Sequence record: NC_054894.1
Direction: 5' to 3' (one strand)
Length of the DNA stretch: 49,526 nt
From: Escherichia phage Henu7
In this document: positions 1-49,526 of the stretch, one piece after another
How the letters are laid out: the number at the start of each line of letters is the position of its first letter
Position numbering within the stretch: position 1 is the stretch's first letter
The notes under the pieces: model-generated
What the model saw: only the letters and a program-made list of their open reading frames with translations
What the model was told of the DNA's origin: nothing
Databases searched by the model: none
Made by a program: the position numbers and the translations under genes

Positions 1-610
1 GCTGCACAAAGCACGCAGCCAGTTTGTTAAGGTGAAGAAAGATCGCCAAAACACACACCTAAAAAACAAATACGCAACTCTTGACAGCGTTCTTGATGCA
101 ATCACGCCAGCATTGACAGAAAACAAACTTATGATCATGCAGGACGGCGAGCGTATCGAAAGCACAATGCGCGTTGAAACGACCGTGATCCACATTTCCG
201 GTCAATGGGCTAAATTTTACTTTGATATCCCAATAGTCAAAAACGACCCGCAAGGCGTAGGATCTGCTTTCACATACGGGCGACGTTATGCGCTTGCTGC
301 TGCTTTCGGATTGAGTCAGGCTGACGACGACGCGCAAATTGCCGTTAAGTCTGCGCAGGATTGGAAACGAGATCTCGACAAGTGCGAGACTGTAGACGAC
401 TTGCAAGGCGTGTTGCGTGATGCGTGGAAGTCAAGCGACAAAGCGAACCAGGTGATCATTAAAGAGCACTACGAGAAGCGAAAAGCAGAGATTGAGATAG
501 GAAGCGCTCGCGGTTTTAGCGCCGCAGCTCCAAAGCAAAACCTTGCCGCTAAGGTTGACGAGCCGCAAAAGCAAGCTGTAGAATCACAGCCAATCACCAG
601 CTTTGAATAA
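1..610 (+). CDS. ERF-family single-strand annealing recombinase, 5'-truncated by window edge
   Basis: Frame is open from nt 2; the track ORF starts at GTG 32 with no good RBS. N-terminal pattern [12 protein letters not shown] and GRRYAL motif resemble ERF. In a circular join an in-frame stop lies 11 codons upstream with no ATG, so the gene most likely continues beyond the window. Confidence 0.55.
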
Positions 611-652
611 TCACACGGGGCGCTAGCTGCCCCAATTTTACAGGAGAAAGCA

Positions 653-1075
653 ATGCACATTATCACCGGAGAAATTCGAAAAGAGCCTCGAATCAAACAG
701 ACCCAAAACGGCACACTATACGTAGTTGAATTATCCGAGCGATATAAGGATCGAGAAGGTAACGCTCAATACACGAACTACACATTTTTCTTTAACGCTC
801 GCGCCGGATCTGAGGGAATGAAAAACTGGTATGATGAAGCATTCCAGGTTGGCAAGGTGATCTCAGTTTCTTGCGAAGTGCTCAAAGCTGAATTGCGAGA
901 GTACGAGGGTAAAACGTATGTCACCATGCAAGCGGCAGACTTCCCGAAACTGCTGTTTAGCCAGCGCGGAGGCGCAGCGCCACAACAGCAAAGCCAGCCG
1001 CGACAGCAAGCGCAGAGCCAGCCACGGAAGAGCCAAGAGCCTCCGATTGACTTTGACGACGATATCCCATTCTAA
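653..1075 (+). CDS. ssb: single-stranded DNA-binding protein
   Basis: RBS CAGGAGA upstream of the ATG; Gln/Pro-rich linker; acidic C-terminal tail DFDDDIPF typical of SSB. Confidence 0.75.
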   Translation: MHIITGEIRKEPRIKQTQNGTLYVVELSERYKDREGNAQYTNYTFFFNARAGSEGMKNWYDEAFQVGKVISVSCEVLKAELREYEGKTYVTMQAADFPKLLFSQRGGAAPQQQSQPRQQAQSQPRKSQEPPIDFDDDIPF

Positions 1076-1077
1076 AA

Positions 1078-1108
1078 ATAAAGGAGCCTTTCGGCTCCTT
1101 TTTTTATT
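1078..1108. terminator. bidirectional intrinsic terminator between convergent ssb and tail fibre genes
   Basis: Hairpin AAGGAGCC-TTTCG-GGCTCCTT flanked by an A-run and a T-run. Confidence 0.7.
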
Positions 1109-2939
1109 TGGCAATCAATGCCGCAACCATAGCTTTCAACTCCTCAACCTCGCCCTCAAGTTTTGCGATCCTCTCCTTGTTCTCATCATCACGCGCACGC
1201 AATGCCTTAATGGCGGCCAGAGCATCCATCATCAGTGGGTTAAGGTCAAGCGTCACTTTCCCTACGCCCTCAGCAGAGTGAACATATTCCTTGTCGATTT
1301 GTTCGATCTGCTGAGCAATTACGCCACGGCGCTCTGTCTGTTCATCATCATCAAGATAGTAGAATCGCTTAAACTCCATTTGACAGATGTTTTCAAGAGA
1401 ATCAGCAACATCGAGATCGCCTTTGACGTGTTTAAAATTAATATCTGATGTTCCAACAGGCTGCATCTGTGTCCATGGAATGGTGGACGAAGGAGTATTC
1501 ATAGCAGCACTAGCCAGGTTCCGGACGAAAAGATTGCCGGATACTCCTGTAAATATTTGCTGTCGGCGCGCAGGGTCATACCCGCATACGATCCCTGATC
1601 CTGCTTGCGGAGCCCAGGCAGTACCAGAGTCGTCAACACCATAAAATCCTGATTCGGTACTTGCTAAAATATTAGTGCCTGGAGTTCCGAAACCAAAGTA
1701 TCCAACTCCTAAGACATTACCAATATTTGCGCCAACATCTTTGGTGGCGGCACTTCCCAAACCGAGGTTTGTGCGAGCGTCAGCAGCATTCTTTGCACCT
1801 GTACCGCCCTGATCAACGCCGAGAGGAATCCAACCAGACCCAAATCTATACAATCCCCAAGTGCTACCATTTGGAGTAATGAGAGCTTGCGCCCCGTCGG
1901 CTGACAATACCTTAGTTTCAGTTGTCGAATCTTGATTAAGTCTATCAACCTGTAGATTTGCTCTTGCGGTTGCCTTGTTCGCAACGTCTGACAGGTTATT
2001 AGCTTTCTTCAACTGGTTGTCAGGGTTAGCGCTAGCAGCTCTATCCGCCTCCGTTTTTGCCCGATCCGCTTGCTGAGTTGCCGTGGTAGCCGATGCCTCC
2101 GCAGCGGTTTTGCTTGATGCCGCATTAGTCTCTGACGTTTTGGCGTTAGTCTCTGACGTTTTTGCGTTAGTCTCTGACGTTTTGGCAGCAGTTGCAGATC
2201 CAGAAGCGGCGCTTGCAGAGTTAGCCGCCGCGCTTGCTGATGATGCCGCCGCCGTCTTGCTTGCATTTGCGTTTGTCTCGCTTGTTTTCGCAGCGCTGGC
2301 GCTAGCAGCCGCAGCATCCTTATGCTGGCTTGCGGTTGTCGCTGAGCTTGCCGCAGAACTAGCGGAGTTAGCCGCCGCCGTTTTGCTCGATGCCGCATTG
2401 TTCTCGCTGGTTTTTGCTGCACTTGCTGATGATGCCGCTGAGCTTGCTTGCTGGCTTGCGGTTGTTGCTGATGCAGCCGCCGCATTCTTGCTTGCGTTTG
2501 CGTTGCTTTCGCTTTGCGCCGCAGCTTTTGCGCTTGCGCCTGCTGCCAATTCGCTTGCCTTAGTATTTCGCTCAATTTCTTCAAGCTTTTGCCAATCAAA
2601 GCTTTTCAGGAAGTCAACAAACTCCTGATACATTGTTTCCTGACCCTGGTAATAACGCAGAGTTTCGGCAACATCTTGCGCCAGGCCGTCAACAGTGATT
2701 GAGTCATGAAGCAGGATCACGTAGTCTCCACGAGGAACTACCGCGCCGCCAGTAGACGTGGCACGCAGTGAGGTATCATTCACGATCTCGCTAATTGTTG
2801 CGTATGCAACCGGATTGGATGCAAACACGATTGTTGCACCTGGACGAATCAGCGTTAATGCTGTTTTCCACTTTGTTCCGTAACCAGTGATATAGCCGTT
2901 AGCGTCCATTGACGCTTGACCAGTGCGATAAATAGCCAT
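1104..2939 (-). CDS. tail fibre protein with C-terminal intramolecular chaperone (peptidase S74-like) domain
   Basis: Start chosen at ATG 2939 (MAIYRTGQ...) with GGGAG RBS; track start is an upstream GTG. Ala/Ser-rich repeat region (3x KTSETNA). C-terminal region FKHVKGDLDVADSLENICQMEFKRFYYLDDDEQ followed by a coiled coil resembles the endosialidase chaperone domain. Confidence 0.7.
   Translation of the reverse strand: MAIYRTGQASMDANGYITGYGTKWKTALTLIRPGATIVFASNPVAYATISEIVNDTSLRATSTGGAVVPRGDYVILLHDSITVDGLAQDVAETLRYYQGQETMYQEFVDFLKSFDWQKLEEIERNTKASELAAGASAKAAAQSESNANASKNAAAASATTASQQASSAASSASAAKTSENNAASSKTAAANSASSAASSATTASQHKDAAAASASAAKTSETNANASKTAAASSASAAANSASAASGSATAAKTSETNAKTSETNAKTSETNAASSKTAAEASATTATQQADRAKTEADRAASANPDNQLKKANNLSDVANKATARANLQVDRLNQDSTTETKVLSADGAQALITPNGSTWGLYRFGSGWIPLGVDQGGTGAKNAADARTNLGLGSAATKDVGANIGNVLGVGYFGFGTPGTNILASTESGFYGVDDSGTAWAPQAGSGIVCGYDPARRQQIFTGVSGNLFVRNLASAAMNTPSSTIPWTQMQPVGTSDINFKHVKGDLDVADSLENICQMEFKRFYYLDDDEQTERRGVIAQQIEQIDKEYVHSAEGVGKVTLDLNPLMMDALAAIKALRARDDENKERIAKLEGEVEELKAMVAALIAK
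2124..2188. repeat. 3 x 21-bp tandem repeat inside tail fibre gene (encodes KTSETNA repeats)
   Basis: CGTTAGTCTCTGACGTTTTG repeated three times head to tail; embedded in a wider low-complexity Ala/Ser-coding region about 2060..2530. Confidence 0.8.
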
Positions 2940-2956
2940 ATGTAAAATCTCCCAAA

Positions 2957-2973
2957 ATAGCACGTTTTGTTAA
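2957..2973 (+). promoter_or_regulatory. TAGCA-N5-TGTTA palindromic element upstream of tail fibre start
   Basis: ATAGCACGTTTTGTTAA, 18 nt from the tail fibre ATG on the opposite strand; member of the dispersed palindrome family. Confidence 0.4.
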
Positions 2974-3004
2974 TGACAAGTCGGATTATAGCATTGCGCA
3001 AGGC

Positions 3005-3031
3005 ATAAAAAAACCCCGCCGAAGCGGGGCA
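3005..3031 (-). terminator. intrinsic terminator after primase (minus strand)
   Basis: Minus strand reads GCCCCGCTTCGGCGGGG followed by TTTTTTT. Confidence 0.7.
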
Positions 3032-3044
3032 AGAAAGCAATGGT

Positions 3045-4001
3045 TTACCGTGTCGGGAGTAAAGTTTCCGGCTTGTAAAGCTTTCGCTCTATCCCTTGCC
3101 GGAAATTATCGTTAATAGGAAGCATCACGTCAAGTCCTCTCTCCTCAGCGGCAATTATTACATCCTGATCAGTTGACCTGCACACTACGCGCATCTTTCG
3201 ATCTCCTTTGTATCTGTGCGCAACAATCTCAACGTTATAACTTGAGAAGCAAGCCCACACCTCCTGGCCTGTAGAGAGGTGAATGTGTTGAGCGTCAACC
3301 CAATCAACGCACAGATAGATCGTGTTGTCAGTTTTACCAGTCACCGCAACGGAGCCGCGCGTATAGTCCTTTGCATAGAAACTTTTCTCGCCTAGCTCGT
3401 CAATCATGAGGATGTTACACATTTCATCATCTAAGCCATCGCCATGCACAAGGTAGCAAGGGATTGCATGAATAAGCGATTCTCCGCCGTTATCCAGCGA
3501 TTTTACGCCTACAGAGTACATTTCATCATCTGGCGTAGCGATGCCCTCAAAAACGCTTAGAGGCGTTTTTAGCACTCCTTTGGTTCTCTCCATTACTGCA
3601 ACGCAGTTTTCATGTGGAGCCTGGGATCCGAAAGAGTAACCTGATGCGCTGGAGGCTCGCTTGTTCGCCTTAACTATATACTCCTGAGGAACCTTTCCGA
3701 GAAAGCGCCCTAAGATGTTGATGCACTCGCTATATGATTCGCCAGTGAGCTTCATTAGCCAGCCAATACCGCTGTCGTTCCCACAACCGTTGCACACTGC
3801 GCCGCCGTCTCCGTCAGTGCTAAGTTTGTCAGTCCAGCGGAATCTGTCTTTACCTCCGCAGTGGGGGCAAGGTTGGTGTTTCTTGTTGAAAACGTCATTG
3901 CTCAATCCGCAAAGGCTTTGTAGCGCATCGCGCCACATCCCTTTCATGTACGGCAAAACGTCCTCTTTCTGAAACATCATGTTTGGGTGTACTTCTTGCA
4001 T
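3045..4001 (-). CDS. DNA primase (zinc-ribbon plus Toprim-like)
   Basis: Start at ATG 4001 (MQEVHP) with GGAG RBS; CPHCGG...CNGCG zinc-binding motif as in phage primases. Confidence 0.65.
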   Translation of the reverse strand: MQEVHPNMMFQKEDVLPYMKGMWRDALQSLCGLSNDVFNKKHQPCPHCGGKDRFRWTDKLSTDGDGGAVCNGCGNDSGIGWLMKLTGESYSECINILGRFLGKVPQEYIVKANKRASSASGYSFGSQAPHENCVAVMERTKGVLKTPLSVFEGIATPDDEMYSVGVKSLDNGGESLIHAIPCYLVHGDGLDDEMCNILMIDELGEKSFYAKDYTRGSVAVTGKTDNTIYLCVDWVDAQHIHLSTGQEVWACFSSYNVEIVAHRYKGDRKMRVVCRSTDQDVIIAAEERGLDVMLPINDNFRQGIERKLYKPETLLPTR

Positions 4002-4059
4002 GACTCGCTCCAATAAAAAAATCGCGTAGCCGGATGATACCAGATACGCGATCTTTGAT

Positions 4060-4500
4060 TTAGCTATTTGTGCTGTTTATGAAGTCCGACTCTTTCACTA
4101 CGCGCAGCATTTCGTATCGGTCACATTTCGTCGTTAGCGCTTTGCCGTTTGAGTCAAATCTCAGATCTGGACGGCAGAATGAAGCGCGATAGCCCTTGCA
4201 GCCGTTTCGCTTATAGTCGGCGTGAACCTTTTCGGCTCCAGAAACGGAAATCATTCCGCGCTTGCGCCACTGCTGGATAACCTGGTGAGTAACCTTTAAG
4301 CGCCTTGTCATTTCTGCCTGAGATCCGTAATATTCGCAAACGGCATCCAGACGAGCACGCAATCCGGCTTTGACTTCATCCTTTAGAACGTAGTAGCCTG
4401 TTTTTCGCTTGCGCTTTTTCTTGTCCTTACCGCGCTTTACACCGTTGTTGCCATTGATTGTGCGCTTGTCAATTTCGCCAGTTGATGCAGCAATTTTCAT
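4060..4500 (-). CDS. helix-turn-helix DNA-binding protein (candidate early regulator)
   Basis: Start at ATG 4500 with GGAGG RBS; basic region KDKKKRKRK; HTH-like segment SQAEMTRRLKVTHQVIQQWRKRG. Confidence 0.55.
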   Translation of the reverse strand: MKIAASTGEIDKRTINGNNGVKRGKDKKKRKRKTGYYVLKDEVKAGLRARLDAVCEYYGSQAEMTRRLKVTHQVIQQWRKRGMISVSGAEKVHADYKRNGCKGYRASFCRPDLRFDSNGKALTTKCDRYEMLRVVKESDFINSTNS

Positions 4501-4513
4501 ATTAAAACCTCCG

Positions 4514-4532
4514 ATAGCACTTTTTGCTAAAA
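4514..4532 (+). promoter_or_regulatory. palindromic element TAGCA-N5-TGCTA in divergent region between HTH gene and helicase
   Basis: ATAGCACTTTTTGCTAAAA; TATTAT hexamer 22 nt downstream at 4552..4557. Confidence 0.45.
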
Positions 4533-4589
4533 ACATTCAAAACGTATGCGCTATTATACATTCAATCGGTTAACGAATAAAGGTTAAAA

Positions 4590-6590
4590 ATGGCAATTCC
4601 AAACATTGATAAACAGCTTTCCGCCTTGGGTGAGGCGGTAATCAAGGCAATTCAAAATCGCTTTACGTTTGGCGAAATCACCCCATACCCTTACCAGTGC
4701 GTTGCTTACACTGAGATCGCAAAACGCATGAAAAATTACGAGCATCCTTTCTTTGTGAAAGCGTCCGTATCTGCTGGCAAAACCATGATTTTTGCAATGG
4801 TAGCGGCTCAGTGCCAGAGAATGGGGCTTAAAATGATGGTTCTTGCTCGCCAGGGTGAGATCGTAGATCAGGATTCAGAGGAGATCAGTAATTTCGGCGT
4901 GCCTAACTCCGTTTACTGCGCGGCGCTGAAACTCAAGGGAGTACACTTCCCCATCGTTGTTGGTTCCGAGGGAACCGTTTCAAATGGACTCTTTAAGGCG
5001 CTTGGTGACTACGTGCCACACGTTATCGGGATTGACGAATGCCACCAAGTAGATTGGGAGGATTTAGCGGAGGCAATCGAAAACGAGGAGCCGTGGGAGC
5101 AAATGACCACGAAAAAAGGCGAGATTGTCCTGAATGGTGACGGATCCCGCGCTCTAAACAATGACGGCGAACCAATGGAGGGAACCGGACGCACGCAGTA
5201 CACGCTTATCATTCGTGAAATGCAGCGCCGATGCAAAGAGACATACGGGCATGAGTTGCGCATTTTTGGAATGACCGGATCTGAGTTTCGCGGCGTGGTT
5301 CCAATCCTGGTGGAAGATAAGCGCCAGCGCGGATTCTGGCGCGAGCAGGTAACGAACATTGATACCAACTACCTGATCAAGTTCGGCTCCGTTGTGCCTA
5401 CAAACTTTGGCTGCGTAGATGGGTTGGGTTATGACCTTTCAGAGTTCACGGCATCCAGCGAGGACGGCGTAGCAGACTTTGACCAGAAAACCCTCAGGAA
5501 GATGGAGGAGAAGATCCATAAAGATGCAACCATGACGCAAAAAATCATGGCACGCGTTCATGAGATCTGCAAAGACCGCAACGGCGTGCTGGTAACTTGC
5601 GCGGGTGAGCGTCACTGTAAAGAGGCCGCCGCCGCACTTCCGCCAGGGGCAACATACAGGATCATCACTGGCAAGACCGGAGAGAAACAACGTAAGGAAT
5701 GGTTAAAAGAGGCATTCGAGGGAAAAGTAAAATACATTTTCCAGGTTCAAGCACTAACAACTGGCGTAAACGTTCCATATTGGGATACTTCCGTTATCCT
5801 GCGCAAAATAGGATCGCTTACACTGCTGATCCAGCTTTTGGGGCGCGGTATGCGACTGTTAAAGAAATGGCACATTGAGCAAGGATTTAAAAAAGACGAT
5901 CACCTTGTTCTCGACTTTGCCGGATGTATGGACGAGTTGGGGCAACTTTACTTTGATCCTATTCTGGAACAAGCGCAGTATCAGCGCCGTGGCGACAACG
6001 GAAAAGATCCTAAATTCTGCCCTGACTGCGGCACGGAAAACTCATTCTATGCACGCCGTTGCGTTCACGTTGACGAAAACGGAAATCGCTGTGAGTATTT
6101 CTGGAAGTATCGAGAGTGCGAGGATCAGGTAGACCCGCGAACGAAAAAGGTTGTCGTTAAAGGTTGCGGCACTAAAAACGACATATCAGCTAGAATTTGC
6201 CGTTGCTGTGACGTGTCGCTTATTGACCCTAACGAAAAGTTATCCGGCAAGCACTACACTAAAAACGATTGGTGTAATGTAAAATCATTCAGAGTTGACA
6301 TGACCAAAAACCAGCGCGGGATCGTGTTCTGTTATGAGCTTGAGTCTCACGGCGAAACGTTCAAAGCTTATGAGCGATTCTTCCCTGAGTCTGACAACCA
6401 GATCTGCAAGACGCTATGGAGGCAAACGGCGCTCAAGCATATTGCAGATCGCAGGATTGCAGGTGTTACTGCGAGCTATCGCAACGCTCGCAAGATTATG
6501 CAAAACGCGCATCACATTATGGCTCCGAAACGCGTTACGCATCGCAAAAACGCGAAAGGAGAGGACATTATTTATCATCGGGAGTTTTGA
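4590..6590 (+). CDS. SF2 DNA helicase (DExH-box) with C-terminal zinc ribbons
   Basis: Walker A SVSAGKT; DECH box (GIDECHQ); Cys-rich C-terminal clusters CPDCG...C..C. Confidence 0.75.
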   Translation: MAIPNIDKQLSALGEAVIKAIQNRFTFGEITPYPYQCVAYTEIAKRMKNYEHPFFVKASVSAGKTMIFAMVAAQCQRMGLKMMVLARQGEIVDQDSEEISNFGVPNSVYCAALKLKGVHFPIVVGSEGTVSNGLFKALGDYVPHVIGIDECHQVDWEDLAEAIENEEPWEQMTTKKGEIVLNGDGSRALNNDGEPMEGTGRTQYTLIIREMQRRCKETYGHELRIFGMTGSEFRGVVPILVEDKRQRGFWREQVTNIDTNYLIKFGSVVPTNFGCVDGLGYDLSEFTASSEDGVADFDQKTLRKMEEKIHKDATMTQKIMARVHEICKDRNGVLVTCAGERHCKEAAAALPPGATYRIITGKTGEKQRKEWLKEAFEGKVKYIFQVQALTTGVNVPYWDTSVILRKIGSLTLLIQLLGRGMRLLKKWHIEQGFKKDDHLVLDFAGCMDELGQLYFDPILEQAQYQRRGDNGKDPKFCPDCGTENSFYARRCVHVDENGNRCEYFWKYRECEDQVDPRTKKVVVKGCGTKNDISARICRCCDVSLIDPNEKLSGKHYTKNDWCNVKSFRVDMTKNQRGIVFCYELESHGETFKAYERFFPESDNQICKTLWRQTALKHIADRRIAGVTASYRNARKIMQNAHHIMAPKRVTHRKNAKGEDIIYHREF

Positions 6591-6592
6591 AT

Positions 6593-7009
6593 ATGGTTAC
6601 TGACAAAGGCGATTATCTGGAATATTACGAACGGGATCCGAGCGACACACGCAAGGAGGATTCACACCAGGTTGATTGTGTGGCGTGGTTGCGCCACCAT
6701 TACCCACACTTGCTCTTTTGGCACACTGTTAATGAGGGGAGCAAGACGATCACCACCGCGCTGCGTGACGAACAGGCCGGATTGCTAAAAGGAGTATCCG
6801 ACTTTGTTATCCTGATTGGTTCTGGTAAATACCCGTTTGCAGCAATAGAGCTAAAGCAAGCCAACAAATCAGGGAAGCGCAAAGCCTCACCAGTCAGCGA
6901 TAACCAGAAAGCTTTCTTGAGCAAGGTCAGAGCGCTTGGTGGATTTGCCGCTGTGTGTTATGGCGTTAAGCAATTCAAGATTGCGATCTCAGATCTTTTA
7001 TGTGAATAG
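6593..7009 (+). CDS. VRR-NUC domain nuclease
   Basis: Start ATG 6593 with GGAG RBS right after helicase stop; motifs GVSDFVIL and AAIELK are PD-(D/E)xK-like. Confidence 0.65.
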   Translation: MVTDKGDYLEYYERDPSDTRKEDSHQVDCVAWLRHHYPHLLFWHTVNEGSKTITTALRDEQAGLLKGVSDFVILIGSGKYPFAAIELKQANKSGKRKASPVSDNQKAFLSKVRALGGFAAVCYGVKQFKIAISDLLCE

Positions 7010-7024
7010 CACTTTTTGCTAAAA
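7006..7024 (+). promoter_or_regulatory. palindromic element plus hairpin upstream of lipoprotein gene
   Basis: ATAGCACTTTTTGCTAAAA, hairpin GGCGCAAAGGAATGCGCC, CATAAT at 7044..7049, leader CAACGAAACAAAC. Confidence 0.45.
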
Positions 7025-7081
7025 CAGGCGCAAAGGAATGCGCCATAATGCACCCAACGAAACAAACACGGAGAATTAACC

Positions 7082-7360
7082 ATGAAAAAGATGTTATCAG
7101 TAGTTGCTTTATCGCTTTCCATTGTCGGTTGCATGGATAAACCAAAAGCATATATTTGCGGAAATGAAGTGTTTGAGGTTACAAGCGAATACATGAAAGT
7201 TGTAAAAGGTAAAAACACAGGCGTTGTAATGGATAATATCAGCAAAAATAAATACAAGCTGTTTACGCCAATTGGAACAGCTTTTTACACTGTTAACGAT
7301 AGCACAATTGATGTTAGAGTCGGAATCTTTCAGCACACTTTAACTTGCGAGGTGAAATAA
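7082..7360 (+). CDS. small lipoprotein (moron; candidate superinfection-exclusion protein)
   Basis: Signal peptide with lipobox LSIVGC; AT-rich codon usage relative to neighbours; own upstream regulatory unit. Confidence 0.6.
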   Translation: MKKMLSVVALSLSIVGCMDKPKAYICGNEVFEVTSEYMKVVKGKNTGVVMDNISKNKYKLFTPIGTAFYTVNDSTIDVRVGIFQHTLTCEVK

Positions 7361-7361
7361 A

Positions 7362-7498
7362 ATGGCTAAAGACATTCTGGACAACTCAACAATTGATGGT
7401 ATCGAGCAGGTTGATGAAATGGACTTTCACGAATTGCAGCACGGCAAGTATTCAGACATAGCCCTGCGCTCAGGCGGTCATTACCAGGCCGTGAAACC
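7362..7498 (+). CDS. ORF upstream of methyltransferase, probably its N-terminal part separated by an 8-bp tandem duplication
   Basis: Strong RBS GAGGTG before ATG 7362; reading frame runs to 7703; deleting one copy of ACAAGGTT (7510..7525) fuses it in frame to the methyltransferase. Confidence 0.4.
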
Positions 7499-8116
7499 AT
7501 GCCAGTATTACAAGGTTACAAGGTTACAGGCAACCGTTACGCCGGAAGCAACACTCCAGATGTTGTCCGTGACCTTTGGGCTACTCCGCGCGATGTTGTC
7601 GCGTATATGGAAAGCCGCTACGGTAAATATGATCTTGATGCTGCGGCTAGCGAGGACAATAAAGTCTGTGAAAAATTCTACAGCAAGGAAACAAACTGCT
7701 TAAAGCGTTGGTGGGGTAGCAAGAAGCACGTATGGCTGAATCCTCCATATTCGAATCCAGATCCGTTTGTGCTCAAGGCCATTGAGCAAATGGAGCACGA
7801 AAACCAGATCGACATATTGCTTCCAGCCGATAACTCAACGGCATGGTTTAGCGATGCGCAGAAACATGCTGCGGAAATCATCTGGATTACTGGCGAAACC
7901 TGGAAAGATGAAGAAGGGCGCGAATATTCCCGAACCGGACGATTAGCGTTTATTTCCGGCCTGACAGGTGAGCCAGTTAGCGGCAACAACAAAGGCAGTG
8001 TGATCTTTGTGATGCGCAAATTGAAAGAGGGAGAAACGCAACAAACTCACTACGTGAAAATCAGCGATATTTGCCCGTCTGTAAAAAACAAGCGAGCCAA
8101 AGCAAGGAGTTTTTAA
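7499..8116 (+). CDS. DNA N6-adenine methyltransferase (phage Dam-like)
   Basis: Motifs DLWATPRDV, DLDAAAS and NPPYS typical of phage Dam-family amino-methyltransferases; weak RBS at 7499. Confidence 0.7.
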   Translation: MPVLQGYKVTGNRYAGSNTPDVVRDLWATPRDVVAYMESRYGKYDLDAAASEDNKVCEKFYSKETNCLKRWWGSKKHVWLNPPYSNPDPFVLKAIEQMEHENQIDILLPADNSTAWFSDAQKHAAEIIWITGETWKDEEGREYSRTGRLAFISGLTGEPVSGNNKGSVIFVMRKLKEGETQQTHYVKISDICPSVKNKRAKARSF

Positions 8117-8226
8117 TGAAAGATGATATTTCAGCACTTGGAATGCTTTGTGCATTCATGATCGGCGGCGGTTTTTGTTCTTACGCGCTCATTGCGCTAA
8201 TCATCAAAATAGTGGAGTTGATTTAA
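8116..8226 (+). CDS. 36-aa hydrophobic membrane peptide
   Basis: AAGGAG RBS; ATG overlaps the methyltransferase stop (TAATG); sequence MKDDISALGMLCAFMIGGGFCSYALIALIIKIVELI; not in ORF track because of length. Confidence 0.45.
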   Translation: MKDDISALGMLCAFMIGGGFCSYALIALIIKIVELI

Positions 8227-8474
8227 TGGGCGAGAGAAATGTAACACTAAACGAGACTGGTTTATTTCTGCTGTATCGCGCAATGGTGTGCCAGGCTATT
8301 GACCTAAATCCACACATCAAGGATGTGATAGGGGTTGACCCGTGGGAGTTTTCCAGCGCTCTTGACATGAGCTTTGAGGAAACCGCAAATCTACCTCTTG
8401 AGAAGTGGCACATCAAGATTGCTGATGATCTAGGTGAAATGTGGCAAGATCTTAAAAAGCGAGCGTCTCACTAA
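8226..8474 (+). CDS. hypothetical protein
   Basis: ATG 8226 overlaps upstream stop (TAATG), GGAG RBS; track ORF 8148..8474 trimmed to this start. Confidence 0.5.
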   Translation: MGERNVTLNETGLFLLYRAMVCQAIDLNPHIKDVIGVDPWEFSSALDMSFEETANLPLEKWHIKIADDLGEMWQDLKKRASH

Positions 8475-8493
8475 ATAGCACTTTTGGTTAAAA
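8475..8493 (+). promoter_or_regulatory. palindromic element (degenerate right half) plus hairpin
   Basis: ATAGCACTTTTGGTTAAAA, hairpin ATGCCCGACTAAAGTCGGGCAT, ATAAT, leader CCAACGAAAACC. Confidence 0.4.
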
Positions 8494-8550
8494 ATGCCCG
8501 ACTAAAGTCGGGCATAATCATTTCCAACGAAAACCACTGAGGAAAACGAA

Positions 8551-8760
8551 ATGAAAATCTACAGCAAAGCAGCCATGGAAATTGCACAGCAAGCAGCACG
8601 CGAGGCCGTTGAGTTGGGCGTTGTCGGCGGTGGCGACCTTGATTGGGCTGCGGCTATGATTTGGCTGAAAATCGCAACCGGACACGCGCCAGTTTTCAAG
8701 TATGAGGAGCGCGGAATTCGTTCAATCGTCGCGTCGATGGAGGGCAAAGATGAAGGTTGA
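8551..8760 (+). CDS. hypothetical protein
   Basis: ORF with RBS GAGGAAAACGAA immediately upstream; follows regulatory unit. Confidence 0.5.
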   Translation: MKIYSKAAMEIAQQAAREAVELGVVGGGDLDWAAAMIWLKIATGHAPVFKYEERGIRSIVASMEGKDEG

Positions 8761-8998
8761 GCAAGGCCGCGAGGCCGTTTGGAATCACGCCAAAGAAACC
8801 GGAATGGCAGACGATATAGCACGAATTGCTAAAATCTTTGATCTGGCTGATGTTAGCATTATCAGCAACGGGAAAATGACTTACTTGCACGAGAGGCCGC
8901 GCAAAATGCATCGCGTTCCAGCAATCCCGACAAAAATCGACTTCAAAGAAGCAATGGAAAAAATTAGAGAGCCGAAAAAGTATTACAAAGGAGAATAG
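8750..8998 (+). CDS. hypothetical protein
   Basis: ATG 8750 with GGAGGG RBS, overlapping the end of the upstream ORF. Confidence 0.45.
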   Translation: MKVEQGREAVWNHAKETGMADDIARIAKIFDLADVSIISNGKMTYLHERPRKMHRVPAIPTKIDFKEAMEKIREPKKYYKGE

Positions 8999-9092
8999 TT
9001 ATCATGTGGCGCTTGCTTGTTCTTCCAATGCCCGTTATCATTGCCGCCGTTGTTATGTACGCACTTGTTATGTGATTTAAGAGGAAAAATTA

Positions 9093-10211
9093 ATGATTCA
9101 GAAAATGACAGACCAGCAGTTTAAAGACGCACGAGCGGAGGGTAAAACCTACAAGCAGATCGCGGAGGAATTTGGCTTGAATGTTCGCACAGTTGAGCGA
9201 CGAGCGGCAAACCTTGCTCGCAAGGGTGAGACTGACGCGAAAGGCGCTCCAGGTTTTGCGGTTGTTCGCGAGTCAGTCCTTACGCGTGCGAACGGCGAGG
9301 AAGTTATGCGCTGGACTATCACCAACAAGGATAAAGAGCAGTTGGAGGCATTAATGCAAGCCGCTATGGAAGCATTCGCAGAGGAAGTGCCACGCCTTGA
9401 TCCTCAGCCTGAAAGCCGCAAAGACTACAGCGAGAGCCTAGCGCTATACCCAATCTTTGATATGCACATTGGCGCAATGGCTCACAAGCATGAGTGTGGT
9501 GAGAATTGGGATACGGCAACAGCCGAAAATGTCATGAATGACTTCTTTGATTATGCGGTTGAGTGTGCGCCAAATAGCGAGAAAGCCGTGCTCCTGATTG
9601 GTGGAGATATGCTTCACAGTGACGGCCTTGAGGCTGTAACACCTGCCAGCGGTCACGTTCTGGATCAGGATAGCCGCTACGCCAAACTTGTTTATGTCGC
9701 AATCCGAGCAACGCGCCGCGCTATCTCCTTGATGTTGACCAAGCACAAAGAGGTTGAAATTCAGGTGATCGAGGGCAATCATGACCAATCAGGCATGATC
9801 TGGCTACGCGCAGCAATGGCTGCGGCATACGAAAACGAGCCACGAGTTACGGTTGATGTTTCTCCCCGCGTGGTGCATCACACGCAGTACGGAAAAACCT
9901 TCCTCGCGTATCATCACGGTCACACCGTGCGCAAGCCTGAAACGTTATTGATGATGTGTGCGGCAGATTGGCGCGAGGATTTTGGCAAATCAAAATCAAT
10001 GTATGCTCATGTAGGCCATTGGCATCACCAGACCGTAACAGAAACCAGCCTGGGGATTGTTGAAGTTCACAGCACTATGGCGGCTAAAGATGCGTATGCG
10101 GCACGCGGCGGCTGGCGCTCTCGTCGTCGCGCGGCGGTTATCATCTACGACAAAGAGCACGGCGAGATCGGGAGATTTATGTTCTACCCTGAAATGATGG
10201 AGTCAAAATAA
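9093..10211 (+). CDS. HTH domain fused to calcineurin-like metallophosphoesterase
   Basis: N-terminal HTH YKQIAEEFGLNVRTVERR; metallophosphoesterase motifs DMHIG, GGDMLHSDG, GNHD, HHGH, GHWHH; RBS AAGAGGA. Confidence 0.6.
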   Translation: MIQKMTDQQFKDARAEGKTYKQIAEEFGLNVRTVERRAANLARKGETDAKGAPGFAVVRESVLTRANGEEVMRWTITNKDKEQLEALMQAAMEAFAEEVPRLDPQPESRKDYSESLALYPIFDMHIGAMAHKHECGENWDTATAENVMNDFFDYAVECAPNSEKAVLLIGGDMLHSDGLEAVTPASGHVLDQDSRYAKLVYVAIRATRRAISLMLTKHKEVEIQVIEGNHDQSGMIWLRAAMAAAYENEPRVTVDVSPRVVHHTQYGKTFLAYHHGHTVRKPETLLMMCAADWREDFGKSKSMYAHVGHWHHQTVTETSLGIVEVHSTMAAKDAYAARGGWRSRRRAAVIIYDKEHGEIGRFMFYPEMMESK

Positions 10212-10381
10212 TGAAAGTTAAATGCGTTGAGAATTCATCTAAAACACTGCCTTACTACGAGGGCTTTGTGTACGAGGCGGATACTTTACCTGGCGGGATG
10301 TATAAGATTAAAGATGAATCAGGGCAGCACATTATTGCGCCGCTAAAGGGGCATTATCTGGAGTTTTTACGGGTTGATTAA
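10211..10381 (+). CDS. small hypothetical protein
   Basis: ATG overlaps upstream stop (TAATG); followed directly by an intrinsic terminator. Confidence 0.4.
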   Translation: MKVKCVENSSKTLPYYEGFVYEADTLPGGMYKIKDESGQHIIAPLKGHYLEFLRVD

Positions 10382-10403
10382 CATTTAACTTCATGAGCTT
10401 ACA

Positions 10404-10434
10404 AAGGGTTAGCATTTGCTAGCCCTTTTTTTAT
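10404..10434 (+). terminator. intrinsic terminator
   Basis: Hairpin GGGTTAGCATTTGCTAGCCC followed by TTTTTTT; the stem itself contains a TAGCA...TGCTA palindrome. Confidence 0.75.
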
Positions 10435-10508
10435 TGTTTTGTTTTTACTCGTTGCTGGTTAACATACACACACTTGACTATTGACATTTAAAACAAGGAG
10501 ATCAGATT

Positions 10509-10724
10509 ATGAGAGAATTTTTAAACGCAGCTACCACCAGCACCGGAGGCGCGTCACTGGCTGGAGCGGCAACAGGTCAAATTACAATTGCGGTTGCTGG
10601 CCTTGTACTTATGGCTGCCTTTGGATTTTGGGGCGCTTACTTGCGCTGGAAAGATAGCAAGGCGCTGCGAGAGGCTTTGGATCGTGAAGATATCAAAGAG
10701 GCAATTCGAATCAGGGGGAAATAA
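10509..10724 (+). CDS. holin (probable pinholin)
   Basis: 71 aa with one strongly hydrophobic segment [21 protein letters not shown] and charged C-terminus; immediately upstream of endolysin; RBS AAGGAG. Confidence 0.6.
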
Positions 10725-10726
10725 TC

Positions 10727-11221
10727 ATGAGTTTACAGAGAAGCGCGGCATACGCTTTATTTGGCGCTGCGCTCTCGTTAACTTCTCCACTCCTGGAGGA
10801 GATCGAGGGCATCCGGTACAAGCCTTATAAAGATATTGCAGGAATCTGGACAGTCTGCGCGGGTATTACCGGATCTGACGTTGTGCTTGGTAAGACGTAC
10901 ACGCAGAGAGAATGTGACGCACTTCTTGCCAAGCATATCGGGATTGCAAAGGCAGAAGTCGATAAGCGCGTAAAGGTTGAGATACCGGACACTATGCGTG
11001 CGGCAATGTACTCCTTTACGTACAACGCTGGTACTGGAGCGTTTCGCAAGTCAACCATGCTCAAGAAGATCAACAATGGCGATCTTTATGGGGCGTGCGA
11101 CGAGCTTTGGAAATGGACGTATTACTACAATCCAAAAACGGGCAAGCGCGAGAAGTCCAAAGGTTTAAAAAACCGTCGCGCGGTTGAGTATAAATATTGC
11201 ACTAAGGATCTGAAAAAATGA
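10727..11221 (+). CDS. SAR endolysin (T4-lysozyme-type glycoside hydrolase with N-terminal signal-anchor-release domain)
   Basis: Gly/Ala-rich N-terminal hydrophobic domain; catalytic E-x8-D-x5-T pattern [22 protein letters not shown] like phage 21 R and T4 lysozyme. Confidence 0.8.
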
Positions 11222-11613
11222 AACGATTAGCTTTGGCGGTACTGGTTGCCGCCTCTCTTTCTGGTTGTTCAGCGTCAAGCGCTCTGAGCGGTTTAATCGG
11301 CAGCAAGCCGGAAATCACAGCACAGGCCGGAGCCGAAAACGTAAAGCAAACAGTAGGCGTGACGGCAAAGAATGACGAGAGCAGCAAGCAGGAAAGCACG
11401 ATCAAGGATTCGCAGGTTGGAAAGGTTGACTCCTCCAACAAAAAGAAGGTGAGCACTTCAAGCATCCAGGCTGAGACAATCACAGCCGACAAGATCGAGA
11501 TCAGAAACAGCGAGAGCGATTTGTATGTGATGTTCTTTGCGCTGGCTTGCTTATTTGTTGCTGGCTTTGCCGCTGGCGTTTTTTGGAAGGGCAGAAAAAA
11601 TAAAGGGGCATAA
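11218..11613 (+). CDS. unimolecular spanin (lipoprotein with C-terminal transmembrane domain)
   Basis: Lipobox LSGC at the N-terminus and C-terminal [24 protein letters not shown]; position after endolysin; architecture of the T1-type u-spanin. Confidence 0.7.
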
Positions 11614-11626
11614 TGCCCCTTTTTTC
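11595..11626. terminator. bidirectional intrinsic terminator
   Basis: GGGGCATAATGCCCC hairpin flanked by an A-run and a T-run; ends the lysis cassette (+) and the leftward early operon (-). Confidence 0.7.
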
Positions 11627-11745
11627 ATTCCAGTAGTCTGGCGTTGACTAATACAACTCCGTCCTCGTCGTGCAGGTTGTGCTCCTTTGCCGGATTAGCT
11701 CGCATATCGCTGTACAGGATCAGGAGCAGCGCCGCAATCATTTCG

Positions 11746-12138
11746 TCATGCGATACCGAATTTTTTGCGCAGTGCATCATAATCGCATCTATTAGATTTT
11801 GTGTTGAATAATTCATCGTCGCTTAACTCGTCAAGGTGAAACAGATCGTAAATGTATTTATTGCTCTCACCCTCCAGGCTATACAGTTCAAACCCAAACG
11901 GCCTCTTGTGCGAGCCGTGGCACGTCACCACGCCTTTATCTATCCCAAGATAGCCCAATGTAGCCATTCGCGGTATAAACTCAAGAGAGACGCTTGAGGC
12001 GAATTTGCGAGGCGTCATATTGGCGGCTCTTGCGAGCCGCTCACATTCTTTGTGCTGAAAAACAAATCTGGCTAAGTGCTGACGGTTAAACCAATCGTAA
12101 CTTTCGCAAAACTTATACAGATCCAGCAGAAACATCAT
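11746..12138 (-). CDS. hypothetical protein
   Basis: ATG follows the upstream stop by 3 nt (TGA TAA ATGATG), suggesting translational coupling. Confidence 0.5.
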   Translation of the reverse strand: MMFLLDLYKFCESYDWFNRQHLARFVFQHKECERLARAANMTPRKFASSVSLEFIPRMATLGYLGIDKGVVTCHGSHKRPFGFELYSLEGESNKYIYDLFHLDELSDDELFNTKSNRCDYDALRKKFGIA

Positions 12139-12141
12139 TTA

Positions 12142-13719
12142 TCACCCCATTAAAGCAGGATTAACAAACACGCGCCCATTCGTGAGGCATACGTAATTCA
12201 GATCTTCAAGGATTGGCAGCAAGTGCTCCTCAATTCGCTTCATCACGCCAGCCTGACCTAAGAACGGACGAACCTTTCGCACAGATTCGTAAATCGCTCG
12301 CGCAGTGATAGCGCCCTTATTGGCTTTTCCGAGTCTGGTTATCGTGTCGATAATCTTGATCAACTCTGCATCCTGACCAGCATGACCGGAGGCGTTTGCC
12401 GCGCTAATGTAGGTCTTGCTTAACTCCTGGAACATCAAGAGCGCCTCTTGCATTGTCTCAACGTCAATCTCTCGTGACTTTGTGGCGGTTCCGTTAACGT
12501 CCTGCCAGTTTCGGATCGTATGGATAACGGAGGCCAGGCGAATAACCTGCTTATCCATTTTACCCAACGCGCCGCGTAGCATGGTGTGAGAATATTCTCC
12601 TCCGTCTGCAAGCTTTGGCTCCATTTCCTGGCGTGCCATGTTGAGCACTCGCATAGCGGAGCGGCTAACCTTCAACGAAACGTATTGCTCCGTCATGATA
12701 TTGTGGATCAGCTTGTAATAATCCGCCTTAAGACCCGCATCAACTGGCGTGTAGGTTGTGTCTCCTTTGTCGTCAACAAACTTACGGCGGCCTAAGAATG
12801 ATTCCTCGCGCACCAGCAAGAAGCGCTCAGAAACACCGATACCACGAGCACCAGCCTCCATAATGCCGCTGATTGTTTCGTCCTGCGCAATCACAGCCAT
12901 GCAACCAAGAGCCGTAAAGCTCATGTTGTTCTCTGCGTTTGCACGAGCAATTGAAACGTGACCACTATCCCAAGCCTTTAACACCAATTCGCTGTTAGTC
13001 TTGCGCTCGCTATTGGCGTATGTTAGGCCGAGCAGTGAGTTGATACTTGTTGCCTCGTCCGAGATAACAGCAAAGTTACCCTGGCGGAAGTTGATTTTAG
13101 CCAAACCCTCTGGAGTGGTATCTGAAACAGGAAATACAACGTCGCACAGTTTAGCCAGCTTCTCCTCGTACTCCTCTTTTTCCTCGTAAAGAGCAGCATA
13201 CTCAGTGCCGGAGCGCTCGCTCTTTAATTCCTTTGCGATCCCGTTGAGTTTTGCCTGAATCTTTTTGCGCTCTTTCTTTCGTTGCTCGTTGATGCGCTCA
13301 ACCTCTGCAACAATCGGAGCAATAGCCATTGAGTTGATCGCGGATTTACCAGTAGACGGCGGCTGGCTGGTAACAACGTATAGCGCCGTTGGCTGATCGG
13401 TTCCGTGGTACTCCACGGTGAATCGTCCGAGCATTGCGGCAGACACGCAGCCTACAAAGTGCATATAGGCAGATGAAACAGGGAATTGCACAGACTCAGC
13501 CAGGCTGCGAGACAACTTGCCTACAACGTCGCAATCGTTGCCGAGGGAAATAACAGGGTATTTGTCGTTTCCGCTGTTAATGTCCTTCACGTCACCCCAA
13601 AAACCAGACGAGCGAGAGTATCCGTTTGCCTGGATTGCAACCTTAACGGCGCTCAAGCCTTGAGCCTCAGCCGTTGAAATGATTTGTTGTGGTGTCAGCG
13701 TGGATTGTTCAAAAAACAT
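12142..13719 (-). CDS. P-loop NTPase of unknown function (possibly DUF3987/YfjI-like replication-associated ATPase)
   Basis: Walker A SQPPSTGKS and Walker B FAVISDE; 525 aa; preceded by full regulatory unit with TATAAT; family assignment is from memory and unverified. Confidence 0.5.
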   Translation of the reverse strand: MFFEQSTLTPQQIISTAEAQGLSAVKVAIQANGYSRSSGFWGDVKDINSGNDKYPVISLGNDCDVVGKLSRSLAESVQFPVSSAYMHFVGCVSAAMLGRFTVEYHGTDQPTALYVVTSQPPSTGKSAINSMAIAPIVAEVERINEQRKKERKKIQAKLNGIAKELKSERSGTEYAALYEEKEEYEEKLAKLCDVVFPVSDTTPEGLAKINFRQGNFAVISDEATSINSLLGLTYANSERKTNSELVLKAWDSGHVSIARANAENNMSFTALGCMAVIAQDETISGIMEAGARGIGVSERFLLVREESFLGRRKFVDDKGDTTYTPVDAGLKADYYKLIHNIMTEQYVSLKVSRSAMRVLNMARQEMEPKLADGGEYSHTMLRGALGKMDKQVIRLASVIHTIRNWQDVNGTATKSREIDVETMQEALLMFQELSKTYISAANASGHAGQDAELIKIIDTITRLGKANKGAITARAIYESVRKVRPFLGQAGVMKRIEEHLLPILEDLNYVCLTNGRVFVNPALMG

Positions 13720-13774
13720 CTTAAAGTCTCCTTGTTGGTTGACCCGTATTATAGGTCAACCATCTTACAGCCTT

Positions 13775-13795
13775 TTGGCAATTCGTGCTATTTTA
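13775..13795 (-). promoter_or_regulatory. palindromic element plus hairpin plus TATAAT upstream of P-loop gene
   Basis: Minus strand reads AAAATAGCACGAATTGCCAAAA, hairpin GGTTGACC-TATAAT-ACGGGTCAACC, RBS AAGGAG. Confidence 0.45.
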
Positions 13796-14033
13796 AACGT
13801 TCAACTTTTGCGAGAAGTTTCGATCCGTCATGGCTCCAGCATTCGAGCGTCTCAGGATCAAAGTCTAAAGACCTGTGGAATGTGTGACCAATCAGCAGAT
13901 ATCCGCCACGTTGACGAATCTGATAAACCGTTTCGCCAACCGTGAATATTGAAATGTCGCTGTATGTCACCTTAAATCTGTTAGCCAGCATACTCTTTGG
14001 TATGTGGCGCGTGTATTCTACACCTTTAATCAT
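13788..14033 (-). CDS. hypothetical protein
   Basis: ATG overlaps the stop of the upstream gene (ATGA). Confidence 0.45.
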   Translation of the reverse strand: MIKGVEYTRHIPKSMLANRFKVTYSDISIFTVGETVYQIRQRGGYLLIGHTFHRSLDFDPETLECWSHDGSKLLAKVERLK

Positions 14034-14416
14034 GAGTATTTCGCCTCGAATAAGTAAGCACCACCAGCAGAGAAACCAACCTCCTCCCGATACAGAGTGA
14101 AGCGGTCGCCGTCCTCGTCAAACACGTAGCCAGCAACGCCGCCCAACACGCGCCCTTGTTCGATCTGGTAGCGATTGCCAGCCTTAAACGTTTTCTTGTG
14201 CTTCATGCTATGATCAACCCAAGTACATTTTATTGTTTTGGTCTTGATCTCGCGGAAATCATTAATGTTAGCCTCAGTCCACTTGCTACCTTTCGTCAGT
14301 TCTCGAACCTGGAAAACCTCCATTTCAACGAATTCACCACTGTCATTGACAGGAACCATTGCCGCTTTAAAGCGAGCTTTCATTAATTTGTTGTCAGAGT
14401 TACGGATAACTTTCAT
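14030..14416 (-). CDS. hypothetical protein
   Basis: Start ATG 14416 (MKVIRNSD) with RBS AAAGGGGA; preceded by palindromic unit with TATTAT. Confidence 0.5.
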   Translation of the reverse strand: MKVIRNSDNKLMKARFKAAMVPVNDSGEFVEMEVFQVRELTKGSKWTEANINDFREIKTKTIKCTWVDHSMKHKKTFKAGNRYQIEQGRVLGGVAGYVFDEDGDRFTLYREEVGFSAGGAYLFEAKYS

Positions 14417-14470
14417 GATTTTCCCCTTTCGTTTGATGTGGTTGCATAATAGCGGATCTAATAGACCCGC

Positions 14471-14492
14471 TTTTAACAAAAAGTGCTATTTT
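14471..14492 (-). promoter_or_regulatory. palindromic element plus hairpin
   Basis: Minus strand reads AAAATAGCACTTTTTGTTAAAA then GCGGGTCTATTAGATCCGC, TATTAT, leader CAAACGAAAGG. Confidence 0.45.
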
Positions 14493-15199
14493 GAGTTGGC
14501 AAGCCATACAGCAATAGCCAGGCCGCGAGGAGTGAGCGAGTGAATCAGTTTTGTTCGCGCTGATTTACCGCCTAATTTCTTCCAGCCTGGATTATCATTC
14601 CCAACCGGATCAACTGGCAAAGCCTCAGGCATCACAAAGCCGTTACCAGTCCAAAGGCAAGTTTGCTTATTGTAAGCGTCGCTCGCTGGGATGATATCAG
14701 GGAAAGCAGGGTGAGCTTCATCCTTGATATGGATGTAGCCGCCATAGTCGCACGGATGGAATTTGTGATCCGGCTTGCGCCATAGCGTTGACAGCTTGCC
14801 TACAGGGTTTTCGATCATGTACGGAGCGCCGAAATGATCAGCAATCTCCGCCGCAATCTTGCAGGTCGCCGCCGCCTTAACCTGGAAATCTGGATCAATC
14901 TCAGCTTTACGCTTCCAGTGGCGAGATCCGGAGTTTGCAAGGTCAGTACATGGAGGAAACGCCATAATGAAATCAGGCTTACCCCAAAGCAGGTTGCACG
15001 CGCTCGCCTTGAAATCCTCGTCAATCCAGGCGTTAACGTAGCGAATATTGGGATGCGTTACGCGCACTGACTGGTATGAGCCGTGATCACCTTCATCGGC
15101 ATTAAAACAGACAACTTCATAACCAGCTTTCGCCCACGGCATAGCCGCATAGCCGGAGCCGTCGAACATTGAGAAAACCAGGCCTTTACGTTCAAACAT
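14486..15199 (-). CDS. cytosine-C5 DNA methyltransferase-like protein
   Basis: Start ATG 15199 with GAGGTG RBS; motifs FDGSG (motif I-like), FPPCTD (PC catalytic motif IV-like) and IENPVG (ENV motif VI-like); short at 237 aa, so target-recognition domain is minimal. Confidence 0.5.
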   Translation of the reverse strand: MFERKGLVFSMFDGSGYAAMPWAKAGYEVVCFNADEGDHGSYQSVRVTHPNIRYVNAWIDEDFKASACNLLWGKPDFIMAFPPCTDLANSGSRHWKRKAEIDPDFQVKAAATCKIAAEIADHFGAPYMIENPVGKLSTLWRKPDHKFHPCDYGGYIHIKDEAHPAFPDIIPASDAYNKQTCLWTGNGFVMPEALPVDPVGNDNPGWKKLGGKSARTKLIHSLTPRGLAIAVWLANSK

Positions 15200-15209
15200 A
15201 TCTATCACC

Positions 15210-15494
15210 TCAGAACGGGAAGCAACGTTTGCAAGCCGGATCAAAATCACAGCCGCAGTCATTTACAATCATGGTTGGATCGGCAAACATCGCTCCGCTT
15301 TCCATATCCATATCCATATCGCCAAGCGCATCATCCAGCGTGCGCAGTTTATAAGCAACCTCAAGCGCAGCCTCTTTATTCAGTCCAGCCGCCTCCGCCT
15401 CTTGCAGACGGGCAAAGAAACCATCTTGTACCACAATTTTCTCCTCTAAACTGGCGGCGAAATTGCCGCCTTTAAACCAATCAGGACTTACCAA
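15210..15494 (-). CDS. hypothetical acidic protein
   Basis: ORF overlapping the upstream stop; no clear RBS; DMDMDMESG acidic repeat. Confidence 0.35.
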   Translation of the reverse strand: MVSPDWFKGGNFAASLEEKIVVQDGFFARLQEAEAAGLNKEAALEVAYKLRTLDDALGDMDMDMESGAMFADPTMIVNDCGCDFDPACKRCFPF

Positions 15495-15718
15495 GCTTTC
15501 CAGGTTTCGATATACATCGAATTTTTATCCAGGAAGTCGATCACATCTTGCTTGCTGTACTGGCGCAGAGTGCAGCGCGGCGACGTTCCAACGGTGTAGC
15601 AGCCTTTACCCTCGGTGATGGTCACTTGCTTGATTTTCTCGCCTGGAATGTCGCACTTGATGATTACGCGGTGATTGCTGTCCAGGGTTTTCATGATGTT
15701 TTGGGTTTTGAGCTTCAT
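15488..15718 (-). CDS. hypothetical protein
   Basis: Preceded by a full regulatory unit; RBS AAGGAG. Confidence 0.5.
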   Translation of the reverse strand: MKLKTQNIMKTLDSNHRVIIKCDIPGEKIKQVTITEGKGCYTVGTSPRCTLRQYSKQDVIDFLDKNSMYIETWKAW

Positions 15719-15774
15719 TCGTTTCTCCTTGTTCTTTGTTGATGGCGCTACTATACCAGGCCGCAGCGCCGGAG

Positions 15775-15795
15775 TTTTAACAAAAGGTGCTATCA
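15775..15795 (-). promoter_or_regulatory. palindromic element plus hairpin plus TATAGT
   Basis: Minus strand reads GATAGCACCTTTTGTTAAAA, hairpin GGCGCTGCGGCCTGGTATAGTAGCGCC, leader, RBS. Confidence 0.45.
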
Positions 15796-15871
15796 GTTCC
15801 AGAATGAGTGGCGGGGCGCACGTTTACCATCACCGCCGTAGTGGTCATTGGCAACTGCAATCATCCAGGCG

Positions 15872-16153
15872 TTAGCGAATATCAGCAGCCGCATAAATCA
15901 CTCCTTTAATCTTCTTGATCTCGTCAACTAGCTCTTGCTCGTCGTGAATCATGGCTGGCGAGCACTCCCAACAAGCGGAGGGAAGTTTCTTGTTCTTGCC
16001 CTTGATCAGAAATCCGCCCATCAACTCCCAATTGCAGATAAGGCGATCATCACGCATATCGTACAGGTTGAACAAGTTGCGGCGCTCGCCGCTAACATAA
16101 ATCTTCATGCCATTGTTGCGGCAGAATACGCGTAATTCTTTTGTCACTCGCAT
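15872..16153 (-). CDS. hypothetical protein
   Basis: GGAGAG RBS; ATG overlaps upstream stop. Confidence 0.45.
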   Translation of the reverse strand: MRVTKELRVFCRNNGMKIYVSGERRNLFNLYDMRDDRLICNWELMGGFLIKGKNKKLPSACWECSPAMIHDEQELVDEIKKIKGVIYAAADIR

Positions 16154-16347
16154 TATTCACTCTCCAGTACGGTTACAGGATCCAGACGCTCCAGCACAAC
16201 TTTGAAGTCGGCAAAGAATGTCGGCCTACGTTCGGTTAACTCTGTATAGGTGTCAGTCGCCAGCGTTGCGCATTCACCTTCATAGCACACCACACGCTTT
16301 CCGTTCTCGCGACTGATTGCCACCACGCGATAGGTATTCTTGACCAT
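16153..16347 (-). CDS. hypothetical protein
   Basis: GGAGG RBS; ATG overlaps upstream stop. Confidence 0.45.
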   Translation of the reverse strand: MVKNTYRVVAISRENGKRVVCYEGECATLATDTYTELTERRPTFFADFKVVLERLDPVTVLESE

Positions 16348-16547
16348 TAAATAACCTCCATCACAGTATGCTCGTCACCAGCAAGTGACCAGAGAGTGTT
16401 AGTAAGTTGCTTCACTTTCCAGGTTAGGCCGGAGTGATAGCAGACCATTTCCTCAAGGTCTATTGTGATCTCAACGCCTTTCTTGAAGATCCCACGCGTC
16501 AGCTCTGGATTGCGGCGAATAACTTTAACGTCGATCTGGTCTTGCAT
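16347..16547 (-). CDS. hypothetical protein
   Basis: Start ATG 16547 with RBS CTGAGGAA and leader AACGAAAC; the longer track ORF starts at a TTG inside the palindrome. Confidence 0.45.
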   Translation of the reverse strand: MQDQIDVKVIRRNPELTRGIFKKGVEITIDLEEMVCYHSGLTWKVKQLTNTLWSLAGDEHTVMEVI

Positions 16548-16604
16548 TTTTGATTCCTCAGTTTCGTTTTGTTGAGGCAATGATAGCGCATCGCCTCTGA
16601 TTGG

Positions 16605-16625
16605 TTTTAGCAAATCGTGCTATTC
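16605..16625 (-). promoter_or_regulatory. palindromic element
   Basis: Minus strand reads GAATAGCACGATTTGCTAAAA then TATCAT hexamer and CAACAAAACGAAAC leader. Confidence 0.45.
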
Positions 16626-16887
16626 AGTTCTTAACCTGGCTCATGCGATCCATTTCACGATACCAGATAACCAAATCTTCCAGCGCCAGGAACAAGTCAG
16701 CTTTCTTTGTCTCCCTGATGGTGTCACATACCAGGTTGATATCACATTCCAGCACGCCCAGGTACTCGCCATACTGACGGCAACCTTCAATGTTGTCTGC
16801 CTTGCTGGTGCGGCGATTGTTACGCTGCGCACGGCAAATCAGGCTGATGATGTTGCTGGTTTCTTTGCTGGTGATGTGATAGGTCAT
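16624..16887 (-). CDS. hypothetical protein (first gene of leftward early operon)
   Basis: Leader CGAAACGAACTGAGGAAAACGAAA-ATG, the same pattern as rightward early genes. Confidence 0.5.
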   Translation of the reverse strand: MTYHITSKETSNIISLICRAQRNNRRTSKADNIEGCRQYGEYLGVLECDINLVCDTIRETKKADLFLALEDLVIWYREMDRMSQVKN

Positions 16888-16944
16888 TTTCGTTTTCCTC
16901 AGTTCGTTTCGATGAATGCATTATGCCAAATCCAGATCACGGAG

Positions 16945-16965
16945 TTTTAGCAAAAAGTGCTATTC
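16945..16965 (-). promoter_or_regulatory. palindromic element plus CATAAT upstream of leftward early operon
   Basis: Minus strand reads GAATAGCACTTTTTGCTAAAA, then CATAAT, then leader. Confidence 0.45.
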
Positions 16966-17253
16966 AATCGGTAGTTAGATGATTTGGTGATTTTCTGACC
17001 TGCATTTTGATGGTTAGTTTGATGTGCGTCAGCTTTTGACGAGATTTGATGATTGTTGATTAGATTTGATTGAATTTGATTGTGGGAATCATCATGGTCT
17101 GACGATGCCGTTTTTGCGCTCTCGAAAACTCCGTTCTGTTATCTTCTGTTTACACTCGTTTCCTCTTGTTACCGAAAGTACGGTGGCGTAGTTTGTTCGC
17201 GTTTTTCGCGTGGCAGAAACAAAAAAAACTTTTAATCTCCCTATAAACAACTA

Positions 17254-17296
17254 ATAAAATCAATAGTTTATTTTATATATATTATATTTGTTTTCA
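17254..17296. repeat. AT-rich conserved element, copy 1 (second copy at 47770..47815)
   Basis: 17-bp identical core ATAAAATCAATAGTTTA followed by a TTTATAT(A/G)TAT-type tract. Confidence 0.7.
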
Positions 17297-17549
17297 CTAC
17301 GTTATACTTGTTCCATATGGTATGGGGTGGTTATGGGATTTTATTATTGGTGGTATTGGTTAATTTATAGGCATGTTCCGCTCAGGATGTGTGCGATTCA
17401 TCATTTCGTTGTGGTTGCTTTGGGTGACATATACATATCTATTATGGCCTCCGAAAAAACTGTAACACCGGTAACATGGAAAAAACACGTTTTGTGGTTA
17501 AGCAAATCAGCAACTTACGACAAATTTTGTTTTTCGGCTCAAAAAAAAC

Positions 17550-17578
17550 TTGTGGAAACCGATTGTAACATGCATAAT
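17550..17578 (+). promoter_or_regulatory. candidate sigma70-type promoter for rightward early operon
   Basis: TTGTGG, 17-nt spacer, CATAAT, preceded by an A8 tract; followed by CGAAACGAACAAATGGAGG leader and ATG 17611. Confidence 0.4.
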
Positions 17579-17610
17579 GCACCCCGAAACGAACAAATGG
17601 AGGTAAAACG

Positions 17611-18036
17611 ATGTCAGATCAATCATTTGGCGATCAGTTGCGTGCAGCAGCGCGAATGTTGGCGAGTGGTGAGCGTGATGAAATCATCATGACCGACTAC
17701 CAGTTACAGCAAGCGTCCGGCAGGGAGAAAATCAACCCAAGCCATATCCGTACAACTATGGCGCGAGAGGTTCGCACCCTGGGAGCTATCAGCGTGAAGC
17801 GAATCACGGATCCGATGGGGTACGTTTGCACATTCAACCCTGACCCGAAAAAGCGAGCGATTGCCAGCGACGAGCTACCAGCAATCAAGGCGCGTGCGGC
17901 TAACAAGGCACTGAAAGCAATTGCAGACGTGATGCCAAATCTCACAGACCTGGAGGGCGAGCAGTTGCAGGGCGCTATCATTGCAGTGCAGCGCTACCAG
18001 GATTTAATCAAGAAGCAAATCAAAGAGGAGGCTTAA
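17611..18036 (+). CDS. hypothetical early protein
   Basis: RBS AAATGGAGG; first ORF of the rightward early array. Confidence 0.55.
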   Translation: MSDQSFGDQLRAAARMLASGERDEIIMTDYQLQQASGREKINPSHIRTTMAREVRTLGAISVKRITDPMGYVCTFNPDPKKRAIASDELPAIKARAANKALKAIADVMPNLTDLEGEQLQGAIIAVQRYQDLIKKQIKEEA

Positions 18037-18038
18037 TT

Positions 18039-18299
18039 ATGAGCAACGAGAAAATCGATCAGCTTGTGGACGAAATCATTGAGACGCACGACTACGCCGG
18101 ATTCAACTCTATCTTTATGATATACCCTGACGAGTGCGGTGTGACAGAAAGCGAGCTTAAAGAAGCAGTTGAGCAGGTTGAGTCCGTACTCAGAACCGAT
18201 AACCCTGACGACGAAATCTTTTCATCCTTGACCGCTTGCGATGGTGGCGGAGTGTTTGCCCTGTCATTCATCAATGCGAATACGATCTTGACCGTCTGA
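18039..18299 (+). CDS. hypothetical acidic protein
   Basis: Starts 3 nt after upstream stop; acidic composition. Confidence 0.5.
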   Translation: MSNEKIDQLVDEIIETHDYAGFNSIFMIYPDECGVTESELKEAVEQVESVLRTDNPDDEIFSSLTACDGGGVFALSFINANTILTV

Positions 18300-18306
18300 T
18301 AGGTAA

Positions 18307-18325
18307 ATAGCACTTTTTGTTAAAA
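18307..18325 (+). promoter_or_regulatory. palindromic element plus hairpin plus ATAAT
   Basis: ATAGCACTTTTTGTTAAAA, hairpin TGCCCCGCGCGAGTGGGGCA, ATAAT, leader CTCAACGAAACGAA. Confidence 0.45.
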
Positions 18326-18383
18326 CTGCCCCGCGCGAGTGGGGCATAATAGCCTCAACGAAACGAATTGAGGAGATTGCAAA

Positions 18384-18539
18384 ATGGTTACACTGATTAC
18401 CTGGGAGCACGAGAGCAGCTACGCGGTAGTACGCGAGTTTGATTCAGTAGCAGCGTGCTACAGCCTGGCCGCTAACGGCGGTTTCTACAAAGCGCAGATT
18501 GTAAACGAGTTTGGGGTTGTTGATTATGAGTTTCATTAA
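18384..18539 (+). CDS. small hypothetical protein (51 aa)
   Basis: RBS GAGGAG; not in ORF track because of length. Confidence 0.4.
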   Translation: MVTLITWEHESSYAVVREFDSVAACYSLAANGGFYKAQIVNEFGVVDYEFH

Positions 18540-18735
18540 TGCAAGCGATGTTAAGACTGGCGCAGTGTACCGCTCAAAGTACACAGATCGGCTGTGGCGC
18601 TGGGATGGTGAAACCATGTGGACTAAAGGCGCTGGCGATGTGATTTGGCATCAAAGCGGCTGGCCTCACCCAACAATGACGCGCAAGGATATTGCTTATT
18701 ATCTGGCAGTTGGAGAATTCGAGGAGGTTAAATAA
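18526..18735 (+). CDS. hypothetical Trp-rich protein
   Basis: ATG 18526 overlapping the end of the preceding small ORF. Confidence 0.45.
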   Translation: MSFINASDVKTGAVYRSKYTDRLWRWDGETMWTKGAGDVIWHQSGWPHPTMTRKDIAYYLAVGEFEEVK

Positions 18736-18923
18736 TGGTCAAGACAGTACACCCTGACGCGTGCGGCGACGAAATGAGAATCTATGAGAGCCATAACAAG
18801 ATCTATATTGATGGATGCTTTGGCGGCGACAGAATCTCGTGGCGTGGCAGCTATACGCCAAAACAAGCGCGGGAGATTGCAAAGCGACTTAATGACCTGG
18901 CAGACATTATGGATGGCAAATAA
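18735..18923 (+). CDS. hypothetical protein
   Basis: RBS GAGGAGG; ATG overlaps upstream stop. Confidence 0.5.
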   Translation: MVKTVHPDACGDEMRIYESHNKIYIDGCFGGDRISWRGSYTPKQAREIAKRLNDLADIMDGK

Positions 18924-19273
18924 TGCAAATCACCGCACAAGCACGCAACTATGCACTCAAGCACGGCGTGCATATCTACGGCCTGACCAATGAGCAGAGC
19001 CGCGCCCTGGTTTTCTACGATATCGACAGCGGCACAAAGCTATGCACATACAAGAGCTACAGCGATGATAACCCATTGCAGAAGTCGCTCAACTACAAGA
19101 TGAAGCCGGAAACCTGGCAAGCGATGCCGGATTATATCCGCACGGCTCAGGGTGTGCAAAAGGCAATCGAGGCGATGGTTGCAACTGGCACGGCGCGACT
19201 GCTGGACGAGGACGAGCTAGCGGAAGCACGCAACAAGATCCTGGCGCGGTCAACGGGAGTTGAGATCCTATGA
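18923..19273 (+). CDS. hypothetical protein
   Basis: ATG overlaps upstream stop (TAATG). Confidence 0.5.
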   Translation: MQITAQARNYALKHGVHIYGLTNEQSRALVFYDIDSGTKLCTYKSYSDDNPLQKSLNYKMKPETWQAMPDYIRTAQGVQKAIEAMVATGTARLLDEDELAEARNKILARSTGVEIL

Positions 19274-19333
19274 GCAGTTGGCACAATGAGCACGTAATGC
19301 AATTCTACCGCCAAAGGATAAAGAAAATCCTCA

Positions 19334-19352
19334 ATAGCACGAATTGCTAAAA
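19334..19352 (+). promoter_or_regulatory. palindromic element plus hairpin containing TATAGT
   Basis: ATAGCACGAATTGCTAAAA, hairpin GGGGTTGCGC-TATAGT-AACCCC, leader ATCGAAACGAAAC. Confidence 0.45.
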
Positions 19353-19413
19353 CACCAGATCGGGGTTGCGCTATAGTAACCCCATCGAAACGAAACACGC
19401 TGAGGAGCACAAA

Positions 19414-19581
19414 ATGAAATCTCGCAAATACCGCAATATCTTCAACGGCCTGACCTACTGGCTGGAGAACGGAAAAGTTATGGTGCAGAAGAACTACGTG
19501 ATCAGGGAGTCGCTCCTCTCTGGAAGCGAGTTCTTTGTGGCGGTTGCCCGTGACATTCTGGTACTGATTGAGGAGGAATAA
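19414..19581 (+). CDS. hypothetical protein (55 aa)
   Basis: RBS GAGGAG after conserved leader. Confidence 0.45.
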   Translation: MKSRKYRNIFNGLTYWLENGKVMVQKNYVIRESLLSGSEFFVAVARDILVLIEEE

Positions 19582-19584
19582 TAA

Positions 19585-19827
19585 ATGCTGTCAATTCGAA
19601 ATTGGTTTATGCGCCTCATTGGGAAAGAGGTTGGGGCTTTCGGTTATAACATCCCTGCAAACTTCAAGCGTGCTTGCCCTGGCAACTCCAGCGGGGTTTA
19701 TTGGGAAATGCCAGACGGCACATTCTGGTTCACTGTAATTTCTGGAACGTCAATCCAGGTTAGTGAGCGCGGCTATGAGCGCGGAACGTGGCTTACAGCA
19801 ATGCTGGAAGTAGGGGAGGAATTTTAA
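19585..19827 (+). CDS. hypothetical protein
   Basis: RBS GAGGAGG. Confidence 0.5.
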   Translation: MLSIRNWFMRLIGKEVGAFGYNIPANFKRACPGNSSGVYWEMPDGTFWFTVISGTSIQVSERGYERGTWLTAMLEVGEEF

Positions 19828-20360
19828 TGATCAAGTTTGAGATTTGGGGTTATACATACTATCTGCGCGGCACTTACGGCGTTGCAATCGTTGACCTGGA
19901 CGGCACACTGAGCGACGGTTCGCACCGATTGCACCTGCTACCAACAAAGGACTTGCACCTCACCGAAAGCTGGAGCGAGTTTAACAAGGCGGCTATTGAC
20001 GACAAGCCGATCCAGAGCACGATTGATGTTGTGCGTAACCTTTGGCGTGCTGGGATGGGAGTAGTTATCCTGACTGGTCGCAGTGACGAGGTTGAAACAG
20101 ACACTATCCTTTGGCTAGACCGCCACAAGGTGAAATATGACTGGCTTATCATGCGCCGCGCGGAGGACAACCGCAAGGACACCGTTATCAAAGAGGAAGT
20201 GTTGCGTGCAATCGGCCTGCATCATATTACGTGCGCCTTTGATGATTCGCCAAATGTGATCAACCACTTCCGCAGCCTTGGAATCACAACCTATCAGGTG
20301 ACGGAATACGATAAGCCGCATTCTCATTTACAAAGTCACGGCGTGGAGGAGTTGAAATGA
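19827..20360 (+). CDS. HAD-superfamily phosphatase (nucleotidase or polynucleotide 3'-phosphatase-like)
   Basis: HAD motif I IVDLDGTLSDG; downstream ILTGR and FDDSPN resemble HAD motifs II to IV; start ATG 19827 overlaps upstream stop. Confidence 0.6.
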   Translation: MIKFEIWGYTYYLRGTYGVAIVDLDGTLSDGSHRLHLLPTKDLHLTESWSEFNKAAIDDKPIQSTIDVVRNLWRAGMGVVILTGRSDEVETDTILWLDRHKVKYDWLIMRRAEDNRKDTVIKEEVLRAIGLHHITCAFDDSPNVINHFRSLGITTYQVTEYDKPHSHLQSHGVEELK

Positions 20361-20512
20361 TTAGCGCATGGATTTTGGTATCGATCTCATATTACGGTGG
20401 GTTGCAGCCAATCGAATTTACCAGCCACAGTGCTTGCGTGGAGGCGCTAGAGGTTATCAAAAATAATACTCCTGGTAGCTGGTCTAACACTTATGTTTGC
20501 GTGAAGAAGTAA
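20357..20512 (+). CDS. small hypothetical protein with hydrophobic N-terminus (51 aa)
   Basis: ATG overlaps upstream stop (ATGA); N-terminus ISAWILVSISYYGGL. Confidence 0.4.
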   Translation: MISAWILVSISYYGGLQPIEFTSHSACVEALEVIKNNTPGSWSNTYVCVKK

Positions 20513-20524
20513 AGGGGCTGAGCA

Positions 20525-20740
20525 ATGATTATTTCACACAACGTTGAACCAAGCGCAAACACTGCGCGTGATATGATTGCCGGAATGCCGCCAAAATCTC
20601 ACAGAATTGTACGTGTACGCGGTTATAACTTCAACGTAAGCCAAACACTCAAGGAAATTTTAGCCTTGCCAGAGGTCGATACAGCGCTTGTGGGAGTGCA
20701 TACAAATGAGTATGTTTCTTTCCACATTGTGACGAAATAG
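20525..20740 (+). CDS. hypothetical protein
   Basis: RBS AAAGGGG; stop TAG lies inside the next palindromic element. Confidence 0.5.
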   Translation: MIISHNVEPSANTARDMIAGMPPKSHRIVRVRGYNFNVSQTLKEILALPEVDTALVGVHTNEYVSFHIVTK

Positions 20741-20755
20741 CACGAATTGCTAAAA
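20737..20755 (+). promoter_or_regulatory. palindromic element plus TATAAT
   Basis: ATAGCACGAATTGCTAAAA, GC-rich segment, TATAAT, leader CCAACCAACGAGGAG. Confidence 0.45.
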
Positions 20756-20812
20756 CGCGCTCCGACAGGGGCGCTATAATTCACCCATACCAACCAACGA
20801 GGAGCAATAAAA

Positions 20813-21058
20813 ATGGAACAAGTAAAAGTTAAGCTAATTTCCAACGGTGGCTATAATGGTTTGAAACACCTTTCATTCCCAATTGTAGTTGATGGATTTG
20901 TGCATCCGGTTCTTGGTTACGTTGATGTGACAATGCGCGAGCTTGAGCGAGTCGGTTATGACTTTGAAAAGGGGCAGATCGGAGAAATTGCAGACTGCGC
21001 GAAAGATAGTGACTCTCTTACATTCTTCCAGGGTGGCGAGTGCGAGGTGTTGAAATGA
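20813..21058 (+). CDS. hypothetical protein
   Basis: RBS GAGGAG. Confidence 0.5.
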   Translation: MEQVKVKLISNGGYNGLKHLSFPIVVDGFVHPVLGYVDVTMRELERVGYDFEKGQIGEIADCAKDSDSLTFFQGGECEVLK

Positions 21059-21285
21059 AATTCCAGATCTTCAAAGCTATTGACAAAATCGACGGCGAGC
21101 TTTCACTTTTCATGTTCGACGAGGAAAACAACTACACTGTTATTGACTACTCGCCGGAAATGATTGGGCGCATGATTCGTGATATCAAGGCTGGCGGGGG
21201 CTGCCACTGGAGCGATAGCGCAAACGAAACTCCGCGCCGTGACGACATGCTTGATGCAGTTTTAATGTGTGAGTTTGAAGCATGA
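21055..21285 (+). CDS. hypothetical protein
   Basis: ATG overlaps upstream stop (ATGA). Confidence 0.45.
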   Translation: MKFQIFKAIDKIDGELSLFMFDEENNYTVIDYSPEMIGRMIRDIKAGGGCHWSDSANETPRRDDMLDAVLMCEFEA

Positions 21286-21473
21286 AGTGCATCAGGTCAA
21301 CATACGATCTATTCAAGGCGGGTGAAAGTTACCCGCTAATTGAGAAAGGCCAGGCTGGGCGGTTCACGTTGTACGAATACACAGACGCGAAAGGCTGGGT
21401 TTACACGTTCGGCCTCGACGAGAACGGCGAGAACGAAACAGACGGCAATTTCATTAAATTTACAAAGGAGTAA
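21282..21473 (+). CDS. hypothetical protein
   Basis: ATG overlaps upstream stop (ATGA). Confidence 0.45.
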   Translation: MKCIRSTYDLFKAGESYPLIEKGQAGRFTLYEYTDAKGWVYTFGLDENGENETDGNFIKFTKE

Positions 21474-21477
21474 TAAG

Positions 21478-21708
21478 ATGATTGAGATCAAATTCGATGG
21501 CAACTCTAAGCCATTCAACGGCGTACAGATCCACAAAGATGCAACACACGCGGTAGCGGGTCGCAATTTCGGTACTTACTTTAAACTCAATGGCGAATGG
21601 TATTTCACAGTTTTCACTTGTCACGCGCTGAAAGTGGCGGTTATGTCTCATGACTTTGATATCAGCGATCACATCATGGACGGCGCAGAAATCACAGAGT
21701 TTAAATAG
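21478..21708 (+). CDS. hypothetical protein
   Basis: RBS AAAGGAG; stop TAG lies inside the next palindromic element. Confidence 0.5.
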   Translation: MIEIKFDGNSKPFNGVQIHKDATHAVAGRNFGTYFKLNGEWYFTVFTCHALKVAVMSHDFDISDHIMDGAEITEFK

Positions 21709-21723
21709 CACTTTTTGCTAAAG
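21705..21723 (+). promoter_or_regulatory. palindromic element plus hairpin containing TATAGT (module copy A)
   Basis: ATAGCACTTTTTGCTAAAG, hairpin GAGGCCATTGG-TATAGT-GGCCTC, leader TTGAAAGCAACCAA. Confidence 0.45.
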
Positions 21724-21786
21724 ACTTTCCGCGAGGCCATTGGTATAGTGGCCTCATTGAAAGCAACCAATCAAAAGGAAAACGAA

Positions 21787-22122
21787 ATGAAATTAGTTCG
21801 CAATGCGGTGTATGGCCTGGAAACAAGCGGCGGAATGATCCAGGTTTTTCATGTGGCAAACAACGGACACATTCAGATCGCGATGTATCGTGACGCTCGC
21901 GGCGCTTGCCAGCCTGGTTATAGTGGCGAAGTGCGAATGATGTTCAGCATGATTCAGCGGCAAGCTGATCACATCAATAACCACGATCACTGGATCGAAG
22001 ATCTCAAACGCAAAGGTGTGATGATAGCAAGTCACGTTATAGACCCGATGAAGCTCACCTCTCGCGACTATCGCGAAATGGCGAGAAAGGCAGCAAAGAA
22101 ACTGAATATCACGAATTGCTAA
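21787..22122 (+). CDS. hypothetical protein
   Basis: Start ATG 21787 with RBS AAAGGAAAACGAA; the longer track ORF reads through the regulatory unit. Confidence 0.5.
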   Translation: MKLVRNAVYGLETSGGMIQVFHVANNGHIQIAMYRDARGACQPGYSGEVRMMFSMIQRQADHINNHDHWIEDLKRKGVMIASHVIDPMKLTSRDYREMARKAAKKLNITNC

Positions 22123-22124
22123 AG
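22106..22124 (+). promoter_or_regulatory. palindromic element (degenerate left half) plus hairpin containing TATAGT (module copy B)
   Basis: ATATCACGAATTGCTAAAG followed by a near-identical copy of the 21724..21780 module. Confidence 0.4.
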
Positions 22125-22187
22125 ACTTTCCGCGAGGCCATTGCTATAGTGGCCTCATTGAAAGCAACCACGCAAACAGGAGATAAA

Positions 22188-22346
22188 ATGCGTAACTTTG
22201 AGAAAATCCGCACTAACAAAGACCGCCGCGCTGCTGGTGAGATTGTAGATTCACACCGTCGCCGCAAGAAAACACAAAAGCGCGGGAGTGCGGCAAAGCG
22301 CATGGATTTGGAACAGCTTCAAACTAACTACAAGGTAGGTCGATAA
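22188..22346 (+). CDS. small highly basic protein (52 aa)
   Basis: RBS CAGGAG; Arg/Lys-rich sequence KDRRAAGEIVDSHRRRKKTQKRGSAAKR. Confidence 0.45.
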   Translation: MRNFEKIRTNKDRRAAGEIVDSHRRRKKTQKRGSAAKRMDLEQLQTNYKVGR

Positions 22347-22915
22347 TGAAAAAGGTAATTATTCTCAACGCACCGCCAGGCGCTGGCAAGGACACAATCG
22401 GCAGCCTGATCTGCAAGCACGCTCCGCAATACGTTGTTAAGCGCTCATTCAAAGAGCCAATGTTTAAGATCGCAAAGGCTATGTTGGGCGATTATCGTTT
22501 CGGCCTGTTTATGCAAGCGTATGACGACAGGGGGCAGAAAGAAAGAGCGCAATCGTTCCTGAATGGTAAATCACCTCGCCAGTTTATGATCTGGATTAGC
22601 GAGGACGTGATAAAACCTCAGTTTGGGAATCAGTATTTTGGTTCGGTAATGGCTGAGGCGGTGAGAGATAGCCAAGTGCCAGTTGTCATTACTGACGGAG
22701 GTTTTCCAGATGAAGTTAAGCCACTGGTTAGTGCTGGCATTCAGGTAAACATTTGCCGATTGCACCGCACAGGATATGCGTTTGATGGTGACAGCCGCGA
22801 TTATCTAAACCTGGATGGCTACCATCACCGCATTGTTACGCGAGATTACATTCTTGTGCATGGTGATCCAATGCACACGGTAGACCAGATTTGCGAGGAT
22901 ATATTAAGTGATTAG
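22346..22915 (+). CDS. P-loop nucleotide kinase (dNMP-kinase-like)
   Basis: Walker A NAPPGAGKDT, resembling the GxGKDT P-loop of phage deoxynucleoside-monophosphate kinases (from memory; not confirmed by search); ATG overlaps upstream stop. Confidence 0.55.
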   Translation: MKKVIILNAPPGAGKDTIGSLICKHAPQYVVKRSFKEPMFKIAKAMLGDYRFGLFMQAYDDRGQKERAQSFLNGKSPRQFMIWISEDVIKPQFGNQYFGSVMAEAVRDSQVPVVITDGGFPDEVKPLVSAGIQVNICRLHRTGYAFDGDSRDYLNLDGYHHRIVTRDYILVHGDPMHTVDQICEDILSD

Positions 22916-23011
22916 CACACCGAACGATCCAAAAGAGCCGTTTGACTTCCACAAGGCAGCCGTTATCGGCCTTACAATCCTGACTGTCATTTACACTGCA
23001 AGAGGTATTTT

Positions 23012-23209
23012 ATGGCTTCTAACACACTAAAGCGAATCGGCGTTATCATGCTAATTATCGGAGGGTCATTGCTAACAGAGCCAGGTTTTGCAAACACGGC
23101 TGGAGGTATGGCGCTGTTAATAGGCGGTCTTATTGGTGGCTACATGGACGGCGTAAAGGCTGGTCGGCGCGAGGCGTTCGGAGGCGAAGATAAAAATCCG
23201 ATCAAATAG
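23012..23209 (+). CDS. small membrane protein (two predicted transmembrane segments)
   Basis: RBS AAGAGG; hydrophobic stretches IGVIMLIIGGSLL and GMALLIGGLIGGYM. Confidence 0.5.
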   Translation: MASNTLKRIGVIMLIIGGSLLTEPGFANTAGGMALLIGGLIGGYMDGVKAGRREAFGGEDKNPIK

Positions 23210-23224
23210 CACGAATTGCTAAAA
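23206..23224 (+). promoter_or_regulatory. palindromic element plus hairpin (module copy C)
   Basis: ATAGCACGAATTGCTAAAA followed by a sequence related to module copies A and B, with TAAAGT. Confidence 0.4.
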
Positions 23225-23290
23225 CTTCCGCGAGGGCATTTGGTAAAGTGTCCTCATTGAAGCAAAGCAACCAATCAAGGAGATAACGAA

Positions 23291-23569
23291 ATGGCTACTA
23301 TCCGCAAACACCTGGTAAACGCATTCGAGAACGTAGGCGAGCGCTACGGCTGGGATGATGGACTGAAAACACCGTACACGGCACGCCGTCAAGGTTTCAA
23401 CTCACTGCGCGAGTGGGCGCGTTGCATGGCAGCTAACTACATGCCGGAGAACTGGCAACTTATGCCTGACTCGCTGCGCGAAATGATCGAAGAAGCACAG
23501 GCGGCAGGTGTGCCACTCACTCAGCATGATTTTGACGACTACGCAGAGGAAGAAATTTTATGCTGGTGA
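23291..23569 (+). CDS. hypothetical protein
   Basis: RBS AAGGAG. Confidence 0.5.
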   Translation: MATIRKHLVNAFENVGERYGWDDGLKTPYTARRQGFNSLREWARCMAANYMPENWQLMPDSLREMIEEAQAAGVPLTQHDFDDYAEEEILCW

Positions 23570-23754
23570 AAATCCGCACGGATTATGACGACTCGCCGTG
23601 GATAGCGGCTGGTAAGATTTACGAGGCGGTATTGGTCAAAACAGGCCGCTACGCAGGAACGTATAAGTTTATTGGGGAGTTAGGCTCCCCGTGCTACACA
23701 AGACTTGAGCACTCTGTGCATATCAACGGAAAAGATTGGGAGATTGTAGAATGA
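23560..23754 (+). CDS. hypothetical protein
   Basis: Overlaps the upstream ORF by 10 nt. Confidence 0.45.
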   Translation: MLVKIRTDYDDSPWIAAGKIYEAVLVKTGRYAGTYKFIGELGSPCYTRLEHSVHINGKDWEIVE

Positions 23755-24206
23755 AATATTATGTACGCCCTACTGTGGACGGTGAAAACTTTACTGCTGG
23801 CAAGCTCTACGAGATCCAGCGTTGTTTCGGTGGCGGTCGCTTTGTCGTGCTAAACGATGCAAAGGAGGAAATCATTGTGCGGTGCGATGGTATCGCGTCG
23901 GCTCGCCTGAATTGGCGCGGGAGATTTGAGTGTGTGAGCATTCCAAGTGCGCAAGAAGCAGTTGGGTCGGCACAGCAAGCGGCGGCGCAAGCCTTTCGGG
24001 ATATGTGTAAGGGTAGCGGATGGCGCATTGAGAAAGGCGGGGTGTTTATCGCAAGCAGTAGTTTCAAGGCGGCAGATAAAGATCCAAATGTCGAAGTCCT
24101 GGAAAAGCTGCGTGAAATCCTGCGCGTACCGGATGGTGAGAACATCCTGACACATGCGAAAGTTGTGCGCGTGCTGGCTGACGGGTTAATCAACCTCCAA
24201 AAGTAA
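23751..24206 (+). CDS. hypothetical protein
   Basis: ATG 23751 overlaps upstream stop (ATGA). Confidence 0.5.
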   Translation: MKYYVRPTVDGENFTAGKLYEIQRCFGGGRFVVLNDAKEEIIVRCDGIASARLNWRGRFECVSIPSAQEAVGSAQQAAAQAFRDMCKGSGWRIEKGGVFIASSSFKAADKDPNVEVLEKLREILRVPDGENILTHAKVVRVLADGLINLQK

Positions 24207-24207
24207 A

Positions 24208-24226
24208 ATAGCACTTTTTGCTAAAA
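24208..24226 (+). promoter_or_regulatory. palindromic element plus hairpin containing TATAGT
   Basis: ATAGCACTTTTTGCTAAAA, hairpin GGGGTAGGCTGG-TATAGT-TACCCC, leader ATCGAAACGAAAC. Confidence 0.45.
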
Positions 24227-24282
24227 CTCCGATGGGGTAGGCTGGTATAGTTACCCCATCGAAACGAAACGGAGATATCAAA

Positions 24283-24501
24283 ATGTCAGTATTTACAGAA
24301 AGCTACTTTGAAGCCCGTCGCACTTACGGCGCAATCATGGCGGGTTGCCAGTATGAGCTTGTGGCAACCGATGATGGATATGGTCTCGTGATTGACGATT
24401 GCGGCACTTGCTACGAGGTGACTTTCGATAAGTATGATCCAGATGTGGCAATGCTGAAAAATGCACCACTGATTAAATTTGACCGTGTGGAGGAAGAATG
24501 A
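24283..24501 (+). CDS. hypothetical protein
   Basis: RBS ACGGAG after conserved leader. Confidence 0.5.
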   Translation: MSVFTESYFEARRTYGAIMAGCQYELVATDDGYGLVIDDCGTCYEVTFDKYDPDVAMLKNAPLIKFDRVEEE

Positions 24502-24758
24502 TCCAGATTAACCTTTCAGTAGAGCAAGCGCGAAAACTCCTTGAGTCCCTGGGGTGGCGCATCGACATTGGCAACATTTCCGCATGTCACATTGACGCTG
24601 ATGTTGCAAAGGAAATTTTTATGCAGCTTGAGCAAAAGATGATGCCAGCAGGAACCGAACAGGCAAATCTTGCGGCATGGCGTGCAGAAGCTGGTTACAC
24701 TGCAAAAGCTGTCGAGGATTGGAAGCGTAAAAATGAACTTATGGAGGGATTTGAATGA
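24498..24758 (+). CDS. hypothetical protein
   Basis: ATG overlaps upstream stop (ATGA). Confidence 0.5.
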   Translation: MIQINLSVEQARKLLESLGWRIDIGNISACHIDADVAKEIFMQLEQKMMPAGTEQANLAAWRAEAGYTAKAVEDWKRKNELMEGFE

Positions 24759-25075
24759 TTTTCGTACACACATACAAGATCGGAACCAACGAGAACAAGA
24801 AGGAGCGCCGCGCCATTTGGGATACCGAGGAGAAAGCGTTGGCGCAGCAGCGAGTTTTAGGTGGCGTTGTTCAGGCGTTCGAATCGGTGGAGAATCTCGC
24901 AGCAAACGAGTATTACAAAGACGTTATCATTGACGAGGTGGCAACAATAATCGACGAAATGAGCACAGACGCGCCAGGCTCGCCACGAGAGCTTGAGCCA
25001 GGTTCGGCGGCGTGGGATATCTACAAAGTTAAGACGCTGAATAACATTAGCGCTCTACTTGACGAAATTAATTAA
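24755..25075 (+). CDS. hypothetical acidic protein
   Basis: ATG overlaps upstream stop (ATGA). Confidence 0.5.
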   Translation: MIFVHTYKIGTNENKKERRAIWDTEEKALAQQRVLGGVVQAFESVENLAANEYYKDVIIDEVATIIDEMSTDAPGSPRELEPGSAAWDIYKVKTLNNISALLDEIN

Positions 25076-25141
25076 AATTAGATAGTGTTTAAAGCGCCTC
25101 AGAGCGATTATAAGAGGCGCAAAAATTGGAGGTGCGATTGC

Positions 25142-25270
25142 ATGGATAACTACGAAAAACCGTCTCAGTGGTGCGCACGCAAGCAGGAGGAGGCACTTGA
25201 GCGAGGAGACCAGAGAGCGTCTTTAAATTATTTTCAGATGTTCCAACTTTGGCAGAGCAGAGGACTATAA
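25142..25270 (+). CDS. small hypothetical protein (42 aa)
   Basis: RBS GGAGGTG before ATG 25142; track ORF 25085 has no RBS. Confidence 0.4.
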   Translation: MDNYEKPSQWCARKQEEALERGDQRASLNYFQMFQLWQSRGL

Positions 25271-25271
25271 A

Positions 25272-25502
25272 ATGTTCGGATTGAATGAGGCAGAATTCAA
25301 CATCGTCAAGCGTGCGGCAAAAGATTGCGTAAACGAGATCGCTGATCGCATTGAGCAGAAGGACGAGAAATATGATCGCATTGCTGCGGGTATTATCTGC
25401 AAACACTATCAGCCGATTAGCACTCTTCTGACGAAAACGCAGTTTATATGGCTCGCCGGATATCTGCGCGGAAGGTGGGGAAAGAATTTTGACCGCGAAT
25501 GA
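25272..25502 (+). CDS. hypothetical protein
   Basis: Starts 2 nt after the upstream stop. Confidence 0.45.
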   Translation: MFGLNEAEFNIVKRAAKDCVNEIADRIEQKDEKYDRIAAGIICKHYQPISTLLTKTQFIWLAGYLRGRWGKNFDRE

Positions 25503-25644
25503 TTGACGTCACGGCTCTGATTGGTTAACCTAAGCCCCGTAAACATAAGAGGCTAAAACGAGCAACGCGCCAGGCGATACTGGCAACTACAGCGCCGCGC
25601 TGGTTATTCAACCGTAAGACGCGGCGTTTTAACAGGAGAAAGCA

Positions 25645-25812
25645 ATGAAACGATATCCAGAAGAAACAGCCAAAGTGACCATCATCGTAGAGCGAAACGG
25701 CGTTAAGACTCGCTACAAGAAACGATTCAAGAAAGGCGAGGCGATGTTAGGCCGAATCTCTGACTTCATGATCAAGATCCAAGAGGATAAGCCAGATGAA
25801 GTGGAAAGTTAA
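25645..25812 (+). CDS. small basic hypothetical protein (55 aa)
   Basis: RBS CAGGAGA; not in ORF track. Confidence 0.4.
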   Translation: MKRYPEETAKVTIIVERNGVKTRYKKRFKKGEAMLGRISDFMIKIQEDKPDEVES

Positions 25813-25981
25813 GCTGACCATCCGGCGAATGGGGCGACAATGCCGCTCATGCAAGCAAGTTTTTGAATGCGAGGTTTCAGCCTCAAACGAGGTAGAGGCG
25901 GCGCAGTTTGCAAAGGAGCTTTCTGGCGCAGATCCAGAAACACATAAATTTTCAATCGAGTATTTAAGGAGCTTATCATGA
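25796..25981 (+). CDS. hypothetical Cys-containing protein
   Basis: ORF overlapping the previous small ORF; CRSC...FEC motif. Confidence 0.4.
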   Translation: MKWKVKLTIRRMGRQCRSCKQVFECEVSASNEVEAAQFAKELSGADPETHKFSIEYLRSLS

Positions 25982-26211
25982 TCTTAGGTTTTGTAATTGG
26001 ATTCATTGCCGCTATCGTTATGGTTATGGTTATCGGCGGAGCAGCGCAGAAATACGCAATCAAAAAAGGCTGGTTTGCCTCCGCTATCTGGATCGAGAAA
26101 GAGAAGCGCTGGAAGGTGCGCGGTCGATTCCTCAGCGTGGCATCAAAGATTCATACTGGCATCCTGGAAGAGTACCGCTCAGGACGTAAAACCGTCAAAT
26201 ACGTAGATTAA
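25978..26211 (+). CDS. small membrane protein
   Basis: N-terminal TMD ILGFVIGFIAAIVMVMVIGG; ATG overlaps upstream stop. Confidence 0.5.
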   Translation: MILGFVIGFIAAIVMVMVIGGAAQKYAIKKGWFASAIWIEKEKRWKVRGRFLSVASKIHTGILEEYRSGRKTVKYVD

Positions 26212-26215
26212 CCTA

Positions 26216-26241
26216 AGCCCCGCGTTTGCGGGGTTTTTTTG
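26216..26241 (+). terminator. intrinsic terminator ending rightward early operon
   Basis: Hairpin CCCCGCGTTTGCGGGG followed by TTTTTTT. Confidence 0.75.
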
Positions 26242-26245
26242 TGCC

Positions 26246-26254
26246 TGTTATAAT
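26246..26254 (+). promoter_or_regulatory. extended -10-like element TGTTATAAT upstream of terminase genes
   Basis: TGnTATAAT match 27 nt upstream of terS ATG; the downstream GCCTCC...GGAGGC inverted repeat could sequester the RBS. Confidence 0.35.
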
Positions 26255-26280
26255 TGGCCTCCAACAAGAGGAGGCTAACC

Positions 26281-26811
26281 ATGAGCAGAGAAGAAAAGCA
26301 AAAGCCATTCACGGCTTACAATTTCAAGAAGCTATATAACAAGCAATATGGCGACATTGCCACGTTAGGCAAGCAACACCGATACACGCCGGAGCAGGTT
26401 TTCAATCTTGCGGTCAAATACTTTGAATGGGCGGAATCCAATGCACTAAAGGCGGCTGAATCTTCATCGTTCCAGGGTCGCACGTACCAGGATGAAGTAA
26501 ACAAGCCACGCGTTTTCACGTTCAACGGTCTGCGCCTGTTTTGCGGCTGGTCGCGCTGTGCTATGGAGAAATGGAAGAAAGAGCCTGGCTTCTCTGAGGT
26601 CATGGAGTTTATCGAATCTGTGATCTATGAGCAGAAATTCCAGCTTGCGGCTAACGGCGTGATTAACGCTGCATTCATCGCCAAAGACTTGGGGGTTGAT
26701 CAGCCGACGCAAATCAACGTTAGCGCAAACTCCGAGTCAAGCGCTGCAATCGCAGAGGTTGGGGCTGATGAAGTGCGCGAGGCGGTTCGTGATATCCTGG
26801 CGGAGATCTGA
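26281..26811 (+). CDS. terminase small subunit
   Basis: Position directly before the large terminase; RBS GAGGAGG; ORF trimmed to ATG 26281; N-terminal DNA-binding-like region. Confidence 0.55.
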   Translation: MSREEKQKPFTAYNFKKLYNKQYGDIATLGKQHRYTPEQVFNLAVKYFEWAESNALKAAESSSFQGRTYQDEVNKPRVFTFNGLRLFCGWSRCAMEKWKKEPGFSEVMEFIESVIYEQKFQLAANGVINAAFIAKDLGVDQPTQINVSANSESSAAIAEVGADEVREAVRDILAEI

Positions 26812-26813
26812 TT

Positions 26814-28385
26814 ATGCTTATATGGGAAGATTTAACAGTGGCGCAGAAACGCGCCATTAAAGAAATGAGTGAATACTCTTTTGAGAAGATGATCCGAATC
26901 TGGTTCCAGTTGCTACAGGGTCAGAAATTCCTGGGTAACTGGCATTTCAGTTATTTGTGTCACGAGGTGGAGAAAATCATTTCCGGCGAGTCGCAAAACG
27001 TGATCTTTAACATCACGCCAGGCTCAGGCAAAACTGAGGTTTTCTCGATCCATATGTCGCCCTATGCGTCACTGAAAAGCAGGAAGGTGCGAAACCTCAA
27101 CCTGTCATTCTCTGATGGGCTTGTCCAGCAGAACAGCAACCGGATAAAAGAAATTATAGGCTCTCCAGAGTGGCAAGAGTTATGGCCTGGCAAGCTGGCA
27201 AAAGCAAGCGCAAAAGATCTGATTGTTCAGGACGGCAACGGCAAGGTTAAATTGCAGGTCAACTCTCGCTCCATCGGCGGCCAGGTAACGGGTTTGCGTG
27301 GCGGCTATATGGATGATGGATTTACCGGAATGTTGGTACTTGACGATCCAGATAAACCTGACGACATGTTTTCAAAGGTGCGGCGCGAAGCGATTCACAA
27401 CCGCCTAAAAAACACCGTCCGATCTCGTCGAATGAAGGACACAACGCCTATCGTGATGGTTCAGCAGCGGCTACACGTCAACGATTCGACGTGGTTTATG
27501 ACGAGCGGCGGCATGGGCGGCATTGAGTTTAAAGTTGTGAGCATTCCGGCGCTGGTCACGAAAGAGTATGGCGATTCGCTCCCTGATTGGTTAAAACCAG
27601 AGTTTGAGCGTGACGTGCTGAATAGCGATCCAGTTTACATTGACGGCGTGGCGCACTACTCATTCTGGCCTGCAAAGGAGAGTGCAAAGGACTTGCTCTC
27701 GCTACGCGAAGCTGATCCATATACTTTTGCGTCTCAGTACCAGCAGCAGCCAATAGCGCTGGGTGGCAACGTATTCAAGGTGGATTGGTTCCAGTTTTAC
27801 GGCGACGGCGAGAAATGCACGCTGCCTAAACCGGATCGCTTTGAATATACGTTTATCACTGGCGATACTGCGCAGAAAGCCGGAGAGCTTAACGACTACT
27901 CTGTTTTCTGTTATTGGGGCATGTTCAAGAATCGCGTTTACTTCATTGACGGCATCCGTGGAAAGTGGGAGGCTCCAGAACTTGAAACCAACTTCAAGGC
28001 GTTTGTCAATCAATGCTGGAAGCGTAATAAAGAGTGCGGAAGCTTGCGACGGATCCACATAGAGGACAAAGCGAGCGGTACGGGTCTGATTCAGGGGGCG
28101 CAAAAGAGCTTACCTATTGATATAAATCCCGTTCAGCGAAGCACGGACAAAGTTACCCGCGCAATGGATGCCGCGCCAGTTATGCGAGCAGGACGCGTTG
28201 CGCTGCCAGAGAGTCACCCGATGTTAAACGAGATTCTCGCAGAGGTAGCAGCTTTCACTTTCGACGACTCGCACCCGAACGACGATATCGTAGATAACAT
28301 CGTTGATGCTGTTAACGTTGAAATGAACCTGGCAGACGATCCAGTAGCGCGAATGAAAAAGCTTGCTGGGCTACGGAAGAAATAG
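26814..28385 (+). CDS. terminase large subunit
   Basis: 523 aa; P-loop-like ITPGSGKTE; acidic nuclease-type C-terminal half; followed by portal gene. Confidence 0.75.
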   Translation: MLIWEDLTVAQKRAIKEMSEYSFEKMIRIWFQLLQGQKFLGNWHFSYLCHEVEKIISGESQNVIFNITPGSGKTEVFSIHMSPYASLKSRKVRNLNLSFSDGLVQQNSNRIKEIIGSPEWQELWPGKLAKASAKDLIVQDGNGKVKLQVNSRSIGGQVTGLRGGYMDDGFTGMLVLDDPDKPDDMFSKVRREAIHNRLKNTVRSRRMKDTTPIVMVQQRLHVNDSTWFMTSGGMGGIEFKVVSIPALVTKEYGDSLPDWLKPEFERDVLNSDPVYIDGVAHYSFWPAKESAKDLLSLREADPYTFASQYQQQPIALGGNVFKVDWFQFYGDGEKCTLPKPDRFEYTFITGDTAQKAGELNDYSVFCYWGMFKNRVYFIDGIRGKWEAPELETNFKAFVNQCWKRNKECGSLRRIHIEDKASGTGLIQGAQKSLPIDINPVQRSTDKVTRAMDAAPVMRAGRVALPESHPMLNEILAEVAAFTFDDSHPNDDIVDNIVDAVNVEMNLADDPVARMKKLAGLRKK

Positions 28386-28400
28386 CACGAATTGCTAAAA
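28382..28400 (+). promoter_or_regulatory. palindromic element between terminase and portal genes
   Basis: ATAGCACGAATTGCTAAAA, then terminator-like hairpin GGCTGGACTTTTCCAGCC plus T-run at 28413..28440. Confidence 0.4.
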
Positions 28401-28456
28401 GCGTGTACAATGAAGGCTGGACTTTTCCAGCCTTTTTTATTATGGGAGATCAGATA

Positions 28457-29737
28457 ATGACCGAGAAAACAAAACTCGTTAAGGCTGACGGCTACAACGA
28501 GATCTTTAAGGGAGAGCAGCGAGTAGAAACGCCATTTTATATGCAGGGCGGCGTTGCAAAACAAAGTCTTGCAACATTCTACGAGCGTGACGGTATGGCA
28601 AAGAGAATCATCGACGTGATCCCTGAGGACATGGTTACGCCAGGCTTTAACGTTGACGGCGTGAAAGACGAGGCAGCATTCCGCTCTTTGTGGGATGAAA
28701 AGAAGCTAAACGCTAAAATCATTGACGCGCTTTGCTGGTCGCGCTTGTTTGGCGGCTCCGCTATTGTCGCAGTTATCAACGATGGGCGCATGTTGAAATC
28801 TCCAGTTAAAGAGGGAGCGCCACTTGAAGATATTCGCGTTTATGACCGATTCCAGATCCGAGTTGAGAAGCGAGAAACAAACGCGCGTAGCGTGCGCTAC
28901 GGCGAGCCTGTTTTGTACACCATCATGCCAGGCGGCGAGATTCCAGAGTATCAGGTGCATTACACGCGAATCTGCATTATTGACGGAGAGCGCTTGCCTA
29001 ACGAGCAGCGCCGGAAAAATGATGGTTGGGGTGCGTCAGTCCTCAACAAGAAGCTGATCGAAGCAATCCACGATTACAACTATTGTGAGGAGTTAGCAAC
29101 TCAGCTTTTACGACGCAAGCAGCAAGCAGTTTGGAAAGCCAAAGGACTCGCTGATTTGTGCGACGATGAAGAAGGTATGTCGGCGGCGCGGCTGCGATTG
29201 GCTCAAGTTGACGACGAGGGCGGCGTTGGTAAGGCAATCGGCATTGACGCAAATGACGAGGAATACGAGGTGCTTAACTCTGATATTTCCGGCGTAGACG
29301 CTTTCCTTGAGAAGAAAATGGATCGCATCGTTTCGCTTACTGGCATCCATGAAATCATCTTGAAGAACAAAAACACCGGAGGCGTTAGCGCAAGCCAAAA
29401 CACCGCGCTTGATACATACCACAAGCTAATTGAGCGCAAGCGCAAAGAGGACTACAAGCCGATCCTGGAGTTCCTCTTGCCATTCATGATCGCAGAGCAA
29501 GAATGGTCTATTTCGTTTGATCCGCTTTCGGTTCCAAGTAGCAAAGACCAGGCTGAGATCTTGAATAAAAACATTGAATCGATCAGTAAGGCGATTGAAG
29601 GTCAGTTTATGGATGTTGAGGAAGGACGCGACACATTGAGATCTATCGCTCCATCTCTTAAACTGAAAGACGGCAACAAAATCAAGCTACCGGAGCCGGA
29701 GCAGGAACCGGAGCCGGAGCCAGGAACGGAGGTCTAA
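28457..29737 (+). CDS. portal protein
   Basis: About 427 aa directly after terminase; RBS GGGAG before ATG 28457; acidic C-terminus with EPEPEP repeats. Confidence 0.65.
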   Translation: MTEKTKLVKADGYNEIFKGEQRVETPFYMQGGVAKQSLATFYERDGMAKRIIDVIPEDMVTPGFNVDGVKDEAAFRSLWDEKKLNAKIIDALCWSRLFGGSAIVAVINDGRMLKSPVKEGAPLEDIRVYDRFQIRVEKRETNARSVRYGEPVLYTIMPGGEIPEYQVHYTRICIIDGERLPNEQRRKNDGWGASVLNKKLIEAIHDYNYCEELATQLLRRKQQAVWKAKGLADLCDDEEGMSAARLRLAQVDDEGGVGKAIGIDANDEEYEVLNSDISGVDAFLEKKMDRIVSLTGIHEIILKNKNTGGVSASQNTALDTYHKLIERKRKEDYKPILEFLLPFMIAEQEWSISFDPLSVPSSKDQAEILNKNIESISKAIEGQFMDVEEGRDTLRSIAPSLKLKDGNKIKLPEPEQEPEPEPGTEV

Positions 29738-29740
29738 TCC

Positions 29741-30490
29741 ATGAAGGTAAAAGGAATCGTTAAACAGTGGCGATTCCCCGAAGCCAGCGAGCGGCAATTA
29801 AGCCGCTCCATTAAAGAGGCTGTAAGGGATCTTGTTGTGTTTATGCGCAGCAAAACAAAGGCGATGAAGTTTGATGCTACAGATCAGGAGATCAGCAGCG
29901 CAGAGGACGAGATCAAGGAGTTCGCAAAAGATCTTGCTCTCTCCCTGATTGGTCTGCTTCCCGCGCTCGCGTCGGCTGTTTACAAGTTCAACTCAAAGCA
30001 GTGGGTTAATGTTGCGAAGTCAACCGGAGGGGCTAACAATCCAGTTATCATCCTGCTAATCGCAGTCGGAGCCAATCAGGGCGAGGATTGGTATAAAACA
30101 CTTTACGGAGAGTGGTACAACATGAGCGCCGCCTCGTTTGACAAGCTTTTCACCAACATAATTAACGACTGGTCTGCTAACATACGCCAGGCCAATTTCA
30201 CCGGAAAGAAAGCGGATCAGGTGAACGAGATCGCGGAACGTCGTTTCATGGTCTACTCGTCTTGGGCTGGAAACCGCGCAACGGGAATCATTGGATCGTG
30301 GAATAGCCGACTCATGCGCCAGAGGTTGCTAGATGCTGGGGTGAATTCTTATTACTGGCATGGTATGCTAGACGAGCGCGAGCGACTCAAGCACTTACAA
30401 TGGGAGGGAAAGGAGATCGGGATTGACGAGATTCACCCGTTCCCTGGTGAGGAGTACGGTTGCAGATGTTGGGCGATTCCAAAATGGTAG
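29741..30490 (+). CDS. head morphogenesis / minor capsid protein
   Basis: Position after portal; size 249 aa; assignment by synteny only. Confidence 0.45.
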   Translation: MKVKGIVKQWRFPEASERQLSRSIKEAVRDLVVFMRSKTKAMKFDATDQEISSAEDEIKEFAKDLALSLIGLLPALASAVYKFNSKQWVNVAKSTGGANNPVIILLIAVGANQGEDWYKTLYGEWYNMSAASFDKLFTNIINDWSANIRQANFTGKKADQVNEIAERRFMVYSSWAGNRATGIIGSWNSRLMRQRLLDAGVNSYYWHGMLDERERLKHLQWEGKEIGIDEIHPFPGEEYGCRCWAIPKW

Positions 30491-30501
30491 AGGAGAATTG
30501 A

Positions 30502-31617
30502 ATGAAAAAGGTACAGCGTTTTGATAGCGTTCAGGTGAAAGCAAAGATTGACGAGCACGGTTTTCTTGTAGACCGTCCGATTGTTGCCCGTATCGGATTG
30601 CAGGTTTACAAGACTCCGTTTGGAGAGCGTCGAGAGTTTCGCCCAGCCTCCGAGGTTTTCAAGGCTGACTCATTGGCTACGTTCTCAGGGAAGCCGATCA
30701 CAATCGGTCACGTAACAGTTACGCCGGAGAATGCAAAAGAGGTTGTAGTTGGTGCGTGTGCTGGCGCTGGCGTGCCAAACGGGATCGGCGTTGAGGTTCC
30801 GTTGAGCATTTACGACAAGCGAGCCATTCAGAGCGCGAAGGAAAAACAGACGGCGGAGTTATCGGTTGGTTACACCTCCGTTGATATTGATAAACCAGGT
30901 TGGGGTAATAATGCCACTGGTGAGTATTTCTTTGATGAAGATATGCCTGAGGGCTGGAAAGCTGACTCGGATGATTGGGTGCGATTCGATGCGGTTCAAA
31001 CGAATATCAGCGTGAATCATATCGCTATGGTGTTCAAAGGCCGCGCAGGTATCGCAAAATTAAATCTTGATAGCGAGCAGGAATTCCCGTATCATGACGA
31101 GGAATTTTCAAACAAAGAGGATGAAGTTATGACCGTAAAAATCAAACTGGACGGCGCTGTAGAGTTTGACGTGCCAAAAGAGGTGGCAGCTCACATCAAC
31201 GAGATCACCGCAAAAGCAGATGAAGCAACCGCAAAAGCTGACGGACTGGAAGCGGAGCGTGATGCACTGCAAGCGAAAGTAGACGGCATTCCGGCACAAA
31301 TCGAGGCTGCGGTTGCTCAGGCAAAAGCTGACGCAGAGGCGCACGCCGAACTGGTTGCGGTTGCTGGTGAGGCAGGCGTTAAGTGCGACGGCCTGGACGC
31401 AAAAGCGATCAAAGTTGCCTACGTCAAAGAGGTTACTGGCGCTGACATTGCAGAGAAAACCGACGCTTATATTGATGCGGCGTTTGATCTGGCGAAAAAC
31501 TCTGATAAAATGGCAGCACAGCGCAAAGCCATTAAAGGCGATGCAGAGAAGCAAGAGAAGCAAGACGGCGAAGATAAACCGCTGAATCCTGCGGCTCGTT
31601 TGGCTAAAGTACAGTAA
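30502..31617 (+). CDS. capsid scaffolding protein (possible protease-scaffold)
   Basis: Ala/Lys/Glu-rich coiled-coil C-terminal half, position before capsid genes. Confidence 0.45.
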   Translation: MKKVQRFDSVQVKAKIDEHGFLVDRPIVARIGLQVYKTPFGERREFRPASEVFKADSLATFSGKPITIGHVTVTPENAKEVVVGACAGAGVPNGIGVEVPLSIYDKRAIQSAKEKQTAELSVGYTSVDIDKPGWGNNATGEYFFDEDMPEGWKADSDDWVRFDAVQTNISVNHIAMVFKGRAGIAKLNLDSEQEFPYHDEEFSNKEDEVMTVKIKLDGAVEFDVPKEVAAHINEITAKADEATAKADGLEAERDALQAKVDGIPAQIEAAVAQAKADAEAHAELVAVAGEAGVKCDGLDAKAIKVAYVKEVTGADIAEKTDAYIDAAFDLAKNSDKMAAQRKAIKGDAEKQEKQDGEDKPLNPAARLAKVQ

Positions 31618-31629
31618 GGAGAAATAAAC

Positions 31630-32109
31630 ATGGCAATTCCAGCAACTTATCAAGCTACAATGGCACGCGCACTGCCTGGCCAGGTATCCGACACCTCAGC
31701 TTATAACATCGACGGCGCTTGCGTTCTTGACGGCAGCGCGAATGTGTTCGTTGGCGTAGCGGTTCAGAATGGCGGCGTTGATTCTATGGGTAACAAGCTG
31801 ATCAAGCCTATGGCATCCGGCGGCGCAGCTTACGGCGTGGCGATTCGCTCCCACTTCCAGACAACTTCCGCTGATGGTCGAATGGTTTACGTGCCTGGCG
31901 GCGGGATCAACGTAATGAACGAGGGTCGCGTTTGGATGCTGGCTGTAGATGGTCAGACTCAACAGCCATATGGCACTGCGATCAAGGTTGACGAATCTAC
32001 TGGTAAAGTAGATACCACTTCCGGCACTGTAGAGCCGAACTGGATCGCAACTGGCGACTTCACTGAGTTTGACGGCCTCAAGCTGATCGAGGTACAGGTT
32101 AAACCGTAA
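31630..32109 (+). CDS. capsid-associated structural protein, paralog A
   Basis: Shares motifs GRVWM and ATGDF with the next ORF; RBS AAGGAGA. Confidence 0.4.
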   Translation: MAIPATYQATMARALPGQVSDTSAYNIDGACVLDGSANVFVGVAVQNGGVDSMGNKLIKPMASGGAAYGVAIRSHFQTTSADGRMVYVPGGGINVMNEGRVWMLAVDGQTQQPYGTAIKVDESTGKVDTTSGTVEPNWIATGDFTEFDGLKLIEVQVKP

Positions 32110-32113
32110 TAAA

Positions 32114-32141
32114 CAGGGCGCTCATTGAGCGCCTTTTTTTA
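32114..32141 (+). terminator. intrinsic terminator
   Basis: Hairpin GGCGCTCATTGAGCGCC followed by TTTTTTT. Confidence 0.7.
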
Positions 32142-32153
32142 TGGAGGTGTTAA

Positions 32154-32615
32154 ATGATTGATTACGGAGTCATTTCTGGATGCGCAAATCCTGGGTATCT
32201 CGTTGATTCTACGATAAGCGTTATAAACGGCGGCGGCGTTGTATATGGCGATGCTGTTTTCCCTGGGTTTGCCGTGTCTCACTACGGGATTATTGATAGC
32301 TGTCACACATACGGTCAATTTGATGGTGATCGAGCCGCTTGCGGTATTGTGATCGCAGGTAATGAAATTTGCGTTGAGGATGGAATACCTAACGGGGAAG
32401 CTTTGAGCGTTTTAGTTAAGGGCAGAGTTTGGGCTGTAATGCTTTCAGATGAAGGAGCGCCGAGAGAGGGCGATAGCGTCATGATCTCAGATGGTGGCGT
32501 GATAACTTCACTCGCTGAGCGGTTCATTCAAGCCCCTAGAGGCTGGGTATTTACCGGAGACTACGAGAAATTTTCTCATGATCTATCACTAGTTGGCGTG
32601 TGGATTACCCAATAA
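32154..32615 (+). CDS. capsid-associated structural protein, paralog B
   Basis: Motifs GRVWA and FTGDYE parallel the preceding ORF. Confidence 0.4.
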   Translation: MIDYGVISGCANPGYLVDSTISVINGGGVVYGDAVFPGFAVSHYGIIDSCHTYGQFDGDRAACGIVIAGNEICVEDGIPNGEALSVLVKGRVWAVMLSDEGAPREGDSVMISDGGVITSLAERFIQAPRGWVFTGDYEKFSHDLSLVGVWITQ

Positions 32616-32634
32616 CATAAAAACATATTGCACG

Positions 32635-32654
32635 TTTAGCAAAAAGTGCTATCA
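32635..32654 (-). promoter_or_regulatory. palindromic element (inverted orientation) plus hairpin upstream of major capsid gene
   Basis: Plus strand reads TTTAGCAAAAAGTGCTATCA, then hairpin GGCTGTTAATCGCTAACAGCC, RBS AAGGAGA. Confidence 0.4.
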
Positions 32655-32696
32655 TTGAGGCTGTTAATCGCTAACAGCCTTTAAGGAGAAAGAAAC

Positions 32697-33659
32697 ATGA
32701 CTAAAAAGTATGACGAATTTGACGCTAGCGTAGTTACCGCTCACCTGCAAATGCAGGGCGTTAAGGCTGACGCTTCCGACATGGGTATCTGGACTGCGCA
32801 GGAGCTTCACAAGATCCGCTCCTCTGCATACGAAAAAGAATACCCTGTAGGCTCCGCACTGCGTGTGTTCCCTGTCACCAACGAACTGAGCGACACGGAT
32901 AAGACTTTCGAATACCAGACTTTCGATAAAGTTGGCTACGCGAAAATCATCGCAGACTACACCGACGACCTGCCAACCGTTGACGCGCTTATGTCTACTG
33001 AGTTTGGTAAGGTGTTCCGCCTGGGTAACGCGTTCCTGATCTCCATTGACGAAATCAAAGCGGGTCAACGTACTGGTAAGAGCCTGAGCGCTCGCAAGGC
33101 AAACGCCGCGCAGAATGCTCACGATCAGCTTGTTAACTTCCTGGTGTTCAAGGGTTCCAATCCGCACAAAATTCTGAGCGTGTTTGATCACCCTAACCTC
33201 ACCAAGATTGTTGCGGCTAAACAGTGGTACGACTCAAGCACCAAGACGAAAGAGCCAGAGCAAGCTTTCGACGATCTGACTGCGGCAATCGAAGCGCTGG
33301 AAACTCAGACCAATGGGCAGCACCGCGCAACCCACATTCTGATCCCTCCAAGCGTGCGCAAAGTCCTGACGGTTCGCATGGAAAACACTACTGAGAGCTA
33401 CCTGGAATACTTCCAGAAGCAAAACGGCGGTATCACCATTGAAGCAATCGCAGAGCTTGAAGATATCGACGGCTCAGGCGGCAAGGGCGTACTGGTGTAC
33501 GAAAAAGATCCAATGAATATGTCCATTGAGATCCCTGAGGCATTCAATATGCTACCAGCGCAGCCTAAAGACCTGCATTTCAAAGTGCCTTGCACCTCTA
33601 AATGCACTGGCCTGACAATCTATCGCCCGTTAACTCTTGTGTTAATCACTGGCGTGTAA
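32697..33659 (+). CDS. major capsid protein
   Basis: 320 aa, strong RBS, dedicated upstream unit and strong downstream terminator; position in head module. Confidence 0.55.
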   Translation: MTKKYDEFDASVVTAHLQMQGVKADASDMGIWTAQELHKIRSSAYEKEYPVGSALRVFPVTNELSDTDKTFEYQTFDKVGYAKIIADYTDDLPTVDALMSTEFGKVFRLGNAFLISIDEIKAGQRTGKSLSARKANAAQNAHDQLVNFLVFKGSNPHKILSVFDHPNLTKIVAAKQWYDSSTKTKEPEQAFDDLTAAIEALETQTNGQHRATHILIPPSVRKVLTVRMENTTESYLEYFQKQNGGITIEAIAELEDIDGSGGKGVLVYEKDPMNMSIEIPEAFNMLPAQPKDLHFKVPCTSKCTGLTIYRPLTLVLITGV

Positions 33660-33664
33660 TATCA

Positions 33665-33700
33665 TGGGAGCCTCTTTGGAGGTTCCCTTTTTTTTTATTC
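33665..33700 (+). terminator. intrinsic terminator
   Basis: Hairpin GGGAGCCTCTTTGGAGGTTCCC followed by T10. Confidence 0.7.
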
Positions 33701-33713
33701 AGGAGATAAAGTA

Positions 33714-33986
33714 ATGGCTAAAGAAAAAAATGTAACACTTGTAAACTCTGGCGTTTGCTCAATTTTCATCAAAGGTGATCGCTATGTTCCAGGTGATGAA
33801 ATTGAAGTCCTTGAGTCGGATCTGGAAACTTCCGGCATTGAAATGTTGATCGCTCGCGGCGATCTGAAAGTTAAGAACGACGAAGAAAAGACCGAAGAAG
33901 TAAGGGAGCGCGTTACCAAGCGCAAGAAAGCAAGCCCAACCGAGGGCAAGACGAAAAACGAGCTTGAGGACGGCGGCGAGTTTTAA
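33714..33986 (+). CDS. hypothetical Lys/Glu-rich protein flanked by two terminators
   Basis: RBS AGGAGA; terminators on both sides. Confidence 0.5.
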   Translation: MAKEKNVTLVNSGVCSIFIKGDRYVPGDEIEVLESDLETSGIEMLIARGDLKVKNDEEKTEEVRERVTKRKKASPTEGKTKNELEDGGEF

Positions 33987-33991
33987 TAACA

Positions 33992-34018
33992 AGGGAGCCT
34001 ATGCTCCCTTTTCTTTTA
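33992..34018 (+). terminator. intrinsic terminator
   Basis: Hairpin GGGAGCCTATGCTCCC followed by TTTTCTTTT. Confidence 0.65.
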
Positions 34019-34028
34019 GGGGGAAATC

Positions 34029-34427
34029 ATGAATCAAGATGTTATTGACCAGATCGTAAAAATTGCGCCTCCTTTCGCTGGTGTTGATCCAGCTTTACTA
34101 CAGGCGTGGGTTGAGCTAGCAGAGGAGTTTGTTTGTAAGAAGCGTTTCAAGGACTCATACACCAAAGCGGTTGCGCTCTACACTTTGCACCTCATGACTC
34201 TTGACGGAGCCATGAAGCAAGAAGGGGAAAGCGTAGAATCATACTCTCAGCGCGTCGCGTCATTCTCCCTGACTGGTGAGTTTTCGCAGACGTTTGATCG
34301 CGTCTCCTCAGATTCCTCAGGCAAGGAGATCCGACAAACTCCGTGGGGGAAAATGTATGAGGCTTTAAACCGCAAGAGAGGCGGAGGGTTTGGGCTTGTA
34401 ACTGGATTGCGCCGGAGGTCTTGCTGA
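34029..34427 (+). CDS. head-tail connector / head completion protein
   Basis: Synteny after capsid genes; size 132 aa. Confidence 0.4.
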
Positions 34428-34798
34428 TGAATTACGCTAACATTGCACGAATGGCTAAATCTGGAATCGCGTTTTTCAGTGATCGTAATGGGGTGTTTAA
34501 GCTTATCACTAGCGGAGGCGGCGTTGAGATTGTCGGCGGAGTTGAGGTTGAAAAGCCGGAGCAATCCACAACAATTAAGGGGCTTATTCGAGCGCCAAAA
34601 GTCCGAGAGGTTGACGGAGAAACAATCCGTGTGACGGACAAGCTGGGAGTGTTTGACGCAGACATTGAGATCAAGAACGGAAACCAGATCGAGGTTGACG
34701 GCGAGCGGTATGTTGTCGTTGAGGCAAGACCAATCAGACCGACAGGGCTAACGGTTGCTTATCGCCCGATACTGCGGAGGGTTGCGGTTCATGGCTAA
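34421..34798 (+). CDS. head-tail adaptor-like protein
   Basis: Synteny; overlaps neighbouring genes. Confidence 0.35.
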
Positions 34799-35231
34799 CT
34801 ATTCGATCCGAGAGTTTCAGGGTAATATTGACAAGTGGATAAGCGCGGTTGAGAGCGGACTAACTGATTGCATTGATATTTTCGGCGGTAAAGTTCAGGA
34901 AGCGCTCGTTAATGGATCGCCAGTTGATACTGGAAGATTCCGAGGAAACTGGCAGGTAACAGCAAACGAGCCTCCGCTATACGCGCTCAACCAGTACGAC
35001 AAGGACGGAAGCAAAACAATCGCATACGGAGAGCGAGCCATTCGCGCCATAATGCGCGGCGGCGGTGCGGTTCGCGCTATCTACTTTTCAAATATGCTTA
35101 TCTACGCCAACGCGCTAGAATACGGACACTCAAAACAGGCTCCCGCTGGCGTTGTTGGTATCGTTGCAATTCGCTTACGCTCATTCATGGCGGAGGCTAT
35201 TAGAGAGTCGAGGGCTAAAAATGGATTATGA
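34791..35231 (+). CDS. neck / tail component protein
   Basis: ATG 34791 with GGAGGG RBS; synteny. Confidence 0.35.
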   Translation: MANYSIREFQGNIDKWISAVESGLTDCIDIFGGKVQEALVNGSPVDTGRFRGNWQVTANEPPLYALNQYDKDGSKTIAYGERAIRAIMRGGGAVRAIYFSNMLIYANALEYGHSKQAPAGVVGIVAIRLRSFMAEAIRESRAKNGL

Positions 35232-35622
35232 TCTCATGCTGGCGGCACGCAAGGCATTCGCCGCCGAATACGAAAACAGATACGCAATCGCCTATGAAAA
35301 CGTTGAGTTTACGCCTCCTGGCGATGGCTCTATGTGGTTGGCGTTTCACTACGTTGAATCTGAGCCGTTGAGGTTGTCGCTTGATCGCAAATGCGTTTCT
35401 TATATGGGGATGGTTCAGATCAATGTCACGTTTGCGCCTGGCACTGGAACAGAGAAGCCGCGCAAGCTGGCAAAAGAGATTGCTGATTTTTTCAAAGATG
35501 GTAAAATGCTTGACGTGGGCTACATCTACGAGGGCGCTAGCGTCCGGTCAGTCCAGAAATCAGAAACGGGCTGGATTGTTCCGATCCGGTTTGTTGTAAG
35601 AGTTGACACAAAAGGAGAATAA
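35221..35622 (+). CDS. tail completion / terminator protein
   Basis: ATG 35221 with GAGGG RBS; synteny. Confidence 0.35.
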   Translation: MDYDLMLAARKAFAAEYENRYAIAYENVEFTPPGDGSMWLAFHYVESEPLRLSLDRKCVSYMGMVQINVTFAPGTGTEKPRKLAKEIADFFKDGKMLDVGYIYEGASVRSVQKSETGWIVPIRFVVRVDTKGE

Positions 35623-35623
35623 C

Positions 35624-36283
35624 ATGCATCTTCCAAACGGTTCACAGATTTTTATCGAAGCGTCTCGCGGCTCAGAGCTTTCCGCTAGCGCAATCAGCAA
35701 CGCAGAAAAGCCAGTTTTCACAATGGCTGATACTGGCGATCTCGAAAAGGGTAATTACGTCATTGTAACTGAGTCCTCGTGGGGTAAACTGCTTGATCGC
35801 GTACTGCGCGTTAGCGAGGTTTCCAGCAACTCAAGCGCAACGCTTGAAGGTATCGACACCACTGATACCAACGTGTTCCCTGCCGGAGCAACAGCGAAGA
35901 TCGCAAAGATTAACGCGTGGTCTGAAATCCCTTGCGTTCAGGATCTTGCGCAGGACGGCGGCGAGCAGCAGTATTATACTTATCAGTGCTTGTCCGACGA
36001 TCAAGAGCAGCAGCTACCTACCTATAAGAGCGCTGTTTCCCTGACGTACACCTTTGCGCACGAGTACGACAACTTGATCTATCCTCTGCTGCGTAAAGCA
36101 GATGAAAGCGGCGAAGTCACAGCAATGCGTATGTACGTACCGAAAGCGAAGGAAATGCGTTGCTGGGCTGGCGTGCTGTCATTCAACGAGATCCCGCAAA
36201 CTGCGGTTAACGAAATGGAAACTGTTTCCCTTTCTTGCTCGCTGAAAGGCCGATACACATTCCTTCCTGTATCACAGGATTAA
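35624..36283 (+). CDS. major tail protein
   Basis: RBS AAGGAG before ATG 35624; followed by strong terminator and then chaperone and tape-measure genes. Confidence 0.5.
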   Translation: MHLPNGSQIFIEASRGSELSASAISNAEKPVFTMADTGDLEKGNYVIVTESSWGKLLDRVLRVSEVSSNSSATLEGIDTTDTNVFPAGATAKIAKINAWSEIPCVQDLAQDGGEQQYYTYQCLSDDQEQQLPTYKSAVSLTYTFAHEYDNLIYPLLRKADESGEVTAMRMYVPKAKEMRCWAGVLSFNEIPQTAVNEMETVSLSCSLKGRYTFLPVSQD

Positions 36284-36287
36284 TCAC

Positions 36288-36312
36288 AAGGGGCGTTGCG
36301 CCCCTTTTTTAT
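36288..36312 (+). terminator. intrinsic terminator
   Basis: Hairpin GGGGCGTTGCGCCCC followed by TTTTTT. Confidence 0.75.
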
Positions 36313-36358
36313 TTGATGTAATATTACCCCAACATTTAACCACTAAGGAGAAACACCA

Positions 36359-36673
36359 ATGGCTAAAATGAAATTGACTCTTGCCCCGCTTCCAGACTTC
36401 AAACTTCCAGTTAAATTTGTGTTGCCGGATGGTAACGAGCAAAAAATTGTGTTTACAGTTAAGCATAAAAAGGCAAGCGAGATTCAAGCACTTTACCAGA
36501 AAGAAGGCATTAAAGATCCAGAATTCATCATGAATGTTGCGTCAGGTTGGGATCTGGAAGAAGAATTCAACGAAGAAAACGCGCAACTGTTAGTTGATTA
36601 TTACCCTAGCGCGGCGCTGGCACTAATGGGATCTTATTTAAGCGCTCTGGCAGGGCAGCGAGTAAAAAACTAA
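36359..36673 (+). CDS. tail assembly chaperone (G-like)
   Basis: Position between major tail and tape-measure genes; ends just after slippery heptamer A_AAA_AAC. Confidence 0.65.
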   Translation: MAKMKLTLAPLPDFKLPVKFVLPDGNEQKIVFTVKHKKASEIQALYQKEGIKDPEFIMNVASGWDLEEEFNEENAQLLVDYYPSAALALMGSYLSALAGQRVKN

Positions 36674-36987
36674 AACGGGCGGTTTATCTGTACTACCAGA
36701 AGCCGCCCACAGATGCAGAGCTTGAGGCCGTAGGTTTAACCCGCGCAGACTATGAAGGCGAGGAGCCGCCGGAAGTTATATTTGATGAATCAATGATGCA
36801 GTCATGGGATGTATTCTGCGCAATGCAGACTCAATGGCGATCTGCTGGTGGCGGCGCTTATGGCCTTGATTACAATGTTTTGCCTATGTTGTTCAAAATC
36901 TATAAAATAGACGATGAAGAAATGGCATTGAACGACTTGCGGATCATGGAAAGTAAAGCGCTCGAAATGATGCACGCAGGAAAATAA
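36359..36987 (+). CDS. tail assembly chaperone GT-like fusion via programmed -1 frameshift
   Basis: Slippery heptamer A AAA AAC at 36664..36670; the -1 frame is open from 36610 to the stop at 36987; this matches the conserved G/GT arrangement upstream of the tape measure. Confidence 0.6.
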
Positions 36988-36988
36988 A

Positions 36989-37015
36989 CGAGCGCCTTTT
37001 GGCGCTCTTTTCTTA
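36989..37015 (+). terminator. intrinsic terminator
   Basis: Hairpin AGCGCCTTTTGGCGCT followed by a T-rich run. Confidence 0.6.
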
Positions 37016-37029
37016 TCTGGAGGTACTTA

Positions 37030-40000
37030 ATGGCGGAACAATACGCAGGCTTGACGTTAGGCGTTGACGTTCAGCAGGTAAACAACGCAGTTAAATCCCT
37101 GAGGGATTTTAAGACCGCTTCCGAGGGTGCGGCTGATGGTCTTGAGTCTTTCGTCAATGAGGAGCAGATTGCCAGACAGAGAGCCAAAGATTTGGCCTCA
37201 GAGCTTGCAAAGCAGAGAAAGGAATTTCAGAGCGTACAGGCCGCAATAGATCCGACTGCGGCAAAAATGGAGCGACTAAAGGTTGCTGCGGCTGACCTTG
37301 ATAAGCTTTGGAAAAATGGAGTGGTTCCAGACGAGACATTTTTCCAGCTTGGAGAAATGATTGAGGCTCAGACAAACAAGCTTGCAGCAAACAGAAAAGC
37401 GTTAACGGCTGAGGGCATGGCGGCAATCGAGGAGTCAAAGCAGAAAGCTAAAGCGGCGGCTGAGGCTCAGAAATTCATTGCGGCTCTTGAGGCGCAAGCT
37501 GCTGCTGCTGGCAAGACGCAATCCGAACTGATGGAAATGAAAGCGGCTCAACTTGGTGTTACAGCGCAAGCGGCTCCATTCATTGAGAGAATGCGCCAGC
37601 AAGAGCAAGCGACACAGAAACTTGGAATCTCAATGGGTCAGTATAACCAAGCTATGCGAATGCTTCCGGCTCAGATCACTGACGTTGTAACGTCGCTTGC
37701 TTCCGGTATGCCTGTTTGGATGGTTGCAATTCAGCAGGGCGGTCAGATTAAGGACTCTTTCGGCAGCATAGGGAATGCATTTCAGGGGCTGAAAGATTTA
37801 ATCCTTGGTGCGGGCGTAGATATTAATGAATCTCTGGATGAAACCAGCGAAAACGCCAACGATCTTGCTGAGGGTTTTAATAATATAGCCGATGCTGGCG
37901 GTAGGGTTGGCGGTCTCGCTAGGTTCATTAACCCAGTAACCATCGGTGCGGTTGCCCTTGTTGGTGCTATCGCAGCAATTGCAAAAGCTGGTTTCGATGC
38001 GTGGAAGTCACAAAGGGATCTGGCTAATGCTTTGGTAATTACTGGTGGATATGCTGCCACTACCACAGGGCAGATTGACGATCTGGCGAATGAATTGAGC
38101 GAGACTTCAAGCGCAACTTCCGGAAGAATCAAGGATATCGCGTCAACTTTGGCATCCTCTGGGAAATACACTGTTAGCCAGATTAAGACCATTACCAAGA
38201 CTACTGCGGAATGGGAAGCGCAAACAGGAGAGAGCAGCGATAAAATCAAAGGGTACTTTGACATGATTTTAAAAGATCCTGTCAAGGGTCTTGTCGAACT
38301 TAACGATAAATTCAACTTCCTGAATGAAGGGCAGCTAACCTATATTGATACACTGAGCAAAACCAAGGGCGAGGTAGCAGCAGCAGATGAAGCGACAAAA
38401 CTATTTGCTGAAACGATGGATAAGCGACTGAAAGATGTGGCTGACAGCGCAACACCTCTTGAAGATATGTGGATGGATATCAAGAAGTGGGCGTCAGATG
38501 CATGGGATTGGGTTGGGGATCACACGATGGCGGCGCTTAACCTGATCATTGACGTTGTAGCCGGAACGGTTGAGCAGGTTCGTTATTTGCTTAATCAGGG
38601 TGATATTCTCATTGGTGAATTTATTATATCTGCAACAAATGCTATGCAAAAAATACCTGGTCTTGATGGTGTTGGTGACTCAGTAATTGCAAAGCAACAG
38701 AATATTATAAATAACGCTAAGGAGAACAACAAGGAGCTATTAAAATCAATTGCCGAACGTAACGAGCGAGTCAAAAAAGGCGAGCAGGGTTACATTGACA
38801 TGATGAAAAATCGTGCAGCGGTTGAACAGCAATATGCGACAAAAACAAAAGAGAATATCAGGAAGGAAGCCGAGGAATTAGCTAAGCGCAACAAAAAGCA
38901 AAAGGCTGAAAAAGCTAAGGTATCGGCTGGCGATAAGCTGGAAGAACAATATCAGCGTGATATCCTTGCGCTAGAAACTCAATTAAGAGTTTTGAAAGAG
39001 CACAAGACGATCACAGATACAATAAGCCAGCAACGTAAATCTTTATGGGCTGAACAAGCTAAAATTCAGATTTTGCAAGAAGCCTCAACAAAACGGCAAC
39101 TTACTGATGAAGAAAAAAGCATTTTAGCAAACAAAGATAAGATCCTGGCGATGGCTGAACAAAAAGCTATTTTGGGCGATCAGATTGTTGCGCAAACGCG
39201 CCTTAATCAGTTGCAAGATAGCTCAATCAAGTTTATCCAGCAGCAGAAAGCAGCAACGGAAGCACTAGCCAAAACCAGAGGGTTAAGTGAACGTGAAGCA
39301 GCAAGAGCGGAGGAACGTGCAAAGGTTGAGGCTGATTATCTTGCCAAAGGAGGCAAGGAAGGAGATCCGCAACTCACCGCAATGATGGATGAATTAGACA
39401 ATCGCTATAAAGAGGAAGATGCTAAACGTGCTGATTGGTTGGCTGGCGCTAAAAATGCCTTTGCGGAGTACGGCGAGGAAGCAATGAACATGTATGATAA
39501 TATCGGCAACATTGCGAGCCAGGCGCTAAACGGCCTATCGCAACAAATGTCTGATTTTTTGACTACTGGACAAGCCAGCTTCAAAGACTTTGCAAAATCG
39601 ATCATTAGCATGATTGTTCAGATGATCACAAAGATGGTTATCTTCAATAGCATTTCCGGCATGATGGGCGGCTCAACCTGGACAATGGGATCGCTAATGA
39701 GCGGCTTCTCGTCTGGTGGGTACACTGGCGACGGCGGAAAGTATGATCCGGCTGGCATTGTTCACAAAGGCGAGTTTGTTTTCACTAAGGAAGCAACGCA
39801 GCGAATCGGCGCTCGTAACCTTTACCGCCTGATGCGTGGATATGCAAACGGCGGCAGCGTTGGCGGCTCAGGTTACAGCAGGGCTTCAACTGGCGGCGCT
39901 GGACTTGCTTACTCGTTCGGTGATATCAACGTTGATATCAACAACGGGAGCGATCCAAAAGGTCTTGAAACTGGTGTTAGAATGCTTGTTGCTGATATGC

Positions 40001-40059
40001 TCAAGCGTGAAATGGGTCAAGGCGGCAGCATTTATAATTTCGTTATGGAAAGGAGGTAA
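37030..40059 (+). CDS. tail tape measure protein
   Basis: 1009 aa, coiled-coil-rich, Gly-rich C-terminal region; canonical position. Confidence 0.85.
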
Positions 40060-40061
40060 TT

Positions 40062-40415
40062 TTGGCTAACCTGGAGATGTTTAAATGGTGTACCCAAACG
40101 CAGGGAGGCGGAGGGAGCATGACGACTGAGGACACCGTGAGGGAGGTTGTTTTTGGGAATGGATACACGCAAGTTGCGTCGTCTGGTTTAAACATGACGA
40201 AGCGCAGCTTTAGTGTTATCTACGCTGGTGCTGATTACATGGATGTGATCAGCTTCATGCAAAGGCATCTTGTTAAACCTTTCGCGTGGATTGCGCCTGA
40301 TGGAAAGGCTGGATTGTTCAGGGTTAAATCTGGAACTATCGCAGCCAAGCCAATCTCCCCAACCGCTCAGGAGGTAGCGGCGACTTTCGTTGAGCAATTT
40401 ACCAGCATGGAATAA
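40062..40415 (+). CDS. minor tail protein (lambda M-like)
   Basis: 117 aa immediately after the tape measure. Confidence 0.55.
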   Translation: MANLEMFKWCTQTQGGGGSMTTEDTVREVVFGNGYTQVASSGLNMTKRSFSVIYAGADYMDVISFMQRHLVKPFAWIAPDGKAGLFRVKSGTIAAKPISPTAQEVAATFVEQFTSME

Positions 40416-40418
40416 TCA

Positions 40419-40443
40419 AAGCCGCCTTTGTGCGGCTTTTTTA
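40419..40443 (+). terminator. intrinsic terminator
   Basis: Hairpin AGCCGCCTTTGTGCGGCT followed by TTTTTT. Confidence 0.7.
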
Positions 40444-40485
40444 TTGGTGCTACAATATGCAATTATCACAAAAGGAGGTCTATCA

Positions 40486-41238
40486 ATGGCTACAGGTAAA
40501 GAAGAATTTGAGAACTGCTTACAGAGCCTTTACCCTGGCGAGATCATGACACTGGTAGAGGTTGACGGTACAAAGTTTGGCGCTGGCGTTTACCGATTCC
40601 ATAATGAGAATGTGCAATACACGCCGGAGGAGATCATGAAAGCGGTTGAGAGCGGCACGCTACCGCCAAAGGAGATTATCTTCCAGGGTGAGGCATACGG
40701 AGCGCGTCCTTTCGGAATTACTGGTATCAGCTTTACAAGTGACGGCAAAGCCGGAAAGCCGGAACTAACACTGTCAAACATTGACAGCCAGGTATCGGCA
40801 TTGATTCGTGCTTACAACGGCATGATGCAAGCAAAGGTCACAATATGGGTCACGTCAAAAGAAATGATTCAGAGTGACGGCAGCGTAAAAGACGGCGCTT
40901 ATCGCAAGCTTGTCTACTACGTCGAGCGCCCTAGCTACTGCAATAAGAGCATAGCCAGATTCGAGCTAACCTCTCCATATGATATGGATGGAATAATGAT
41001 CCCGCCACGAATCACTCAAAGCGTTTGCTATTGGGCGCAACGTGGATGGTATCGAAGCGGAAAGGGTTGCAGCTACAACGGATCGCGAATGTTCGACAAG
41101 GACAATAACCCTGTAACAGATCCGAGCCTTGACCAATGCGCGGGAACAGTAACGGCCTGTAAGTTGCGTTTTGGCGCGGATCAAGAGTTAGATTTTGGCG
41201 GCTGCGCAGTCGCATCACTTTTAAGGAGCTACCAATGA
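40486..41238 (+). CDS. minor tail protein (lambda L-like)
   Basis: RBS AAGGAGG before ATG 40486; C-terminal Cys cluster (possible Fe-S site as in lambda L). Confidence 0.6.
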   Translation: MATGKEEFENCLQSLYPGEIMTLVEVDGTKFGAGVYRFHNENVQYTPEEIMKAVESGTLPPKEIIFQGEAYGARPFGITGISFTSDGKAGKPELTLSNIDSQVSALIRAYNGMMQAKVTIWVTSKEMIQSDGSVKDGAYRKLVYYVERPSYCNKSIARFELTSPYDMDGIMIPPRITQSVCYWAQRGWYRSGKGCSYNGSRMFDKDNNPVTDPSLDQCAGTVTACKLRFGADQELDFGGCAVASLLRSYQ

Positions 41239-41951
41239 TTAGCGCAAAAATTAAACTGGAAATAATGCGCCACGCGCAGGACGTATACCCCGCTGAGTGT
41301 TGCGGGGTTGTAACCCAAAAGTCACGCGTCCAGCGATATCACCGAATCAATAACGTGCATGATGATCCAGAAAATCATTTCTTGATGGATGCAGACGAGT
41401 ACGCAGAGATTGAGGGAGGGGATCATGAGATTATCGCAATCGTTCACAGTCACACCGGAGACGGCGCAACAACGCTACCGAGCGCACACGATACTTGCAT
41501 GTGTGACGAAATGGGCGTGACTTGGGTTATCGTATCGCTTCCAGAGGGTGATATGAGAATGATTGAACCTGCAACGCGTCCTCTGATTGGTCGCCCGTGG
41601 TCGCTAGGATCGTATGATTGCTGGGGCTTGATTATGGCGTGGCACAAAGAGCAGGGCGTGATCCTTAATGACTTCCGCAAGCCTTACGAGTGGTGGAAGC
41701 CTGAATATGGCGAAAATCTATATCAGGAGAACTATCTGAAAGAGGGTTTCATTCCAACAGGTAAGGAGCCGGAGCCTGGCGATATGATCATAATGCAGCT
41801 TCAAGCGCCAGTATGGAACCATGCCGGAATCTACTTAGGCAATAATCAAATCCTGCATCATGCTTTTGGCAAGCTGTCAAGATCTGATATCTATTCTGGA
41901 TGGTATCAGGAGCACACGGTAATGATTTGCAGACATAAGGAGCTAAAGTAA
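41235..41951 (+). CDS. tail assembly protein (lambda K-like; JAB/MPN plus NlpC/P60)
   Basis: JAMM-like motif HSHTGDGATTLPSAHD; Cys/His pair DCWGL...HAGIY of NlpC/P60 type. Confidence 0.7.
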   Translation: MISAKIKLEIMRHAQDVYPAECCGVVTQKSRVQRYHRINNVHDDPENHFLMDADEYAEIEGGDHEIIAIVHSHTGDGATTLPSAHDTCMCDEMGVTWVIVSLPEGDMRMIEPATRPLIGRPWSLGSYDCWGLIMAWHKEQGVILNDFRKPYEWWKPEYGENLYQENYLKEGFIPTGKEPEPGDMIIMQLQAPVWNHAGIYLGNNQILHHAFGKLSRSDIYSGWYQEHTVMICRHKELK

Positions 41952-42550
41952 TGCAGACACTAAAGAGAATTAAGCTTTCCGGCTCGCTGGGGCGGCGTTT
42001 CGGCGTTTTTCATGAATTAGCCGTTGAATCATACCCCGAAGCGATTCGTGCTCTCTCTGTGGCGCTGGATGGCTTTAAAGACTATATGCAAAGTGAAGTT
42101 GGTTCGCGTATGCACTACGCCGTTTTTGTTGACGGGAAAAATGTAGGGCAGTATGACGAAAAGGCGTGGAAGTGCGGAAAGGAAATTCGAATCATCCCGA
42201 TCCCGTCCGGCTCAAAATCTGGCGGATTGTTCCAGGTTGTTTTAGGAGCAGCAATCATGGCTACGGCGTTCTTTACTGGCGGCGCATCACTTGCCGCAAT
42301 GGGCGCTCTATCCTCCTCAGCGTTCATGATGGGTGGCGCTATGGTTTTGGGTGGTGTTATGCAGATGATATCACCACAGCGCGGCGGTATGCAGATGGAA
42401 GTGAAGAGTACGGAAAACAAGCCGTCATATGCGTTCGGCGGCGCTGTAAATACCACGGCGGCTGGTTATCCATTACCCCTTCCATATGGCTATCGAACCG
42501 TTGGAGGAGCCATCTGGAGTTCAGGAAGCTATGCAGAGGACAAAGTATAA
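41951..42550 (+). CDS. tail assembly protein (lambda I-like)
   Basis: Position between K-like and J-like genes; Gly/Ala-rich hydrophobic C-terminal half. Confidence 0.55.
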   Translation: MQTLKRIKLSGSLGRRFGVFHELAVESYPEAIRALSVALDGFKDYMQSEVGSRMHYAVFVDGKNVGQYDEKAWKCGKEIRIIPIPSGSKSGGLFQVVLGAAIMATAFFTGGASLAAMGALSSSAFMMGGAMVLGGVMQMISPQRGGMQMEVKSTENKPSYAFGGAVNTTAAGYPLPLPYGYRTVGGAIWSSGSYAEDKV

Positions 42551-42554
42551 AACA

Positions 42555-42579
42555 AACCCCGCATTGCGGGGTTTTTTAT
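42555..42579 (+). terminator. intrinsic terminator
   Basis: Hairpin CCCCGCATTGCGGGG followed by TTTTTT. Confidence 0.75.
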
Positions 42580-42603
42580 TGGTTGCTATAATGCAACCTC
42601 AAA

Positions 42604-42622
42604 ACAGCACAAATTGTTAAAA
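42604..42622 (+). promoter_or_regulatory. degenerate palindromic element upstream of J-like gene
   Basis: ACAGCACAAATTGTTAAAA, preceded by hairpin GGTTGC-TATAAT-GCAACC at 42581..42598. Confidence 0.35.
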
Positions 42623-42637
42623 CTGGAGGCCAAAACT

Positions 42638-45600
42638 ATGATAAGCGGCAATAAGGGCGGCTCCTCTAAGCCGTATACGCCAAAGGAGATGGAGGATAAC
42701 CTGATCTCCATCAACAAAATCAAGATCCTCCTGGCGGTTTCAGACGGAGAGGTAGACGGCGAGTTTTCGCTAAAAAATCTCTACCTTGACGACGTGCCAG
42801 TGCAAAACGCAGACGGCTCGCTTAACTATAGCGGTGTTAGTGCTGAGTTCCGGCCAGGCACTCAAACGCAGGACTACATCAAGGGATTTTCAGACACGTC
42901 AAGCGAAGTAACAATTCAGCGAGATCTGGCGCAGAATAACCCTTACAGCATTGCGGTAACAAACAAATCACTATCTGCTATCAGGATCAAAATCCTGATG
43001 CCTCAGGGATACAAGCAGGAGGATAACGGCGATCTGGTTGGTGTATCAGTGCAATACGCGGTTGATATGGCTGTAGACGGCGGCTCATTCAAGCGAGTTC
43101 TGACTGATACGATCACTGGCAAGACAAAAAGCGGCTACGACCGCAGCCAGCGAATCGACCTGCCAGCATTCAACGAGCAGGTGATTTTGCGCGTTAGCCG
43201 AATCACGCCGGACTCTAACACAGGACGAGTTGTTGACGCGATCAGATTGCAGAGCTATGCGGAGGTTGTTGATGCAAAATTCCGTTACCCTCTGACTGGT
43301 CTTGTTTATGTTGAGTTTGATAGCGAGCTTTTCCCGACTCAGCTACCGAACATTTCTATCAAGAAGAAATGGAAGCTGATCAAGGTTCCTGTTAACTACG
43401 ATCCAGATTCGCGCACCTATAGCGGATCATGGAATGGTTTATTCAAGACTGCGTGGAGCAATAACCCTGCCTGGGTTCTGTATGACCTGATCACCAATCA
43501 GCGCTACGGACTCGACCAAAGGGAGCTTGGGATTGAGATCGACAAGTGGAGCATCTACGAGGCTGCGCAATATTGCGATCAGATGGTTCCAGATGGCAAG
43601 GGAGGTTTAGAGCCTCGCTATCTTTGTGATGTGGTTATCCAGAGCCAGATTGAGGCGTTTAACCTTATCCGCGATATTTGCTCAATCTTCCGTGGTATGA
43701 GCTTTTGGAACGGCGAGAGCCTTTCTATCGTGGTGGATAAGCCGCGCGATCCGTCTTACATTTTCAGCAATGACAACGTGGTAAACGGCGATTTTCAGTA
43801 CACATTTGCTAGCGAGAAAAGCATGTATACGCAGTGCAACGTGACTTTCGACGACGAGCAAAACATGTACAGCCAGGATATTGAGGGCGTTTTCGACACT
43901 GAGGCCGCTTTGCGTTTTGGTCACAATCCGACAAGTATCACAGCAATCGGATGCACACGACGCAGCGAGGCGAACCGACGAGGGCGCTGGATTCTCAAGA
44001 CTAACCTGCGCAGCACTACGGTAAACTTTGCAACAGGTCTTGAGGGTATGATCCCGACAATCGGAGACGTGATCGCAATCGCGGATAACTTCTGGTCAAG
44101 TAACTTGACGCTGAATCTTTCGGGGCGCGTCATGGAGGTTTCAGGGCTGCAAGTTTTCCTCCCGTTCCGAGTTGATGCGCGGCCTGGTGATTTTATCCTG
44201 ATAAACAAGCCGGACGGAAAGCCAGTTAAGCGCACTATCTCACGAGTTAGCGCAGACGGGAAAACTATTGAGTTAAACGTTGGCTTTGGTTTCGACGTTA
44301 AGCCGGACACGGTTTTCGCAATCGACAGGACTGATCTTGCGTTGCAGCAGTACGTTGTTACCGGAATAACAAGGGGCGACGATACGGAGCAATTCACGTA
44401 CTCAATAACGGCGGTCGAATACGATCCAAACAAGTACGACGAGATTGATTACGGAGTGAACATTGACGACAGGCCAACAAGCATTGTAAACCCTGGAGTG
44501 ATGAGAGCGCCTGAAAATGTGCAGGTGTCCTCTTACTCTCGCATTGTTCAGGGGCAGAGCGTAGAAACGATGGTTGTTAGCTGGGATAAAGTCGAATACG
44601 CAAGCTTGTACGATGTGCAATGGAGAAAGGACAATAGCAACTGGCTAAACGTTCCTCAGACTGCAAACAAAGAGGTTAGCGTTGAGGGTATTTACTCAGG
44701 CAACTACTTTGTAAGGGTTCGATCAGTATCCGCTTCTGGAAGCACATCGCCTTGGTCTGGCGTTGTTTCCGCCGCATTAACTGGCAAGGTTGGAGAGCCT
44801 AAAATGCCTATTAACTTGACAGCCTCAGATAATGAGATATTTGGGATCCGCGTCAAGTGGGGTATGCCGGAGGGTGCTGGAGATACTGCTTACATAGAGC
44901 TACAGCAAGCGCCGGACGTAGACGGAATGGCTAGCGAAGAAAACGCAACACTGCTAACTCTCGTTCCGTATCCTCAAATGGAGTATTGGCACGCAACGTT
45001 ACCACCTGGATATATCAACTGGTATCGAGTGCGAAGTGTTGACAGGATCGGAAACGTTTCTGCATGGACTGACTTTGTGCGCGGTATGTCGTCAACTAAC
45101 GTTGATGATGTTTTAGGCGACATTCTTGATGATATTTTAAACTCTGCTGGGTTTGAGGAGTTCAAAGAGAATGCCGTAGATACTGCAAACAAGGTTAAAG
45201 ACCAGGCGCAAAGCGTGATCCAGAATGCGCTAGCTATTGATACTAATCTACGCTGGAACCGAGTAGAAAACGGGAAGCGTAAAGCGGAGCACGGACAGGC
45301 GCTGGAGCTTATCGCTAACGAGACTGAGGCGCGAATTCAGGCGGTTGATGTTCTGCGCACTGAGTTTGACGAGGGTATCTCCTCTAACATTACAGAGGTT
45401 AAAACCCTTATCTCTAACGAGGCGGAGACGCGAGCGAGCCAGGTTCAGCAGCTTGAATCTACGTTCACAACAGAGATCGGAAAGACAAACGCAAACGTGA
45501 GTAGCGCACAGCAAGCGATTGCAAAAGAGACTGAGGCAAGGACTCAAGCGGTTAGCTCTCTTGACTCCAAGTTTACAGGGCAGATCAATGGCGTTAAGCA

Positions 45601-46174
45601 GGATTTATCCTCAAACGTCACGAGGTTGGATCAGTCTATCGCGAGCGAGACTCAAGCGAGATCCAGTGCTGACACTGCGTTGTCAACTCGTGTTGGTAAA
45701 ACTGAATCGGCAATTACTCAGAAGCTTGACTCTTGGGTAGACAACGGATCTATAGGTGCTCAGTACGCTCTCAAGCTTGGGATTAAACGTGCTGGTGTTG
45801 AGTACACGGCTGGAGTTTCGCTATCGCTAATCCAGTCAGGTAGCGAGATAAAATCTCAATTCCTGGTTGATGCGGCGAGGTTCGGGGTAATGACTAGGCA
45901 GGGAGGAAGCTACACATTGCCGTTTGTAGTTGATAATGGAACGGTTATCATGAATACGGCGCTAATTAAAAACGGCTCTATAACCAACGCAATGATTGGT
46001 AACGTGATTCAGTCAAATAATTATGTTGCTGGCAAGTCCGGTTGGAGGCTGGACAAAAACGGAAACCTTGAGATCAATGGCAGCGCCGGAAATGGCAGAC
46101 TGACCATTAACAATAACATTATCGCGGTTTACGATGGTAATGGTGTCTTGAGGGTTCGAATGGGGTTGTTCTAA
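42638..46174 (+). CDS. tail tip / central tail fibre protein (lambda J-like host specificity protein)
   Basis: About 1178 aa after M/L/K/I; RBS GGAGG; C-terminal region with ETEAR-type repeats. Confidence 0.8.
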   Translation: MISGNKGGSSKPYTPKEMEDNLISINKIKILLAVSDGEVDGEFSLKNLYLDDVPVQNADGSLNYSGVSAEFRPGTQTQDYIKGFSDTSSEVTIQRDLAQNNPYSIAVTNKSLSAIRIKILMPQGYKQEDNGDLVGVSVQYAVDMAVDGGSFKRVLTDTITGKTKSGYDRSQRIDLPAFNEQVILRVSRITPDSNTGRVVDAIRLQSYAEVVDAKFRYPLTGLVYVEFDSELFPTQLPNISIKKKWKLIKVPVNYDPDSRTYSGSWNGLFKTAWSNNPAWVLYDLITNQRYGLDQRELGIEIDKWSIYEAAQYCDQMVPDGKGGLEPRYLCDVVIQSQIEAFNLIRDICSIFRGMSFWNGESLSIVVDKPRDPSYIFSNDNVVNGDFQYTFASEKSMYTQCNVTFDDEQNMYSQDIEGVFDTEAALRFGHNPTSITAIGCTRRSEANRRGRWILKTNLRSTTVNFATGLEGMIPTIGDVIAIADNFWSSNLTLNLSGRVMEVSGLQVFLPFRVDARPGDFILINKPDGKPVKRTISRVSADGKTIELNVGFGFDVKPDTVFAIDRTDLALQQYVVTGITRGDDTEQFTYSITAVEYDPNKYDEIDYGVNIDDRPTSIVNPGVMRAPENVQVSSYSRIVQGQSVETMVVSWDKVEYASLYDVQWRKDNSNWLNVPQTANKEVSVEGIYSGNYFVRVRSVSASGSTSPWSGVVSAALTGKVGEPKMPINLTASDNEIFGIRVKWGMPEGAGDTAYIELQQAPDVDGMASEENATLLTLVPYPQMEYWHATLPPGYINWYRVRSVDRIGNVSAWTDFVRGMSSTNVDDVLGDILDDILNSAGFEEFKENAVDTANKVKDQAQSVIQNALAIDTNLRWNRVENGKRKAEHGQALELIANETEARIQAVDVLRTEFDEGISSNITEVKTLISNEAETRASQVQQLESTFTTEIGKTNANVSSAQQAIAKETEARTQAVSSLDSKFTGQINGVKQDLSSNVTRLDQSIASETQARSSADTALSTRVGKTESAITQKLDSWVDNGSIGAQYALKLGIKRAGVEYTAGVSLSLIQSGSEIKSQFLVDAARFGVMTRQGGSYTLPFVVDNGTVIMNTALIKNGSITNAMIGNVIQSNNYVAGKSGWRLDKNGNLEINGSAGNGRLTINNNIIAVYDGNGVLRVRMGLF

Positions 46175-46179
46175 CAGAA

Positions 46180-46209
46180 AAGGGAGCCTTGCGGCTCCCT
46201 CTTTTTTTA
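46180..46209. terminator. intrinsic terminator between convergent J-like gene and leftward gene
   Basis: Hairpin GGGAGCCTTGCGGCTCCC followed by TCTTTTTTT. Confidence 0.7.
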
Positions 46210-46539
46210 CATCAATTTGTTGTGGTCAACAGGGATTCTGTTTGTTTGCTTGGTGATCATATCAAGCTTGTATTCATCGCCGCGCTTCCACTCGAATCGA
46301 AGGGTATACGTGTTAGCGTCACCGTAGCACATTACGTGCTTGAATTTTCGCAAGTGCTTATCAAAGATCGCGTTTGTGCTCTCCTCAATCTTCAACGTCC
46401 GATCTGAGCAGTTTACAACGGCGACGGTTGAGCCAGTAAGAGACATTCTGGAAGCTTCAACCGGATAGCCGATATTAACGTTCAAAGCCATAGCGTTTAA
46501 GGGAGCTACAAGAGCCATAGCGAGCATGATTTTTTTCAT
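46207..46539 (-). CDS. secreted/periplasmic small protein (candidate superinfection-exclusion or receptor-masking factor)
   Basis: Start ATG 46539 (MKKIMLAMALVAPLNAMA...) with signal peptide; own regulatory unit upstream on minus strand. Confidence 0.55.
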   Translation of the reverse strand: MKKIMLAMALVAPLNAMALNVNIGYPVEASRMSLTGSTVAVVNCSDRTLKIEESTNAIFDKHLRKFKHVMCYGDANTYTLRFEWKRGDEYKLDMITKQTNRIPVDHNKLM

Positions 46540-46596
46540 TTGCATTTCCTCGTTTCGTTAAGTTGAAATGAGTATAGCCCCATTTGCGTGGCTTGT

Positions 46597-46614
46597 TTTA
46601 GCAATTTGTGCGGT
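46597..46614 (-). promoter_or_regulatory. palindromic element plus TATACT
   Basis: Minus strand reads CCGCACAAATTGCTAAAA, then TATACT and leader AACGAAACGAGGA. Confidence 0.4.
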
Positions 46615-47267
46615 TAGTTGTAACCCTGGAATTTTGCGTATGGTATTTTGAGGTTTCCGCGCCCGTTAAATATTTCAGAGAAAGATCGCTGGTTTCTTCT
46701 GATCCAGTATGTCTGCAACTGCGAACCAGTCCAGCGCATGAGGTTTCCTGAATAACCCTGCGTTTCTCCGTCGTCGCTCCATTCGCCGTAGCAGGCATCC
46801 CAGAGAAAGAATGGGTTAAAACCTGGAGTCACTGAGGCAACGTTAGCCTCAAGGTTGAATGAAGCCGGAACGTCAAGGAATCCCATTATTCGAGGCATTG
46901 TTGCGGCGCTAGCGGCAGTCCAAACAAGATTACCGGAAGCGTCGAATACGTCGAGATAGCCTGACGTAAGCGCCTTGTTTCTCGAAGTCCTGATTATCCT
47001 GATTGCGTTAGTGCTGAACATATCCGCGCCAGGGTAGCCCCACTGGTTATTACCTGTAAACTGAATCCAGGTTAGAAAGCCATCCTTGCGCTTATCACCA
47101 TCGCGAAGATTGCCAAGGGCTTTAACGTTGCCAAATGGCGTGCTTAGGCTGTAAGCCCCAACGTCAATTAGCGGTTGCGGAGTGTAGATAGAATCAAAGA
47201 TCGTATGCTTTTGATCTGAGTTGATCAGGACAACACCCGCGTTATTACGTACCTCAAAGCCTGACAT
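46614..47267 (-). CDS. hypothetical protein, paralog of next gene (possible tail-fibre-associated)
   Basis: Shares DASGNLV motif with 47276..47581. Confidence 0.45.
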   Translation of the reverse strand: MSGFEVRNNAGVVLINSDQKHTIFDSIYTPQPLIDVGAYSLSTPFGNVKALGNLRDGDKRKDGFLTWIQFTGNNQWGYPGADMFSTNAIRIIRTSRNKALTSGYLDVFDASGNLVWTAASAATMPRIMGFLDVPASFNLEANVASVTPGFNPFFLWDACYGEWSDDGETQGYSGNLMRWTGSQLQTYWIRRNQRSFSEIFNGRGNLKIPYAKFQGYN

Positions 47268-47275
47268 AAAGCCTC

Positions 47276-47581
47276 CTAGTTAAACATGTAAACTTCAATG
47301 GTAAGAGTCTGATCAACAAGCGGATTGCTTGTTGGCAGGTAAAGAACATCAACGCCGCCGTTTCTCGTCACGGCTGCATAGCTTGGTTTATACACAGCGC
47401 CAGCAGATGCCGCCATGACAACCGCGAACGAGTTGGAACCAGTCAGCCCAGCTACGTTGAAAGAAACCGCGCGAGTAGTTCGCGGGAATGAAATGTTTTG
47501 CCGGACAACAAAGCGCGTACTGAAATCGCCAAGATCGACAACCAGGTTTCCGCTTGCATCCCAGGCTTGAAGACCAGGCAT
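47276..47581 (-). CDS. hypothetical protein (DASGNLV motif)
   Basis: Motif WDASGNLVVD; first gene of a leftward unit transcribed out of the AT-rich control region. Confidence 0.45.
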   Translation of the reverse strand: MPGLQAWDASGNLVVDLGDFSTRFVVRQNISFPRTTRAVSFNVAGLTGSNSFAVVMAASAGAVYKPSYAAVTRNGGVDVLYLPTSNPLVDQTLTIEVYMFN

Positions 47582-47769
47582 AATGCCACCTCTCTAGTTT
47601 GCTTATTAAGTGCATTTAATATACAGGCGCGGCGTAATCATTTCAATGGCAAATGCAAAACCTTACCTTGATTGTTCTTTTTGTTTCTCGATGTTCTCTA
47701 TTGCGCCCACCGCAGAATCGCACAACGTTTCAGAACAGAAAAAACAAAATAAATCATCTATAATATATA

Positions 47770-47815
47770 ATAAAATCAATAGTTTAGTTTATATGTATTT
47801 GTATATTGTTATTTA
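47770..47815. repeat. AT-rich conserved element, copy 2
   Basis: ATAAAATCAATAGTTTA identical to 17254..17270, followed by a similar TTTATATGTATTTGTATATTGTT tract. Confidence 0.7.
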
Positions 47816-48030
47816 TTGTTTCCAGTGTTTCAGTGTTAATTGATGTACTGGCTTTCTTTAGTCTTGATATCTCTATTATCCATTTGATGTGTGTATTTAT
47901 ATAAACCCCACCGCAAATCCGTGAACAATGAAACAAAAAATAACGACGTTTAAAATCATTCACTTAAGAGCTGATTTTGTTATCGAGGTTGAAAGATGTG
48001 TTTCGAGAACAGAAAAAACAATTGAAGGTA

Positions 48031-48058
48031 TTGACTAAACGCCACAAATGGCTACAAT
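48031..48058 (+). promoter_or_regulatory. candidate sigma70 promoter for recombination operon
   Basis: TTGACT, 16-nt spacer, TACAAT, about 30 nt upstream of RBS CAGGAG and ATG 48089. Confidence 0.5.
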
Positions 48059-48088
48059 GCACGTATACCAACACACAGGAGCGAAAGA

Positions 48089-49147
48089 ATGAGTGAGTTT
48101 AAAGTTTTCACTAGCGCAGAAATGCCGAACGAGGTTTATCACGATCCGAATAGCTGGACGGCTGAGTACACAAGCGGATCGAATCTGGCTGAGGTTTTCC
48201 AGTCCTCCCCCGCATCCTGGAAATTTAAGGAGCGAGACGAAAACGCAAAGCCGCTAATTTTCGGCACTCAGTCGCATACAAACTTTGAGAGCAAGGCACT
48301 GTTTGAGGCTCAATATCGCAGAGCGCCAGCGCCGGAGGACTTCAAAGATCTTATTACCAGCCAAACGGCTCTCGCTGCGAAATTGAAATCTTTCGGCCTG
48401 AAAGGTACAAGCGGGAAGCAGTATCCAGATCTGATTAAGATGATGGTTGATTGTGGTGAGGATTTGCAGGTTCAATGGCTGATTGAAATGATCGCAGAAT
48501 CCGAAGCGCGTGCGGCTGGGGTTGAGCTTGTAAACGCAAAAGATTATGACGCTTGCGTAGCCATGCGCCAGGTTCTTGAGTCGATACCAGAGCACAATGC
48601 GTGCATGAATAGCCCAACAGCACAGCGCGAGCTTTCGATTTTCGGTGTTATCAATGGCGTTAAGGTTAAAGTACGACTTGATCACATTGACGAATGCGAA
48701 AACGTAGAGTTTACGCTAATCACTGGATATGACGACAAAGGACAGCCGATTTGCGAGGACGTTATTTATCCTGAGGCTATTGTGATCACGGACTATAAAA
48801 CCACAATGAGCGCCAATCCTCTTGAATTTGAGCGCCTGGCATTCAATCACGGCTACTATTTAAAAATGGCCTTGCAGCATGATTTATTCCGCAAGGCTTA
48901 CCCGAACGAAACGCGCCCCGTAGTGGTTCGACTTCTGGCGCAGGAGAAGAAAAAGCCTTACTTGCCGCTGGCGTACCGAATGAACAGCGAGCAACTCAAG
49001 ATCGGGCGCATTCAGTACATGAGCGTAATCAATCAGTTTGCAATGTGCCAGGCGCATAACATCTGGCCTTCATACGCAAACGGAGCGCCGGAGGTTTCGC
49101 TTACTACTCCTGATTGGGTTCGCCGCCAATACAAAGAATTTCTGTAA
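48089..49147 (+). CDS. PD-(D/E)xK family exonuclease (recombination exonuclease partner of ERF)
   Basis: Motif ITDYKT followed by YY..Q, typical of RecB/Cas4-like nuclease motif III; located upstream of ERF and SSB. Confidence 0.55.
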   Translation: MSEFKVFTSAEMPNEVYHDPNSWTAEYTSGSNLAEVFQSSPASWKFKERDENAKPLIFGTQSHTNFESKALFEAQYRRAPAPEDFKDLITSQTALAAKLKSFGLKGTSGKQYPDLIKMMVDCGEDLQVQWLIEMIAESEARAAGVELVNAKDYDACVAMRQVLESIPEHNACMNSPTAQRELSIFGVINGVKVKVRLDHIDECENVEFTLITGYDDKGQPICEDVIYPEAIVITDYKTTMSANPLEFERLAFNHGYYLKMALQHDLFRKAYPNETRPVVVRLLAQEKKKPYLPLAYRMNSEQLKIGRIQYMSVINQFAMCQAHNIWPSYANGAPEVSLTTPDWVRRQYKEFL

Positions 49148-49188
49148 ACAGCACAAATAGCTAAACAAGTGAAAATGGAGGTGTTATA

Positions 49189-49518
49189 ATGCCTCCATCA
49201 AGTCAACAAAGAGAGGATATCAAAATGGAAAACATCACCAATGAAGAAATGATTAGCGCGGCATGCGAAGCTCATATGAGTATTTTTGTACACCGCATCA
49301 CTTTCGCCATGAAGGACTTTGTTAAGCCGCTCAATCCGGCAGACGGCGAAGAAGAAATGAAATACATCCGTGATGTGATGGAGGCGGTTTACAACGTTGT
49401 GGCGACTGCGCTGATGGTCAAAGAGGATCCCGAAGCAATCAAGATGATGAAGGAATCCACCGACAAGCTTATCAATCAGCTTATCGAGATCCATAACGGC
49501 GGCGAAGTTAAGCACTAA
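49189..49518 (+). CDS. hypothetical acidic protein
   Basis: RBS GGAGGTG before ATG 49189; an alternative start at 49225 is possible. Confidence 0.45.
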   Translation: MPPSSQQREDIKMENITNEEMISAACEAHMSIFVHRITFAMKDFVKPLNPADGEEEMKYIRDVMEAVYNVVATALMVKEDPEAIKMMKESTDKLINQLIEIHNGGEVKH

Positions 49519-49526
49519 TCAATAAC

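Follow-up and report, generated by a model that had tools for sequence, protein, structure and literature searches.

What are some thirty tiny genes, punctuated by a recurring palindromic motif, doing next to the terminase genes of a T1-like phage? The window (the whole 49,526-nt stretch analysed, Escherichia phage Henu7, NC_054894.1) is a whole Drexlerviridae (Henuseptimavirus-like) genome. Between 17611 and 26211 it carries 31 ORFs of 40-189 aa on the plus strand, every one preceded at 5-12 nt by a Shine-Dalgarno-like sequence; the Stp peptide of 26 aa (19270-19350), missed before, brings the total to 32. Coding sequence takes up 7,875 of the 8,601 nt, and overlaps (1-nt, 4-nt ATGA-type or longer) occur at 16 of 30 ORF junctions, which bears out the dense array and the coupled sub-operons of a preliminary description. 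Most products lack an assigned function, as it had also claimed: for 26 of the 32 there is either no match or none beyond DUFs and unnamed PHROGs. Our best explanation, which as a whole we hold at a probability of roughly 60%, is that the block is the pac-proximal accessory (hyperplastic) region of all T1-like phages, with a divergent control region on one side of it and the terminase genes on the other. In it, about 32 small genes of mixed cargo would form eight short, translationally coupled operons, seven of whose boundaries consist of a composite cassette of about 80 nt, specific to the family, with the mechanism proposed below.

The array had been presented as the most likely place for undescribed functions, but unexplored ground it is not: annotations of it exist for T1, TLS, Rtp, IsaakIselin and about 390 other records, and for BASEL phages. 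IsaakIselin, AS5 and JohannLBurckhardt are about 90% identical to the window across 81-84% of the region, and downstream of the equivalent arrays lies TerS in T1, TLS and Rtp, preceded in T1 by a terminator. The array is thus real and tidy, but largely ordinary for T1-like phages. It is presumably expressed early; in the literature on Drexlerviridae and T1-like phages we found no transcript 5′-end, timing or reporter data.

The repeats sit exactly where they had been placed, at 18307, 19334, 20737, 21705, 22106, 23206 and 24208, and match a 21-nt repeat, aaATAGCACnnnTTGnTAAAA, published for TLS in 2024, where it precedes start codons by about 76 nt and has no assigned function (PMC11447400). 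The window holds 21 copies and AS5, IsaakIselin, TLS, T1 and Rtp 18-21, oriented in the direction of the genes. Simple palindromes they are not. Their 21-nt core is conserved (aaATAGCAC-N3-TTGnTAAAA) and imperfectly palindromic (TAGCA-N5-TGCTA), and a -10-like hexamer lies at +37 to +39 (fixed at +38) in 66 of 79 units, against 6.1% expected by chance (p = 8e-67). The core covers -52 to -31, with the palindrome centre near -42. The hexamer is often in the extended form TGnTATAGT, several units lacking the TG, and none has a -35 element. A standard sigma70 scan misses the units because the spacer from TTGCTA to the -10 is 22 nt. Further downstream come an A-rich leader, conserved as CAtCGAAACGAA, and the Shine-Dalgarno sequence, placing the ATG 75-85 nt from the core. 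From this anatomy we infer oriented, promoter-type cassettes, which might be weak alone, given the missing -35 and, in several, the missing TG.

A further component is a stem-loop. Either the 5′ half of the -10 lies within it or it stops right at the -10, with 42 enclosing and 18 abutting stems counted. Its sequence is specific to each unit, both arms covary, and compensatory double changes separate orthologous units. In 58% of units the best inverted repeat has 7 bp or more, versus 9% of random windows (p = 4e-9). Native units fold at a mean of -11.6 kcal/mol versus -7.1 kcal/mol for arm-swapped chimeras, with 0 of 2,000 permutations reaching the observed mean; the sense strand is more stable than the antisense (-11.6 vs -9.4 kcal/mol, p = 7e-6), and G-U pairs make up 70 of 587 stem pairs. 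No U-tract follows the unit hairpins, making classical termination unlikely; that they act as attenuators or stabilisers is our guess. The fixed -10, the palindrome centre near -42 without a -35, and the covarying stem-loop are added here to the published TLS repeat; the genome papers on T1 (2004) and Rtp (2006) may already contain some of this anatomy.

Is every gene group gated by such a unit, as had been proposed? Gating fits the units in so far as they are promoter-type cassettes with a putative switch function; g01 and g02 lie 5′ of the first unit, and the last sub-operon (24283-26211) has two internal gaps, both without a unit. The array is preceded by a divergent non-coding control region (16980..17610) with TTTGAT/GATTTGAT iteron-like repeats and a very AT-rich tract. 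This is probably the pac region: the TLS paper places pac (AGATTT) at its equivalent, and the T1 record begins about 540 nt ahead of its first array gene. Before g01 stands a promoter-like core without a unit (CATAAT at 17572, then GCACCCCGAAACGAA and GGAGG). At the far end, a non-unit control region before g29 (25504..25632, plus strand) combines a sigma70-like site, TTGACG-17-TAACCT, with a GC-rich hairpin followed by UUUU. The strong terminator claimed for the array end is present at 26215..26241 (plus strand): AAGCCCCGC-GUUU-GCGGGGUUU then UUUU, a stem of 9 bp, 6 of them G-C, with U7 behind it (-15.6 kcal/mol). Behind it, 26246..26278 (plus strand) holds an extended -10 (TGTTATAAT) and a 5′UTR hairpin, GGCCTCC/GGAGGCT, that pairs the TerS Shine-Dalgarno sequence; it is a late-type terminator-promoter composite without the ATAGCAC core.

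The genes and units, all on the plus strand, interlock closely. After g01 (17611..18036, 141 aa, DUF7174) and the acidic g02 (18039..18299, 86 aa, no family), unit 1 (18305..18383; core AATAGCACTTTTTGTTAAAAC; hairpin TGCCCCGC/GTGGGGCA abutting a CATAAT -10; 5′UTR with CAACGAAACGAA and Shine-Dalgarno sequence) leads into g03 (18384..18539, 51 aa, DUF7170), g04 (18526..18735, 69 aa, phrog_18659), g05 (18735..18923, 62 aa) and g06 (18923..19273, 116 aa). ATGA-coupled to g06 is stp (19270..19350, 26 aa, MSSWHNEHVMQFYRQRIKKILNSTNC), whose last codons and stop codon form the core of unit 2 (19332..19413; core AATAGCACGAATTGCTAAAAC; hairpin GGGGTTGC/GTAACCCC enclosing TATAGT). It belongs to the Stp/anticodon-nuclease-activator family (PF08133, 36.1 bits vs a cut-off of 25); the T4-type Stp inhibits EcoprrI, a type I restriction enzyme (PMC1484252, PMC2610378). 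With it, at least one bona fide counter-defence gene, overlooked earlier, is present in the array; any anti-defence role of the other genes is putative.

Behind unit 2 follow g07 (19414..19581, 55 aa), g08 (19585..19827, 80 aa, a weak DUF7274 match), g09 (19827..20360, 177 aa), g10 (20357..20512, 51 aa), missing from the five closest relatives, and g11 (20525..20740, 71 aa), whose stop codon is the TAG inside the ATAGCAC of unit 3 (20735..20812; hairpin GCGCTCC/GGGGCGC abutting TATAAT). Next come g12 (20813..21058, 81 aa), swapped or diverged in relatives (38-49% identity), g13 (21055..21285, 76 aa), g14 (21282..21473, 63 aa) and g15 (21478..21708, 76 aa, DUF7274), which ends on the TAG of unit 4 (21703..21786; hairpin GAGGCCATT/AGTGGCCTC enclosing TGGTATAGT; -19.4 kcal/mol, z -4.2). 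Unit 5 (22104..22187; core AATATCACGAATTGCTAAAG) duplicates unit 4 with 81% identity across 97 nt, and its core encodes the C-terminus NITNC* of g16 (21787..22122, 111 aa, phrog_8382), the single gene between the two.

The highly basic 52-aa protein noted earlier is g17 (22188..22346, pI 11.5), which is T7 gp1.1-like (PF08200, 23.2 bits vs a cut-off of 21), and the P-loop kinase is g18 (22346..22915, 189 aa), a T4 gp1-type deoxynucleoside monophosphate kinase with the motif GAGKDT. The HAD phosphatase is likewise genuine: g09 is a stand-alone Pnkp-type 3′-phosphatase with a DLDGT motif and no kinase domain (PF25109, 75.8 bits; PDB matches to the phosphatase domains of Pnkp1 and T4 Pnk). HAD phosphatase and kinase form an adjacent, translationally coupled gene pair in other phages (PMC13164509), and here both look like nucleic-acid or nucleotide metabolism enzymes.

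Both predicted small membrane proteins, g20 (23012..23209, 65 aa) and g31 (25978..26211, 77 aa, DUF7299, with a strongly hydrophobic N-terminal TM segment), have TM-like hydrophobic segments, and g19 (22908..23030, 40 aa, GTG start) has one as well. The g20 frame ends on the TAG of unit 6 (23204..23290; hairpin GAGGGCA/TGTCCTC enclosing TGGTAAAGT), followed by g21 (23291..23569, 92 aa), g22 (23560..23754, 64 aa) and g23 (23751..24206, 151 aa), which varies in its N-terminal part and has 44 conserved C-terminal residues (phrog_13504). Unit 7 (24206..24282; hairpin GATGGGGTA/TACCCCATC enclosing TGGTATAGT; -19.4 kcal/mol, z -3.7) precedes g24 (24283..24501, 72 aa), g25 (24498..24758, 86 aa, DUF7180), g26 (24755..25075, 106 aa, phrog_11192), g27 (25142..25270, 42 aa, phrog_1312), g28 (25272..25502, 76 aa, phrog_303, conserved as far as T1 and Rtp), g29 (25645..25812, 55 aa, phrog_6666) and g30 (25796..25981, 61 aa, phrog_2919, conserved in T1, TLS and Rtp). 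The mixed cargo includes Stp, the phosphatase and kinase, the basic gp1.1-like peptide, the three small membrane proteins named above and about 25 products without an assigned role, some of which are probably host-takeover or anti-defence factors.

As for how the cassettes might work, host sigma70 RNA polymerase would start at each without -35 contact, and a dimeric protein, which could be a phage regulator or else the RNAP alpha subunits, would dock on the core at about -42 and set strength or timing. Two regulator candidates scored poorly: a conserved HTH protein (window 4063-4500, minus strand) falls below Pfam thresholds, and the g01 structure model (alpha-beta-alpha-alpha-beta-beta, then a helical hairpin) gave only weak winged-helix-like matches, with Z no higher than 6.3. 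The stem-loop would form in read-through RNA from the upstream operon and attenuate transcription or protect the upstream mRNA 3′ end, so that neighbouring operons would be insulated.

Comparison with accessory-gene variation in related phages, an approach already recommended, gave a presence/absence matrix and shows that gene swaps between relatives often begin at units. Unaligned segments start or end at units at 18295, 18365/18387, 20819-20825, 21790/22104 and 24284-24286, and g24, which is swapped in IsaakIselin, JohannLBurckhardt and Samwise, has a homolog in Rtp behind a unit in another genome region. With a strict definition of the unit span, 5 of 24 breakpoints fall inside unit sequence, which is 7.6% of the sequence (p = 0.03), a modest enrichment; many lie instead at ordinary gene junctions, such as g10. 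Unit-first genes are more variable as a trend only (53% vs 78% mean identity, p = 0.054). A single-gene cassette is g16, missing from the five closest relatives: it is first behind a unit in 7 of 7 phages, unit-bracketed in 4 to 5 of them, and a single gene between duplicated units in both the window and TLS. This pattern suggests recombination as the cause of the mosaic.

In both anatomy and behaviour, the T4-type PeSL promoter/stem-loop cassette comes closest to the units. Since identical stretches of 20-80 nt are repeated from boundary to boundary, the units would also be portable homology for the phage-to-phage exchange of single genes or short operons. PeSL cassettes mediate gene exchange in T4-like phages, and by analogy we propose that the units may play the same role in T1-like phages.

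The 49.5-kb window is a complete T1-like siphovirus genome (Drexlerviridae, Tempevirinae, Henuseptimavirus-like), and the block of small ORFs at 17611-26211 (+) is the standard accessory region of such a phage. It has matches in 392 phage records, the best of which, IsaakIselin (Bas10), Enterobacter phage AS5 and JohannLBurckhardt, align at ~90% identity over 81-84% in 7-8 pieces. These phages, as well as T1, TLS and Rtp, carry an equivalent array at the same position, with dozens of small 'hypothetical protein' genes, flanked in relatives by a non-coding divergent region on one side and the small terminase gene (TerS) on the other; a terminator is annotated ahead of TerS in the T1 record. Neither the region nor its repeat is new to the Drexlerviridae, and Henu7 is one more phage of a known genus-level group. 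What we add to the known array is modest: a promoter geometry, a covarying hairpin, a cassette-linked exchange of genes and three annotation corrections.

The anatomy of the array is as the preliminary description had it. Where about 30 small ORFs had been claimed, the ORF list and start-site review give 31 plus-strand genes of 40-189 aa (g01-g31, in order), each preceded by a Shine-Dalgarno-like motif, and a 32nd, stp, between g06 and g07. The claimed tight coupling is borne out by overlaps at 16 of 30 junctions and a coding share of 92% of bases. All seven palindromic units said to punctuate the array are found (units 1-7 at 18307, 19334, 20737, 21705, 22106, 23206 and 24208), and the strong terminator reported to close it has a 9-bp stem followed by U7 (-15.6 kcal/mol). 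Hydropathy supports the two proposed small membrane proteins at 23012..23209 (g20) and 25978..26211 (g31) and adds g19, while the 52-aa protein described as highly basic, g17, has a pI of 11.5. Neither Rfam families nor tRNAs were found in the array region. Each unit heads a cassette of ~80 nt, and the array can be mapped as eight plus-strand modules delimited by predicted promoters: g01-g02 ahead of the first cassette, followed by seven modules, each behind a cassette (g03-g06 with stp, g07-g11, g12-g15, g16 alone, g17-g20, g21-g23 and g24-g31), the last of which is broken by a non-unit control point at 25504-25632.

We tentatively read the cassettes, at a probability of about 0.3, as a dedicated Drexlerviridae transcription code, in which sigma70 promoters without a -35 would be read via a dimeric phage factor bound at about -42. 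Their -10 would lie inside a covarying stem-loop, so that each operon would fire in a manner coupled to the end of the one before it, either via read-through RNA or via folding of the non-template strand. In addition, single accessory genes (g16, g12, g24) would travel between phages and between genome regions with the cassettes as mobile linkers.

The repeat at the heart of the cassettes is not new: the 'palindromic units' of the array are the 21-nt direct repeat aaATAGCACnnnTTGnTAAAA published for phage TLS. According to the available parts of that report, TLS has 21 copies, oriented with transcription and ~76 nt upstream of start codons, and the repeat also occurs in T1, Rtp and Rogue1; in the same parts, its function is left open, with stoperators, enhancer sites or UP elements as suggestions (PMC11447400, 2024). 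The window contains 21 copies at no more than one mismatch, among them all seven array units, and the recomputed consensus is identical to that published for TLS. With the same consensus, a similar copy number (21 versus 21), intergenic positions, orientation with transcription and a distance of ~76 nt to the starts, the repeat itself does not differ between the two phages. Its copies in the window form three blocks oriented along the direction of the genes (plus 2957-8816, minus 13791-16963, plus 18307-24208), with a few more elsewhere. Neither a -10 in a constant position (+38) nor a stem-loop with covarying arms nor any part played in gene exchange is mentioned in the available parts of the TLS paper (PMC11447400).

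The ATAGCAC core of the repeat is conserved, with invariant G/C positions, across three subfamilies with different hosts. It also reaches into coding sequence. The TAG within ATAGCAC is the stop codon of g11 (20738-20740), g15 (21706-21708) and g20 (23207-23209), so that the upstream gene ends within the next promoter cassette, and the N(S/I)TNC* C-termini of Stp and g16 are translated unit core: the last five codons and the stop of stp are the core AATAGCACGAATTGCTAA, and the NITNC* of g16 is encoded within unit 5. The core is common to the array units and the promoters of replication genes and is absent from the composites of the late region; it therefore probably marks a temporal class, for which 'early/middle' would be a reasonable label.

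Downstream of the core, a -10-like hexamer (TATAAT, TATAGT or CATAAT) lies at +37 to +39 from the A of ATAGCAC in 66/79 units from the window, TLS, T1 and Rtp, where chance predicts 6.1% at that offset (p about 1e-66). The distance from core to ATG ranges over 75-85 nt, while that from core to -10 is fixed within 1 nt. In many units the hexamer is preceded by TGn, as in an extended -10 (TGnTATAGT). A -35 at 16-18 nt is absent, and the TTGCTA of the core, which we considered as a -35, was rejected because it lies 22 nt from the hexamer; the lack of a normal -35 explains why a standard sigma70 scan misses every unit. We also rejected a sigma54 promoter, suggested by the resemblance of TAGCAC-N3-TTGC to TGGCAC-N5-TTGC: the units have AG in place of GG, their spacing falls short by 2 nt, and a sigma70-type -10 is present at a fixed distance. 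If transcription starts ~7 nt past the hexamer, the dyad TAGCA-N5-TGCTA would be centred at about -42. Such -42-centred sites are classical for class II activators rather than repressors, as at CRP, FNR and lambda cI promoters. Class II activator-dependent promoters (CRP, FNR, lambda cI at PRM) share with the cassette a dyad site ~41.5-42 bp upstream of a start that is inferred, not mapped, for the cassette, and in both the site overlaps the position where a -35 is missing. The cassette differs in its TAGCA half-site, in the N5 spacing and in that its activator site is a candidate only. To our knowledge, the TAGCA half-site with N5 spacing matches no factor that we can name.

Which protein could bind the core? 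At 4063-4500 (-), between units at 4076 (-) and 4514 (+), the window encodes a conserved 146-aa protein with a basic N-terminal tract and a weak, below-threshold match to a Cro/YdaS-like helix-turn-helix (HTH). It sits between primase and helicase, is conserved family-wide (T1 gp23, Rtp52) and is annotated as 'transcriptional regulator' in T1 (gp23), TLS and Rtp. On its phyletic distribution, it is the best candidate for binding the unit core; the other candidate is the product of g01. A protein of this kind could be a repressor rather than an activator: the core would then be an operator or 'stoperator' bound by a dimeric phage repressor at TAGCA-N5-TGCTA, ~-42, at all ~20 sites, and a timed shut-off or a block of read-through would be the real 'gate'. 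We consider this somewhat unlikely, although stoperators are among the suggestions in the available parts of the TLS paper (PMC11447400). The core is conserved far beyond what an UP element needs, it is an inverted repeat that the late terminator-promoter composites do not have, and the HTH regulator gene, present in T1, TLS, Rtp and the window, lies between divergent units, all of which would suit an operator. However, the HTH match of the candidate is sub-threshold, and a centre at -42 is the classical position of a class II activator, not of a repressor. The stoperators of mycobacteriophage L5 are asymmetric sites for the immunity repressor of a temperate phage, scattered within transcription units, where they block elongation, whereas the cassette cores are dyad-symmetric and lie at fixed distances from the -10 and the start codon. 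Moreover, the annotations of the relatives contain no lysogeny genes.

The second component of the proposed transcription code is the stem-loop. Every unit has an inverted repeat of its own between core and leader, and the best stem has at least 7 bp in 58% of the window units but in 9% of random 45-nt windows (p = 4e-9). In a comparison of 60 non-redundant units from four genomes, native units fold at a mean of -11.6 kcal/mol and left-half/right-half chimeras at -7.1 kcal/mol, with 0/2000 permutations reaching the native mean; since native folds beat the chimeras, the stem arms covary. Compensatory double substitutions are found between orthologous units, for example GAGGCCATT/AGTGGCCTC versus GAGGACATT/AGTGTCCTC. 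Of the 60 units, 42 have the 5' half of the -10 enclosed by the stem, and 18 have a stem that ends at the -10. Folding is more stable for the sense than for the antisense strand (-11.6 versus -9.4, p = 7e-6), and G-U accounts for 12% of pairs, which points to a single-stranded sense molecule over a duplex protein site or a symmetric cruciform. An antisense terminator, in which the hairpin is followed by GUUUUAGC on the other strand, is disfavoured for the same strand preference. Read-through RNA from the upstream operon would be the simplest source of a molecule in which the stem-loop may form, given that the operons have no terminators between them and that the 5' arm precedes the inferred start.

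Could the cassettes be ordinary promoters and terminators instead? The core would then be an UP-like, A/T-phased element for the alpha subunit ahead of an extended -10, and the stem-loops weak upstream terminators that a compact genome has squeezed into the promoter spacer. This is possible but, in our view, doubtful. The A-tracts of the core are phased at ~10 bp (aaAT.., TTTTT, AAAA), TGnTATAGT occurs in many units, and UP elements are also listed in the available parts of the TLS paper (PMC11447400). The T1 record calls several hairpins that abut the -10 rho-independent terminators (T1 38973-39001, 39998-40024 and 41980-42007), and the late region of the window has true terminators with TGnTATAAT directly behind them (26226, 40428 and 42564). 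On the other hand, a U-tract is missing after most hairpins of the array, and 42/60 enclose the -10 rather than precede the promoter. UP elements need neither invariant GCAC/GC positions nor dyad symmetry, and the constancy of the core-to-(-10) distance suggests a stereospecific protein contact.

A stem-loop at the DNA level, for which the hairpin promoters of phage N4 offer a loose comparison, would present the -10 in or near the loop of a folded non-template strand or cruciform, with supercoiling-dependent help or hindrance of the open complex. Its arms flank the -10 from ~-24 to +1, with the 5' arm outside the unit's own transcript as predicted, and the better folding of the sense (non-template) strand would fit single-stranded DNA as well as RNA. 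Nevertheless, we regard it as improbable: the stem pairs T-7 of the hexamer and often A-9/G-8 as well, which would work against binding of sigma region 2; 18/60 units have the entire hairpin upstream of the -10; a cruciform needs both strands paired, while the G-T bias argues for one; and read-through RNA is simpler where no terminators separate the operons.

Besides the cassettes, the window has several other control elements and repeats. In the 630-nt non-coding divergent region at 16980-17610, iteron-like repeats (TTTGAT/GATTTGAT) are found at 17020-17085 and a tract very rich in A and T at 17220-17300, while a core promoter that resembles those of the units but has no ATAGCAC palindrome lies just before g01 (CATAAT at 17572). 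This stretch is a probable pac and control region: the T1 record begins ~540 nt ahead of its first array gene, and pac (AGATTT) is placed in the divergent region in the available parts of the TLS paper (PMC11447400). Late composites at 26246-26278, 40428-40456 and 42564-42592 combine a true terminator with an extended -10 within ~10 nt (TGTTATAAT, TGCTACAAT and TGCTATAAT) and have no ATAGCAC core; past the first of them, a 5'UTR hairpin (GGCCTCC/GGAGGCT) pairs the Shine-Dalgarno sequence of TerS. The unit at 28382-28450 (+), after the large terminase gene TerL, has a genuine terminator (GAAGGCTGGA-cttt-TCCAGCCTTTTTT) between core and TATTAT hexamer and seems to stand halfway from the early-type cassette to the late terminator-promoter composite. 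Within the last sub-operon, at 25504-25632 (+), a sigma70-like site (TTGACG-17-TAACCT) is accompanied by a GC-rich hairpin with UUUU behind it (-29 kcal/mol for 25560-25632). These elements lie in a 142-nt gap before g29 that is conserved in relatives and has no Rfam match, and they could be an internal attenuator or a small RNA. Two further repeats lie outside the array. Dense 21-nt and 126-nt periodic direct repeats (families D4, D6, D10 and D12) at 2071-2546 correspond to minus-strand genes near the tail-fibre gene in relatives; this stretch looks like a repetitive protein-coding segment. At 45311-45553, three copies of a 36-nt motif (family D14), 99-108 nt apart, lie within the region corresponding to the J-like tail tip gene.

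The third component of the proposed code, the mobile linker, concerns the mosaic structure of the array. By tblastn of the array ORFs against eight relatives, many are conserved within the genus, and some beyond it: g09, g28 and g30 in TLS, T1 and Rtp; g18, g25 and g29 in TLS and T1; and g01 in TLS only. Others are accessory, with g10 and g16 absent from all five close relatives and g03-g05, g12 and g24 swapped or highly diverged. Gaps in blastn alignments begin or end at units (18295, 18365/18387, 20819-20825, 21790, 22104 and 24284-24286); by a strict count, 5/24 distinct breakpoints fall within units, which make up 7.6% of the region (p = 0.03). Genes that come first behind a unit are less conserved than other genes (mean identity 53% versus 78%, p = 0.054). 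Together, the breakpoint enrichment and the variability of unit-first genes are suggestive, not strong, and individual cases of exchange are clearer. The gene g16 lies between two 97-nt unit copies that are 81% identical (family D8, units 4 and 5), where relatives run straight from that unit to g17. Its TLS homolog, gp07, is likewise a single gene bracketed by units, at another array position, and in five further phages the g16 family is always first behind a unit. The Rtp homolog of g24 lies behind a unit in a different genome region.

This arrangement is reminiscent of the PeSL (promoter-early stem-loop) cassettes of T4-like phages, repeated promoter and stem-loop motifs in hyperplastic regions that bracket ORFans and mediate modular shuffling, and for which promoter activity, terminator activity and mini-circles have been shown experimentally (PMC2839356, PMC4122927). 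Both are short intergenic repeats that join a promoter of the sigma70 type, predicted in the T1-like cassette, to a stem-loop and to an A/T-rich part further upstream, and both are concentrated among small non-essential ORFs without an assigned function. Two cassettes bracket single ORFs in either system, where indels or replacements between close relatives also start at cassettes, with a modest enrichment here (p = 0.03). The T1-like cassette, however, belongs to another phage family and has another consensus, with a conserved palindromic core at ~-42 instead of a -35. Its stem-loop overlaps the -10 rather than lying beside the promoter and has neither a polyG/polyC motif nor a U-tract. Given the absence of a -35, the different placement of the stem-loop and the missing U-tract, it is an analogue of PeSLs rather than a member. 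If our reading is true, a PeSL-like system would have evolved a second time, independently and with another mechanism.

What do the modules encode? Profiles from Pfam, PHROGs and NCBIfam name few array proteins, and the larger ORFs receive none from NCBIfam. Judging by homology, the array has one clear counter-defence gene, stp (19270-19350, +), which encodes a 26-aa peptide (MSSWHNEHVMQFYRQRIKKILNSTNC) and was detected when Stp peptides from the annotations of Rtp, TLS and BubbaBully were used as tblastn queries. It had been overlooked by the preliminary description and by a 30-aa ORF cut-off, and it is unannotated in most related GenBank records. Stp is 92% identical to TLS gp05 'stp' and matches PF08133 ('anticodon nuclease activator') at 36.1 bits (cut-off 25), with residues 1-18 aligned to profile positions 1-18 of 26. 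Its role would be that of T4 Stp, which, according to the available parts of two reports, is an inhibitor of EcoprrI, a restriction enzyme of type Ic, and a trigger of the PrrC anticodon nuclease as well (PMC1484252, PMC2610378). The likeness to the T4 Stp/PrrC/Pnk-Rnl1 circuit extends to the length of the peptide (26 aa), its conserved N-terminal 18 residues and a homolog of the T4 Pnk phosphatase domain, g09. However, neither a polynucleotide 5'-kinase domain nor an RNA ligase, as in the Pnk-Rnl1 repair circuit of T4, was found, and the P-loop kinase of the array is of the gp1 type, not Pnk, so a complete tRNA-repair pathway is not evident.

The HAD phosphatase and P-loop kinase that had been noticed in the array are both present, with refined identities and a metabolic role. 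The phosphatase, g09, is a Pnkp-type HAD 3'-phosphatase (PF25109, 75.8 bits) with DLDGT at residues 23-27 as its DxDxT motif, and its PDB matches cover the phosphatase domains of Pnkp1 and T4 Pnk (4xrp at 1.8e-8, 1ltq at 3e-3). It has no N-terminal P-loop 5'-kinase domain, and the database label 'polynucleotide kinase' therefore overstates its function. The kinase, g18, has a GKDT-type Walker A motif and a fold closest to the T4 gp1-type deoxynucleoside monophosphate kinase. In the window, ~2 kb of small ORFs separate the two. In Webervirus K52PH129C1 (L011 1995-3082) and the Aeromonas Autographiviridae phage phiA014L (L010 1953-3145), genes of these two types adjoin with a 4-nt overlap inside DNA-metabolism clusters, and a 2026 paper reads the same pairing as nucleotide supply (PMC13164509); a split Pnkp made of g09 and g18 was rejected on this paired-gene context. 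In addition, residues 1-31 of g17 match T7 gp1.1 marginally (PF08200, 23.2 bits, cut-off 21), making it weakly T7 gp1.1-like.

The preliminary description took the array chiefly for a reservoir of host-takeover and anti-defence proteins that are expressed early, a reading that is plausible, if short of even odds. Stp is present, and among ~90%-identical phages g03-05, g10, g12, g16 and g24 are swapped or absent, a variation of the accessory type. The genes are small, without structural or replication functions, and have their units in common with replication-gene promoters; anti-defence genes occur in the variable early regions of other phages, according to the available part of one study (bioRxiv 10.1101/2023.04.06.535777). 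Yet only 1/32 ORFs has a counter-defence assignment, both recognized enzymes (g09, g18) are metabolic, and the ORFs conserved family-wide (g28, g30 and g09 in TLS/T1/Rtp; g18, g25 and g29 in TLS/T1; g01 in TLS) would fit core functions. Our literature search, which did not include the T1 (2004) and Rtp (2006) papers, found no transcriptome, essentiality map or anti-defence screen for Drexlerviridae, with HIDEN-SEQ covering T4, Bas37 and Bas54 only.

Finally, we would like to place the array into the context of T1-like phages as a group, which are among the commonest coliphages and Klebsiella phages, are found in therapy collections and have about half of their genes as dark matter. As the cassette-first genes appear to be exchanged most often, g03, g12, g16 and g24, together with g10, are suggested as the best candidates for host-specific functions. 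Annotations can be corrected at three points: stp has been missed, 'polynucleotide kinase' should read phosphatase, and the protein with the P-loop should be listed as a dNMP kinase of the gp1 type. Because the cassette is conserved, it can be searched for to locate accessory genes, and it offers a natural place for insertion or expression when T1-like phages are engineered. If the design of a covarying hairpin within a promoter is functional, it would provide a compact example of how neighbouring operons can be coupled.

Follow-up and report, generated by a model that had tools for sequence, protein, structure and literature searches.

Background

In mammalian PNKP the phosphatase domain precedes the kinase domain, and the modules of Clostridium thermocellum Pnkp are a kinase, a metallophosphoesterase and a ligase. 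The catalytic Asp35 of T4 Pnk is located after strand 2; the title and abstract of the work on CthPnk give D38 as the corresponding Asp. In T4 PseT, roles have been documented for D165, D167, S211, K258, and D278 (PMC3592404).

Phages T1 and TLS degrade the DNA of their host and reuse its nucleotides. In Rao1, the purified deoxynucleoside monophosphate kinase (DNK) gp58 phosphorylates dAMP, dGMP, dCMP, and dTMP, and deletion of its gene lowers dATP during infection (bioRxiv 10.1101/2024.12.20.629578). The deletion carries no measurable fitness cost (bioRxiv 10.1101/2024.12.20.629578), and salvage is therefore dispensable in the laboratory. The DNKs of Rao1, KarlJaspers, and Klebsiella phage vB_KpnS-VAC2 trigger the Kongming (KomABC) defense, and Kongming toxicity is no longer triggered when Rao1 gp58 carries K15A (bioRxiv 10.1101/2024.12.20.629578). 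A phosphatase-kinase pair was noted in Drexlerviridae in a 2026 paper.

Genome Setting

The window analyzed here, all 49,526 nt of Escherichia phage Henu7 (NC_054894.1), is a complete T1-like genome (Drexlerviridae, Henuseptimavirus-like). An initial annotation made from the letters alone had pointed to a phosphatase and a kinase ORF close together in the early array. They lie on the same strand with 1,985 nt and approximately eight small ORFs between them, within a run of small + strand ORFs that extends to the terminase genes. The features discussed below are as follows.

9093..10211, + strand: HTH and calcineurin-like metallophosphoesterase (phrog_704, "DNA repair exonuclease"), third module member in other phages
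19332..19394, + strand: promoter-like repeat copy (TTGCTA ... TATAGT), heading the phosphatase gene's transcription unit
19827..20360, + strand: stand-alone DxDxT (HAD) phosphatase of the PseT/Dmp clade, 177 aa, assigned by Pfam, PHROG and residue mapping
22094..22190, + strand: promoter-like repeat copy and ribosome-binding region, heading a unit with the small ORF 22188-22346 and the kinase gene
22346..22915, + strand: DNK with the T4 gp1 fold, "DGGF" subfamily, 189 aa

A copy of one shared promoter-like repeat precedes each of the two genes. The copy at 19332..19394 belongs to direct-repeat family D1, with four copies within 16.5-26.5 kb, and its hexamers suggest that it may act as a promoter; that at 22094..22190 belongs to family D2/D3 and is 81% identical to a copy at 21693-21789. 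A generic promoter scan of the window gave no excess over shuffles. At 19270-19350, some 480 nt ahead of the phosphatase gene, the window encodes an unannotated peptide homologous to T4 Stp.

The initial annotation had recognized no ligase nearby, and this is true of the entire window: a tblastn search with four ligase queries (T4 Rnl1, the 57B product of T4, which is annotated as an RNA ligase, and the ATP-dependent DNA ligases of two phages) returned nothing below E 0.3, and Samwise, a PHROG-annotated relative roughly 91-94% identical to the window, is without a ligase gene. No tRNA genes were found in the whole window.

A Stand-Alone Phosphatase of the PseT/Dmp Clade

The HAD motif I (DLDGTL) reported earlier in 19827..20360 is real. 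The ATG of this gene overlaps the preceding stop (TAATG), with GGAGGA 8 nt upstream, and its product contains VAIVDLDGTLSDG, in which DxDxT is D23-L-D25-G-T27. The protein matches Pfam HAD_PNKP (PF25109) at E 4.8e-21 and 75.8 bits (curated cut-off 27.6 bits) and phrog_415 at E 4.2e-66, so the DxDxT is not a chance motif. Sequence matches in the PDB are Pnkp1 (4xrp, E 1.8e-8) and T4 Pnkp (1ltq, E 3e-3), and the homologue in Rao1, gp57, is 58% identical. D23-L-D25-G-T27 aligns with D165-V-D167-G-T169 of T4 PseT, and every mapped PseT-domain residue is kept: D23, D25, T27, R34 and R85 (the two Arg aligned with T4 R176 and R213), T83 (motif II), D118 (the counterpart of T4 D254), K122 (the motif III Lys), and D139 and D140 (the motif IV Asp-Asp). 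The 177 residues hold a phosphatase domain only, with no P-loop or Pnk kinase domain. Relatives in GenBank are named "polynucleotide kinase," a label inherited from the PHROG name; as a label for phrog_415 it is wrong, given that these proteins have no kinase domain and that the family includes T5 Dmp.

That family membership raises the question of which phosphate is removed. Were the protein a Dmp-type 5'-deoxynucleotidase, it would oppose the kinase on dNMP pools and act as an anti-defense gene, with pools being reset early or dAMP/dIMP being removed such that the phage's own kinase sets off no dITP alarm; we regard either form as unlikely. T5 Dmp matches phrog_415 at E 3.6e-57; like the window phosphatase it has a DLDGT motif, whose first Asp is D22 in Dmp, and H-R comes next in both. 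Furthermore, an insertion of approximately 13 residues after motif I is common to the phosphatase and Dmp and missing in T4 PseT, which also counts against the explanation that we prefer below, and hhalign of the phosphatase family with Dmp aligns this insertion gap-free. Homologues of Dmp occur mostly in phages with a DNK, and Dmps block DNK-triggered toxicity (Kongming study, bioRxiv 10.1101/2024.12.20.629578). In Vequintavirinae, an NT5C-like HAD gene comes after the kinase. However, the phosphatase family is nearer to T4 PseT (hhalign E 3.6e-12, probability 97.6%) than to Dmp (E 2.4e-6, probability 89%), T5 Dmp has no match to HAD_PNKP, and fusion of phosphatase to kinase, described below, would co-express two opposing activities. 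Moreover, Rao1, in which gp57 adjoins the DNK, stays fully Kongming-sensitive, and dAMP goes up rather than down during its infection (bioRxiv 10.1101/2024.12.20.629578), although these in vivo data speak only against efficient hydrolysis of 5'-dAMP by the phosphatase. Overall, the evidence leans toward removal of 3' rather than 5' phosphates by the window phosphatase.

A gp1-Type Deoxynucleoside Monophosphate Kinase

The GAGKDT P-loop in 22346..22915 had been likened to those of phage dNMP kinases, a likeness that the family search bears out. The start of the gene overlaps the stop of the preceding ORF (TAATG), and the product, MKKVIILNAPPGAGKDTIG, has its P-loop at G12-A-G-K15-D-T17. It matches phrog_139 "deoxynucleoside monophosphate kinase" (E 1.2e-44), the PHROG that also holds T4 gp1, and has zero Pfam matches. 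Over the full length it is 45% identical to the assayed Rao1 gp58 and 54% identical to the DNK of KarlJaspers, a phage of the same subfamily (Tempevirinae) as the window phage. The GxxGKDT P-loop and gp1-like two-domain fold by which gp1-type kinases are recognized are both present. The substrate- and ATP-contacting residues R68, R132, M135, W152, D175, E181, and R197 of T4 gp1 correspond to R62, R78, M81, F98, D117, E123, and R138. The T4 ligands of the dNMP phosphate, K37 and R177, are aligned with F40 and G119, with the invariant K36 and R151 nearby. This departure from T4 gp1 speaks against a dNMP kinase, but both changes recur in the active Rao1 enzyme, so that K37 and R177 are not required. 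By homology with an enzyme active in vitro (Rao1) and one whose activity is implied in vivo (KarlJaspers), the window kinase is predicted to phosphorylate dNMPs in an ATP-dependent manner.

Features of Pnk-type kinases are absent from this protein: it has no likeness to Pnk/AAA_33 and no catalytic Asp after strand 2, where S34-F35-K36 are found instead. Profile searches of the kind proposed in the initial annotation assign the HAD protein to HAD_PNKP and the kinase to phrog_139, not Pnk. The housekeeping kinase and sugar-phosphatase families named there as grounds for rejection were scored against curated NCBIfam or Pfam cut-offs. Adenylate, guanylate, and thymidylate kinase models reached at best 11-17 bits (cut-offs 155-402) and HAD sugar and other phosphatase models 12-20 bits (cut-offs 29-264), all far below threshold.

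Of the two readings offered in the initial annotation, reshaping of nucleotide pools is favored, while a kinase/3'-phosphatase pair for end healing is not supported. In the latter, a split polynucleotide kinase-phosphatase would heal 2',3'-cyclic or 3'-phosphate ends through the HAD protein and phosphorylate 5'-OH ends through the kinase, a host ligase would seal, and the repair would serve tRNA that anticodon nucleases have cleaved, or nicked DNA bearing 3'-P/5'-OH ends. The full PseT catalytic set, the phosphatase-then-kinase order with its fusions, which resemble bifunctional PNKP enzymes, and an ATP-dependent DNA ligase gene after the kinase gene in Aeromonas phage Aer_P220 and in L075 would all fit, as would the Stp homologue, since T4 Stp is an activator of the PrrC anticodon nuclease. 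Nonetheless, we give either form of this reading only a very slight chance: orthologues of the kinase are demonstrated dNMP kinases, the kinase matches gp1 and not Pnk in fold and motifs, and removal of 2',3'-cyclic phosphates without a 3'-OH/5'-P RNA ligase would block host RtcB repair. The occurrence of the Stp-like peptide does not track that of the module, the peptide being missing in Webervirus, Kagunavirus, and Rao1 (all with the module) and present in L008, where the phosphatase is missing. Hence, because the window has neither ligase nor tRNA genes and its kinase is unlike Pnk, end healing, including that directed against anticodon nucleases, is disfavored and a role in nucleotide pools is favored.

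Linkage Across Phage Groups

Of 84 related loci, 75 have both genes on one strand with the phosphatase gene ahead of the kinase gene, and in 20 of these the genes abut (gap ≤12 nt). The cassette is present in Webervirus, Kagunavirus, Rao1, a Yersinia myovirus, and Autographiviridae; in Kagunavirus, the Yersinia myovirus, and Autographiviridae the adjacent genes have overlapping start and stop codons. A metallophosphoesterase gene usually accompanies the two, just upstream of the pair in those loci carrying one, and the associated proteins fall into two different PHROGs with two different gene orders. In the window, the metallophosphoesterase is about 10 kb away from the pair; the model of this protein is only moderately confident, and the folds that it matches are generic ones. 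HAD_PNKP-DNK fusion proteins occur in two metagenomic lineages from different samples, P0140 (3 contigs, with a metallophosphoesterase gene next) and P0148, which share 37% identity. The Vequintavirinae kinase gene has as neighbors those for thymidylate synthase and ribonucleotide reductase and a further HAD nucleotidase-like gene.

Proximity could conceivably reflect no more than an inherited T1-like order in a crowded early region, the two genes being functionally unrelated. The window genes are about 2 kb apart behind different promoter-like elements, Drexlerviridae supply most of the 84 loci, so that ancestry could explain the shared order, and either gene is sometimes missing, the kinase occurring without the phosphatase in L008, L022, and an L075-type podovirus. 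Set against this are the adjacency in unrelated groups (Kagunavirus, the Yersinia myovirus, and Autographiviridae), the two diverged fusions, and the repeated metallophosphoesterase association, which leave unrelated functions improbable. The phosphatase and kinase genes are functionally linked.

A Probable Nucleotide-Metabolism Module

The two co-oriented early genes are probably part of one conserved nucleotide-metabolism module of T1-like phages. The broad-specificity kinase would transfer the gamma-phosphate of ATP to dNMPs released by T1-type degradation of the host chromosome, and host Ndk would convert the dNDPs to dNTPs, feeding phage DNA synthesis. The HAD protein would be a stand-alone acyl-phosphatase that forms an aspartyl-phosphate intermediate on D23, with D25 as general acid/base, and would most likely strip 3'-phosphates off DNA breakdown products or nucleotides; given such 3'-phosphate removal, it would work in the same direction as the kinase. 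The metallophosphoesterase at 9093-10211 corresponds to the usual third partner and is probably a nuclease or phosphodiesterase. Counting against this explanation, no route to 3'-phosphorylated DNA products is known for T1-type infection, deletion of dnk in Rao1 is without measurable cost, and the kinase sometimes occurs without the phosphatase. A stronger version, in which the metallophosphoesterase, PseT-like phosphatase, and dNMP kinase form a dedicated three-enzyme pipeline from host chromosome to phage dNTPs, with the phosphatase physically coupled to the kinase, is tentative and on balance doubtful. If true, it would extend a "repair" phosphatase to a new role, that of salvage, identify the enzymes behind T1 host-DNA degradation and nucleotide reuse, and reveal what the Kongming defense really monitors.

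The window genes are nothing new in kind, since relatives already carry these names; what they represent is a conserved and already annotated module rather than an RNA-repair system. Linkage of the three genes across families, together with the fusions, makes the enzymes of T1-type host-DNA degradation and nucleotide reuse testable. By homology, the window kinase would also supply the activity that Kongming (KomABC) exploits for its dITP alarm signal, and Henuseptimaviruses are thus predicted to be Kongming-sensitive.

Comparison with Known Systems

Like the bifunctional end-healing enzymes of T4, mammals, and Clostridium thermocellum, the module combines a P-loop kinase with a phosphoesterase, sometimes a metallophosphoesterase, and the fused P0140 and P0148 proteins share the phosphatase-then-kinase order of mammalian PNKP. 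Unlike those enzymes, the window kinase is gp1-type, its orthologues act on mononucleotides, and there is no ligase module or gene. The phosphatase resembles the C-terminal 3'-phosphatase of T4 PseT (Pnkp) in being a DxDxT acyl-phosphatase that keeps every aligned residue for catalysis and phosphate contact, but is without the N-terminal Pnk domain and has no RNA ligase partner in the genome. With T5 Dmp, the deoxyribonucleotide 5'-monophosphatase and anti-Kongming factor, it shares phrog_415, DLDGT with H-R, the insertion, and occurrence in DNK-bearing phages; however, identity is about 26% over 94 residues, and the C-terminal half (DNRKDTVIKEE...DD) is PseT-like.

T4 gp1 (PDB 1DEK) is the best structural match of the kinase. 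The two share the GKDT P-loop, D-R-E, LNGKSP, and most acceptor and ATP ligands, whereas the window kinase is only 16% identical, is without the T4 insert (residues about 96-128), has K36 and the invariant DGGF in place of K37/R177, and differs in its lid (invariant D149-S150-R151). T4 gp1 does not use dAMP or dCMP, while the Rao1 enzyme uses all four dNMPs. The motifs GxGKDT, SFK, DRExKE, R-x-FMIWISE, DGGF-x-x-E, and GDSR are those of the Rao1, KarlJaspers, and VAC2 DNKs. The setting is likewise that of these DNKs, a T1-like genome with a PseT-like phosphatase gene upstream of the kinase, except that the three module genes are dispersed in the window and contiguous before the lysis genes in Rao1.

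Genomic Setting of the Two Genes

The window represents essentially the entire genome of a T1-like siphovirus (49.5 kb). Aligned over 87-89% of their length, its first 25 kb share ~94% nucleotide identity with Enterobacter phage AS5 and Escherichia phage IsaakIselin, both phages being placed in Drexlerviridae, Tempevirinae, Henuseptimavirus; for the 19-24 kb stretch, identity to Samwise and IsaakIselin is ~91%. The phosphatase and kinase genes lie within an array of small + strand ORFs, which has the terminase genes at its end:

19827-20360, +, phosphatase, 177 aa; start codon overlapping the preceding stop (TAATG); GGAGGA 8 nt upstream of the ATG; motif D23-L-D25-G-T27
22346-22915, +, kinase, 189 aa; TAATG overlap at start; P-loop G-A-G-K15-D-T17
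18305-18367, 19332-19394, 21693-21789, 22094-22190, 23204-23266 and 24206-24268, +, six copies of an intergenic promoter-like element of 60-100 nt

Both ORFs were singled out in the initial annotation for their HAD motif and P-loop, and neither motif is a chance occurrence, given the matches of the phosphatase to Pfam HAD_PNKP (E 4.8e-21) and phrog_415 (E 4.2e-66) and of the kinase to phrog_139 (E 1.2e-44). The repeated element has the core AATAGCAC-n5-TTGCTAAAA, followed by a spacer and TATAGT, often with a shared ribosome-binding stretch. From its sequence it looks like an early-promoter family that would cut the array into short transcription units, with different copies preceding the phosphatase gene and the kinase gene. 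A generic promoter scan did not exceed its shuffled controls.

ORF 22188-22346 (+) ends in a stop codon that overlaps the start of the kinase gene; its product, a very basic protein of 52 aa, has a match to Pfam PF08200 (bacteriophage T7 protein 1.1; E 9.6e-5, 23.2 bits, cut-off 21). An unannotated 26-codon ORF at 19270-19350 (+) encodes MSSWHNEHVMQFYRQRIKKILNSTNC, a homologue of T4 Stp of equal length. The two agree at 13 of 26 positions and without a break across residues 5-14, the region in which loss-of-function mutations of T4 Stp cluster. Conserved copies of this ORF occur in 16 further T1-like loci, among which only phage BubbaBully has it annotated.

The Kinase

Searches with the kinase sequence returned no meaningful match in the PDB, no match in Pfam and only noise in PADLOC. 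Since hhalign aligned just the N-terminal 73 columns of the kinase family with the single T4 gp1 sequence, comparison with gp1 was based instead on a structure search and a MAFFT residue map, using the gp1 ligand residues from PMC10653934. The gp1 residues R68, R132, M135, W152, D175, E181 and R197 correspond to R62, R78, M81, F98, D117, E123 and R138 of the window kinase, whereas K37 and R177 are not kept in position (opposite F40 and G119) and the gp1 insert (residues 96-128) is missing. A signature comprising N8, G14-K15-D16, K36, R62, K65, R78, S85-E86, K90, D117-x-G119-F120-x-x-E123, R141 and D149-S150-R151 is near-invariant across 139 representatives of the subfamily (clusters at 50% identity).

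Members of this DGGF subfamily, to which the DNK sequences in the supplement of the Kongming study also belong, have been tested. Mutants of phage Rao1 that escape Kongming (KomABC), a bacterial defence that exploits phage DNK, map to gp58; purified gp58 (R1DNK) phosphorylates dAMP, dGMP and dCMP efficiently and also acts on dTMP; its K15A variant no longer triggers Kongming toxicity; and deletion of the gene lowers dATP in infected cells (bioRxiv 10.1101/2024.12.20.629578). The DNKs of KarlJaspers and Klebsiella phage VAC2 likewise set off KomABC toxicity (bioRxiv 10.1101/2024.12.20.629578). Because these relatives share its subfamily, with 45% identity for R1DNK and 54% for the KarlJaspers DNK (QXV82329.1, from another of the Tempevirinae), the window kinase is taken to be a broad-specificity dNMP kinase. 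Counterparts of gp1 K37 and R177 are evidently dispensable, as the active Rao1 enzyme also lacks them.

The Phosphatase

The phosphatase has no kinase domain, though related GenBank records say "polynucleotide kinase." The phrog_415 label of the same wording is misleading and spreads via Pharokka-type annotation; it sits on phosphatase-only proteins such as those encoded at 3828-4364 of locus L001 and 17618-18154 of L090. When the protein was aligned with residues 148-301 of T4 PseT, the nucleophile D165, the general acid/base D167, T169, R176, S211, R213, D254, K258 and D277-D278 fell opposite D23, D25, T27, R34, T83, R85, D118, K122 and D139-D140, respectively. Roles of PseT D165, D167, S211, K258 and D278 are documented, and the substrates of the PseT phosphatase domain include 3'-dTMP besides RNA ends (PMC3592404).

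T5 Dmp is a 5'-dNMP phosphatase that depletes dAMP and thereby protects T5 from Kongming. Dmp, which has no match in Pfam, matched phrog_415 (E 3.6e-57), an unexpected placement in the same PHROG as the window phosphatase, and the two share a ~13-residue insertion after motif I. The C-terminal half of the window phosphatase is PseT-like, and with such a mixture of features homology alone does not fix whether 3' or 5' phosphate is removed. A nine-member profile of the phosphatase family matched T4 PseT with a probability of 97.6% (E 3.6e-12) and Dmp with 88.9% (E 2.4e-6).

Linkage and Fusion

Of 84 related loci, 75 have the phosphatase gene upstream of the kinase gene, with both on one strand. 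In 20 loci no more than 12 nt separate them; the distance is some 110-490 nt in T1-like genomes and 0.7-2.2 kb in the group including the window; evidently, small ORFs were inserted between genes that were originally adjacent. Where the two abut, a gene for an HTH-metallophosphoesterase is usually directly upstream, as in PeteCarol gp38-40, K1ind3 ORF20-18 and Rao1 gp56-58. The window has its own copy at a distance:

9093-10211, +, metallophosphoesterase, 65% identical to PeteCarol gp38 and 56% to Rao1 gp56

In other phages this neighbor has 372 aa, the size of T4 Rnl1; it was considered as an RNA ligase and rejected on recognition as the HTH-metallophosphoesterase, for which a fold search left both an Mre11/SbcD-like nuclease and a generic phosphodiesterase as candidates. 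Close homologues, 64-65% identical, are carried by E. coli contigs of 165-457 kb and by phage mEp010, so the gene also circulates in prophages.

Outside Drexlerviridae, the trio occurs in a Yersinia myovirus and in Autographiviridae, there with a metallophosphoesterase from another PHROG and flanked by endonuclease VII on one side and by DNA ligase or RNA polymerase genes on the other. Some loci carry the kinase without the phosphatase; in Vequintavirinae it stands near genes for thymidylate synthase and ribonucleotide reductase and is accompanied by another HAD protein, which is nucleotidase-like. In Salmonella phage SPLA5a (L094 4593-5195), the gene of that HAD protein comes directly after the kinase homologue, stop and start codons overlapping, and the product matches phrog_420 and, weakly and under the cut-off, NT5C 5'(3')-deoxyribonucleotidase (E 4e-4).

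A search of 1.84 billion representatives recovered two fusion proteins from different samples, P0140 (403 aa) and P0148 (461 aa). Their mutual identity is 37%, and in both an HAD_PNKP domain at the N-terminus precedes a DNK domain at the C-terminus. P0140 was found on three contigs with the metallophosphoesterase gene downstream of it. The fusion genes join a PseT-like phosphatase to a gp1-like kinase through a conserved linker (…GPELHG…):

L091 8001-9212, fusion gene on a 60.8-kb phage-like contig, followed by a metallophosphoesterase gene
L093 498-1883, fusion gene

These natural fusions are strong evidence that phosphatase and kinase act together.

Function of the Pair

We lean toward a 3'-phosphatase working in the direction of the kinase: the family resembles PseT more closely than Dmp, fusing two opposed enzymes would be futile, and Rao1, with a 58%-identical orthologue beside its kinase, accumulates dAMP during infection and stays Kongming-sensitive. 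A Dmp-like 5'-deoxynucleotidase is unlikely, at perhaps one chance in a handful. Of the two functions first proposed for the pair, the reshaping of nucleotide pools is the favored one.

The other proposal, nucleic-acid end healing by a kinase/3'-phosphatase pair, is disfavored and appears very improbable. The kinase lacks Pnk-like features, and its orthologues act on mononucleotides; as tested dNMP kinases, they also led us to reject it as the missing Pnk half of a split PNKP as the main reading. The Stp-like peptide showed no co-variation with the phosphatase-kinase module. The initial annotation recognized no ligase nearby; a search of the entire window found neither a ligase homologue nor a tRNA gene, and a PHROG-annotated relative has none either.

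A role in nucleotide supply is favored because the kinase is a dNMP kinase by the comparisons made here, because T1 and TLS break down host DNA and recycle its nucleotides, and because the neighbors of the module are nucleases, replication or nucleotide-metabolism genes. A 2026 paper reported both genes after a "DNA repair exonuclease" in Drexlerviridae and guessed at the same role. With the kinase family characterized since 2024, the pair belongs to already known kinds.

Follow-up and report, generated by a model that had tools for sequence, protein, structure and literature searches.

Organization of the locus

The window, namely, the whole stretch of 49,526 nucleotides analyzed in the present study, is a near-complete genome of a T1-like phage (Drexlerviridae, Henuseptimavirus-like). 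Twin control units of approximately 80 bp each, at 21705 and 22106, bracket a small gene, designated here as gene X, and further copies of the same module are distributed on both strands.

21478..21708, + strand: gene A, 76 aa, DUF7274; ends in TAG (21706-21708), which supplies positions 2-4 of box 1
21705..21724, + strand: box 1, ATAGCACTTTTTGCTAAAGA; one mismatch to the marbox consensus; one of the 21-nt direct repeats of Drexlerviridae
21715..21769, + strand: 55-nt block, copy 1; the sole mismatch to 22116-22170 is 21743 G / 22144 C
21733..21755, + strand: stem-loop of module 1, GAGGCCA / TGGCCTC, 7 bp
21744-21749, + strand: -10-like hexamer of module 1, TATAGT, within the loop and 3' arm of the stem-loop
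21787..22122, + strand: gene X, 111 aa, phrog_8382; cassette gene enclosed by the twin modules
22106..22125, + strand: box 2, ATATCACGAATTGCTAAAGA; G-type, but with T in place of G4; two mismatches to the marbox consensus
22116..22170, + strand: 55-nt block, copy 2; stem 22134-22140 / 22150-22156; hexamer TATAGT at 22145-22150
22188..22346, + strand: gene B, 52 aa, T7 gene 1.1-like, PF08200
22346-22915: dNMP kinase gene, following gene B
23206..23290, + strand: third related module; box ATAGCACGAATTGCTAAAAC at 23206-23225, followed by a Shine-Dalgarno (SD) sequence and ATG at 23291
23232-23238 / 23249-23255, + strand: stem of the third module, GAGGGCA / TGTCCTC, with a G-T wobble
23244-23249, + strand: hexamer of the third module, TAAAGT, 18 nt past the box
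2957, 4514, 7006, 8475, 8816, 18307, 19334, 20737, 24208, 28382, 34442, 42604, and 49148, + strand: further cassette copies (box position 1)
4076, 13791, 14489, 15793, 16623, 16963, 32652, and 46614, - strand: further cassette copies (box position 1)
2957..49167, both strands: span of the further cassette copies

Gene X terminates at a TAA codon inside box 2 (22120-22122) because the TAG of this box has been mutated to TAT.

Anatomy of the cassettes

The 24 module copies of the window align in register and present the same order of elements: an upstream stop codon in the box, the 20-nt box itself (consensus ATAGCACnnWnTGYTAAAAC), a stem-loop, a hexamer, an A/C-rich leader, an SD, and ATG, with SD and ATG located 72-85 nt from box position 1. 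The orientation of each box follows the strand of its genes. A TATAAT-like hexamer lies 18 nt past the box (19 nt in the twins), and the combination of box, 18-nt gap, and TANNNT was found 18 times in the window and 17 times in T1, versus 0.04 and 0.06 expected, respectively. These -10 hexamers are good, matching at 4-6 of 6 positions, and a consensus sigma-70 -35 is absent from the cassettes, which have AAAACN at this position. The fixed spacing of 18 nt to the -10, together with the lack of a usable -35, suggests that the box is a promoter element substituting for the -35. TTGCTA was rejected as a -35 hexamer since it is 22 nt from the -10. Sigma-54 promoters have GG and GC doublets 12 nt apart (TGGCAC-N5-TTGCW); the GCAC-N-TTGC of the box was rejected as a promoter of this type because it has AG, not GG, and its doublets are 10 nt apart.

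The stem-loop is GC-rich and variable in sequence, and is placed in the spacer or around the -10. The mean minimum free energy of this region (36 nt after the box) was -11.1 kcal/mol versus -5.2 +/- 3.0 for random 36-mers, with z < -2 in 15 of 23 modules, and the sense strand folded more stably than the antisense. Because the MAFFT alignment shifts the 5' arm by one in some rows, visual inspection and ViennaRNA were used for comparing the stems; compensatory and wobble changes were observed among GAGGCCA/TGGCCTC, AAGGCCA/TGGCCTT, AAGGGCA/TGCCCTT, GAGGACA/TGTCCTC, and GAGGGCA/TGTCCTC. The stem-loops have no U-tracts, and no Rfam family matched at gathering thresholds across the whole window. 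By analogy with the PeSL cassettes discussed below, we infer that these stem-loops may act in attenuation.

A preliminary description of this DNA regarded the units as regulatory cassettes, and the ordered promoter-type anatomy of each module supports this view. It also described the box as a palindrome. In TAGCA-N5-TGCTA, 4 of 5 dyad pairs are indeed well kept, but the symmetry is only partial, positions 1, 7, 11, 17, and 18 being just as conserved and yet asymmetric.

Direct repeats of 21 nt with the consensus aaATAGCACnnnTTGnTAAAA were previously reported between the genes of TLS and other T1-like phages, in which they point along transcription approximately 76 nt before start codons (PMC11447400). 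The TLS repeat is the same element as the box: the three focal copies and approximately 20 others match aaATAGCACnnnTTGnTAAAA, and they are similarly intergenic and transcription-directed, with T, G, and A subtypes in the middle. The TLS study (PMC11447400) only covers the 21-mer and makes no mention of a fixed 18-nt link to a -10, of stem covariation, of stop codons embedded in the repeat, of indels of whole cassettes, or of a likeness to the marbox. In Citrobacter phage Stevie, the same repeats are annotated as 22-nt repeat_region features.

The authors of the TLS study raised the options of stoperators, roadblocks, and UP-elements (PMC11447400), in which the repeats would be stoperator-like or roadblock sites, or UP-element-like A/T tracts, and would have no activator role. 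The stoperators of mycobacteriophage L5, which the same authors cited, also consist of many oriented copies of a short site between genes, but serve the repressor of a temperate phage in halting elongation and lie at no set distance from a -10, whereas the spacing is fixed in the present cassettes. Although the box is A/T-rich and upstream of the -10, as a UP-element-like reading requires, its constant 18-nt spacing in the absence of a usable -35 and its invariant GCAC, which is unlike UP-elements, render these options very improbable. T1-like phages are virulent and are not known to carry an L5-type repressor system. We consider it probable that the three focal segments are standard T1-like intergenic expression cassettes, each a composite of an attenuator and an activator-dependent sigma-70 promoter that also serves as a recombination substrate.

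Similarity of the twin modules

The modules at 21705 and 22106 had been described as nearly identical over approximately 55 bp, and this block was identical at 54 of 55 positions; a repeat search returned the twin copies as a 97-nt pair with 81% identity. In a gapped comparison of the 58 nt after the box among all 24 modules of the window (276 pairs), identity was 93% for 21705/22106, 86% for 21705/23206, and 81% for 22106/23206, against a median of 57% and a 95th percentile of 69% for all pairs. The relatedness proposed for the third module was thus confirmed, its two pairs ranking second and third of 276 behind that of the twins. Since the three pairs hold the top ranks, the similarity is not confined to the short palindrome, and reaches far past it.

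The shared read-through translation MLKTFREAI... noted in the preliminary description is correct as a translation; however, it is an artefact of ORF calling and not a real N-terminus. This frame opens at a TTG inside the box (21715 and 22116) that has no Shine-Dalgarno sequence, and the true starts are ATG 21787 and ATG 22188, each of which is preceded by an SD.

Gene X and proposed cassette exchange among relatives

Gene content between modules was compared with the closest relatives, AS5 and IsaakIselin, as had been suggested. Gene X is absent from both, and a single hybrid module, whose 5' part corresponds to copy 1 and whose 3' part corresponds to copy 2, is present in its place. Either an insertion or a deletion of gene X would fit this pattern. 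Between the window and AS5, three more cassettes of module and gene are present or absent as reciprocal indels (16347-16623, 19334, and 23206), and the first gene behind a module is frequently replaced. In three events, the lone module of one genome aligns with both flanks of the cassette in the other.

Breakpoints were analyzed over the whole AS5 genome and an 8-kb stretch of IsaakIselin. In 7 of the 11 AS5 events and 4 of the 6 IsaakIselin events, a breakpoint was located within a module, and 10 of 22 breakpoints fell inside modules, which cover 4.4% of the genome. With respect to the recombination hotspots that had been postulated, this excess is significant versus random positions, but not over a null of any gene boundary (P=0.16). 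Module-free boundaries also carry indels (20347-20520, 22335, and 18925).

The DNA of gene X had no match in a nucleotide search of 50,697 phage records; its relatives were found only by a protein search and in IMG/VR, and the protein homologues are less than 50% identical. In other genera, homologues occupy different positions in the early array, always between modules. The possibility that gene X is tied to one module type was rejected because the homologues of TLS and MikeNSara are flanked by other module subfamilies. In two other sequences (L014 and L015), gene X lies behind a leader that has no box. The IMG/VR contig L013 has the same layout of gene A, module, gene X, module, and gene B, but with 6 differences between the 55-nt cores of its twins; this layout must consequently be older than was assumed, and the recent duplication postulated in the preliminary description was not borne out. 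The near-identity of the twins in the window looks like the result of homogenization or recombination, or may simply be the homology needed for exchange.

An alternative is that the twins are paralogous regulatory elements kept alike by functional selection, gene gain and loss occurring at gene boundaries generally and the cassettes having no special role in recombination. The gene-boundary null that was not rejected and the indels at module-free boundaries both fit this explanation, as does the presence of the twins' module subfamily in T1, which indicates that the similarity is partly ancient. On the other hand, selection on function alone does not require twin identity, and the agreement of the cores at 54 of 55 positions stands against the 6 of 55 differences between the L013 twins and the identity of approximately 57% among other functional modules. 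Furthermore, a single module that aligns to both cassette flanks is the signature of exchange within a repeat, and the box and leader parts of the twins are of different types, the switch occurring inside the identical core. We consequently regard functional selection alone as unlikely.

In the exchange model, its own cassette would make each short gene block a self-contained unit, of which gene X between the twin modules would be one. Since the cassettes all have in common 20-55 nt that are nearly identical, they could undergo homologous recombination, by which units of gene and cassette would be inserted, deleted, or swapped with every gene remaining expressed, and the phage-encoded RecE-like exonuclease and annealing protein may carry out this recombination.

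A similar organization was reported for the PeSL cassettes of T4-like phages (Arbiol et al., 2010, PMC2839356; Comeau et al., 2014, PMC4122927). PeSLs likewise consist of an upstream stop codon, an A/T-rich segment, a promoter, and then an SD and ATG, with a stem-loop that either occupies the spacer of the -35 and -10 or covers the -10, G-T pairs included. They also border small ORFans, and where close relatives differ by an indel or a replacement, its ends are located in the cassettes. Due to this likeness in anatomy and behavior, the modular gene shuffling that had been suggested for this locus appears to be largely right. Nevertheless, the phage family and the sequence are unrelated, and PeSLs have a consensus -35 where the present cassettes have a 20-nt activator-type box. 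Terminator activity and mini-circles have been shown experimentally for PeSLs.

Possible readers of the box

The box resembles the marbox of class II promoters activated by MarA, SoxS, Rob, or RamA, the paradigm of which is E. coli micF. With one mismatch or fewer allowed, the marbox consensus AYNGCACNNWNNRYYAAAYN was matched 23 times versus 1.11 +/- 0.93 expected, and none of 100 shuffles reached 23. The box shares 16 of 20 positions with the mar marbox, its usual mismatch to the consensus is A at position 19, as in micF, and the variation among box copies tracks the degeneracy of the marbox at Y2, N3, and R13-Y14-Y15. The geometry was also found to agree: in micF, 18 nt separate the marbox from TAGAAT, which lies 7 nt before +1, and the phage boxes are in the same frame, including A19 and C20. 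As in class II promoters, a 20-bp asymmetric box in forward orientation overlaps a non-consensus -35, with its center near -41 and an 18-nt gap to the -10 (19 nt in the twins). The phage sites differ from these promoters in being present in approximately 20 copies in a virulent phage genome and not at host stress genes, and in being far more uniform than host marboxes.

No phage-encoded homologue of MarA, SoxS, or Rob was detected in the six-frame translation (phmmer and hmmsearch --max; best E ~1), which would make host Rob, MarA, or SoxS the likeliest candidate reader. A monomer of one of these proteins on the box would overlap the -35 position and recruit RNA polymerase. Several points argue against this reading. 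The box is conserved beyond the needs of the marbox consensus (A3, T11, and T12), the G-to-T change of box 2 is within the GCAC element of ATAGCAC, and the 4/5 dyad centered near -42 would also suit a dimeric phage HTH protein. Moreover, Rob is reported to be largely sequestered without inducers, and yet T1-like phages thrive in ordinary media. A literature search found no link of the marbox or Rob to T1-like phages and no transcription-start data for T1. Taken together, these sequence comparisons leave evenly balanced the prospect that the box is a class II marbox, with host Rob, MarA, or SoxS (RamA in Klebsiella and Enterobacter) as the candidate reader.

Multi-copy phage promoter motifs are usually explained by a phage-encoded factor, and one candidate is encoded in the window.

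4060..4500, - strand: Cro-like single-HTH regulator, 146 aa, phrog_2856, T1 gp23 family

The box may then be the operator of this protein, bound as a dimer on TAGCA-N5-TGCTA near -42, and the marbox likeness coincidental; the regulator would activate the early promoters, in the manner of lambda cI at PRM or the C-proteins, or shut them off. Its gene is conserved in all relatives and lies between two boxes, 4076(-) and 4514(+), and complementarity at dyad pairs 2-16, 3-15, 5-13, and 6-12 is retained by 36 or more of 41 boxes. However, the dyad is interrupted at positions that are conserved to the same degree: none of the 41 boxes shows complementarity at pairs 7-11 and 1-17, and G4, which never varies, faces a position 14 that is C in 27 boxes and T in 14. 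The strict orientation of the box with the genes also argues against an operator of this type. Across 54 homologues, few parts of the protein vary as much as the recognition helix (residues 72-81), which shows 7 differences between T1 and the window, though their boxes are the same. In addition, chance is an improbable explanation for agreement at 13-14 of the marbox's 14 specified positions with both the frame and the gap of micF, and we accordingly consider the operator explanation rather unlikely. The regulator had no sequence match in the PDB; its AlphaFold model (pLDDT 87) is a single all-alpha Cro-like HTH, with Xfaso1 Cro and N15 Cro as the best matches, and the idea of a hidden two-HTH, MarA-like fold was rejected on this basis.

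T4 middle promoters carry a MotA box centered near -30, which is read by the phage-encoded MotA together with sigma appropriation by AsiA. The present cassettes are comparable in that numerous phage promoters with a good -10 have a conserved box in place of the -35; however, the box lies approximately 10 bp further upstream, and a MarA-like or comparable two-domain activator was not found in the phage.

Implications for T1-like phages

Returning to the marbox reading, we tentatively propose, on sequence grounds, that T1-like phages may run approximately 20 early and middle promoters via host MarA, SoxS, or Rob (or RamA) using near-optimal class II marboxes, in cassettes that double as the substrate for gene shuffling. 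Whatever protein reads the box, the twin modules indicate that the shuffling of accessory genes in the style of PeSLs, described in T4-like myoviruses, also operates in an unrelated siphovirus family. The TLS repeat is recast as the upstream half of a putative promoter of fixed geometry, with a box matching the micF and mar marboxes. If the marbox proposal is correct, phage gene expression would be wired to the xenobiotic, bile, and oxidative-stress state of the host, and the many copies of the phage genome could titrate the host MarA, SoxS, and Rob regulators. A large family of phages in therapeutic use, with hosts in E. coli, Klebsiella, Enterobacter, and Salmonella, would then have its gene expression coupled to the regulators of multidrug efflux and TolC, a coupling that would bear on phage-antibiotic interactions.

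Similarity among the modules

A megablast search with 20500-24500 matched 357 phage records, and the best matches, at approximately 91% identity, were Enterobacter phage vB_EclS_AS5 (AS5) and Escherichia phage IsaakIselin, both of which belong to Henuseptimavirus (Drexlerviridae, Tempevirinae). The whole AS5 genome was colinear with the window, which is, therefore, essentially a complete T1-like phage genome. Exonuclease VIII-like, annealing-protein, and SSB genes are predicted for the phage from its colinearity with AS5, IsaakIselin, and T1. At 2071-2546, a minus-strand gene adjoining the lateral tail fibre region contains nested direct repeats (families D4, D6, D10, and D12) with repeat periods of 21 and 126 nt; identity to AS5 is only 80% here.

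The twin modules at 21705 (copy 1) and 22106 (copy 2) and their relative at 23206 lie in an array of short early genes bounded by the polynucleotide kinase and terminase genes. The "palindrome" at their 5' ends is a 21-nt direct repeat, aaATAGCACnnnTTGnTAAAA, described for phage TLS, in which 18 intergenic copies are oriented with transcription approximately 76 nt 5' of start codons; T1, Rtp, and Rogue1 also bear it, and stoperators, enhancer sites, or UP elements were suggested by the authors, who left its function as a question (PMC11447400). For Citrobacter phage Stevie, the GenBank entry annotates the same repeats as 22 nt. In IMG/VR, an exact-pattern scan found multiple copies of the box almost only on contigs of 46-53 kb, the genome length of Drexlerviridae.

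All 24 motif copies were taken in register, and the 58 nt 3' of each box were aligned pairwise (276 pairs). Identity was 93% for 21705/22106, 86% for 21705/23206, and 81% for 22106/23206; these pairs ranked 1, 2, and 3 against a median of 57%, and, thus, identity extends past the palindrome rather than being limited to it. The segments 21715-21769 and 22116-22170 differ only at 21743/22144 (54/55 identical), and the repeat search recovered the twins as a 97-nt pair at 81% (family D8). The preliminary description was, therefore, accurate on the sequence itself, with 23206 as the nearest kin of the twins. The N-terminal peptide that it reported as shared does exist in translation, but is an artefact of an in-frame TTG within the box; the true starts are ATG 21787 and ATG 22188, each preceded by a Shine-Dalgarno (SD) sequence.

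Architecture of the modules

Beyond the 21-mer, the box-aligned copies have further parts in common. The upstream gene terminates in or beside the box, with TAG at positions 2-4, or TAA at 15-17 or just before. In most copies, a TATAAT-like hexamer (4-6 of 6 matches) follows exactly 18 nt 3' of the 20-mer; a few copies have 17 or 19 nt instead, and the twins have 19 nt. The window contained 18 occurrences (0.04 expected) of the combination of box, gap, and TANNNT with at most one mismatch, and T1, a phage of another subfamily, contained 17 (0.06 expected). No usable -35 was found in the box-aligned copies, in which this position reads AAAACN; TTGCTA was ruled out as a -35, being 22 nt from the hexamer.

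Either in the spacer or surrounding the hexamer, the modules carry a GC-rich inverted repeat. Folding of the 36 nt 3' of the box gave a mean energy of -11.1 kcal/mol versus -5.2 +/- 3.0 in random 36-mers, with z < -2 in 15 of 23 modules, and sense folds were more stable than antisense folds by 2.4 kcal/mol on average. The stem covaries in the twin subfamily: GAGGCCA/TGGCCTC in the window, AAGGCCA/TGGCCTT at T1 3535 and in copy 2 of L013, AAGGGCA/TGCCCTT at T1 4864, and GAGGACA/TGTCCTC in L014 and L015 (L013-L015 being IMG/VR contigs that bear relatives of gene X, the gene between the twins), together with the sense-strand wobble stems GAGGGCA/TGTCCTC, GAGGTCA/TGGCCTC, and AAGGTCA/TGGCCTT. An Rfam search of the window gave no match. 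The 3' end of the module consists of a leader rich in A/C, an SD, and an ATG 72-85 nt from box position 1.

Variant arrangements were also observed:

28382-28445, plus strand: perfect box directly 3' of the large terminase gene, the TAG stop of which is inside the box; no -10 at 18 nt, and instead a canonical hairpin and T-run terminator, AAGGCTGGACTTTTCCAGCCTTTTTT, then TATTAT; the same box-terminator arrangement occurs at AS5 28854
4020-4076, minus strand: module 5' of the primase gene; hexamer TATCAT within a long hairpin, ATCGCGTA...TACGCGATTTTTTT, with a T7 run at its end, such that promoter and intrinsic-terminator signals are superimposed; a terminator is annotated at the equivalent position in T1
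4544-4560: plus-strand TATTAT of the helicase module overlapping a perfect minus-strand TATAAT that faces the regulator gene (4060-4500), suggesting divergent promoters that overlap; neither hexamer was found to have a canonical -35
26226, 40428, and 42564, plus strand, late region: another, terminator-like repeat family of a GC hairpin with a T-run and TATAAT/TACAAT directly after it (TTGCGGGGTTTTTT...TATAAT), possibly a second type of terminator-promoter unit

Candidate readers of the box

The published consensus for MarA/SoxS/Rob sites is AYNGCACNNWNNRYYAAAYN, and 23 matches with at most one mismatch were found in the window versus 1.11 +/- 0.93 expected, 22 of which were repeat copies. Among 41 boxes of the window and T1, variation tracks marbox degeneracy (T/C at 2; GCT, GTT, or GCC at 13-15), and the GCAC and (Y)AAA recognition elements are nearly invariant. 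The micF promoter of E. coli K-12 consists of the marbox ACAGCACTGAATGTCAAAAC, 18 nt, TAGAAT, 7 nt, and the annotated +1; the phage box has the same frame, including A19 and C20, the same gap, and the same orientation as this proven class II promoter. In the literature, class II denotes a forward marbox over the -35, centred at approximately -41. When the mar promoter marbox is reverse-complemented (ATGCCACGTTTTGCTAAATC), 16 of its 20 positions agree with the T-type phage box. A search of all six frames of the window revealed no homologue of MarA/SoxS/Rob and, thus, such a reader would be a host protein. All reported hosts of T1-like phages are enterobacteria possessing these regulators. No link between MarA/SoxS/Rob sites and the box was found in the literature searched. 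We give roughly even chances to a host activator reading the box.

Box-like sites with at most one mismatch to the marbox consensus occur within coding regions or at their ends, at 8816, 34442, and 42604 (plus strand) and 37814 (minus strand), and have no -10 at a suitable spacing. AS5 retains the sites at 34442 and 42604, and that at 37814 is probably a chance match.

The box may instead be read by a regulator that the phage itself encodes:

4060-4500, minus strand: regulator gene, 146 aa, phrog_2856

The T1 and IsaakIselin annotations call this protein a transcriptional regulator. Its AlphaFold model (pLDDT 87) combines a single Cro-like HTH with a basic arm at the N-terminus and a C-terminal part that contains Cys, and the Cro proteins of Xfaso1 and N15 were the best PDB matches. 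A dimer could bind the partial dyad TAGCA-N5-TGCTA, the centre of which is also near -42; however, the asymmetric positions of the box are equally conserved and the element is strictly oriented. Moreover, across 54 homologues, few segments vary as much as the recognition helix, which differs at seven positions between T1 and the window phage, although the two have the same boxes. We regard this reading as rather unlikely, and leave the remaining share to dual or other readings. The HTH is not the most conserved part of the regulator; conservation is highest in the basic arm at the N-terminus (DKRxxNGNNGxxRGxDKKxRKR) and in a segment of the C-terminal part (G103, R105, A106, R110, P111, D112, and F115).

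Gene X and its flanking modules

The twins flank a single gene:

21478-21708, plus strand: gene A
21787-22122, plus strand: gene X, 111 aa, no Pfam match, phrog_8382, function unknown
22188-22346, plus strand: gene B, T7 gene 1.1-like domain (PF08200, E=1e-4), head of the operon containing the dNMP kinase gene

In AS5 and IsaakIselin, gene A (DUF7274) is followed by a single module and gene B (T7 1.1-like); the 5' side of this module corresponds to copy 1 (T-type box after gene A) and its 3' side to copy 2 (gene B leader). A nucleotide search of 50,697 phage records with gene X gave no match. Homologues of its protein occurred in 297 records, all at <60% identity and at <50% among the matches listed, and in other phages they occupy different positions in the early array: before the polynucleotide kinase gene in TLS and Stevie, and after it in MikeNSara, four genes ahead of the dNMP kinase gene; in all three, the homologue lies between modules of other subfamilies.

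Three closer relatives were found in IMG/VR, on L013 (95% amino acid identity), L014 (85%), and L015 (81%). L013 has the A-module-X-module-B order of the window with twin cores differing at 6/55, and, thus, the arrangement is not the fresh duplication that had been proposed; the 54/55 identity of the window twins suggests later homogenisation or exchange. In L014 and L015, X-module-B is kept after a different upstream gene, and the leader of X has a different hairpin without a box or -10. At 22106-22122, the TAG of box 2 is mutated to TAT, with the G of the GCAC element lost by the same change, and gene X is consequently 14 nt longer and ends at a TAA within the box; TAT is common to L013, and TAG is kept in L014 and L015.

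Proposed cassette exchange and its parallel in T4-like phages

A comparison of the window with AS5 revealed 11 indel/replacement events, 7 of which had a breakpoint in a module. Modules constitute 4.4% of the genome, yet contained 10 of 22 breakpoints versus 0.87 expected by random placement (P < 5e-5). Against the stricter null of any gene boundary, the excess was not significant (P = 0.16) and, therefore, the earlier proposal of recombination hotspots rests on the repeat-flank signature, not on statistics. In three events, one module aligned to both modules around the extra gene of the other genome, and in four, the first gene 3' of a module was replaced with the break at the leader/start codon:

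19334 versus AS5 19452/19709: one module to both flanks
21705/22106 (twins): one module to both flanks
23206 versus AS5 23382: one module to both flanks
16347-16623: extra gene and module in the window
18386, 20815, 32605, and 24285 (the last against IsaakIselin): first-gene replacements

In the IsaakIselin comparison (17.7-26.3 kb), a module was touched in 4 of 6 events. AS5 has two module-gene cassettes that are not present in the window (19452-19712 and 23382-23681) and an extra gene without its own module (22338-22526). The initial interpretation is partly supported: regulatory cassettes flank mobile single-gene units, but the comparisons lend no support to a recent duplication, and the peptide identity is an artefact.

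By analogy, the closest known mechanism for module shuffling is provided by the PeSLs of T4-like phages. A PeSL opens with the stop codon of the preceding gene, set in an A/T-rich stretch, and continues with a sigma-70 promoter; its stem-loop, which includes G-T pairs, is mostly between -35 and -10 or over -10, and an SD and start codon complete it. PeSL stem-loops terminated transcription in reporter assays, and inter-PeSL recombination, which produced mini-circles, explained the indels between RB49 and phi1 (PMC2839356, PMC4122927). The window modules, although from an unrelated phage family, share this part order and comparative behaviour, whereas the box occupies the place of the -35 in PeSLs. 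One inferred route to the twins is the integration of a circle bearing X and one module by a single crossover within the 55-nt core, which would leave exactly the arrangement observed, with a resident-type box and the X leader in copy 1 and a foreign-type box and the B leader in copy 2. Loss of X from an ancestor with the order A-X-B would account for the data just as well.

The element itself is already known. What appears to be new is that, in T1-like phages, it has a PeSL-like organization and matches class II marbox promoters; both points can be tested directly.

Follow-up and report, generated by a model that had tools for sequence, protein, structure and literature searches.

Two conserved terminators and an extended -10 element probably delimit an insulated terS-terL unit in the T1-like phage Henu7

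The terminase genes terS and terL of Escherichia phage Henu7 are surrounded by inverted repeats and promoter-like motifs. Do these signals throttle the production of packaging proteins, or do they separate the terminase genes from their neighbours? A sequence-only reading of this DNA had favoured the former, suggesting that attenuation and occlusion of the ribosome-binding site set the stoichiometry of the packaging proteins. Here, "the window" is the whole stretch analysed, 49,526 nt of record NC_054894.1. Henu7 is a T1-like phage of the genus Henuseptimavirus (Drexlerviridae), and across the region it is 96% identical to Klebsiella phage Samwise. TerL is 99% identical to TerL of phage JohannLBurckhardt. 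Pfam assigns the portal protein to Phage_portal_3 (E = 2.4e-71), and its start codon is the one annotated in Samwise. The features discussed below are collected in Table 1.

Table 1. Coordinates of the features at the terminase genes of Henu7
Feature	Position	Strand	Basis
Intrinsic terminator closing the upstream early-gene unit	26215..26240	+	terminator scan and folding
Extended -10 element TGTTATAAT (TGn + TATAAT)	26246..26254	+	direct sequence reading
Hairpin TTGGCCTCC / GGAGGCTAA pairing the terS Shine-Dalgarno (SD) sequence	26254..26278	+	folding
Predicted terS-terL mRNA start, likeliest A26263 (C-A step, 9 nt past the -10)	26261..26263	+	inference
terS, small terminase subunit, 176 aa	26281..26811	+	Pfam GP3_package, E = 8.5e-14; terS annotation in relatives
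terL, large terminase subunit, 523 aa	26814..28385	+	Pfam Terminase_6C
Copy of the 21-nt repeat, aaATAGCACGAATTGCTAAAA	28380..28400	+	exact match to the TLS consensus aaATAGCACnnnTTGnTAAAA
-10-like TACAAT, candidate portal/head-gene promoter	28406..28411	+	conservation; promoter function inferred
Intrinsic terminator after terL	28412..28441	+	terminator scan and folding
Portal ribosome-binding site GGGAGA (28444-28449) and ATG (28457-28459)	28444..28459	+	direct sequence reading

Upstream of terS lies an intrinsic terminator that was missing from the earlier reading. Its stem (AAGCCCCGC/GCGGGGTTT, loop GTTT) spans 26215-26236 and has nine pairs, six of them G-C, with a run of seven T at 26234-26240; the stem segment has a predicted energy of -15.3 kcal/mol (RNAfold). 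A homologous hairpin followed by at least five T was found in 43 of 44 distinct relatives, and among these relatives the pairs at stem positions 1, 2 and 5 switch between G-C, C-G and U-A. The GenBank record of T1 (NC_005833) carries a rho-independent terminator at the homologous site, 8322-8344. The Henu7 terminator looks strong, and we predict that transcripts end there.

Five nucleotides downstream of this terminator is TGTTATAAT, exactly where an extended -10-like element had been noticed before. The corresponding -35 slot, TTGCGG (26226-26231), matches at only 3/6 positions. TGn followed by TATAAT, TAAAAT, TATACT or TACAAT occupies the same place after the terminator T-run in almost all Drexlerviridae sampled. 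Of 44 distinct upstream regions, 43 have the cassette of terminator plus TGn-extended -10, and these come from Tempevirinae, Tunavirinae, Rogunavirinae, Braunvirinae and Webervirus. The same succession of terminator and extended -10 recurs in the window at 2985-2993 (minus strand), 40448-40456 and 42584-42592. Occurrences of TGNTAYAAT in the window are not above chance (6 against 2.7 expected, with 7 of 100 shuffles reaching 6). Therefore, we did not use this count as evidence, and the case for a promoter rests on position and conservation. These data support a conserved extended -10 promoter in front of terS. It shares with the extended -10 sigma70 promoters of E. coli and phages a TG one base before a perfect TATAAT, a poor -35 and no other recognisable upstream element. 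Unlike an ordinary promoter of this class, it is fused to a terminator T-run in a cassette that occurs at four places in the genome, and its activity is predicted.

Transcripts made by sigma70 polymerase start 6-10 nt after the -10 element. The window has 17 promoters of the repeat type, described below; in most of them position 7, behind a pyrimidine-rich hexanucleotide, is an A, and in the others the A comes one position later. After the terS -10, a C-A-ACA at positions 8-10 is retained in relatives. Taking these repeat-type promoters as a guide, we predict that the terS transcript starts at 26261-26263, 7-9 nt past the -10 and ahead of the ATG at 26281. We found no transcriptome or start-site map for any T1-like phage in the literature. 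A reading of the region as a pac site was set aside; the T1 record begins at its terminal repeat, and terS follows about 8.4 kb later.

At the other end of the terminase genes, the sequence-only reading had placed a terminator-like hairpin and T-run at 28413..28440, and this assignment was borne out. The stem GAAGGCTGGA/TCCAGCCTTT encloses the loop CTTT and is followed by TTTTTTATT. Its core, GGCTGGA-CTTT-TCCAGCC at 28415-28432, can be extended to ten pairs (28412-28435, 5 G-C), and six T follow at 28433-28438. The segment 28386-28441 folds with -18.9 kcal/mol (z = -4.3), and the stem segment alone with -15.2 kcal/mol (RNAfold). Among distinct spacers between terL and the portal gene, 23 of 27 have the hairpin followed by 5-8 T. 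MAFFT alignment of all 21 spacers in the alignment set placed variants with a 3-nt loop out of register; therefore, we took pair counts from 14 in-register sequences and from loop-indexed RNAfold stems. In the 14-sequence alignment, 94.4% of cells are paired and three pairs change on both sides; most of the unpaired cells come from one sequence (L023) that is still misaligned. The covariation score is 0.325 compared with 0.170 in shuffles, none of 500 of which reached 0.325.

The T1 record annotates a terminator at the same junction (10545-10573) and 12 more through the late region. Both T1 terminators resemble those of the window in their flanking genes, orientation, hairpin-plus-T-run and placement directly before the next SD sequence, and the T1 terL/portal hairpin, GGGCTGTC/GACGGCCC, differs from that of Henu7 by compensated changes. 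These data support a conserved intrinsic terminator between terL and portal, with termination itself predicted. We also considered a classical attenuator or riboswitch at this junction, which would call for an alternative antiterminator structure, a leader peptide or a ligand-sensing domain ahead of the terminator; the junction does not fit this class. No Rfam family reached its gathering score anywhere in the window, and when E values up to 1 were allowed for 26150-28520, the only matches were sub-threshold sRNA families falling on the terminator hairpins.

The stretch between the terL stop and this stem is only 26 nt long and is filled by a 21-nt repeat and the hexamer TACAAT. The hexamer sits between the repeat and the terminator, adjoining the 5' end of the stem (1 nt), and it has neither a TG nor a -35. 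In the 21 distinct spacers compared, which represent four subfamilies or genera, the hexamer reads TATAAT, TACAAT, TAAAAT, TATCAT or CATAAT, and A2, A5 and T6 are invariant. A transcript from TACAAT is predicted to start at 28418-28421, within the 5' arm of the terminator, so re-initiated RNA should be unable to form the terminator. When we folded RNA beginning at 28418 or 28420, the terminator hairpin did not form. That a -10-like hexamer is conserved immediately before the terminator points to re-initiation rather than attenuation.

Comparing these signals across relatives leads us to think it probable that terS-terL is an insulated sigma70 transcription unit, with its own promoter, between two conserved terminators. 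Such an arrangement is typical of T1 relatives; the unit is a further example of an already known kind, and its signals are ordinary for this group. RNA polymerase coming from the early genes would be stopped at the first terminator, and the TGTTATAAT promoter, five bases on, would start a new transcript at about A26263. The leader of this transcript would be unstructured and about 18 nt long, and its SD sequence strong. Because terL begins only 2 nt past the terS stop (junction GATCTGATTATG), its translation would probably be coupled to that of terS. The unit would end at the second terminator, preceded by the repeat copy and TACAAT, and the portal and head genes would be fed partly by read-through and partly by re-initiation at TACAAT. 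With two terminators and a promoter, terS-terL could be controlled separately, which would plausibly influence the amount of terminase relative to head proteins. To this extent the earlier proposal about stoichiometry stands, through the conserved promoter and terminators.

The copy of the 21-nt repeat at the junction overlaps the terL stop TAG, precedes the portal ATG by 75 nt and contains the palindrome AGCA-N5-TGCT (AGCA-CGAAT-TGCT, 28384-28396), which is followed by TGTACA at 28404-28409. The palindromic element noticed earlier between terL and portal is thus present, and it belongs to a genome-wide repeat rather than being specific to the junction. With up to three mismatches allowed, the window holds 26 copies against 1.95 expected, and none of 100 shuffles reached 26. 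They are found mostly at early-gene promoters, not at terminators. The repeat has dyad symmetry (TAGCA-N5-TGCTA), and its orientation follows transcription. In 17 copies, a -10-like hexamer follows at a fixed distance of 18-20 nt, which puts the centre of the repeat near -42. Class II activators bind at sites near -42. At the portal and major capsid genes, the repeat is only 4-5 nt from the hexamer and its centre is near -28, a repressor-like position.

Direct repeats of 21 nt with the consensus aaATAGCACnnnTTGnTAAAA have been described in phage TLS about 76 nt before start codons, with their function left open; the authors floated both stoperator and enhancer ideas (PMC11447400). The window agrees with TLS in having many copies, in the same orientation and at a similar distance from the start codon, with the exact consensus at 28380-28400, and the GAA, TTT and AAA subtypes are common to both (PMC11447400). 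In contrast, the TLS paper (PMC11447400) contains neither the fixed hexamer spacing nor the copy-specific hairpins seen in the window. The Rogue1 paper does not mention the repeat, and a literature search with the core ATAGCAC found no relevant paper. Two promoter readings of the repeat were rejected. TTGCTA was discarded as a -35 hexamer because 17 copies have it 22 nt away from their -10-like hexamer. A sigma54 promoter (TGGCAC-N5-TTGC) was considered for GCAC...TTGC, and by consensus reasoning alone the spacing is 2 nt short and the GG is AG.

If the repeat, and possibly the inverted repeats, were DNA sites for an activator, repressor or stoperator protein, then the terL/portal junction would be a protein-regulated switch and not a passive terminator, its repeat copy governing a portal promoter or halting elongation. 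The dyad symmetry, the strong over-representation, the orientation with transcription and the two positions relative to the hexamer all favour this, as do the ideas raised for TLS (PMC11447400). In T1, one copy extends over both the terS leader and the -10 itself. However, the T1 terL/portal junction has no repeat, and in Tunavirinae, Tlsvirus and Webervirus the junction retains its hexamer and hairpin although the repeat is missing (the Tlsvirus relatives sampled were CF1 DK-2017 and related contigs), so core junction function does not depend on the repeat. The hairpin arms vary between copies, which argues against their being protein sites. The analysis turned up no binding protein, and none is known. 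Late-operon control of the lambda type, in which a terminator is combined with a DNA or RNA site for an antiterminator, and the stoperators of mycobacteriophage L5 offer an analogy only: at the terL/portal junction, too, a terminator inside a long structural operon is preceded by a short conserved DNA element, here with a -10-like hexamer, but we identified no partner resembling Q, N or a repressor. We regard the protein-regulated switch as possible but doubtful, and keep the insulated unit as our working interpretation.

The copy-specific hairpins allow a broader and equally tentative proposal that, as a family-wide scheme, has not yet been described. T1-like promoters may be built into RNA hairpins, in a self-insulating "terminator-in-promoter" grammar in which a copy-specific inverted repeat brackets or abuts each repeat-type -10. 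Incoming RNA would fold at the new start, and would terminate where a U-run follows, while the new transcript would begin in or beyond the 5' arm and escape. In the terL/portal and major-capsid variants, the hexamer would stand immediately before the hairpin, the terS hairpin would be a translation-silencing variant, and the repeat near -42 would be an activator site. In the promoter-associated stems of Henu7 and T1 (n = 30), the non-Watson-Crick pairs are seven G.T and no A.C, as expected of sense-RNA structure. The layout of repeat, N19, hexamer and A(+7), together with obligatory hairpins, provides a testable promoter model for the whole family, and suggests a possible design rule for insulating neighbouring transcription units.

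The remaining signal is the hairpin over the terS SD sequence. The sequence-only reading had placed an inverted repeat GCCTCC...GGAGGC at 26258..26276; the repeat is present one base to the left (GCCTCC 26257-26262, GGAGGC 26270-26275). The stem reaches nine pairs, TTGGCCTCC (26254-26262) with GGAGGCTAA (26270-26278), and encloses the SD sequence GAGGAGG (26268-26274). Folded alone, the hairpin has -14.0 kcal/mol (z = -3.8), and 0 of 200 shuffles were as good. In a context of -45 to +20, the terS SD ranks second of 69 gene starts for pairing and first among canonical SD sequences, with a mean unpaired probability of 0.17 compared with the genome median of 0.51. When upstream sequence is included, the hairpin and the pre-terS terminator form together (-36.9 kcal/mol, z = -4.5).

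Folding of the terS leader agrees with the claim that the hairpin pairs the SD sequence, with the SD fully paired, in RNA arriving from upstream. In RNA begun at 26261 or 26263, the SD sequence is unpaired. The first base of the 5' arm is also the final one of the -10, and the arm covers the first 8 nt after the hexamer, and RNA begun 6-9 nt after the -10 keeps at most 3 of the 9 pairs. Judged by the predicted rather than a mapped start, the two arms do not both lie within the translated mRNA. Because the 5' arm precedes the predicted start, the extended -10 promoter and the SD hairpin should not be workable on one RNA: the hairpin would form only on RNA reading through the upstream terminator, and it is probably missing from the promoter's own mRNA.

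The hairpin is also unevenly conserved. Two of the seven members of the genus, Henu7 and AS5, have the -14 kcal/mol form; the other five have lost the outer pairs and retain a 5-bp core at -8.3 kcal/mol. The CCTCC:GGAGG core is kept in all seven. Sister genera give -5 to -7 kcal/mol, no different from shuffles, and the value is about -1 kcal/mol elsewhere. Folding of terS leaders showed the hairpin to be absent from the T1, Rtp, TLS-like and Webervirus relatives, and the T1 leader, unlike that of Henu7, has no anti-SD arm. There were no compensatory changes among the relatives compared. Sister clades have weaker, independently shaped anti-SD arms (CACTCCT/AGGAGGTG and GACCCTC/GAGGTC); given these arms and the core in 7/7 members, there may be some selection for SD pairing. 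We propose that the hairpin is a recent, lineage-specific addition whose 5' arm is promoter DNA (the discriminator region). Hairpins that sequester a ribosome-binding site are known as translational operators in RNA phages and as masks of the SD sequence of some T4 and lambda genes. The Henu7 hairpin likewise has a G+C-rich stem that includes the whole SD sequence, 6 nt before the start codon. It differs from these in having one arm upstream of the predicted start, in its lack of covariation and of conservation outside the genus, and in that no opener (ribosome coupling, a protein or temperature) was identified. These observations lend weak support to occlusion of the terS ribosome-binding site.

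If active, the hairpin would keep terS untranslated on those few early transcripts that escape the upstream terminator, leaving terminase to come from the dedicated promoter, and it would be a genus-specific second layer of insulation. Its formation alongside the upstream terminator, the low unpaired probability of the SD sequence, the core conserved in the genus and the independent arms in sister clades are all in line with such a role. However, little read-through RNA is expected behind a terminator that looks this strong, and the folds in sister clades are no better than shuffles. In addition, GCCTC(C) is common after the -10 at other promoters of Henu7 (the units at 49148, 18307, 21705 and 16605), so the 5' arm may be driven by promoter function and pair with GGAGG by accident. 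We consider this second layer rather unlikely.

Could the terL/portal hairpin serve mainly RNA stability or processing, protecting the 3' end of the terS-terL mRNA or providing a processing site, with termination secondary? Webervirus retains a G+C-rich hairpin of 6-7 bp at this place without a T-run, which allows the conserved unit a non-termination role. The hairpin before the major capsid gene (32657-32681) is followed by only three T, and the G.T bias of promoter-associated stems also fits a function in RNA. However, the 5-8 T that follow the hairpin in 23 of 27 spacers are what defines intrinsic terminators, and roles in stability and termination are compatible. A mainly stabilising or processing hairpin is unlikely, and termination at the end of the terS-terL unit is the prediction we retain.

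Least probable, and in our judgement very unlikely, is the original proposal that mRNA from TGTTATAAT carries a GCCTCC/GGAGGC hairpin throttling terS while the terL terminator attenuates into portal: the hairpin's stability, the occlusion of the terS SD in long RNA, the 7/7 core and the real, conserved terminator speak for it, but so few pairs survive in RNA from the promoter, five of seven genus members lack the outer pairs, compensatory changes are missing, the fold is at shuffle level or absent outside the genus, and attenuation alone would leave less mRNA for portal and capsid than for terminase, whereas the reverse is needed.

These results bear on annotation. For Henuseptimavirus phages, among them the publicly available BASEL phages Bas10 (IsaakIselin) and Bas11 (JohannLBurckhardt), whose promoter and terminators are identical to those of Henu7, they allow terS-terL to be labelled a terminator-bracketed unit that has an extended -10 promoter, and the junction palindrome to be recorded as belonging to the T1-family repeat. 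Until 5'-end data are at hand, it would be premature to call the SD hairpin a regulator of terS mRNA. TLS has no RNA polymerase or sigma factor of its own (PMC11447400), a statement that we extend to T1-like phages. Canonical -35/-10 promoters are almost absent from T1-like phages.

We compared the terS-terL-portal region across 16 GenBank phages and 80 IMG/VR contigs, with genes placed by tblastn. Over the 2.9 kb around these genes, the window shares 96.3% identity with Klebsiella phage vB_KppS-Samwise and 93-97% with Enterobacter phages N5822 and AS5 and Escherichia phages IsaakIselin and JohannLBurckhardt; the window and these relatives belong to Drexlerviridae, Tempevirinae, Henuseptimavirus, and are T1-like siphoviruses. 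Translation of terL is probably coupled to that of terS, since only 2 nt separate the two genes. Several relatives carry an extra gene of ~0.45-0.57 kb between terL and portal or, as in Rtp, an HNH endonuclease between terS and terL (loci L010 (phage A121), L020, L015 (Rtp), L043, L045 and L059).

Coordinates of features in the window and, where stated, in T1 (locus L016)
Feature	Position (strand)	Detail
Terminator upstream of terS	26215-26240	
Extended -10 motif	26246-26254	TGTTATAAT
Inverted repeat pairing the terS Shine-Dalgarno sequence (SD)	26254-26278	arms 26254-26262 and 26270-26278
terS	26281-26811	Pfam GP3_package
terL	26814-28385	Pfam Terminase_6C
Junction copy of 21-nt repeat	28380-28400	aaATAGCACGAATTGCTAAAA
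Junction hexamer	28406-28411	TACAAT
terL/portal hairpin	28412-28435	T6 at 28433-28438
portal	28457-29737	Pfam Phage_portal_3
Other terminator-then-extended -10 cassettes	2985-2993(-), 40448-40456(+), 42584-42592(+)	
Further late-region terminators	32115, 33666, 33991, 36288, 36990	directly before the next gene's SD
Repeat ATAGCACnnnTTGnTAAAA, example sites	4514, 7006, 13773(-), 14471(-), 15775(-), 16605(-), 16945(-), 18307, 19334, 20737, 21705, 22106, 23206, 24208, 46596(-), 49148	
Copy-specific inverted repeats, examples	13773(-), 19334, 21705, 24208, 49148; T1: 2269, 3535, 4864, 47099(-)	
A/C-rich leaders, examples	18352-18380, 19379-19410, 24253-24280	(C)ATCGAAACGAAAC
Stem with hexamer in loop	4014-4052(-)	repeat copy 4058-4076(-)
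Elements before major capsid gene	repeat-like 32627-32645; hexamer 32650-32655; hairpin 32657-32681	ATG at 32697
Perfect hairpins with A-runs and T-runs	1080-1101, 11602-11622, 42554-42574	

The extended -10 motif that the sequence-only reading placed before terS is present, and five bases upstream of it lies a strong terminator which that reading had missed. The same order is shared by 43 of 44 distinct terS-upstream sequences, drawn from Tempevirinae, Tunavirinae (T1 included), Rogunavirinae, Braunvirinae and Webervirus: a small early gene's stop codon, a hairpin rich in G+C and a run of T6-T7, then a short spacer that usually includes GCCTG, and TGn plus a -10 hexamer (TATAAT, TAAAAT, TATACT or TACAAT in relatives). 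The stems vary by lineage with both sides changed (GCCCCGC/GCGGGG, ACCCGCC/GGCGGG, GCCCTC/GAGGGC, GGCCTCC/GGAGGC), and in T1 the hairpin carries a rho-independent terminator annotation (GenBank, 8322-8344). By number alone, the TGNTAYAAT sites in the window do not significantly exceed expectation (6 versus 2.7). Three further cassettes place TGnTA(T/C)AAT directly after a terminator T-run, and TGTTATAAT is therefore most readily interpreted as belonging to a class of promoters that would restart transcription right after a terminator. The predicted terS promoter is of the ordinary extended -10 type. In the 42584 cassette, a sequence (42604-42622) resembling the dispersed T1-family 21-nt direct repeat known from phage TLS lies in the leader, downstream of the -10; the T1 terS leader (8362) has the same arrangement, with a repeat copy in the leader.

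At the terL/portal junction, a palindromic element followed by a terminator-like hairpin had been noted. The palindrome overlaps the terL stop codon 75 nt before the portal ATG and exactly matches the 21-nt repeat aaATAGCACnnnTTGnTAAAA (PMC11447400), said to occur also in T1, Rtp and Rogue1 (PMC11447400); by this match, it is a copy of a published repeat. Among the relatives sampled, Tempevirinae, Rogunavirinae and Braunvirinae have the junction copy, and Tunavirinae, Tlsvirus and Webervirus lack it. Where Rtp-like phages carry the repeat after terL, it opens an ordinary promoter of the repeat type (repeat plus -10-like hexamer) instead of a terminator. In the window, TACAAT and then the terminator follow the junction copy on its 3' side. 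Across 21 distinct spacers the hexamer reads TATAAT, TACAAT, TAAAAT, TATCAT or CATAAT, with A2, A5 and T6 invariant, and lies a few bases (at most 4) 5' of the stem, also in spacers that lack the repeat.

The hairpin itself, GAAGGCTGGA-CTTT-TCCAGCCTTT, was borne out: it is reported by a terminator scan and has a fold z of -4.3, and in 23 of 27 distinct spacers five or more T come directly after it. In 14 in-register sequences 94.4% of stem cells are paired, and at three pairs both sides have changed (A-U to G-C, G-C to U-A and A-U to C-G). The covariation score was 0.325 compared to 0.170 in shuffles, none of 500 of which reached it. T1 has a homologous annotated terminator (10545-10573). Webervirus (L013, L030, L031 and other loci) conserves CATAAT and a 6-7 bp G+C-rich hairpin (GTGGGCC/GGCCCAC) with no T-run after it, so the predicted hairpin is kept there without being a canonical terminator. 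Attenuation had been proposed for the terminase genes; this region matched no Rfam family and showed no alternative fold of the attenuator kind. Counting 7-10 nt on from TACAAT puts a predicted start at 28418-28421, inside the 5' arm of the terminator, and RNA begun there does not form the terminator fold.

We propose that terS-terL is a short transcription unit between two intrinsic terminators, with its own extended -10 promoter. The downstream genes are needed in far greater amounts than terminase, and leakage through the terL terminator alone would be insufficient. They would instead be fed by re-initiation at the junction hexamer, whose conservation suggests such a role, with read-through as the other contribution. 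The T1 late region has been described in similar terms, as terminator-flanked modules containing RpoD promoters (quoted in PMC11447400), and the proposed unit fits this. Since other late-region terminators lie directly before SDs, the putative terL terminator is not special to packaging genes. As judged from sequence, both terS-terL terminators are homologues of T1-annotated terminators.

The sequence-only reading also held that an inverted repeat occludes the terS ribosome-binding site. The repeat exists, one base from where it had been placed (GCCTCC at 26257-26262, GGAGGC at 26270-26275), as a nine-pair stem of TTGGCCTCC with GGAGGCUAA enclosing the SD GAGGAGG, six bases 5' of the ATG. It folds alone at -14.0 kcal/mol (z = -3.8), and the mean unpaired probability of the SD is 0.17, where the median over 69 gene starts is 0.51 (-45..+20 context), ranking it second in pairedness and first among canonical SDs. 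However, the predicted start and the conservation speak against occlusion. Sigma70 starts lie 6-10 nt after the -10 hexamer; the 5' arm runs from the final T of the hexamer to the eighth base after it. We calibrated starts on 17 repeat-type promoters, most of which have a pyrimidine-rich hexanucleotide and then A at position 7, the remainder one position later. The first such C-A step in the terS promoter is A26263, and C-A-ACA at positions 8-10 is kept in relatives. In RNA from predicted starts at 26261 or 26263, the SD is unpaired and the fold energy is no different from shuffles. The full stem (-14 kcal/mol) occurs in the window and phage AS5. Leaders of five other Henuseptimavirus (GGAGGATTAACC) fold at -8.2 to -8.3 kcal/mol, those of sister genera at -5 to -7 kcal/mol, no better than shuffles, and those of T1, Rtp, TLS-like phages and Webervirus show no pairing. 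Among the relatives compared, we saw no compensatory change. The leader is homologous family-wide (…CATCAACAAAGGAGG…), with only small changes between the window's CCTCC and the common CCATC, and GCCTC(C) just 3' of the -10 also occurs at other promoters of this phage, there pairing with an arm 5' of the hexamer. RNA reading through the upstream terminator can still form the hairpin, and we think it rather unlikely that terS would be silenced by it there. By these comparisons, the hairpin is the only element for which the family offers no precedent, and also the least supported. A conserved A/C-rich leader lies between the predicted start and the SD of repeat-type promoters; the terS leader AACAAGAGGAGG and the relatives' CATCAACAAAGGAGG resemble a short version of it.

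With T1 homologues for the terminators, a published repeat, an ordinary promoter and a least-supported SD hairpin, the terS-terL finding is ordinary by comparison with known elements. The promoter-hairpin-repeat grammar is the part that deserves experiments. The window holds 26 matches to the 21-nt repeat with up to 3 mismatches, versus 1.95 expected, and in 17 copies a -10-like hexamer stands 18-20 nt (mode 19) further on, mostly with an A at position 7 after it. T1 has 21 repeat sites, with about as many copies at the same hexamer spacing as the window's 17. These units seem to form the phage's principal class of promoters. The TTGCTA inside the repeat was rejected as a -35, being 22 nt from the hexamer; the dyad TAGCA-N5-TGCTA would centre near -42.

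At every repeat-type promoter the hexamer is bracketed or abutted by a separate G+C-rich inverted repeat, whose arms differ from those of other copies. When right flanks were swapped between copies, mean stem length fell from 5.65 to 4.00 ± 0.23, and 0 of 5000 permutations reached the observed value. Internal non-Watson-Crick positions in 30 stems (window and T1) comprise 7 G.T, 0 A.C and 2 T.T; the excess of G.T over A.C suggests a structure read in sense RNA. One terminator-like minus-strand stem of 8-12 bp plus T7 holds TATCAT, the hexamer of a repeat-type promoter, in its 16-nt loop. Its T1 homologue (35930-35971(-)), likewise a stem then a T-run with the hexamer in the loop, bears a terminator annotation. 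Before the major capsid gene stands a portal-like layout of repeat-like sequence, TATCAT and a 10 bp hairpin with only three T after it, then the SD. A promoter nested in a hairpin is, for repeat-type units, an idea rather than a conclusion. On the opposite strand, a second copy of the repeat is found before the capsid gene (32634-32652).

Three perfect hairpins in the window are flanked by A-runs to one side and by T-runs to the other. They score as terminators on both strands in the scan, and may therefore terminate transcription in both directions, at convergent or boundary positions.

Follow-up and report, generated by a model that had tools for sequence, protein, structure and literature searches.

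Why should a phage carry two related small genes side by side just upstream of its major capsid gene, with a terminator between them? The question is raised by Escherichia phage Henu7 (NC_054894.1), a T1-like siphophage of the Drexlerviridae (Henuseptimavirus). The whole stretch of DNA analysed, hereafter the window, covers 49,526 nt and is a nearly complete genome. An earlier note, based on the letters and the open reading frames alone, had described two ORFs at this locus and proposed that the two encode capsid decoration or cement proteins that arose by duplication and may differ in copy number. Both ORFs were found as described there, and the elements of the region are the following:

30502..31617, + strand: prohead protease gene, left neighbour of ORF1
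31630..32109, + strand: ORF1, 159 aa, predicted major cement (decoration) protein, counterpart of T1 gp49 (c1 class)
32115..32142, + strand: intrinsic-terminator-like hairpin (32115-32135) and T-run, in the 44-nt gap between ORF1 and ORF2, from a pattern scan
32154..32615, + strand: ORF2, 153 aa, predicted minor cement paralogue, gp48 (c2) class
32628..32655, + strand: promoter-like element, with -35 TTGCAC (32628-32633), extended -10 TG (32647-32648) and -10 TATCAT (32650-32655)
32659..32679, + strand: conserved hairpin, GGCTGTTA-N5-TAACAGCC, between the promoter-like element and the ribosome-binding site of the capsid gene, -13.1 kcal/mol
32697..33659, + strand: major capsid protein gene, HK97 fold
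33666..33696, + strand: terminator-like hairpin and T-run 3' of the capsid gene, closing the unit, from a pattern scan, -17.4 kcal/mol

The flanking genes place the pair within the head module. On the left, the protein matches PF09979 (DUF2213; E 4e-26) and phrog_530, head maturation protease (E 2e-109); its equivalent is named prohead protease in the record of Escherichia phage JohannLBurckhardt, which is 98.6% identical to the window across the 3 kb compared, and the C-terminal half of this gene is often labelled 'capsid and scaffold'. On the right, the next gene is, as had been stated, that of the major capsid protein (PF09950, E 1e-53; phrog_264, E 8e-104). Its product is 100% identical in amino acid sequence to those of phages JohannLBurckhardt and IsaakIselin, and is the surface that would carry ORF1 and ORF2. 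The hairpin that follows corresponds to an annotated terminator in T1. The order protease, c1, c2, capsid protein was conserved in 29 of 29 T1-like loci, and in T1 itself. Two more distant relatives (L031 and L032) have only one cement gene in this interval, and among the loci compared the tandem pair was seen only in T1-like ones. Scanned for Rfam families and tRNA genes, the window gave no match.

Paralogy of the two ORFs was established by pairwise alignment, the check that the earlier note had proposed. The similarity is significant: BLASTP aligns residues 7-157 of ORF1 with residues 4-151 of ORF2 at 28% identity over 158 columns (E = 4e-6), and the shared motifs on which the proposal rested are confirmed (EGRVWML and KGRVWAV; ATGDFTEFDG and FTGDYEKF). 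We defined family membership as a profile HMM score above the Pfam gathering threshold, which is 27 bits for both families concerned. Each ORF belongs to both: PF22758 (Phage_cement) scores 94.2 bits on ORF1 and 32.2 bits on ORF2, and PF23982 (XM1_gp53_minor_capsid) scores 53.9 and 68.3 bits, respectively. A Pfam search extended to E 0.1 returned no further family for either ORF, and both alike match phrog_1989. These scores, together with the existence of counterparts in T1 (gp49 and gp48), support the idea of duplicated cement proteins: ORF1 and ORF2 are two cement proteins of a T1-like capsid, paired since an ancient duplication.

Each member of the pair can be assigned to its own class. 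ORF1 shares 47% identity with T1 gp49 (E 1e-43; E 4e-39 against PDB 9kzj/9kmg). On class HMMs built without the window's clade, ORF1 scores 256.9 bits for c1 vs 89.5 bits for c2, and ORF2 scores 114.8 bits for c2 vs 34.1 bits for c1; in leave-one-out runs, these HMMs assigned both genes correctly in 15 of 15 other genomes. In a neighbour-joining tree, c1 sequences form a single clade with ORF1 inside, and ORF2 clusters with the rest of c2. A PG motif is found at residue 16 in ORF1 and at residue 16-17 in all 18 c1 proteins, and at residue 13 in ORF2 and residue 13-14 in all 18 c2 proteins, T1 being included in both sets. The N-terminal arm of ORF1 is longer than that of the c2 type and, by analogy with T1, would insert at the inner capsid surface. 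Both genes have a Shine-Dalgarno sequence upstream, a strong AAGGAG for ORF1 and GGAGG for ORF2. With dN/dS values of 0.10-0.20 for ORF1 and 0.10-0.31 for ORF2, the latter is under purifying selection, yet is diverging much faster than ORF1.

For ORF2, discrimination between the classes comes only from the class HMMs and the tree; in pairwise BLAST, gp48 (E 4e-8) is hardly closer than gp49 (E 1e-7). The best PDB sequence match is 9kzj_H, T1 gp48 (phmmer E 4e-7, with gp49 at E 3e-3). Identity to gp48 is about 24-33%, reaching 33% over 91 residues in BLAST, and mean identity within the c2 class is itself just 39%. Homologue searches started from ORF2 returned only 4 close clusters when word-indexed and only 14 clusters when run exhaustively on representatives. 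Clusters P0129 and P0130 (1835 and 1958 aa) were examined as cement homologues and rejected: both are adhesin-repeat proteins of bacteria (SdrD_B; Big_9 and cadherin repeats), whose matches to ORF2 are treated as chance or compositional. Public labels for ORF2 and its relatives range from 'hypothetical protein' to 'scaffolding protein', 'HtjA' and 'zonula occludens toxin'.

Structure prediction, also suggested in the earlier note, points in the same direction. The AlphaFold2 model of ORF2 is almost entirely beta-strand (pLDDT 63, pTM 0.67, with pLDDT below 50 for residues 1-35), and its top Foldseek match is again 9kzj_H (E 4e-4, probability 1.00, TM 0.49). Probability is also 1.00 for T1 gp49 and for chains of phage FCWL1; the further matches are cement proteins, FCWL1 being followed by XM1 (7kmx), BB1 and Pam3 (8hdt). 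ORF2 is predicted to adopt the beta-tulip cement fold, with a model of moderate confidence (pLDDT 63, TM about 0.5). The invariant residues of the family are present, and the beta-tulip core is full-length.

ORF2 ends at residue 153, and no Big_2/Ig-like domain matches it. This is the usual state: among 29 related loci, c2 measures 143-168 aa and lacks the Ig domain in 24, and measures 260-269 aa with a Big_2 domain in 4, phage FritzSarasin (260 aa, Big_2 present) providing one example of the long form. Ig-bearing forms are scattered over the c2 tree. In the viable phage IsaakIselin, an in-frame TAG falls precisely at the boundary between tulip core and Ig domain. A frameshift was considered for the 71-aa ORF annotated in that phage and rejected: the Ig-coding part continues in the same frame right after the TAG, and the annotated ORF lies in another frame. 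Since the domain is absent from ORF2 and from most related c2 proteins, it marks a sub-type and not the c2 class, for which it is dispensable.

What the two classes do in a capsid is visible in T1, whose cryo-EM structure has 80 gp49 homotrimers and 60 heterotrimers, each of two gp49 and one gp48, over a T=7 capsid, that is 360 copies of gp49 vs 60 of gp48 (PMC11945409). The N-terminus of gp49 extends to the inner capsid surface and that of gp48 does not; a figure legend of the same work shows one hexon and one penton with six trimers, four homotrimers and two heterotrimers (PMC11945409). We deduce from this 4:2 count and from T=7 geometry that heterotrimers fit penton-adjacent sites, which is not the wording of the T1 paper.

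Transposed to Henu7, these observations suggest the following scheme. A single duplication, older than the diversification of the sampled T1-like phages, would have produced both genes. ORF1 would be the abundant subunit, its trimers expected by analogy to occupy threefold and quasi-threefold positions on a T=7 capsid, where they would clamp the junctions between capsomers. ORF2 would be the rare subunit, replacing one ORF1 in one class of 60 trimer sites as gp48 does in T1 and fitting the odd subunit position with its shorter N-terminal arm. Counting suggests that the sites containing ORF2 would touch the twelve vertices, a location that follows from geometry. A head would then hold about 360 ORF1 and about 60 ORF2. 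The presence of ORF2 in the virion, its 2:1 heterotrimer and these copy numbers are what homology to T1 and FCWL1 would predict, and the different copy numbers raised in the earlier note are thereby supported by analogy. A literature search on Drexlerviridae virion proteomics gave nothing usable, and in a mirror-tree test c1 correlated no better with c2 (r 0.58) than with the capsid protein (r 0.58), giving no sign of additional co-evolution within the pair. As ORF2 is devoid of an Ig-like projection, its conserved job is most likely geometric, and host adhesion is unlikely.

The intergenic region offers a possible means of dosing. The hairpin at 32115-32135 consists of AGGGCGCTC-ATT-GAGCGCCTT and is followed by a T-run (RNAfold -13.9 kcal/mol); it looks like a strong terminator. 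A hairpin and T-run lie 3' of the first cement gene in 30 of the 30 loci inspected, and each of the 7 stem pairs has undergone a compensatory double change somewhere among 12 sequences. In the RefSeq record of T1, the equivalent site is labelled a rho-independent terminator. The terminator reported between the ORFs is thus shared by all the relatives inspected.

Downstream of ORF2, the promoter-like element is near-invariant among 13 aligned relatives, T1 included, with a conservation far above that of ORF2 itself. The window holds a single copy of the full 28-mer. Its -35 hexamer, TTGCAC, agrees with the consensus at only 3 of 6 positions, and the pattern-scan list does not include this promoter. 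The element is a candidate whose promoter function is suggested by its sequence. The hairpin that follows it, at 32659..32679, has compensatory changes in 5 of 8 pairs across 13 relatives; the T's after it number six in T1 and FritzSarasin and only three here. It could act as a 5' stem-loop or as a stop for read-through transcripts.

With a terminator on its 5' side and a promoter-like element before the capsid gene, ORF2 appears to sit in a pocket of low expression. It would be made only from transcripts that read through the ORF1 terminator, which agrees with a low copy number, and the terminator may help to set the ORF1:ORF2 ratio by transcriptional dosing.

The promoter-like element also contains a palindrome, TAGCA-N5-TGCTA, at 32637-32651. 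As a separate observation, a 19-nt palindromic motif occurs 17 times genome-wide, and the core of the promoter-like element is one of its copies. The idea that the 19-nt motif marks a set of antisense promoters was rejected once -10 hexamers proved to lie in register on the other strand. A 146-aa putative regulator encoded on the minus strand (window 4063-4500) would be a candidate to bind TAGCA-N5-TGCTA, which lies at about -42 in one promoter and at about -18 in that proposed for the capsid gene. A literature search on the motif strings gave nothing usable.

Taken as a whole, the explanation that we favour is that ORF1 and ORF2 are the abundant and rare cement subunits of a T1-like capsid, derived from one old duplication, with ORF2 dosed by read-through; we consider it probable. 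A rival explanation concerns dosing. Copy numbers could be set by assembly alone, with only 60 sites able to take ORF2, and the hairpin could be operon punctuation or an mRNA-stability element. Several such hairpins are indeed found in the head gene cluster, including those 3' of the capsid gene and of a 90-aa gene, so the terminator may not be peculiar to the cement pair. Against this, the terminator occupies precisely the c1-c2 gap of every relative and shows compensatory changes, and ahead of the capsid gene a conserved promoter-like element would start transcription again, an arrangement expected for low-level ORF2; on balance we find assembly alone rather unlikely. It is less plausible still that ORF2 enters the virion and is deployed unlike gp48, forming its own homotrimers at some sites or occupying only the portal vertex or the pentons, in numbers other than 60 in 2:1 heterotrimers. 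The strong divergence of ORF2 from gp48, its missing Ig domain and the low mean identity of the c2 class leave room for such a change of use. FCWL1, reportedly near-identical to T1 and attributed to Cai et al. 2025 in Structure, has PDB entries 9kmg and 9kmh. The PDB sequence search found its gp48 homologue in a single entry, that of the portal vertex (9kmh), which contains 5 chains of it. However, ORF2 and gp48 share class, gene position and short N-arm, and the 60 heterotrimers of T1 are distributed across the entire icosahedral head (PMC11945409).

There is little to recommend the view that ORF2 works outside the capsid, as a decaying or accessory duplicate, either a truncated gp48 remnant or a moron with another purpose. 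Morons are often placed between a terminator and a promoter, and ORF2 is flanked by both; it is also called 'hypothetical protein' in the closest GenBank record and evolves faster than its neighbours. Its dN/dS of 0.10-0.31 is nevertheless that of a constrained protein, a c2 gene is present in 29 of 29 T1-like loci, and a full-length core with invariant residues and a good ribosome-binding site is combined with a homologue seen in the T1 capsid. Base composition, with a GC content of 0.46-0.49 in ORF2 vs about 0.50 in its surroundings, shows no mark of foreign origin and gives no support to a moron, and we consider this explanation very improbable. Finally, database names such as 'Scaffolding protein SbcC like' and 'putative scaffolding protein' among the homologues would make ORF1 and ORF2 scaffolding proteins. 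Phage scaffolds are typically helical, and the ORF2 model is almost all beta-strand; the Pfam search up to E 0.1 gave the two cement families only, and solved structures place homologues on the exterior of mature T1, FCWL1, XM1 and Pam3 capsids. A scaffolding role is hardly conceivable.

The cement-pair finding is real, but it is largely explained already by the 2025 cryo-EM structure of T1, and the basic picture is unchanged. Two gains can be stated. ORF2 and its relatives can now be named minor cement subunit; and, because most sampled T1-like phages keep a c2 protein without the Ig-like domain, what has to be conserved is the core, a refinement of the function proposed on the basis of the T1 structure. 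In IsaakIselin, moreover, a different cement gene pair adjoins an identical capsid protein. This combination and the tolerated stop at the Ig boundary suggest the C-terminus of ORF2 as a natural capsid-display site on T1-like phages.

A broader reading joins these elements, which we put forward tentatively, as one that may well prove wrong. The Ig-less type of ORF2, in the majority among sampled T1-like phages, would reveal the conserved role of the second paralogue as a local symmetry fix, with one short-N-arm subunit per vertex-adjacent trimer, and not the host adhesion proposed for T1 gp48. The Ig domain would be an optional addition, repeatedly gained and lost, the two cement genes a cassette that can be exchanged while the capsid protein stays the same, and ORF2 dosage would be hard-wired by the terminator and by a restart promoter bearing a genome-wide palindromic operator.

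Comparison with known systems places the Henu7 pair among beta-tulip cement proteins. This fold is common to T1 gp49 and gp48, lambda gpD and TW1 gp56, which form trimers on the threefold sites of T=7 HK97-fold capsids (PMC11945409). Lambda differs in having a single decoration protein and homotrimers only; no sequence similarity to gpD was detected, nor was gpD among the top 50 Foldseek matches of the ORF2 model. Both ORFs pass the thresholds of PF22758, known from E217 gp24 and Pam3 gp6, and of PF23982, known from XM1 gp53, but those family names cite one protein per phage, in contrast to the pair found here. T4 Hoc and T5 pb10 resemble the Ig-bearing c2 variants (T1 gp48, FritzSarasin), which also show an Ig-like domain on the capsid surface; the analogy fails for ORF2, where that domain is absent.

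The closest relationship is with T1 and FCWL1. T1 gp48 carries a flexible Big_2/Ig-like projection (residues 154-255), proposed by the T1 authors to aid adsorption (PMC11945409), and FCWL1 gp29 has the same type of domain; ORF2 lacks it and stops at the end of the modelled core of gp48 (residues 2-153). In other respects the systems coincide: ORF2 shares with gp48 an N-terminal arm 3 residues shorter than that of the first paralogue, the beta-tulip cement fold is common to all, and the order protease, cement 1, terminator, cement 2, capsid protein is the same in T1, in FCWL1 and in Henu7.

Between the prohead protease gene and the major capsid protein gene of the window lie two small genes, ORF1 and ORF2, that encode tandem paralogous cement proteins. 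The earlier note had proposed such a pair from the sequence, with a terminator in between, and both elements of that reading hold. The two ORFs, of 159 and 153 aa, are present, each with a good ribosome-binding site, and the formal pairwise alignment it called for is significant: BLASTP gives 28% identity over 158 columns covering most of both proteins (E 4e-6). In Pfam, both proteins score higher than the gathering cut-offs of two families, PF22758 (Phage_cement, E217 gp24/Pam3 gp6) and PF23982 (XM1 gp53 minor capsid protein), and both match phrog_1989. The 44-nt gap between them holds a hairpin followed by a T-run (-13.9 kcal/mol). The 49.5-kb window represents essentially the entire genome of a T1-like phage and is circularly permuted with respect to the record of Escherichia phage JohannLBurckhardt (Bas11 of the BASEL collection; Drexlerviridae, Tempevirinae, Henuseptimavirus). 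In the 3-kb stretch around the cement pair, identity is 98.6% to this phage and 97.4% to Klebsiella phage Samwise.

Features of the cement pair and its neighbourhood in the window
30502-31617: prohead protease gene, neighbour of the pair
31630-32109, plus strand: ORF1, 159 aa
32115-32142: hairpin and T-run, in the gap between ORF1 and ORF2
32154-32615, plus strand: ORF2, 153 aa
32628-32633, 32647-32648 and 32650-32655: promoter-like element, with -35 box TTGCAC, extended -10 TG and -10 box TATCAT, respectively
32659-32679: second hairpin, directly after the promoter-like element
32697-33659: major capsid protein gene, neighbour of the pair
33714-33986: 90-aa gene (DUF7444, phrog_2716), counterpart of T1 gene 46

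The 90-aa gene directly follows the capsid gene and has terminator-like hairpins on either side (33666-33687 and 33991-34010); its product is absent from the set of proteins modelled for T1 in the structure paper (PMC11945409).

The pair was compiled from T1, three GenBank phages and 29 T1-like IMG/VR loci. In all of them the protease gene comes first, followed by the first cement gene (c1), the second (c2) and the capsid gene; two distant relatives, L031 and L032, have a single cement gene each. A neighbour-joining tree unites all c1 proteins in one clade with the c2 proteins outside it, which would fit one old duplication. Class HMMs built with the window's own clade left out assign ORF1 to c1 (256.9 bits, versus 89.5 for the c2 model) and ORF2 to c2 (114.8 versus 34.1 bits), and leave-one-out tests gave the correct assignment in 15 of 15 other genomes. 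A conserved PG motif is found at residue 16-17 in c1 proteins and 13-14 in c2 proteins, without exception and also in T1, an offset that matches the N-terminal arm difference described for T1 gp49 and gp48. The AlphaFold2 model of ORF2 is of moderate quality (pLDDT 63, pTM 0.67, N-terminal 35 residues unconfident), and Foldseek retrieves T1 gp48 as its best match, followed by the cement proteins of FCWL1, XM1, BB1 and Pam3. Since pairwise BLAST alone does not separate gp48 (E 4e-8) from gp49 (E 1e-7) for ORF2, its class rests on profiles, tree, gene position and N-arm length. Second paralogues bear misleading names in GenBank, such as 'HtjA', 'HdeC', 'putative zonula occludens toxin', 'putative scaffolding protein', 'peptidase' and 'capsid fiber protein'.

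In a PDB sequence search, ORF1 retrieves the T1 and FCWL1 cement protein of 158 aa (9kzj, 9kmg, 9kmh; E 4e-39), and the best match of ORF2 is the 255-aa T1 gp48 (9kzj_H, E 4e-7). The T1 head is a T=7 shell of 415 gp47 subunits, cemented by two kinds of trimer: 80 are gp49 homotrimers and 60 are heterotrimers in which one gp48 joins two gp49, so that a head holds 360 copies of gp49 and 60 of gp48 (PMC11945409). Both cement proteins share a beta-tulip fold; the N-terminus of gp49 is embedded in the inner capsid surface, and gp48 is located on the outside only (PMC11945409). By analogy with T1, the copy numbers of ORF1 and ORF2 very probably differ too, as the earlier note had suspected. Around each hexon of a T=7 lattice lie six trimer sites, one at an icosahedral threefold and five at quasi-threefold positions, of which two adjoin a penton. 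According to a figure legend of the T1 paper, four homotrimers and two heterotrimers are displayed together with a hexon and a penton (PMC11945409). If these are the six sites round that hexon, the four plus two trimers fit the lattice with the heterotrimers at the vertex-adjacent sites; this is our deduction and not in the paper's words. The deduction agrees with 9kmh, the portal-vertex entry of FCWL1, in which the gp48 homologue is present as five chains.

ORF2 is bracketed by conserved expression signals. A terminator-like hairpin with a T-run follows c1 in all 30 loci inspected, each of its seven stem pairs shows a compensatory double change in at least one of 12 aligned sequences, and the site between T1 genes 49 and 48 is labelled a rho-independent terminator in the RefSeq record. 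Downstream, the promoter-like element between c2 and the capsid gene is almost invariant, and in the second hairpin five of the eight pairs have changed in a compensatory way. The 5' arm of this hairpin contains the expected start point, and the T-run after it counts three T in the window versus six in T1; it could form a 5' stem-loop on capsid-gene transcripts or act as a stop for upstream read-through. Because it lies between a predicted terminator and a putative restart promoter, ORF2 would be expressed at a low level, as would suit a protein required in one sixth of the amount of ORF1.

The modelled core of T1 gp48 ends where ORF2 stops (residue 153), and the Big_2/Ig-like domain is absent from ORF2. 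In T1, residues 154-255 form a flexible projection, for which the authors proposed a help in adsorption (PMC11945409). Short c2 proteins (143-168 aa) occur in 24 of 29 related loci and forms of 260-269 aa with Big_2 in four; in a search with ORF2, the longer length is found in four of 12 cement-type clusters at the 50% identity level. As Ig-bearing forms are scattered across the c2 tree, repeated gain or loss of the domain is suggested. Escherichia phage IsaakIselin (MZ501077, 2659-3365) has an in-frame TAG at codon 166 of c2, precisely where the beta-tulip core ends and the Ig-coding part, otherwise intact, begins. The Enterobacter phage AS5 (96% identical; locus L034, 801-1520) has GAA in place of the TAG and an uninterrupted 239-aa gene. 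Past the TAG, all four differences between the two are synonymous, and the stop is either a very recent truncation or subject to translational read-through or suppression. In the IsaakIselin record an ORF of 71 aa is annotated in a frame other than that of the Ig-coding part, and it is probably spurious. The frequency of short c2 forms, the scatter of Ig-bearing ones and the position of this TAG at the core boundary make it most likely that the conserved function of c2 lies in the core itself.

Among five close relatives, dN/dS is 0.10-0.31 for ORF2, 0.10-0.20 for ORF1, 0.04-0.14 for the capsid protein and 0.01-0.04 for the protease; ORF2 is therefore constrained, yet the least so of the four. 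Family-wide, mean identity is 65.5% for c1 versus 39% for c2, and capsid proteins show a mean amino-acid distance of 0.17. The window and IsaakIselin are 95-100% identical in nucleotide sequence over most of both flanks, and identity drops to 37-78% across both cement genes (approximately 31660-32612). It recovers at the right-hand break of the mosaic, which coincides with the conserved promoter-like element and its palindrome. Since the capsid proteins are 100% identical while c1 and c2 are 66% and 35% identical, this comparison indicates that the two cement genes move together as a cassette next to a capsid protein that stays the same. No further sign of c1-c2 co-evolution came from a mirror-tree test.

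A copy of a 19-nt motif, TTTTARCAAAAAGTGCTAT, forms the core of the capsid-gene promoter-like element. The motif is built as an inverted repeat, TAGCA-N5-TGCTA, whose spacer is AAAAG or ATTCG, and we found no description of it in the literature searched. The window holds 11 copies at up to two mismatches (expected 0.01) and 17 at up to three; T1 has 10 and JohannLBurckhardt 18, nearly always intergenic.

Start positions of the palindromic motif in the window
4514, 7006, 8475, 8816, 14471, 15775, 16605, 16945, 18307
19334, 20737, 21705, 23206, 24208, 28382, 2957, 32634

Thirteen window copies have a -10-like hexamer (TATAGT, CATAAT or TATAAT) in fixed register on the opposite strand, directed along the flanking genes, which sets the palindrome centre at about -42; a conserved CA(A/T)CGAAACGAA leader follows. 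At the capsid gene (32628-32679), the palindrome lies between -35 and -10, centred at about -18, and this difference in geometry hints at a regulation opposite to that of the early-region copies. Another late structural gene, that of the lateral tail fibre, shows a third arrangement: upstream of it (2957-2975, minus strand), a degenerate copy, CATTAACAAAACGTGCTAT, follows a TGCTATAAT extended -10 box and immediately precedes the ribosome-binding site. Together the copies look like the operator set of one phage regulator whose mode of action differs between early and late genes. The 146-aa protein encoded at 4063-4500 (minus strand), whose only helix-turn-helix matches (Cro/YdaS) are sub-threshold, is a candidate for this regulator. 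Elsewhere, at 26226, 40428 and 42564 (plus strand), a G-rich stretch and T-run (GGGGTTTTTTT-like) run straight into an extended -10 box (TGnTATAAT or TACAAT). Such a stretch may form the 3' side of a terminator hairpin, and the three sites would be putative terminator-promoter junctions where the terminase and tail gene blocks begin.

Tandem cement genes of this kind are already known from the paired cement proteins of T1 and FCWL1 (2025). To these systems the window adds a member whose minor cement subunit is without the Ig-like domain and evidence that this state is the common one in the family, together with a clear picture of the conserved terminator and promoter-like bracket and evidence for the joint exchange of the two cement genes as a cassette.
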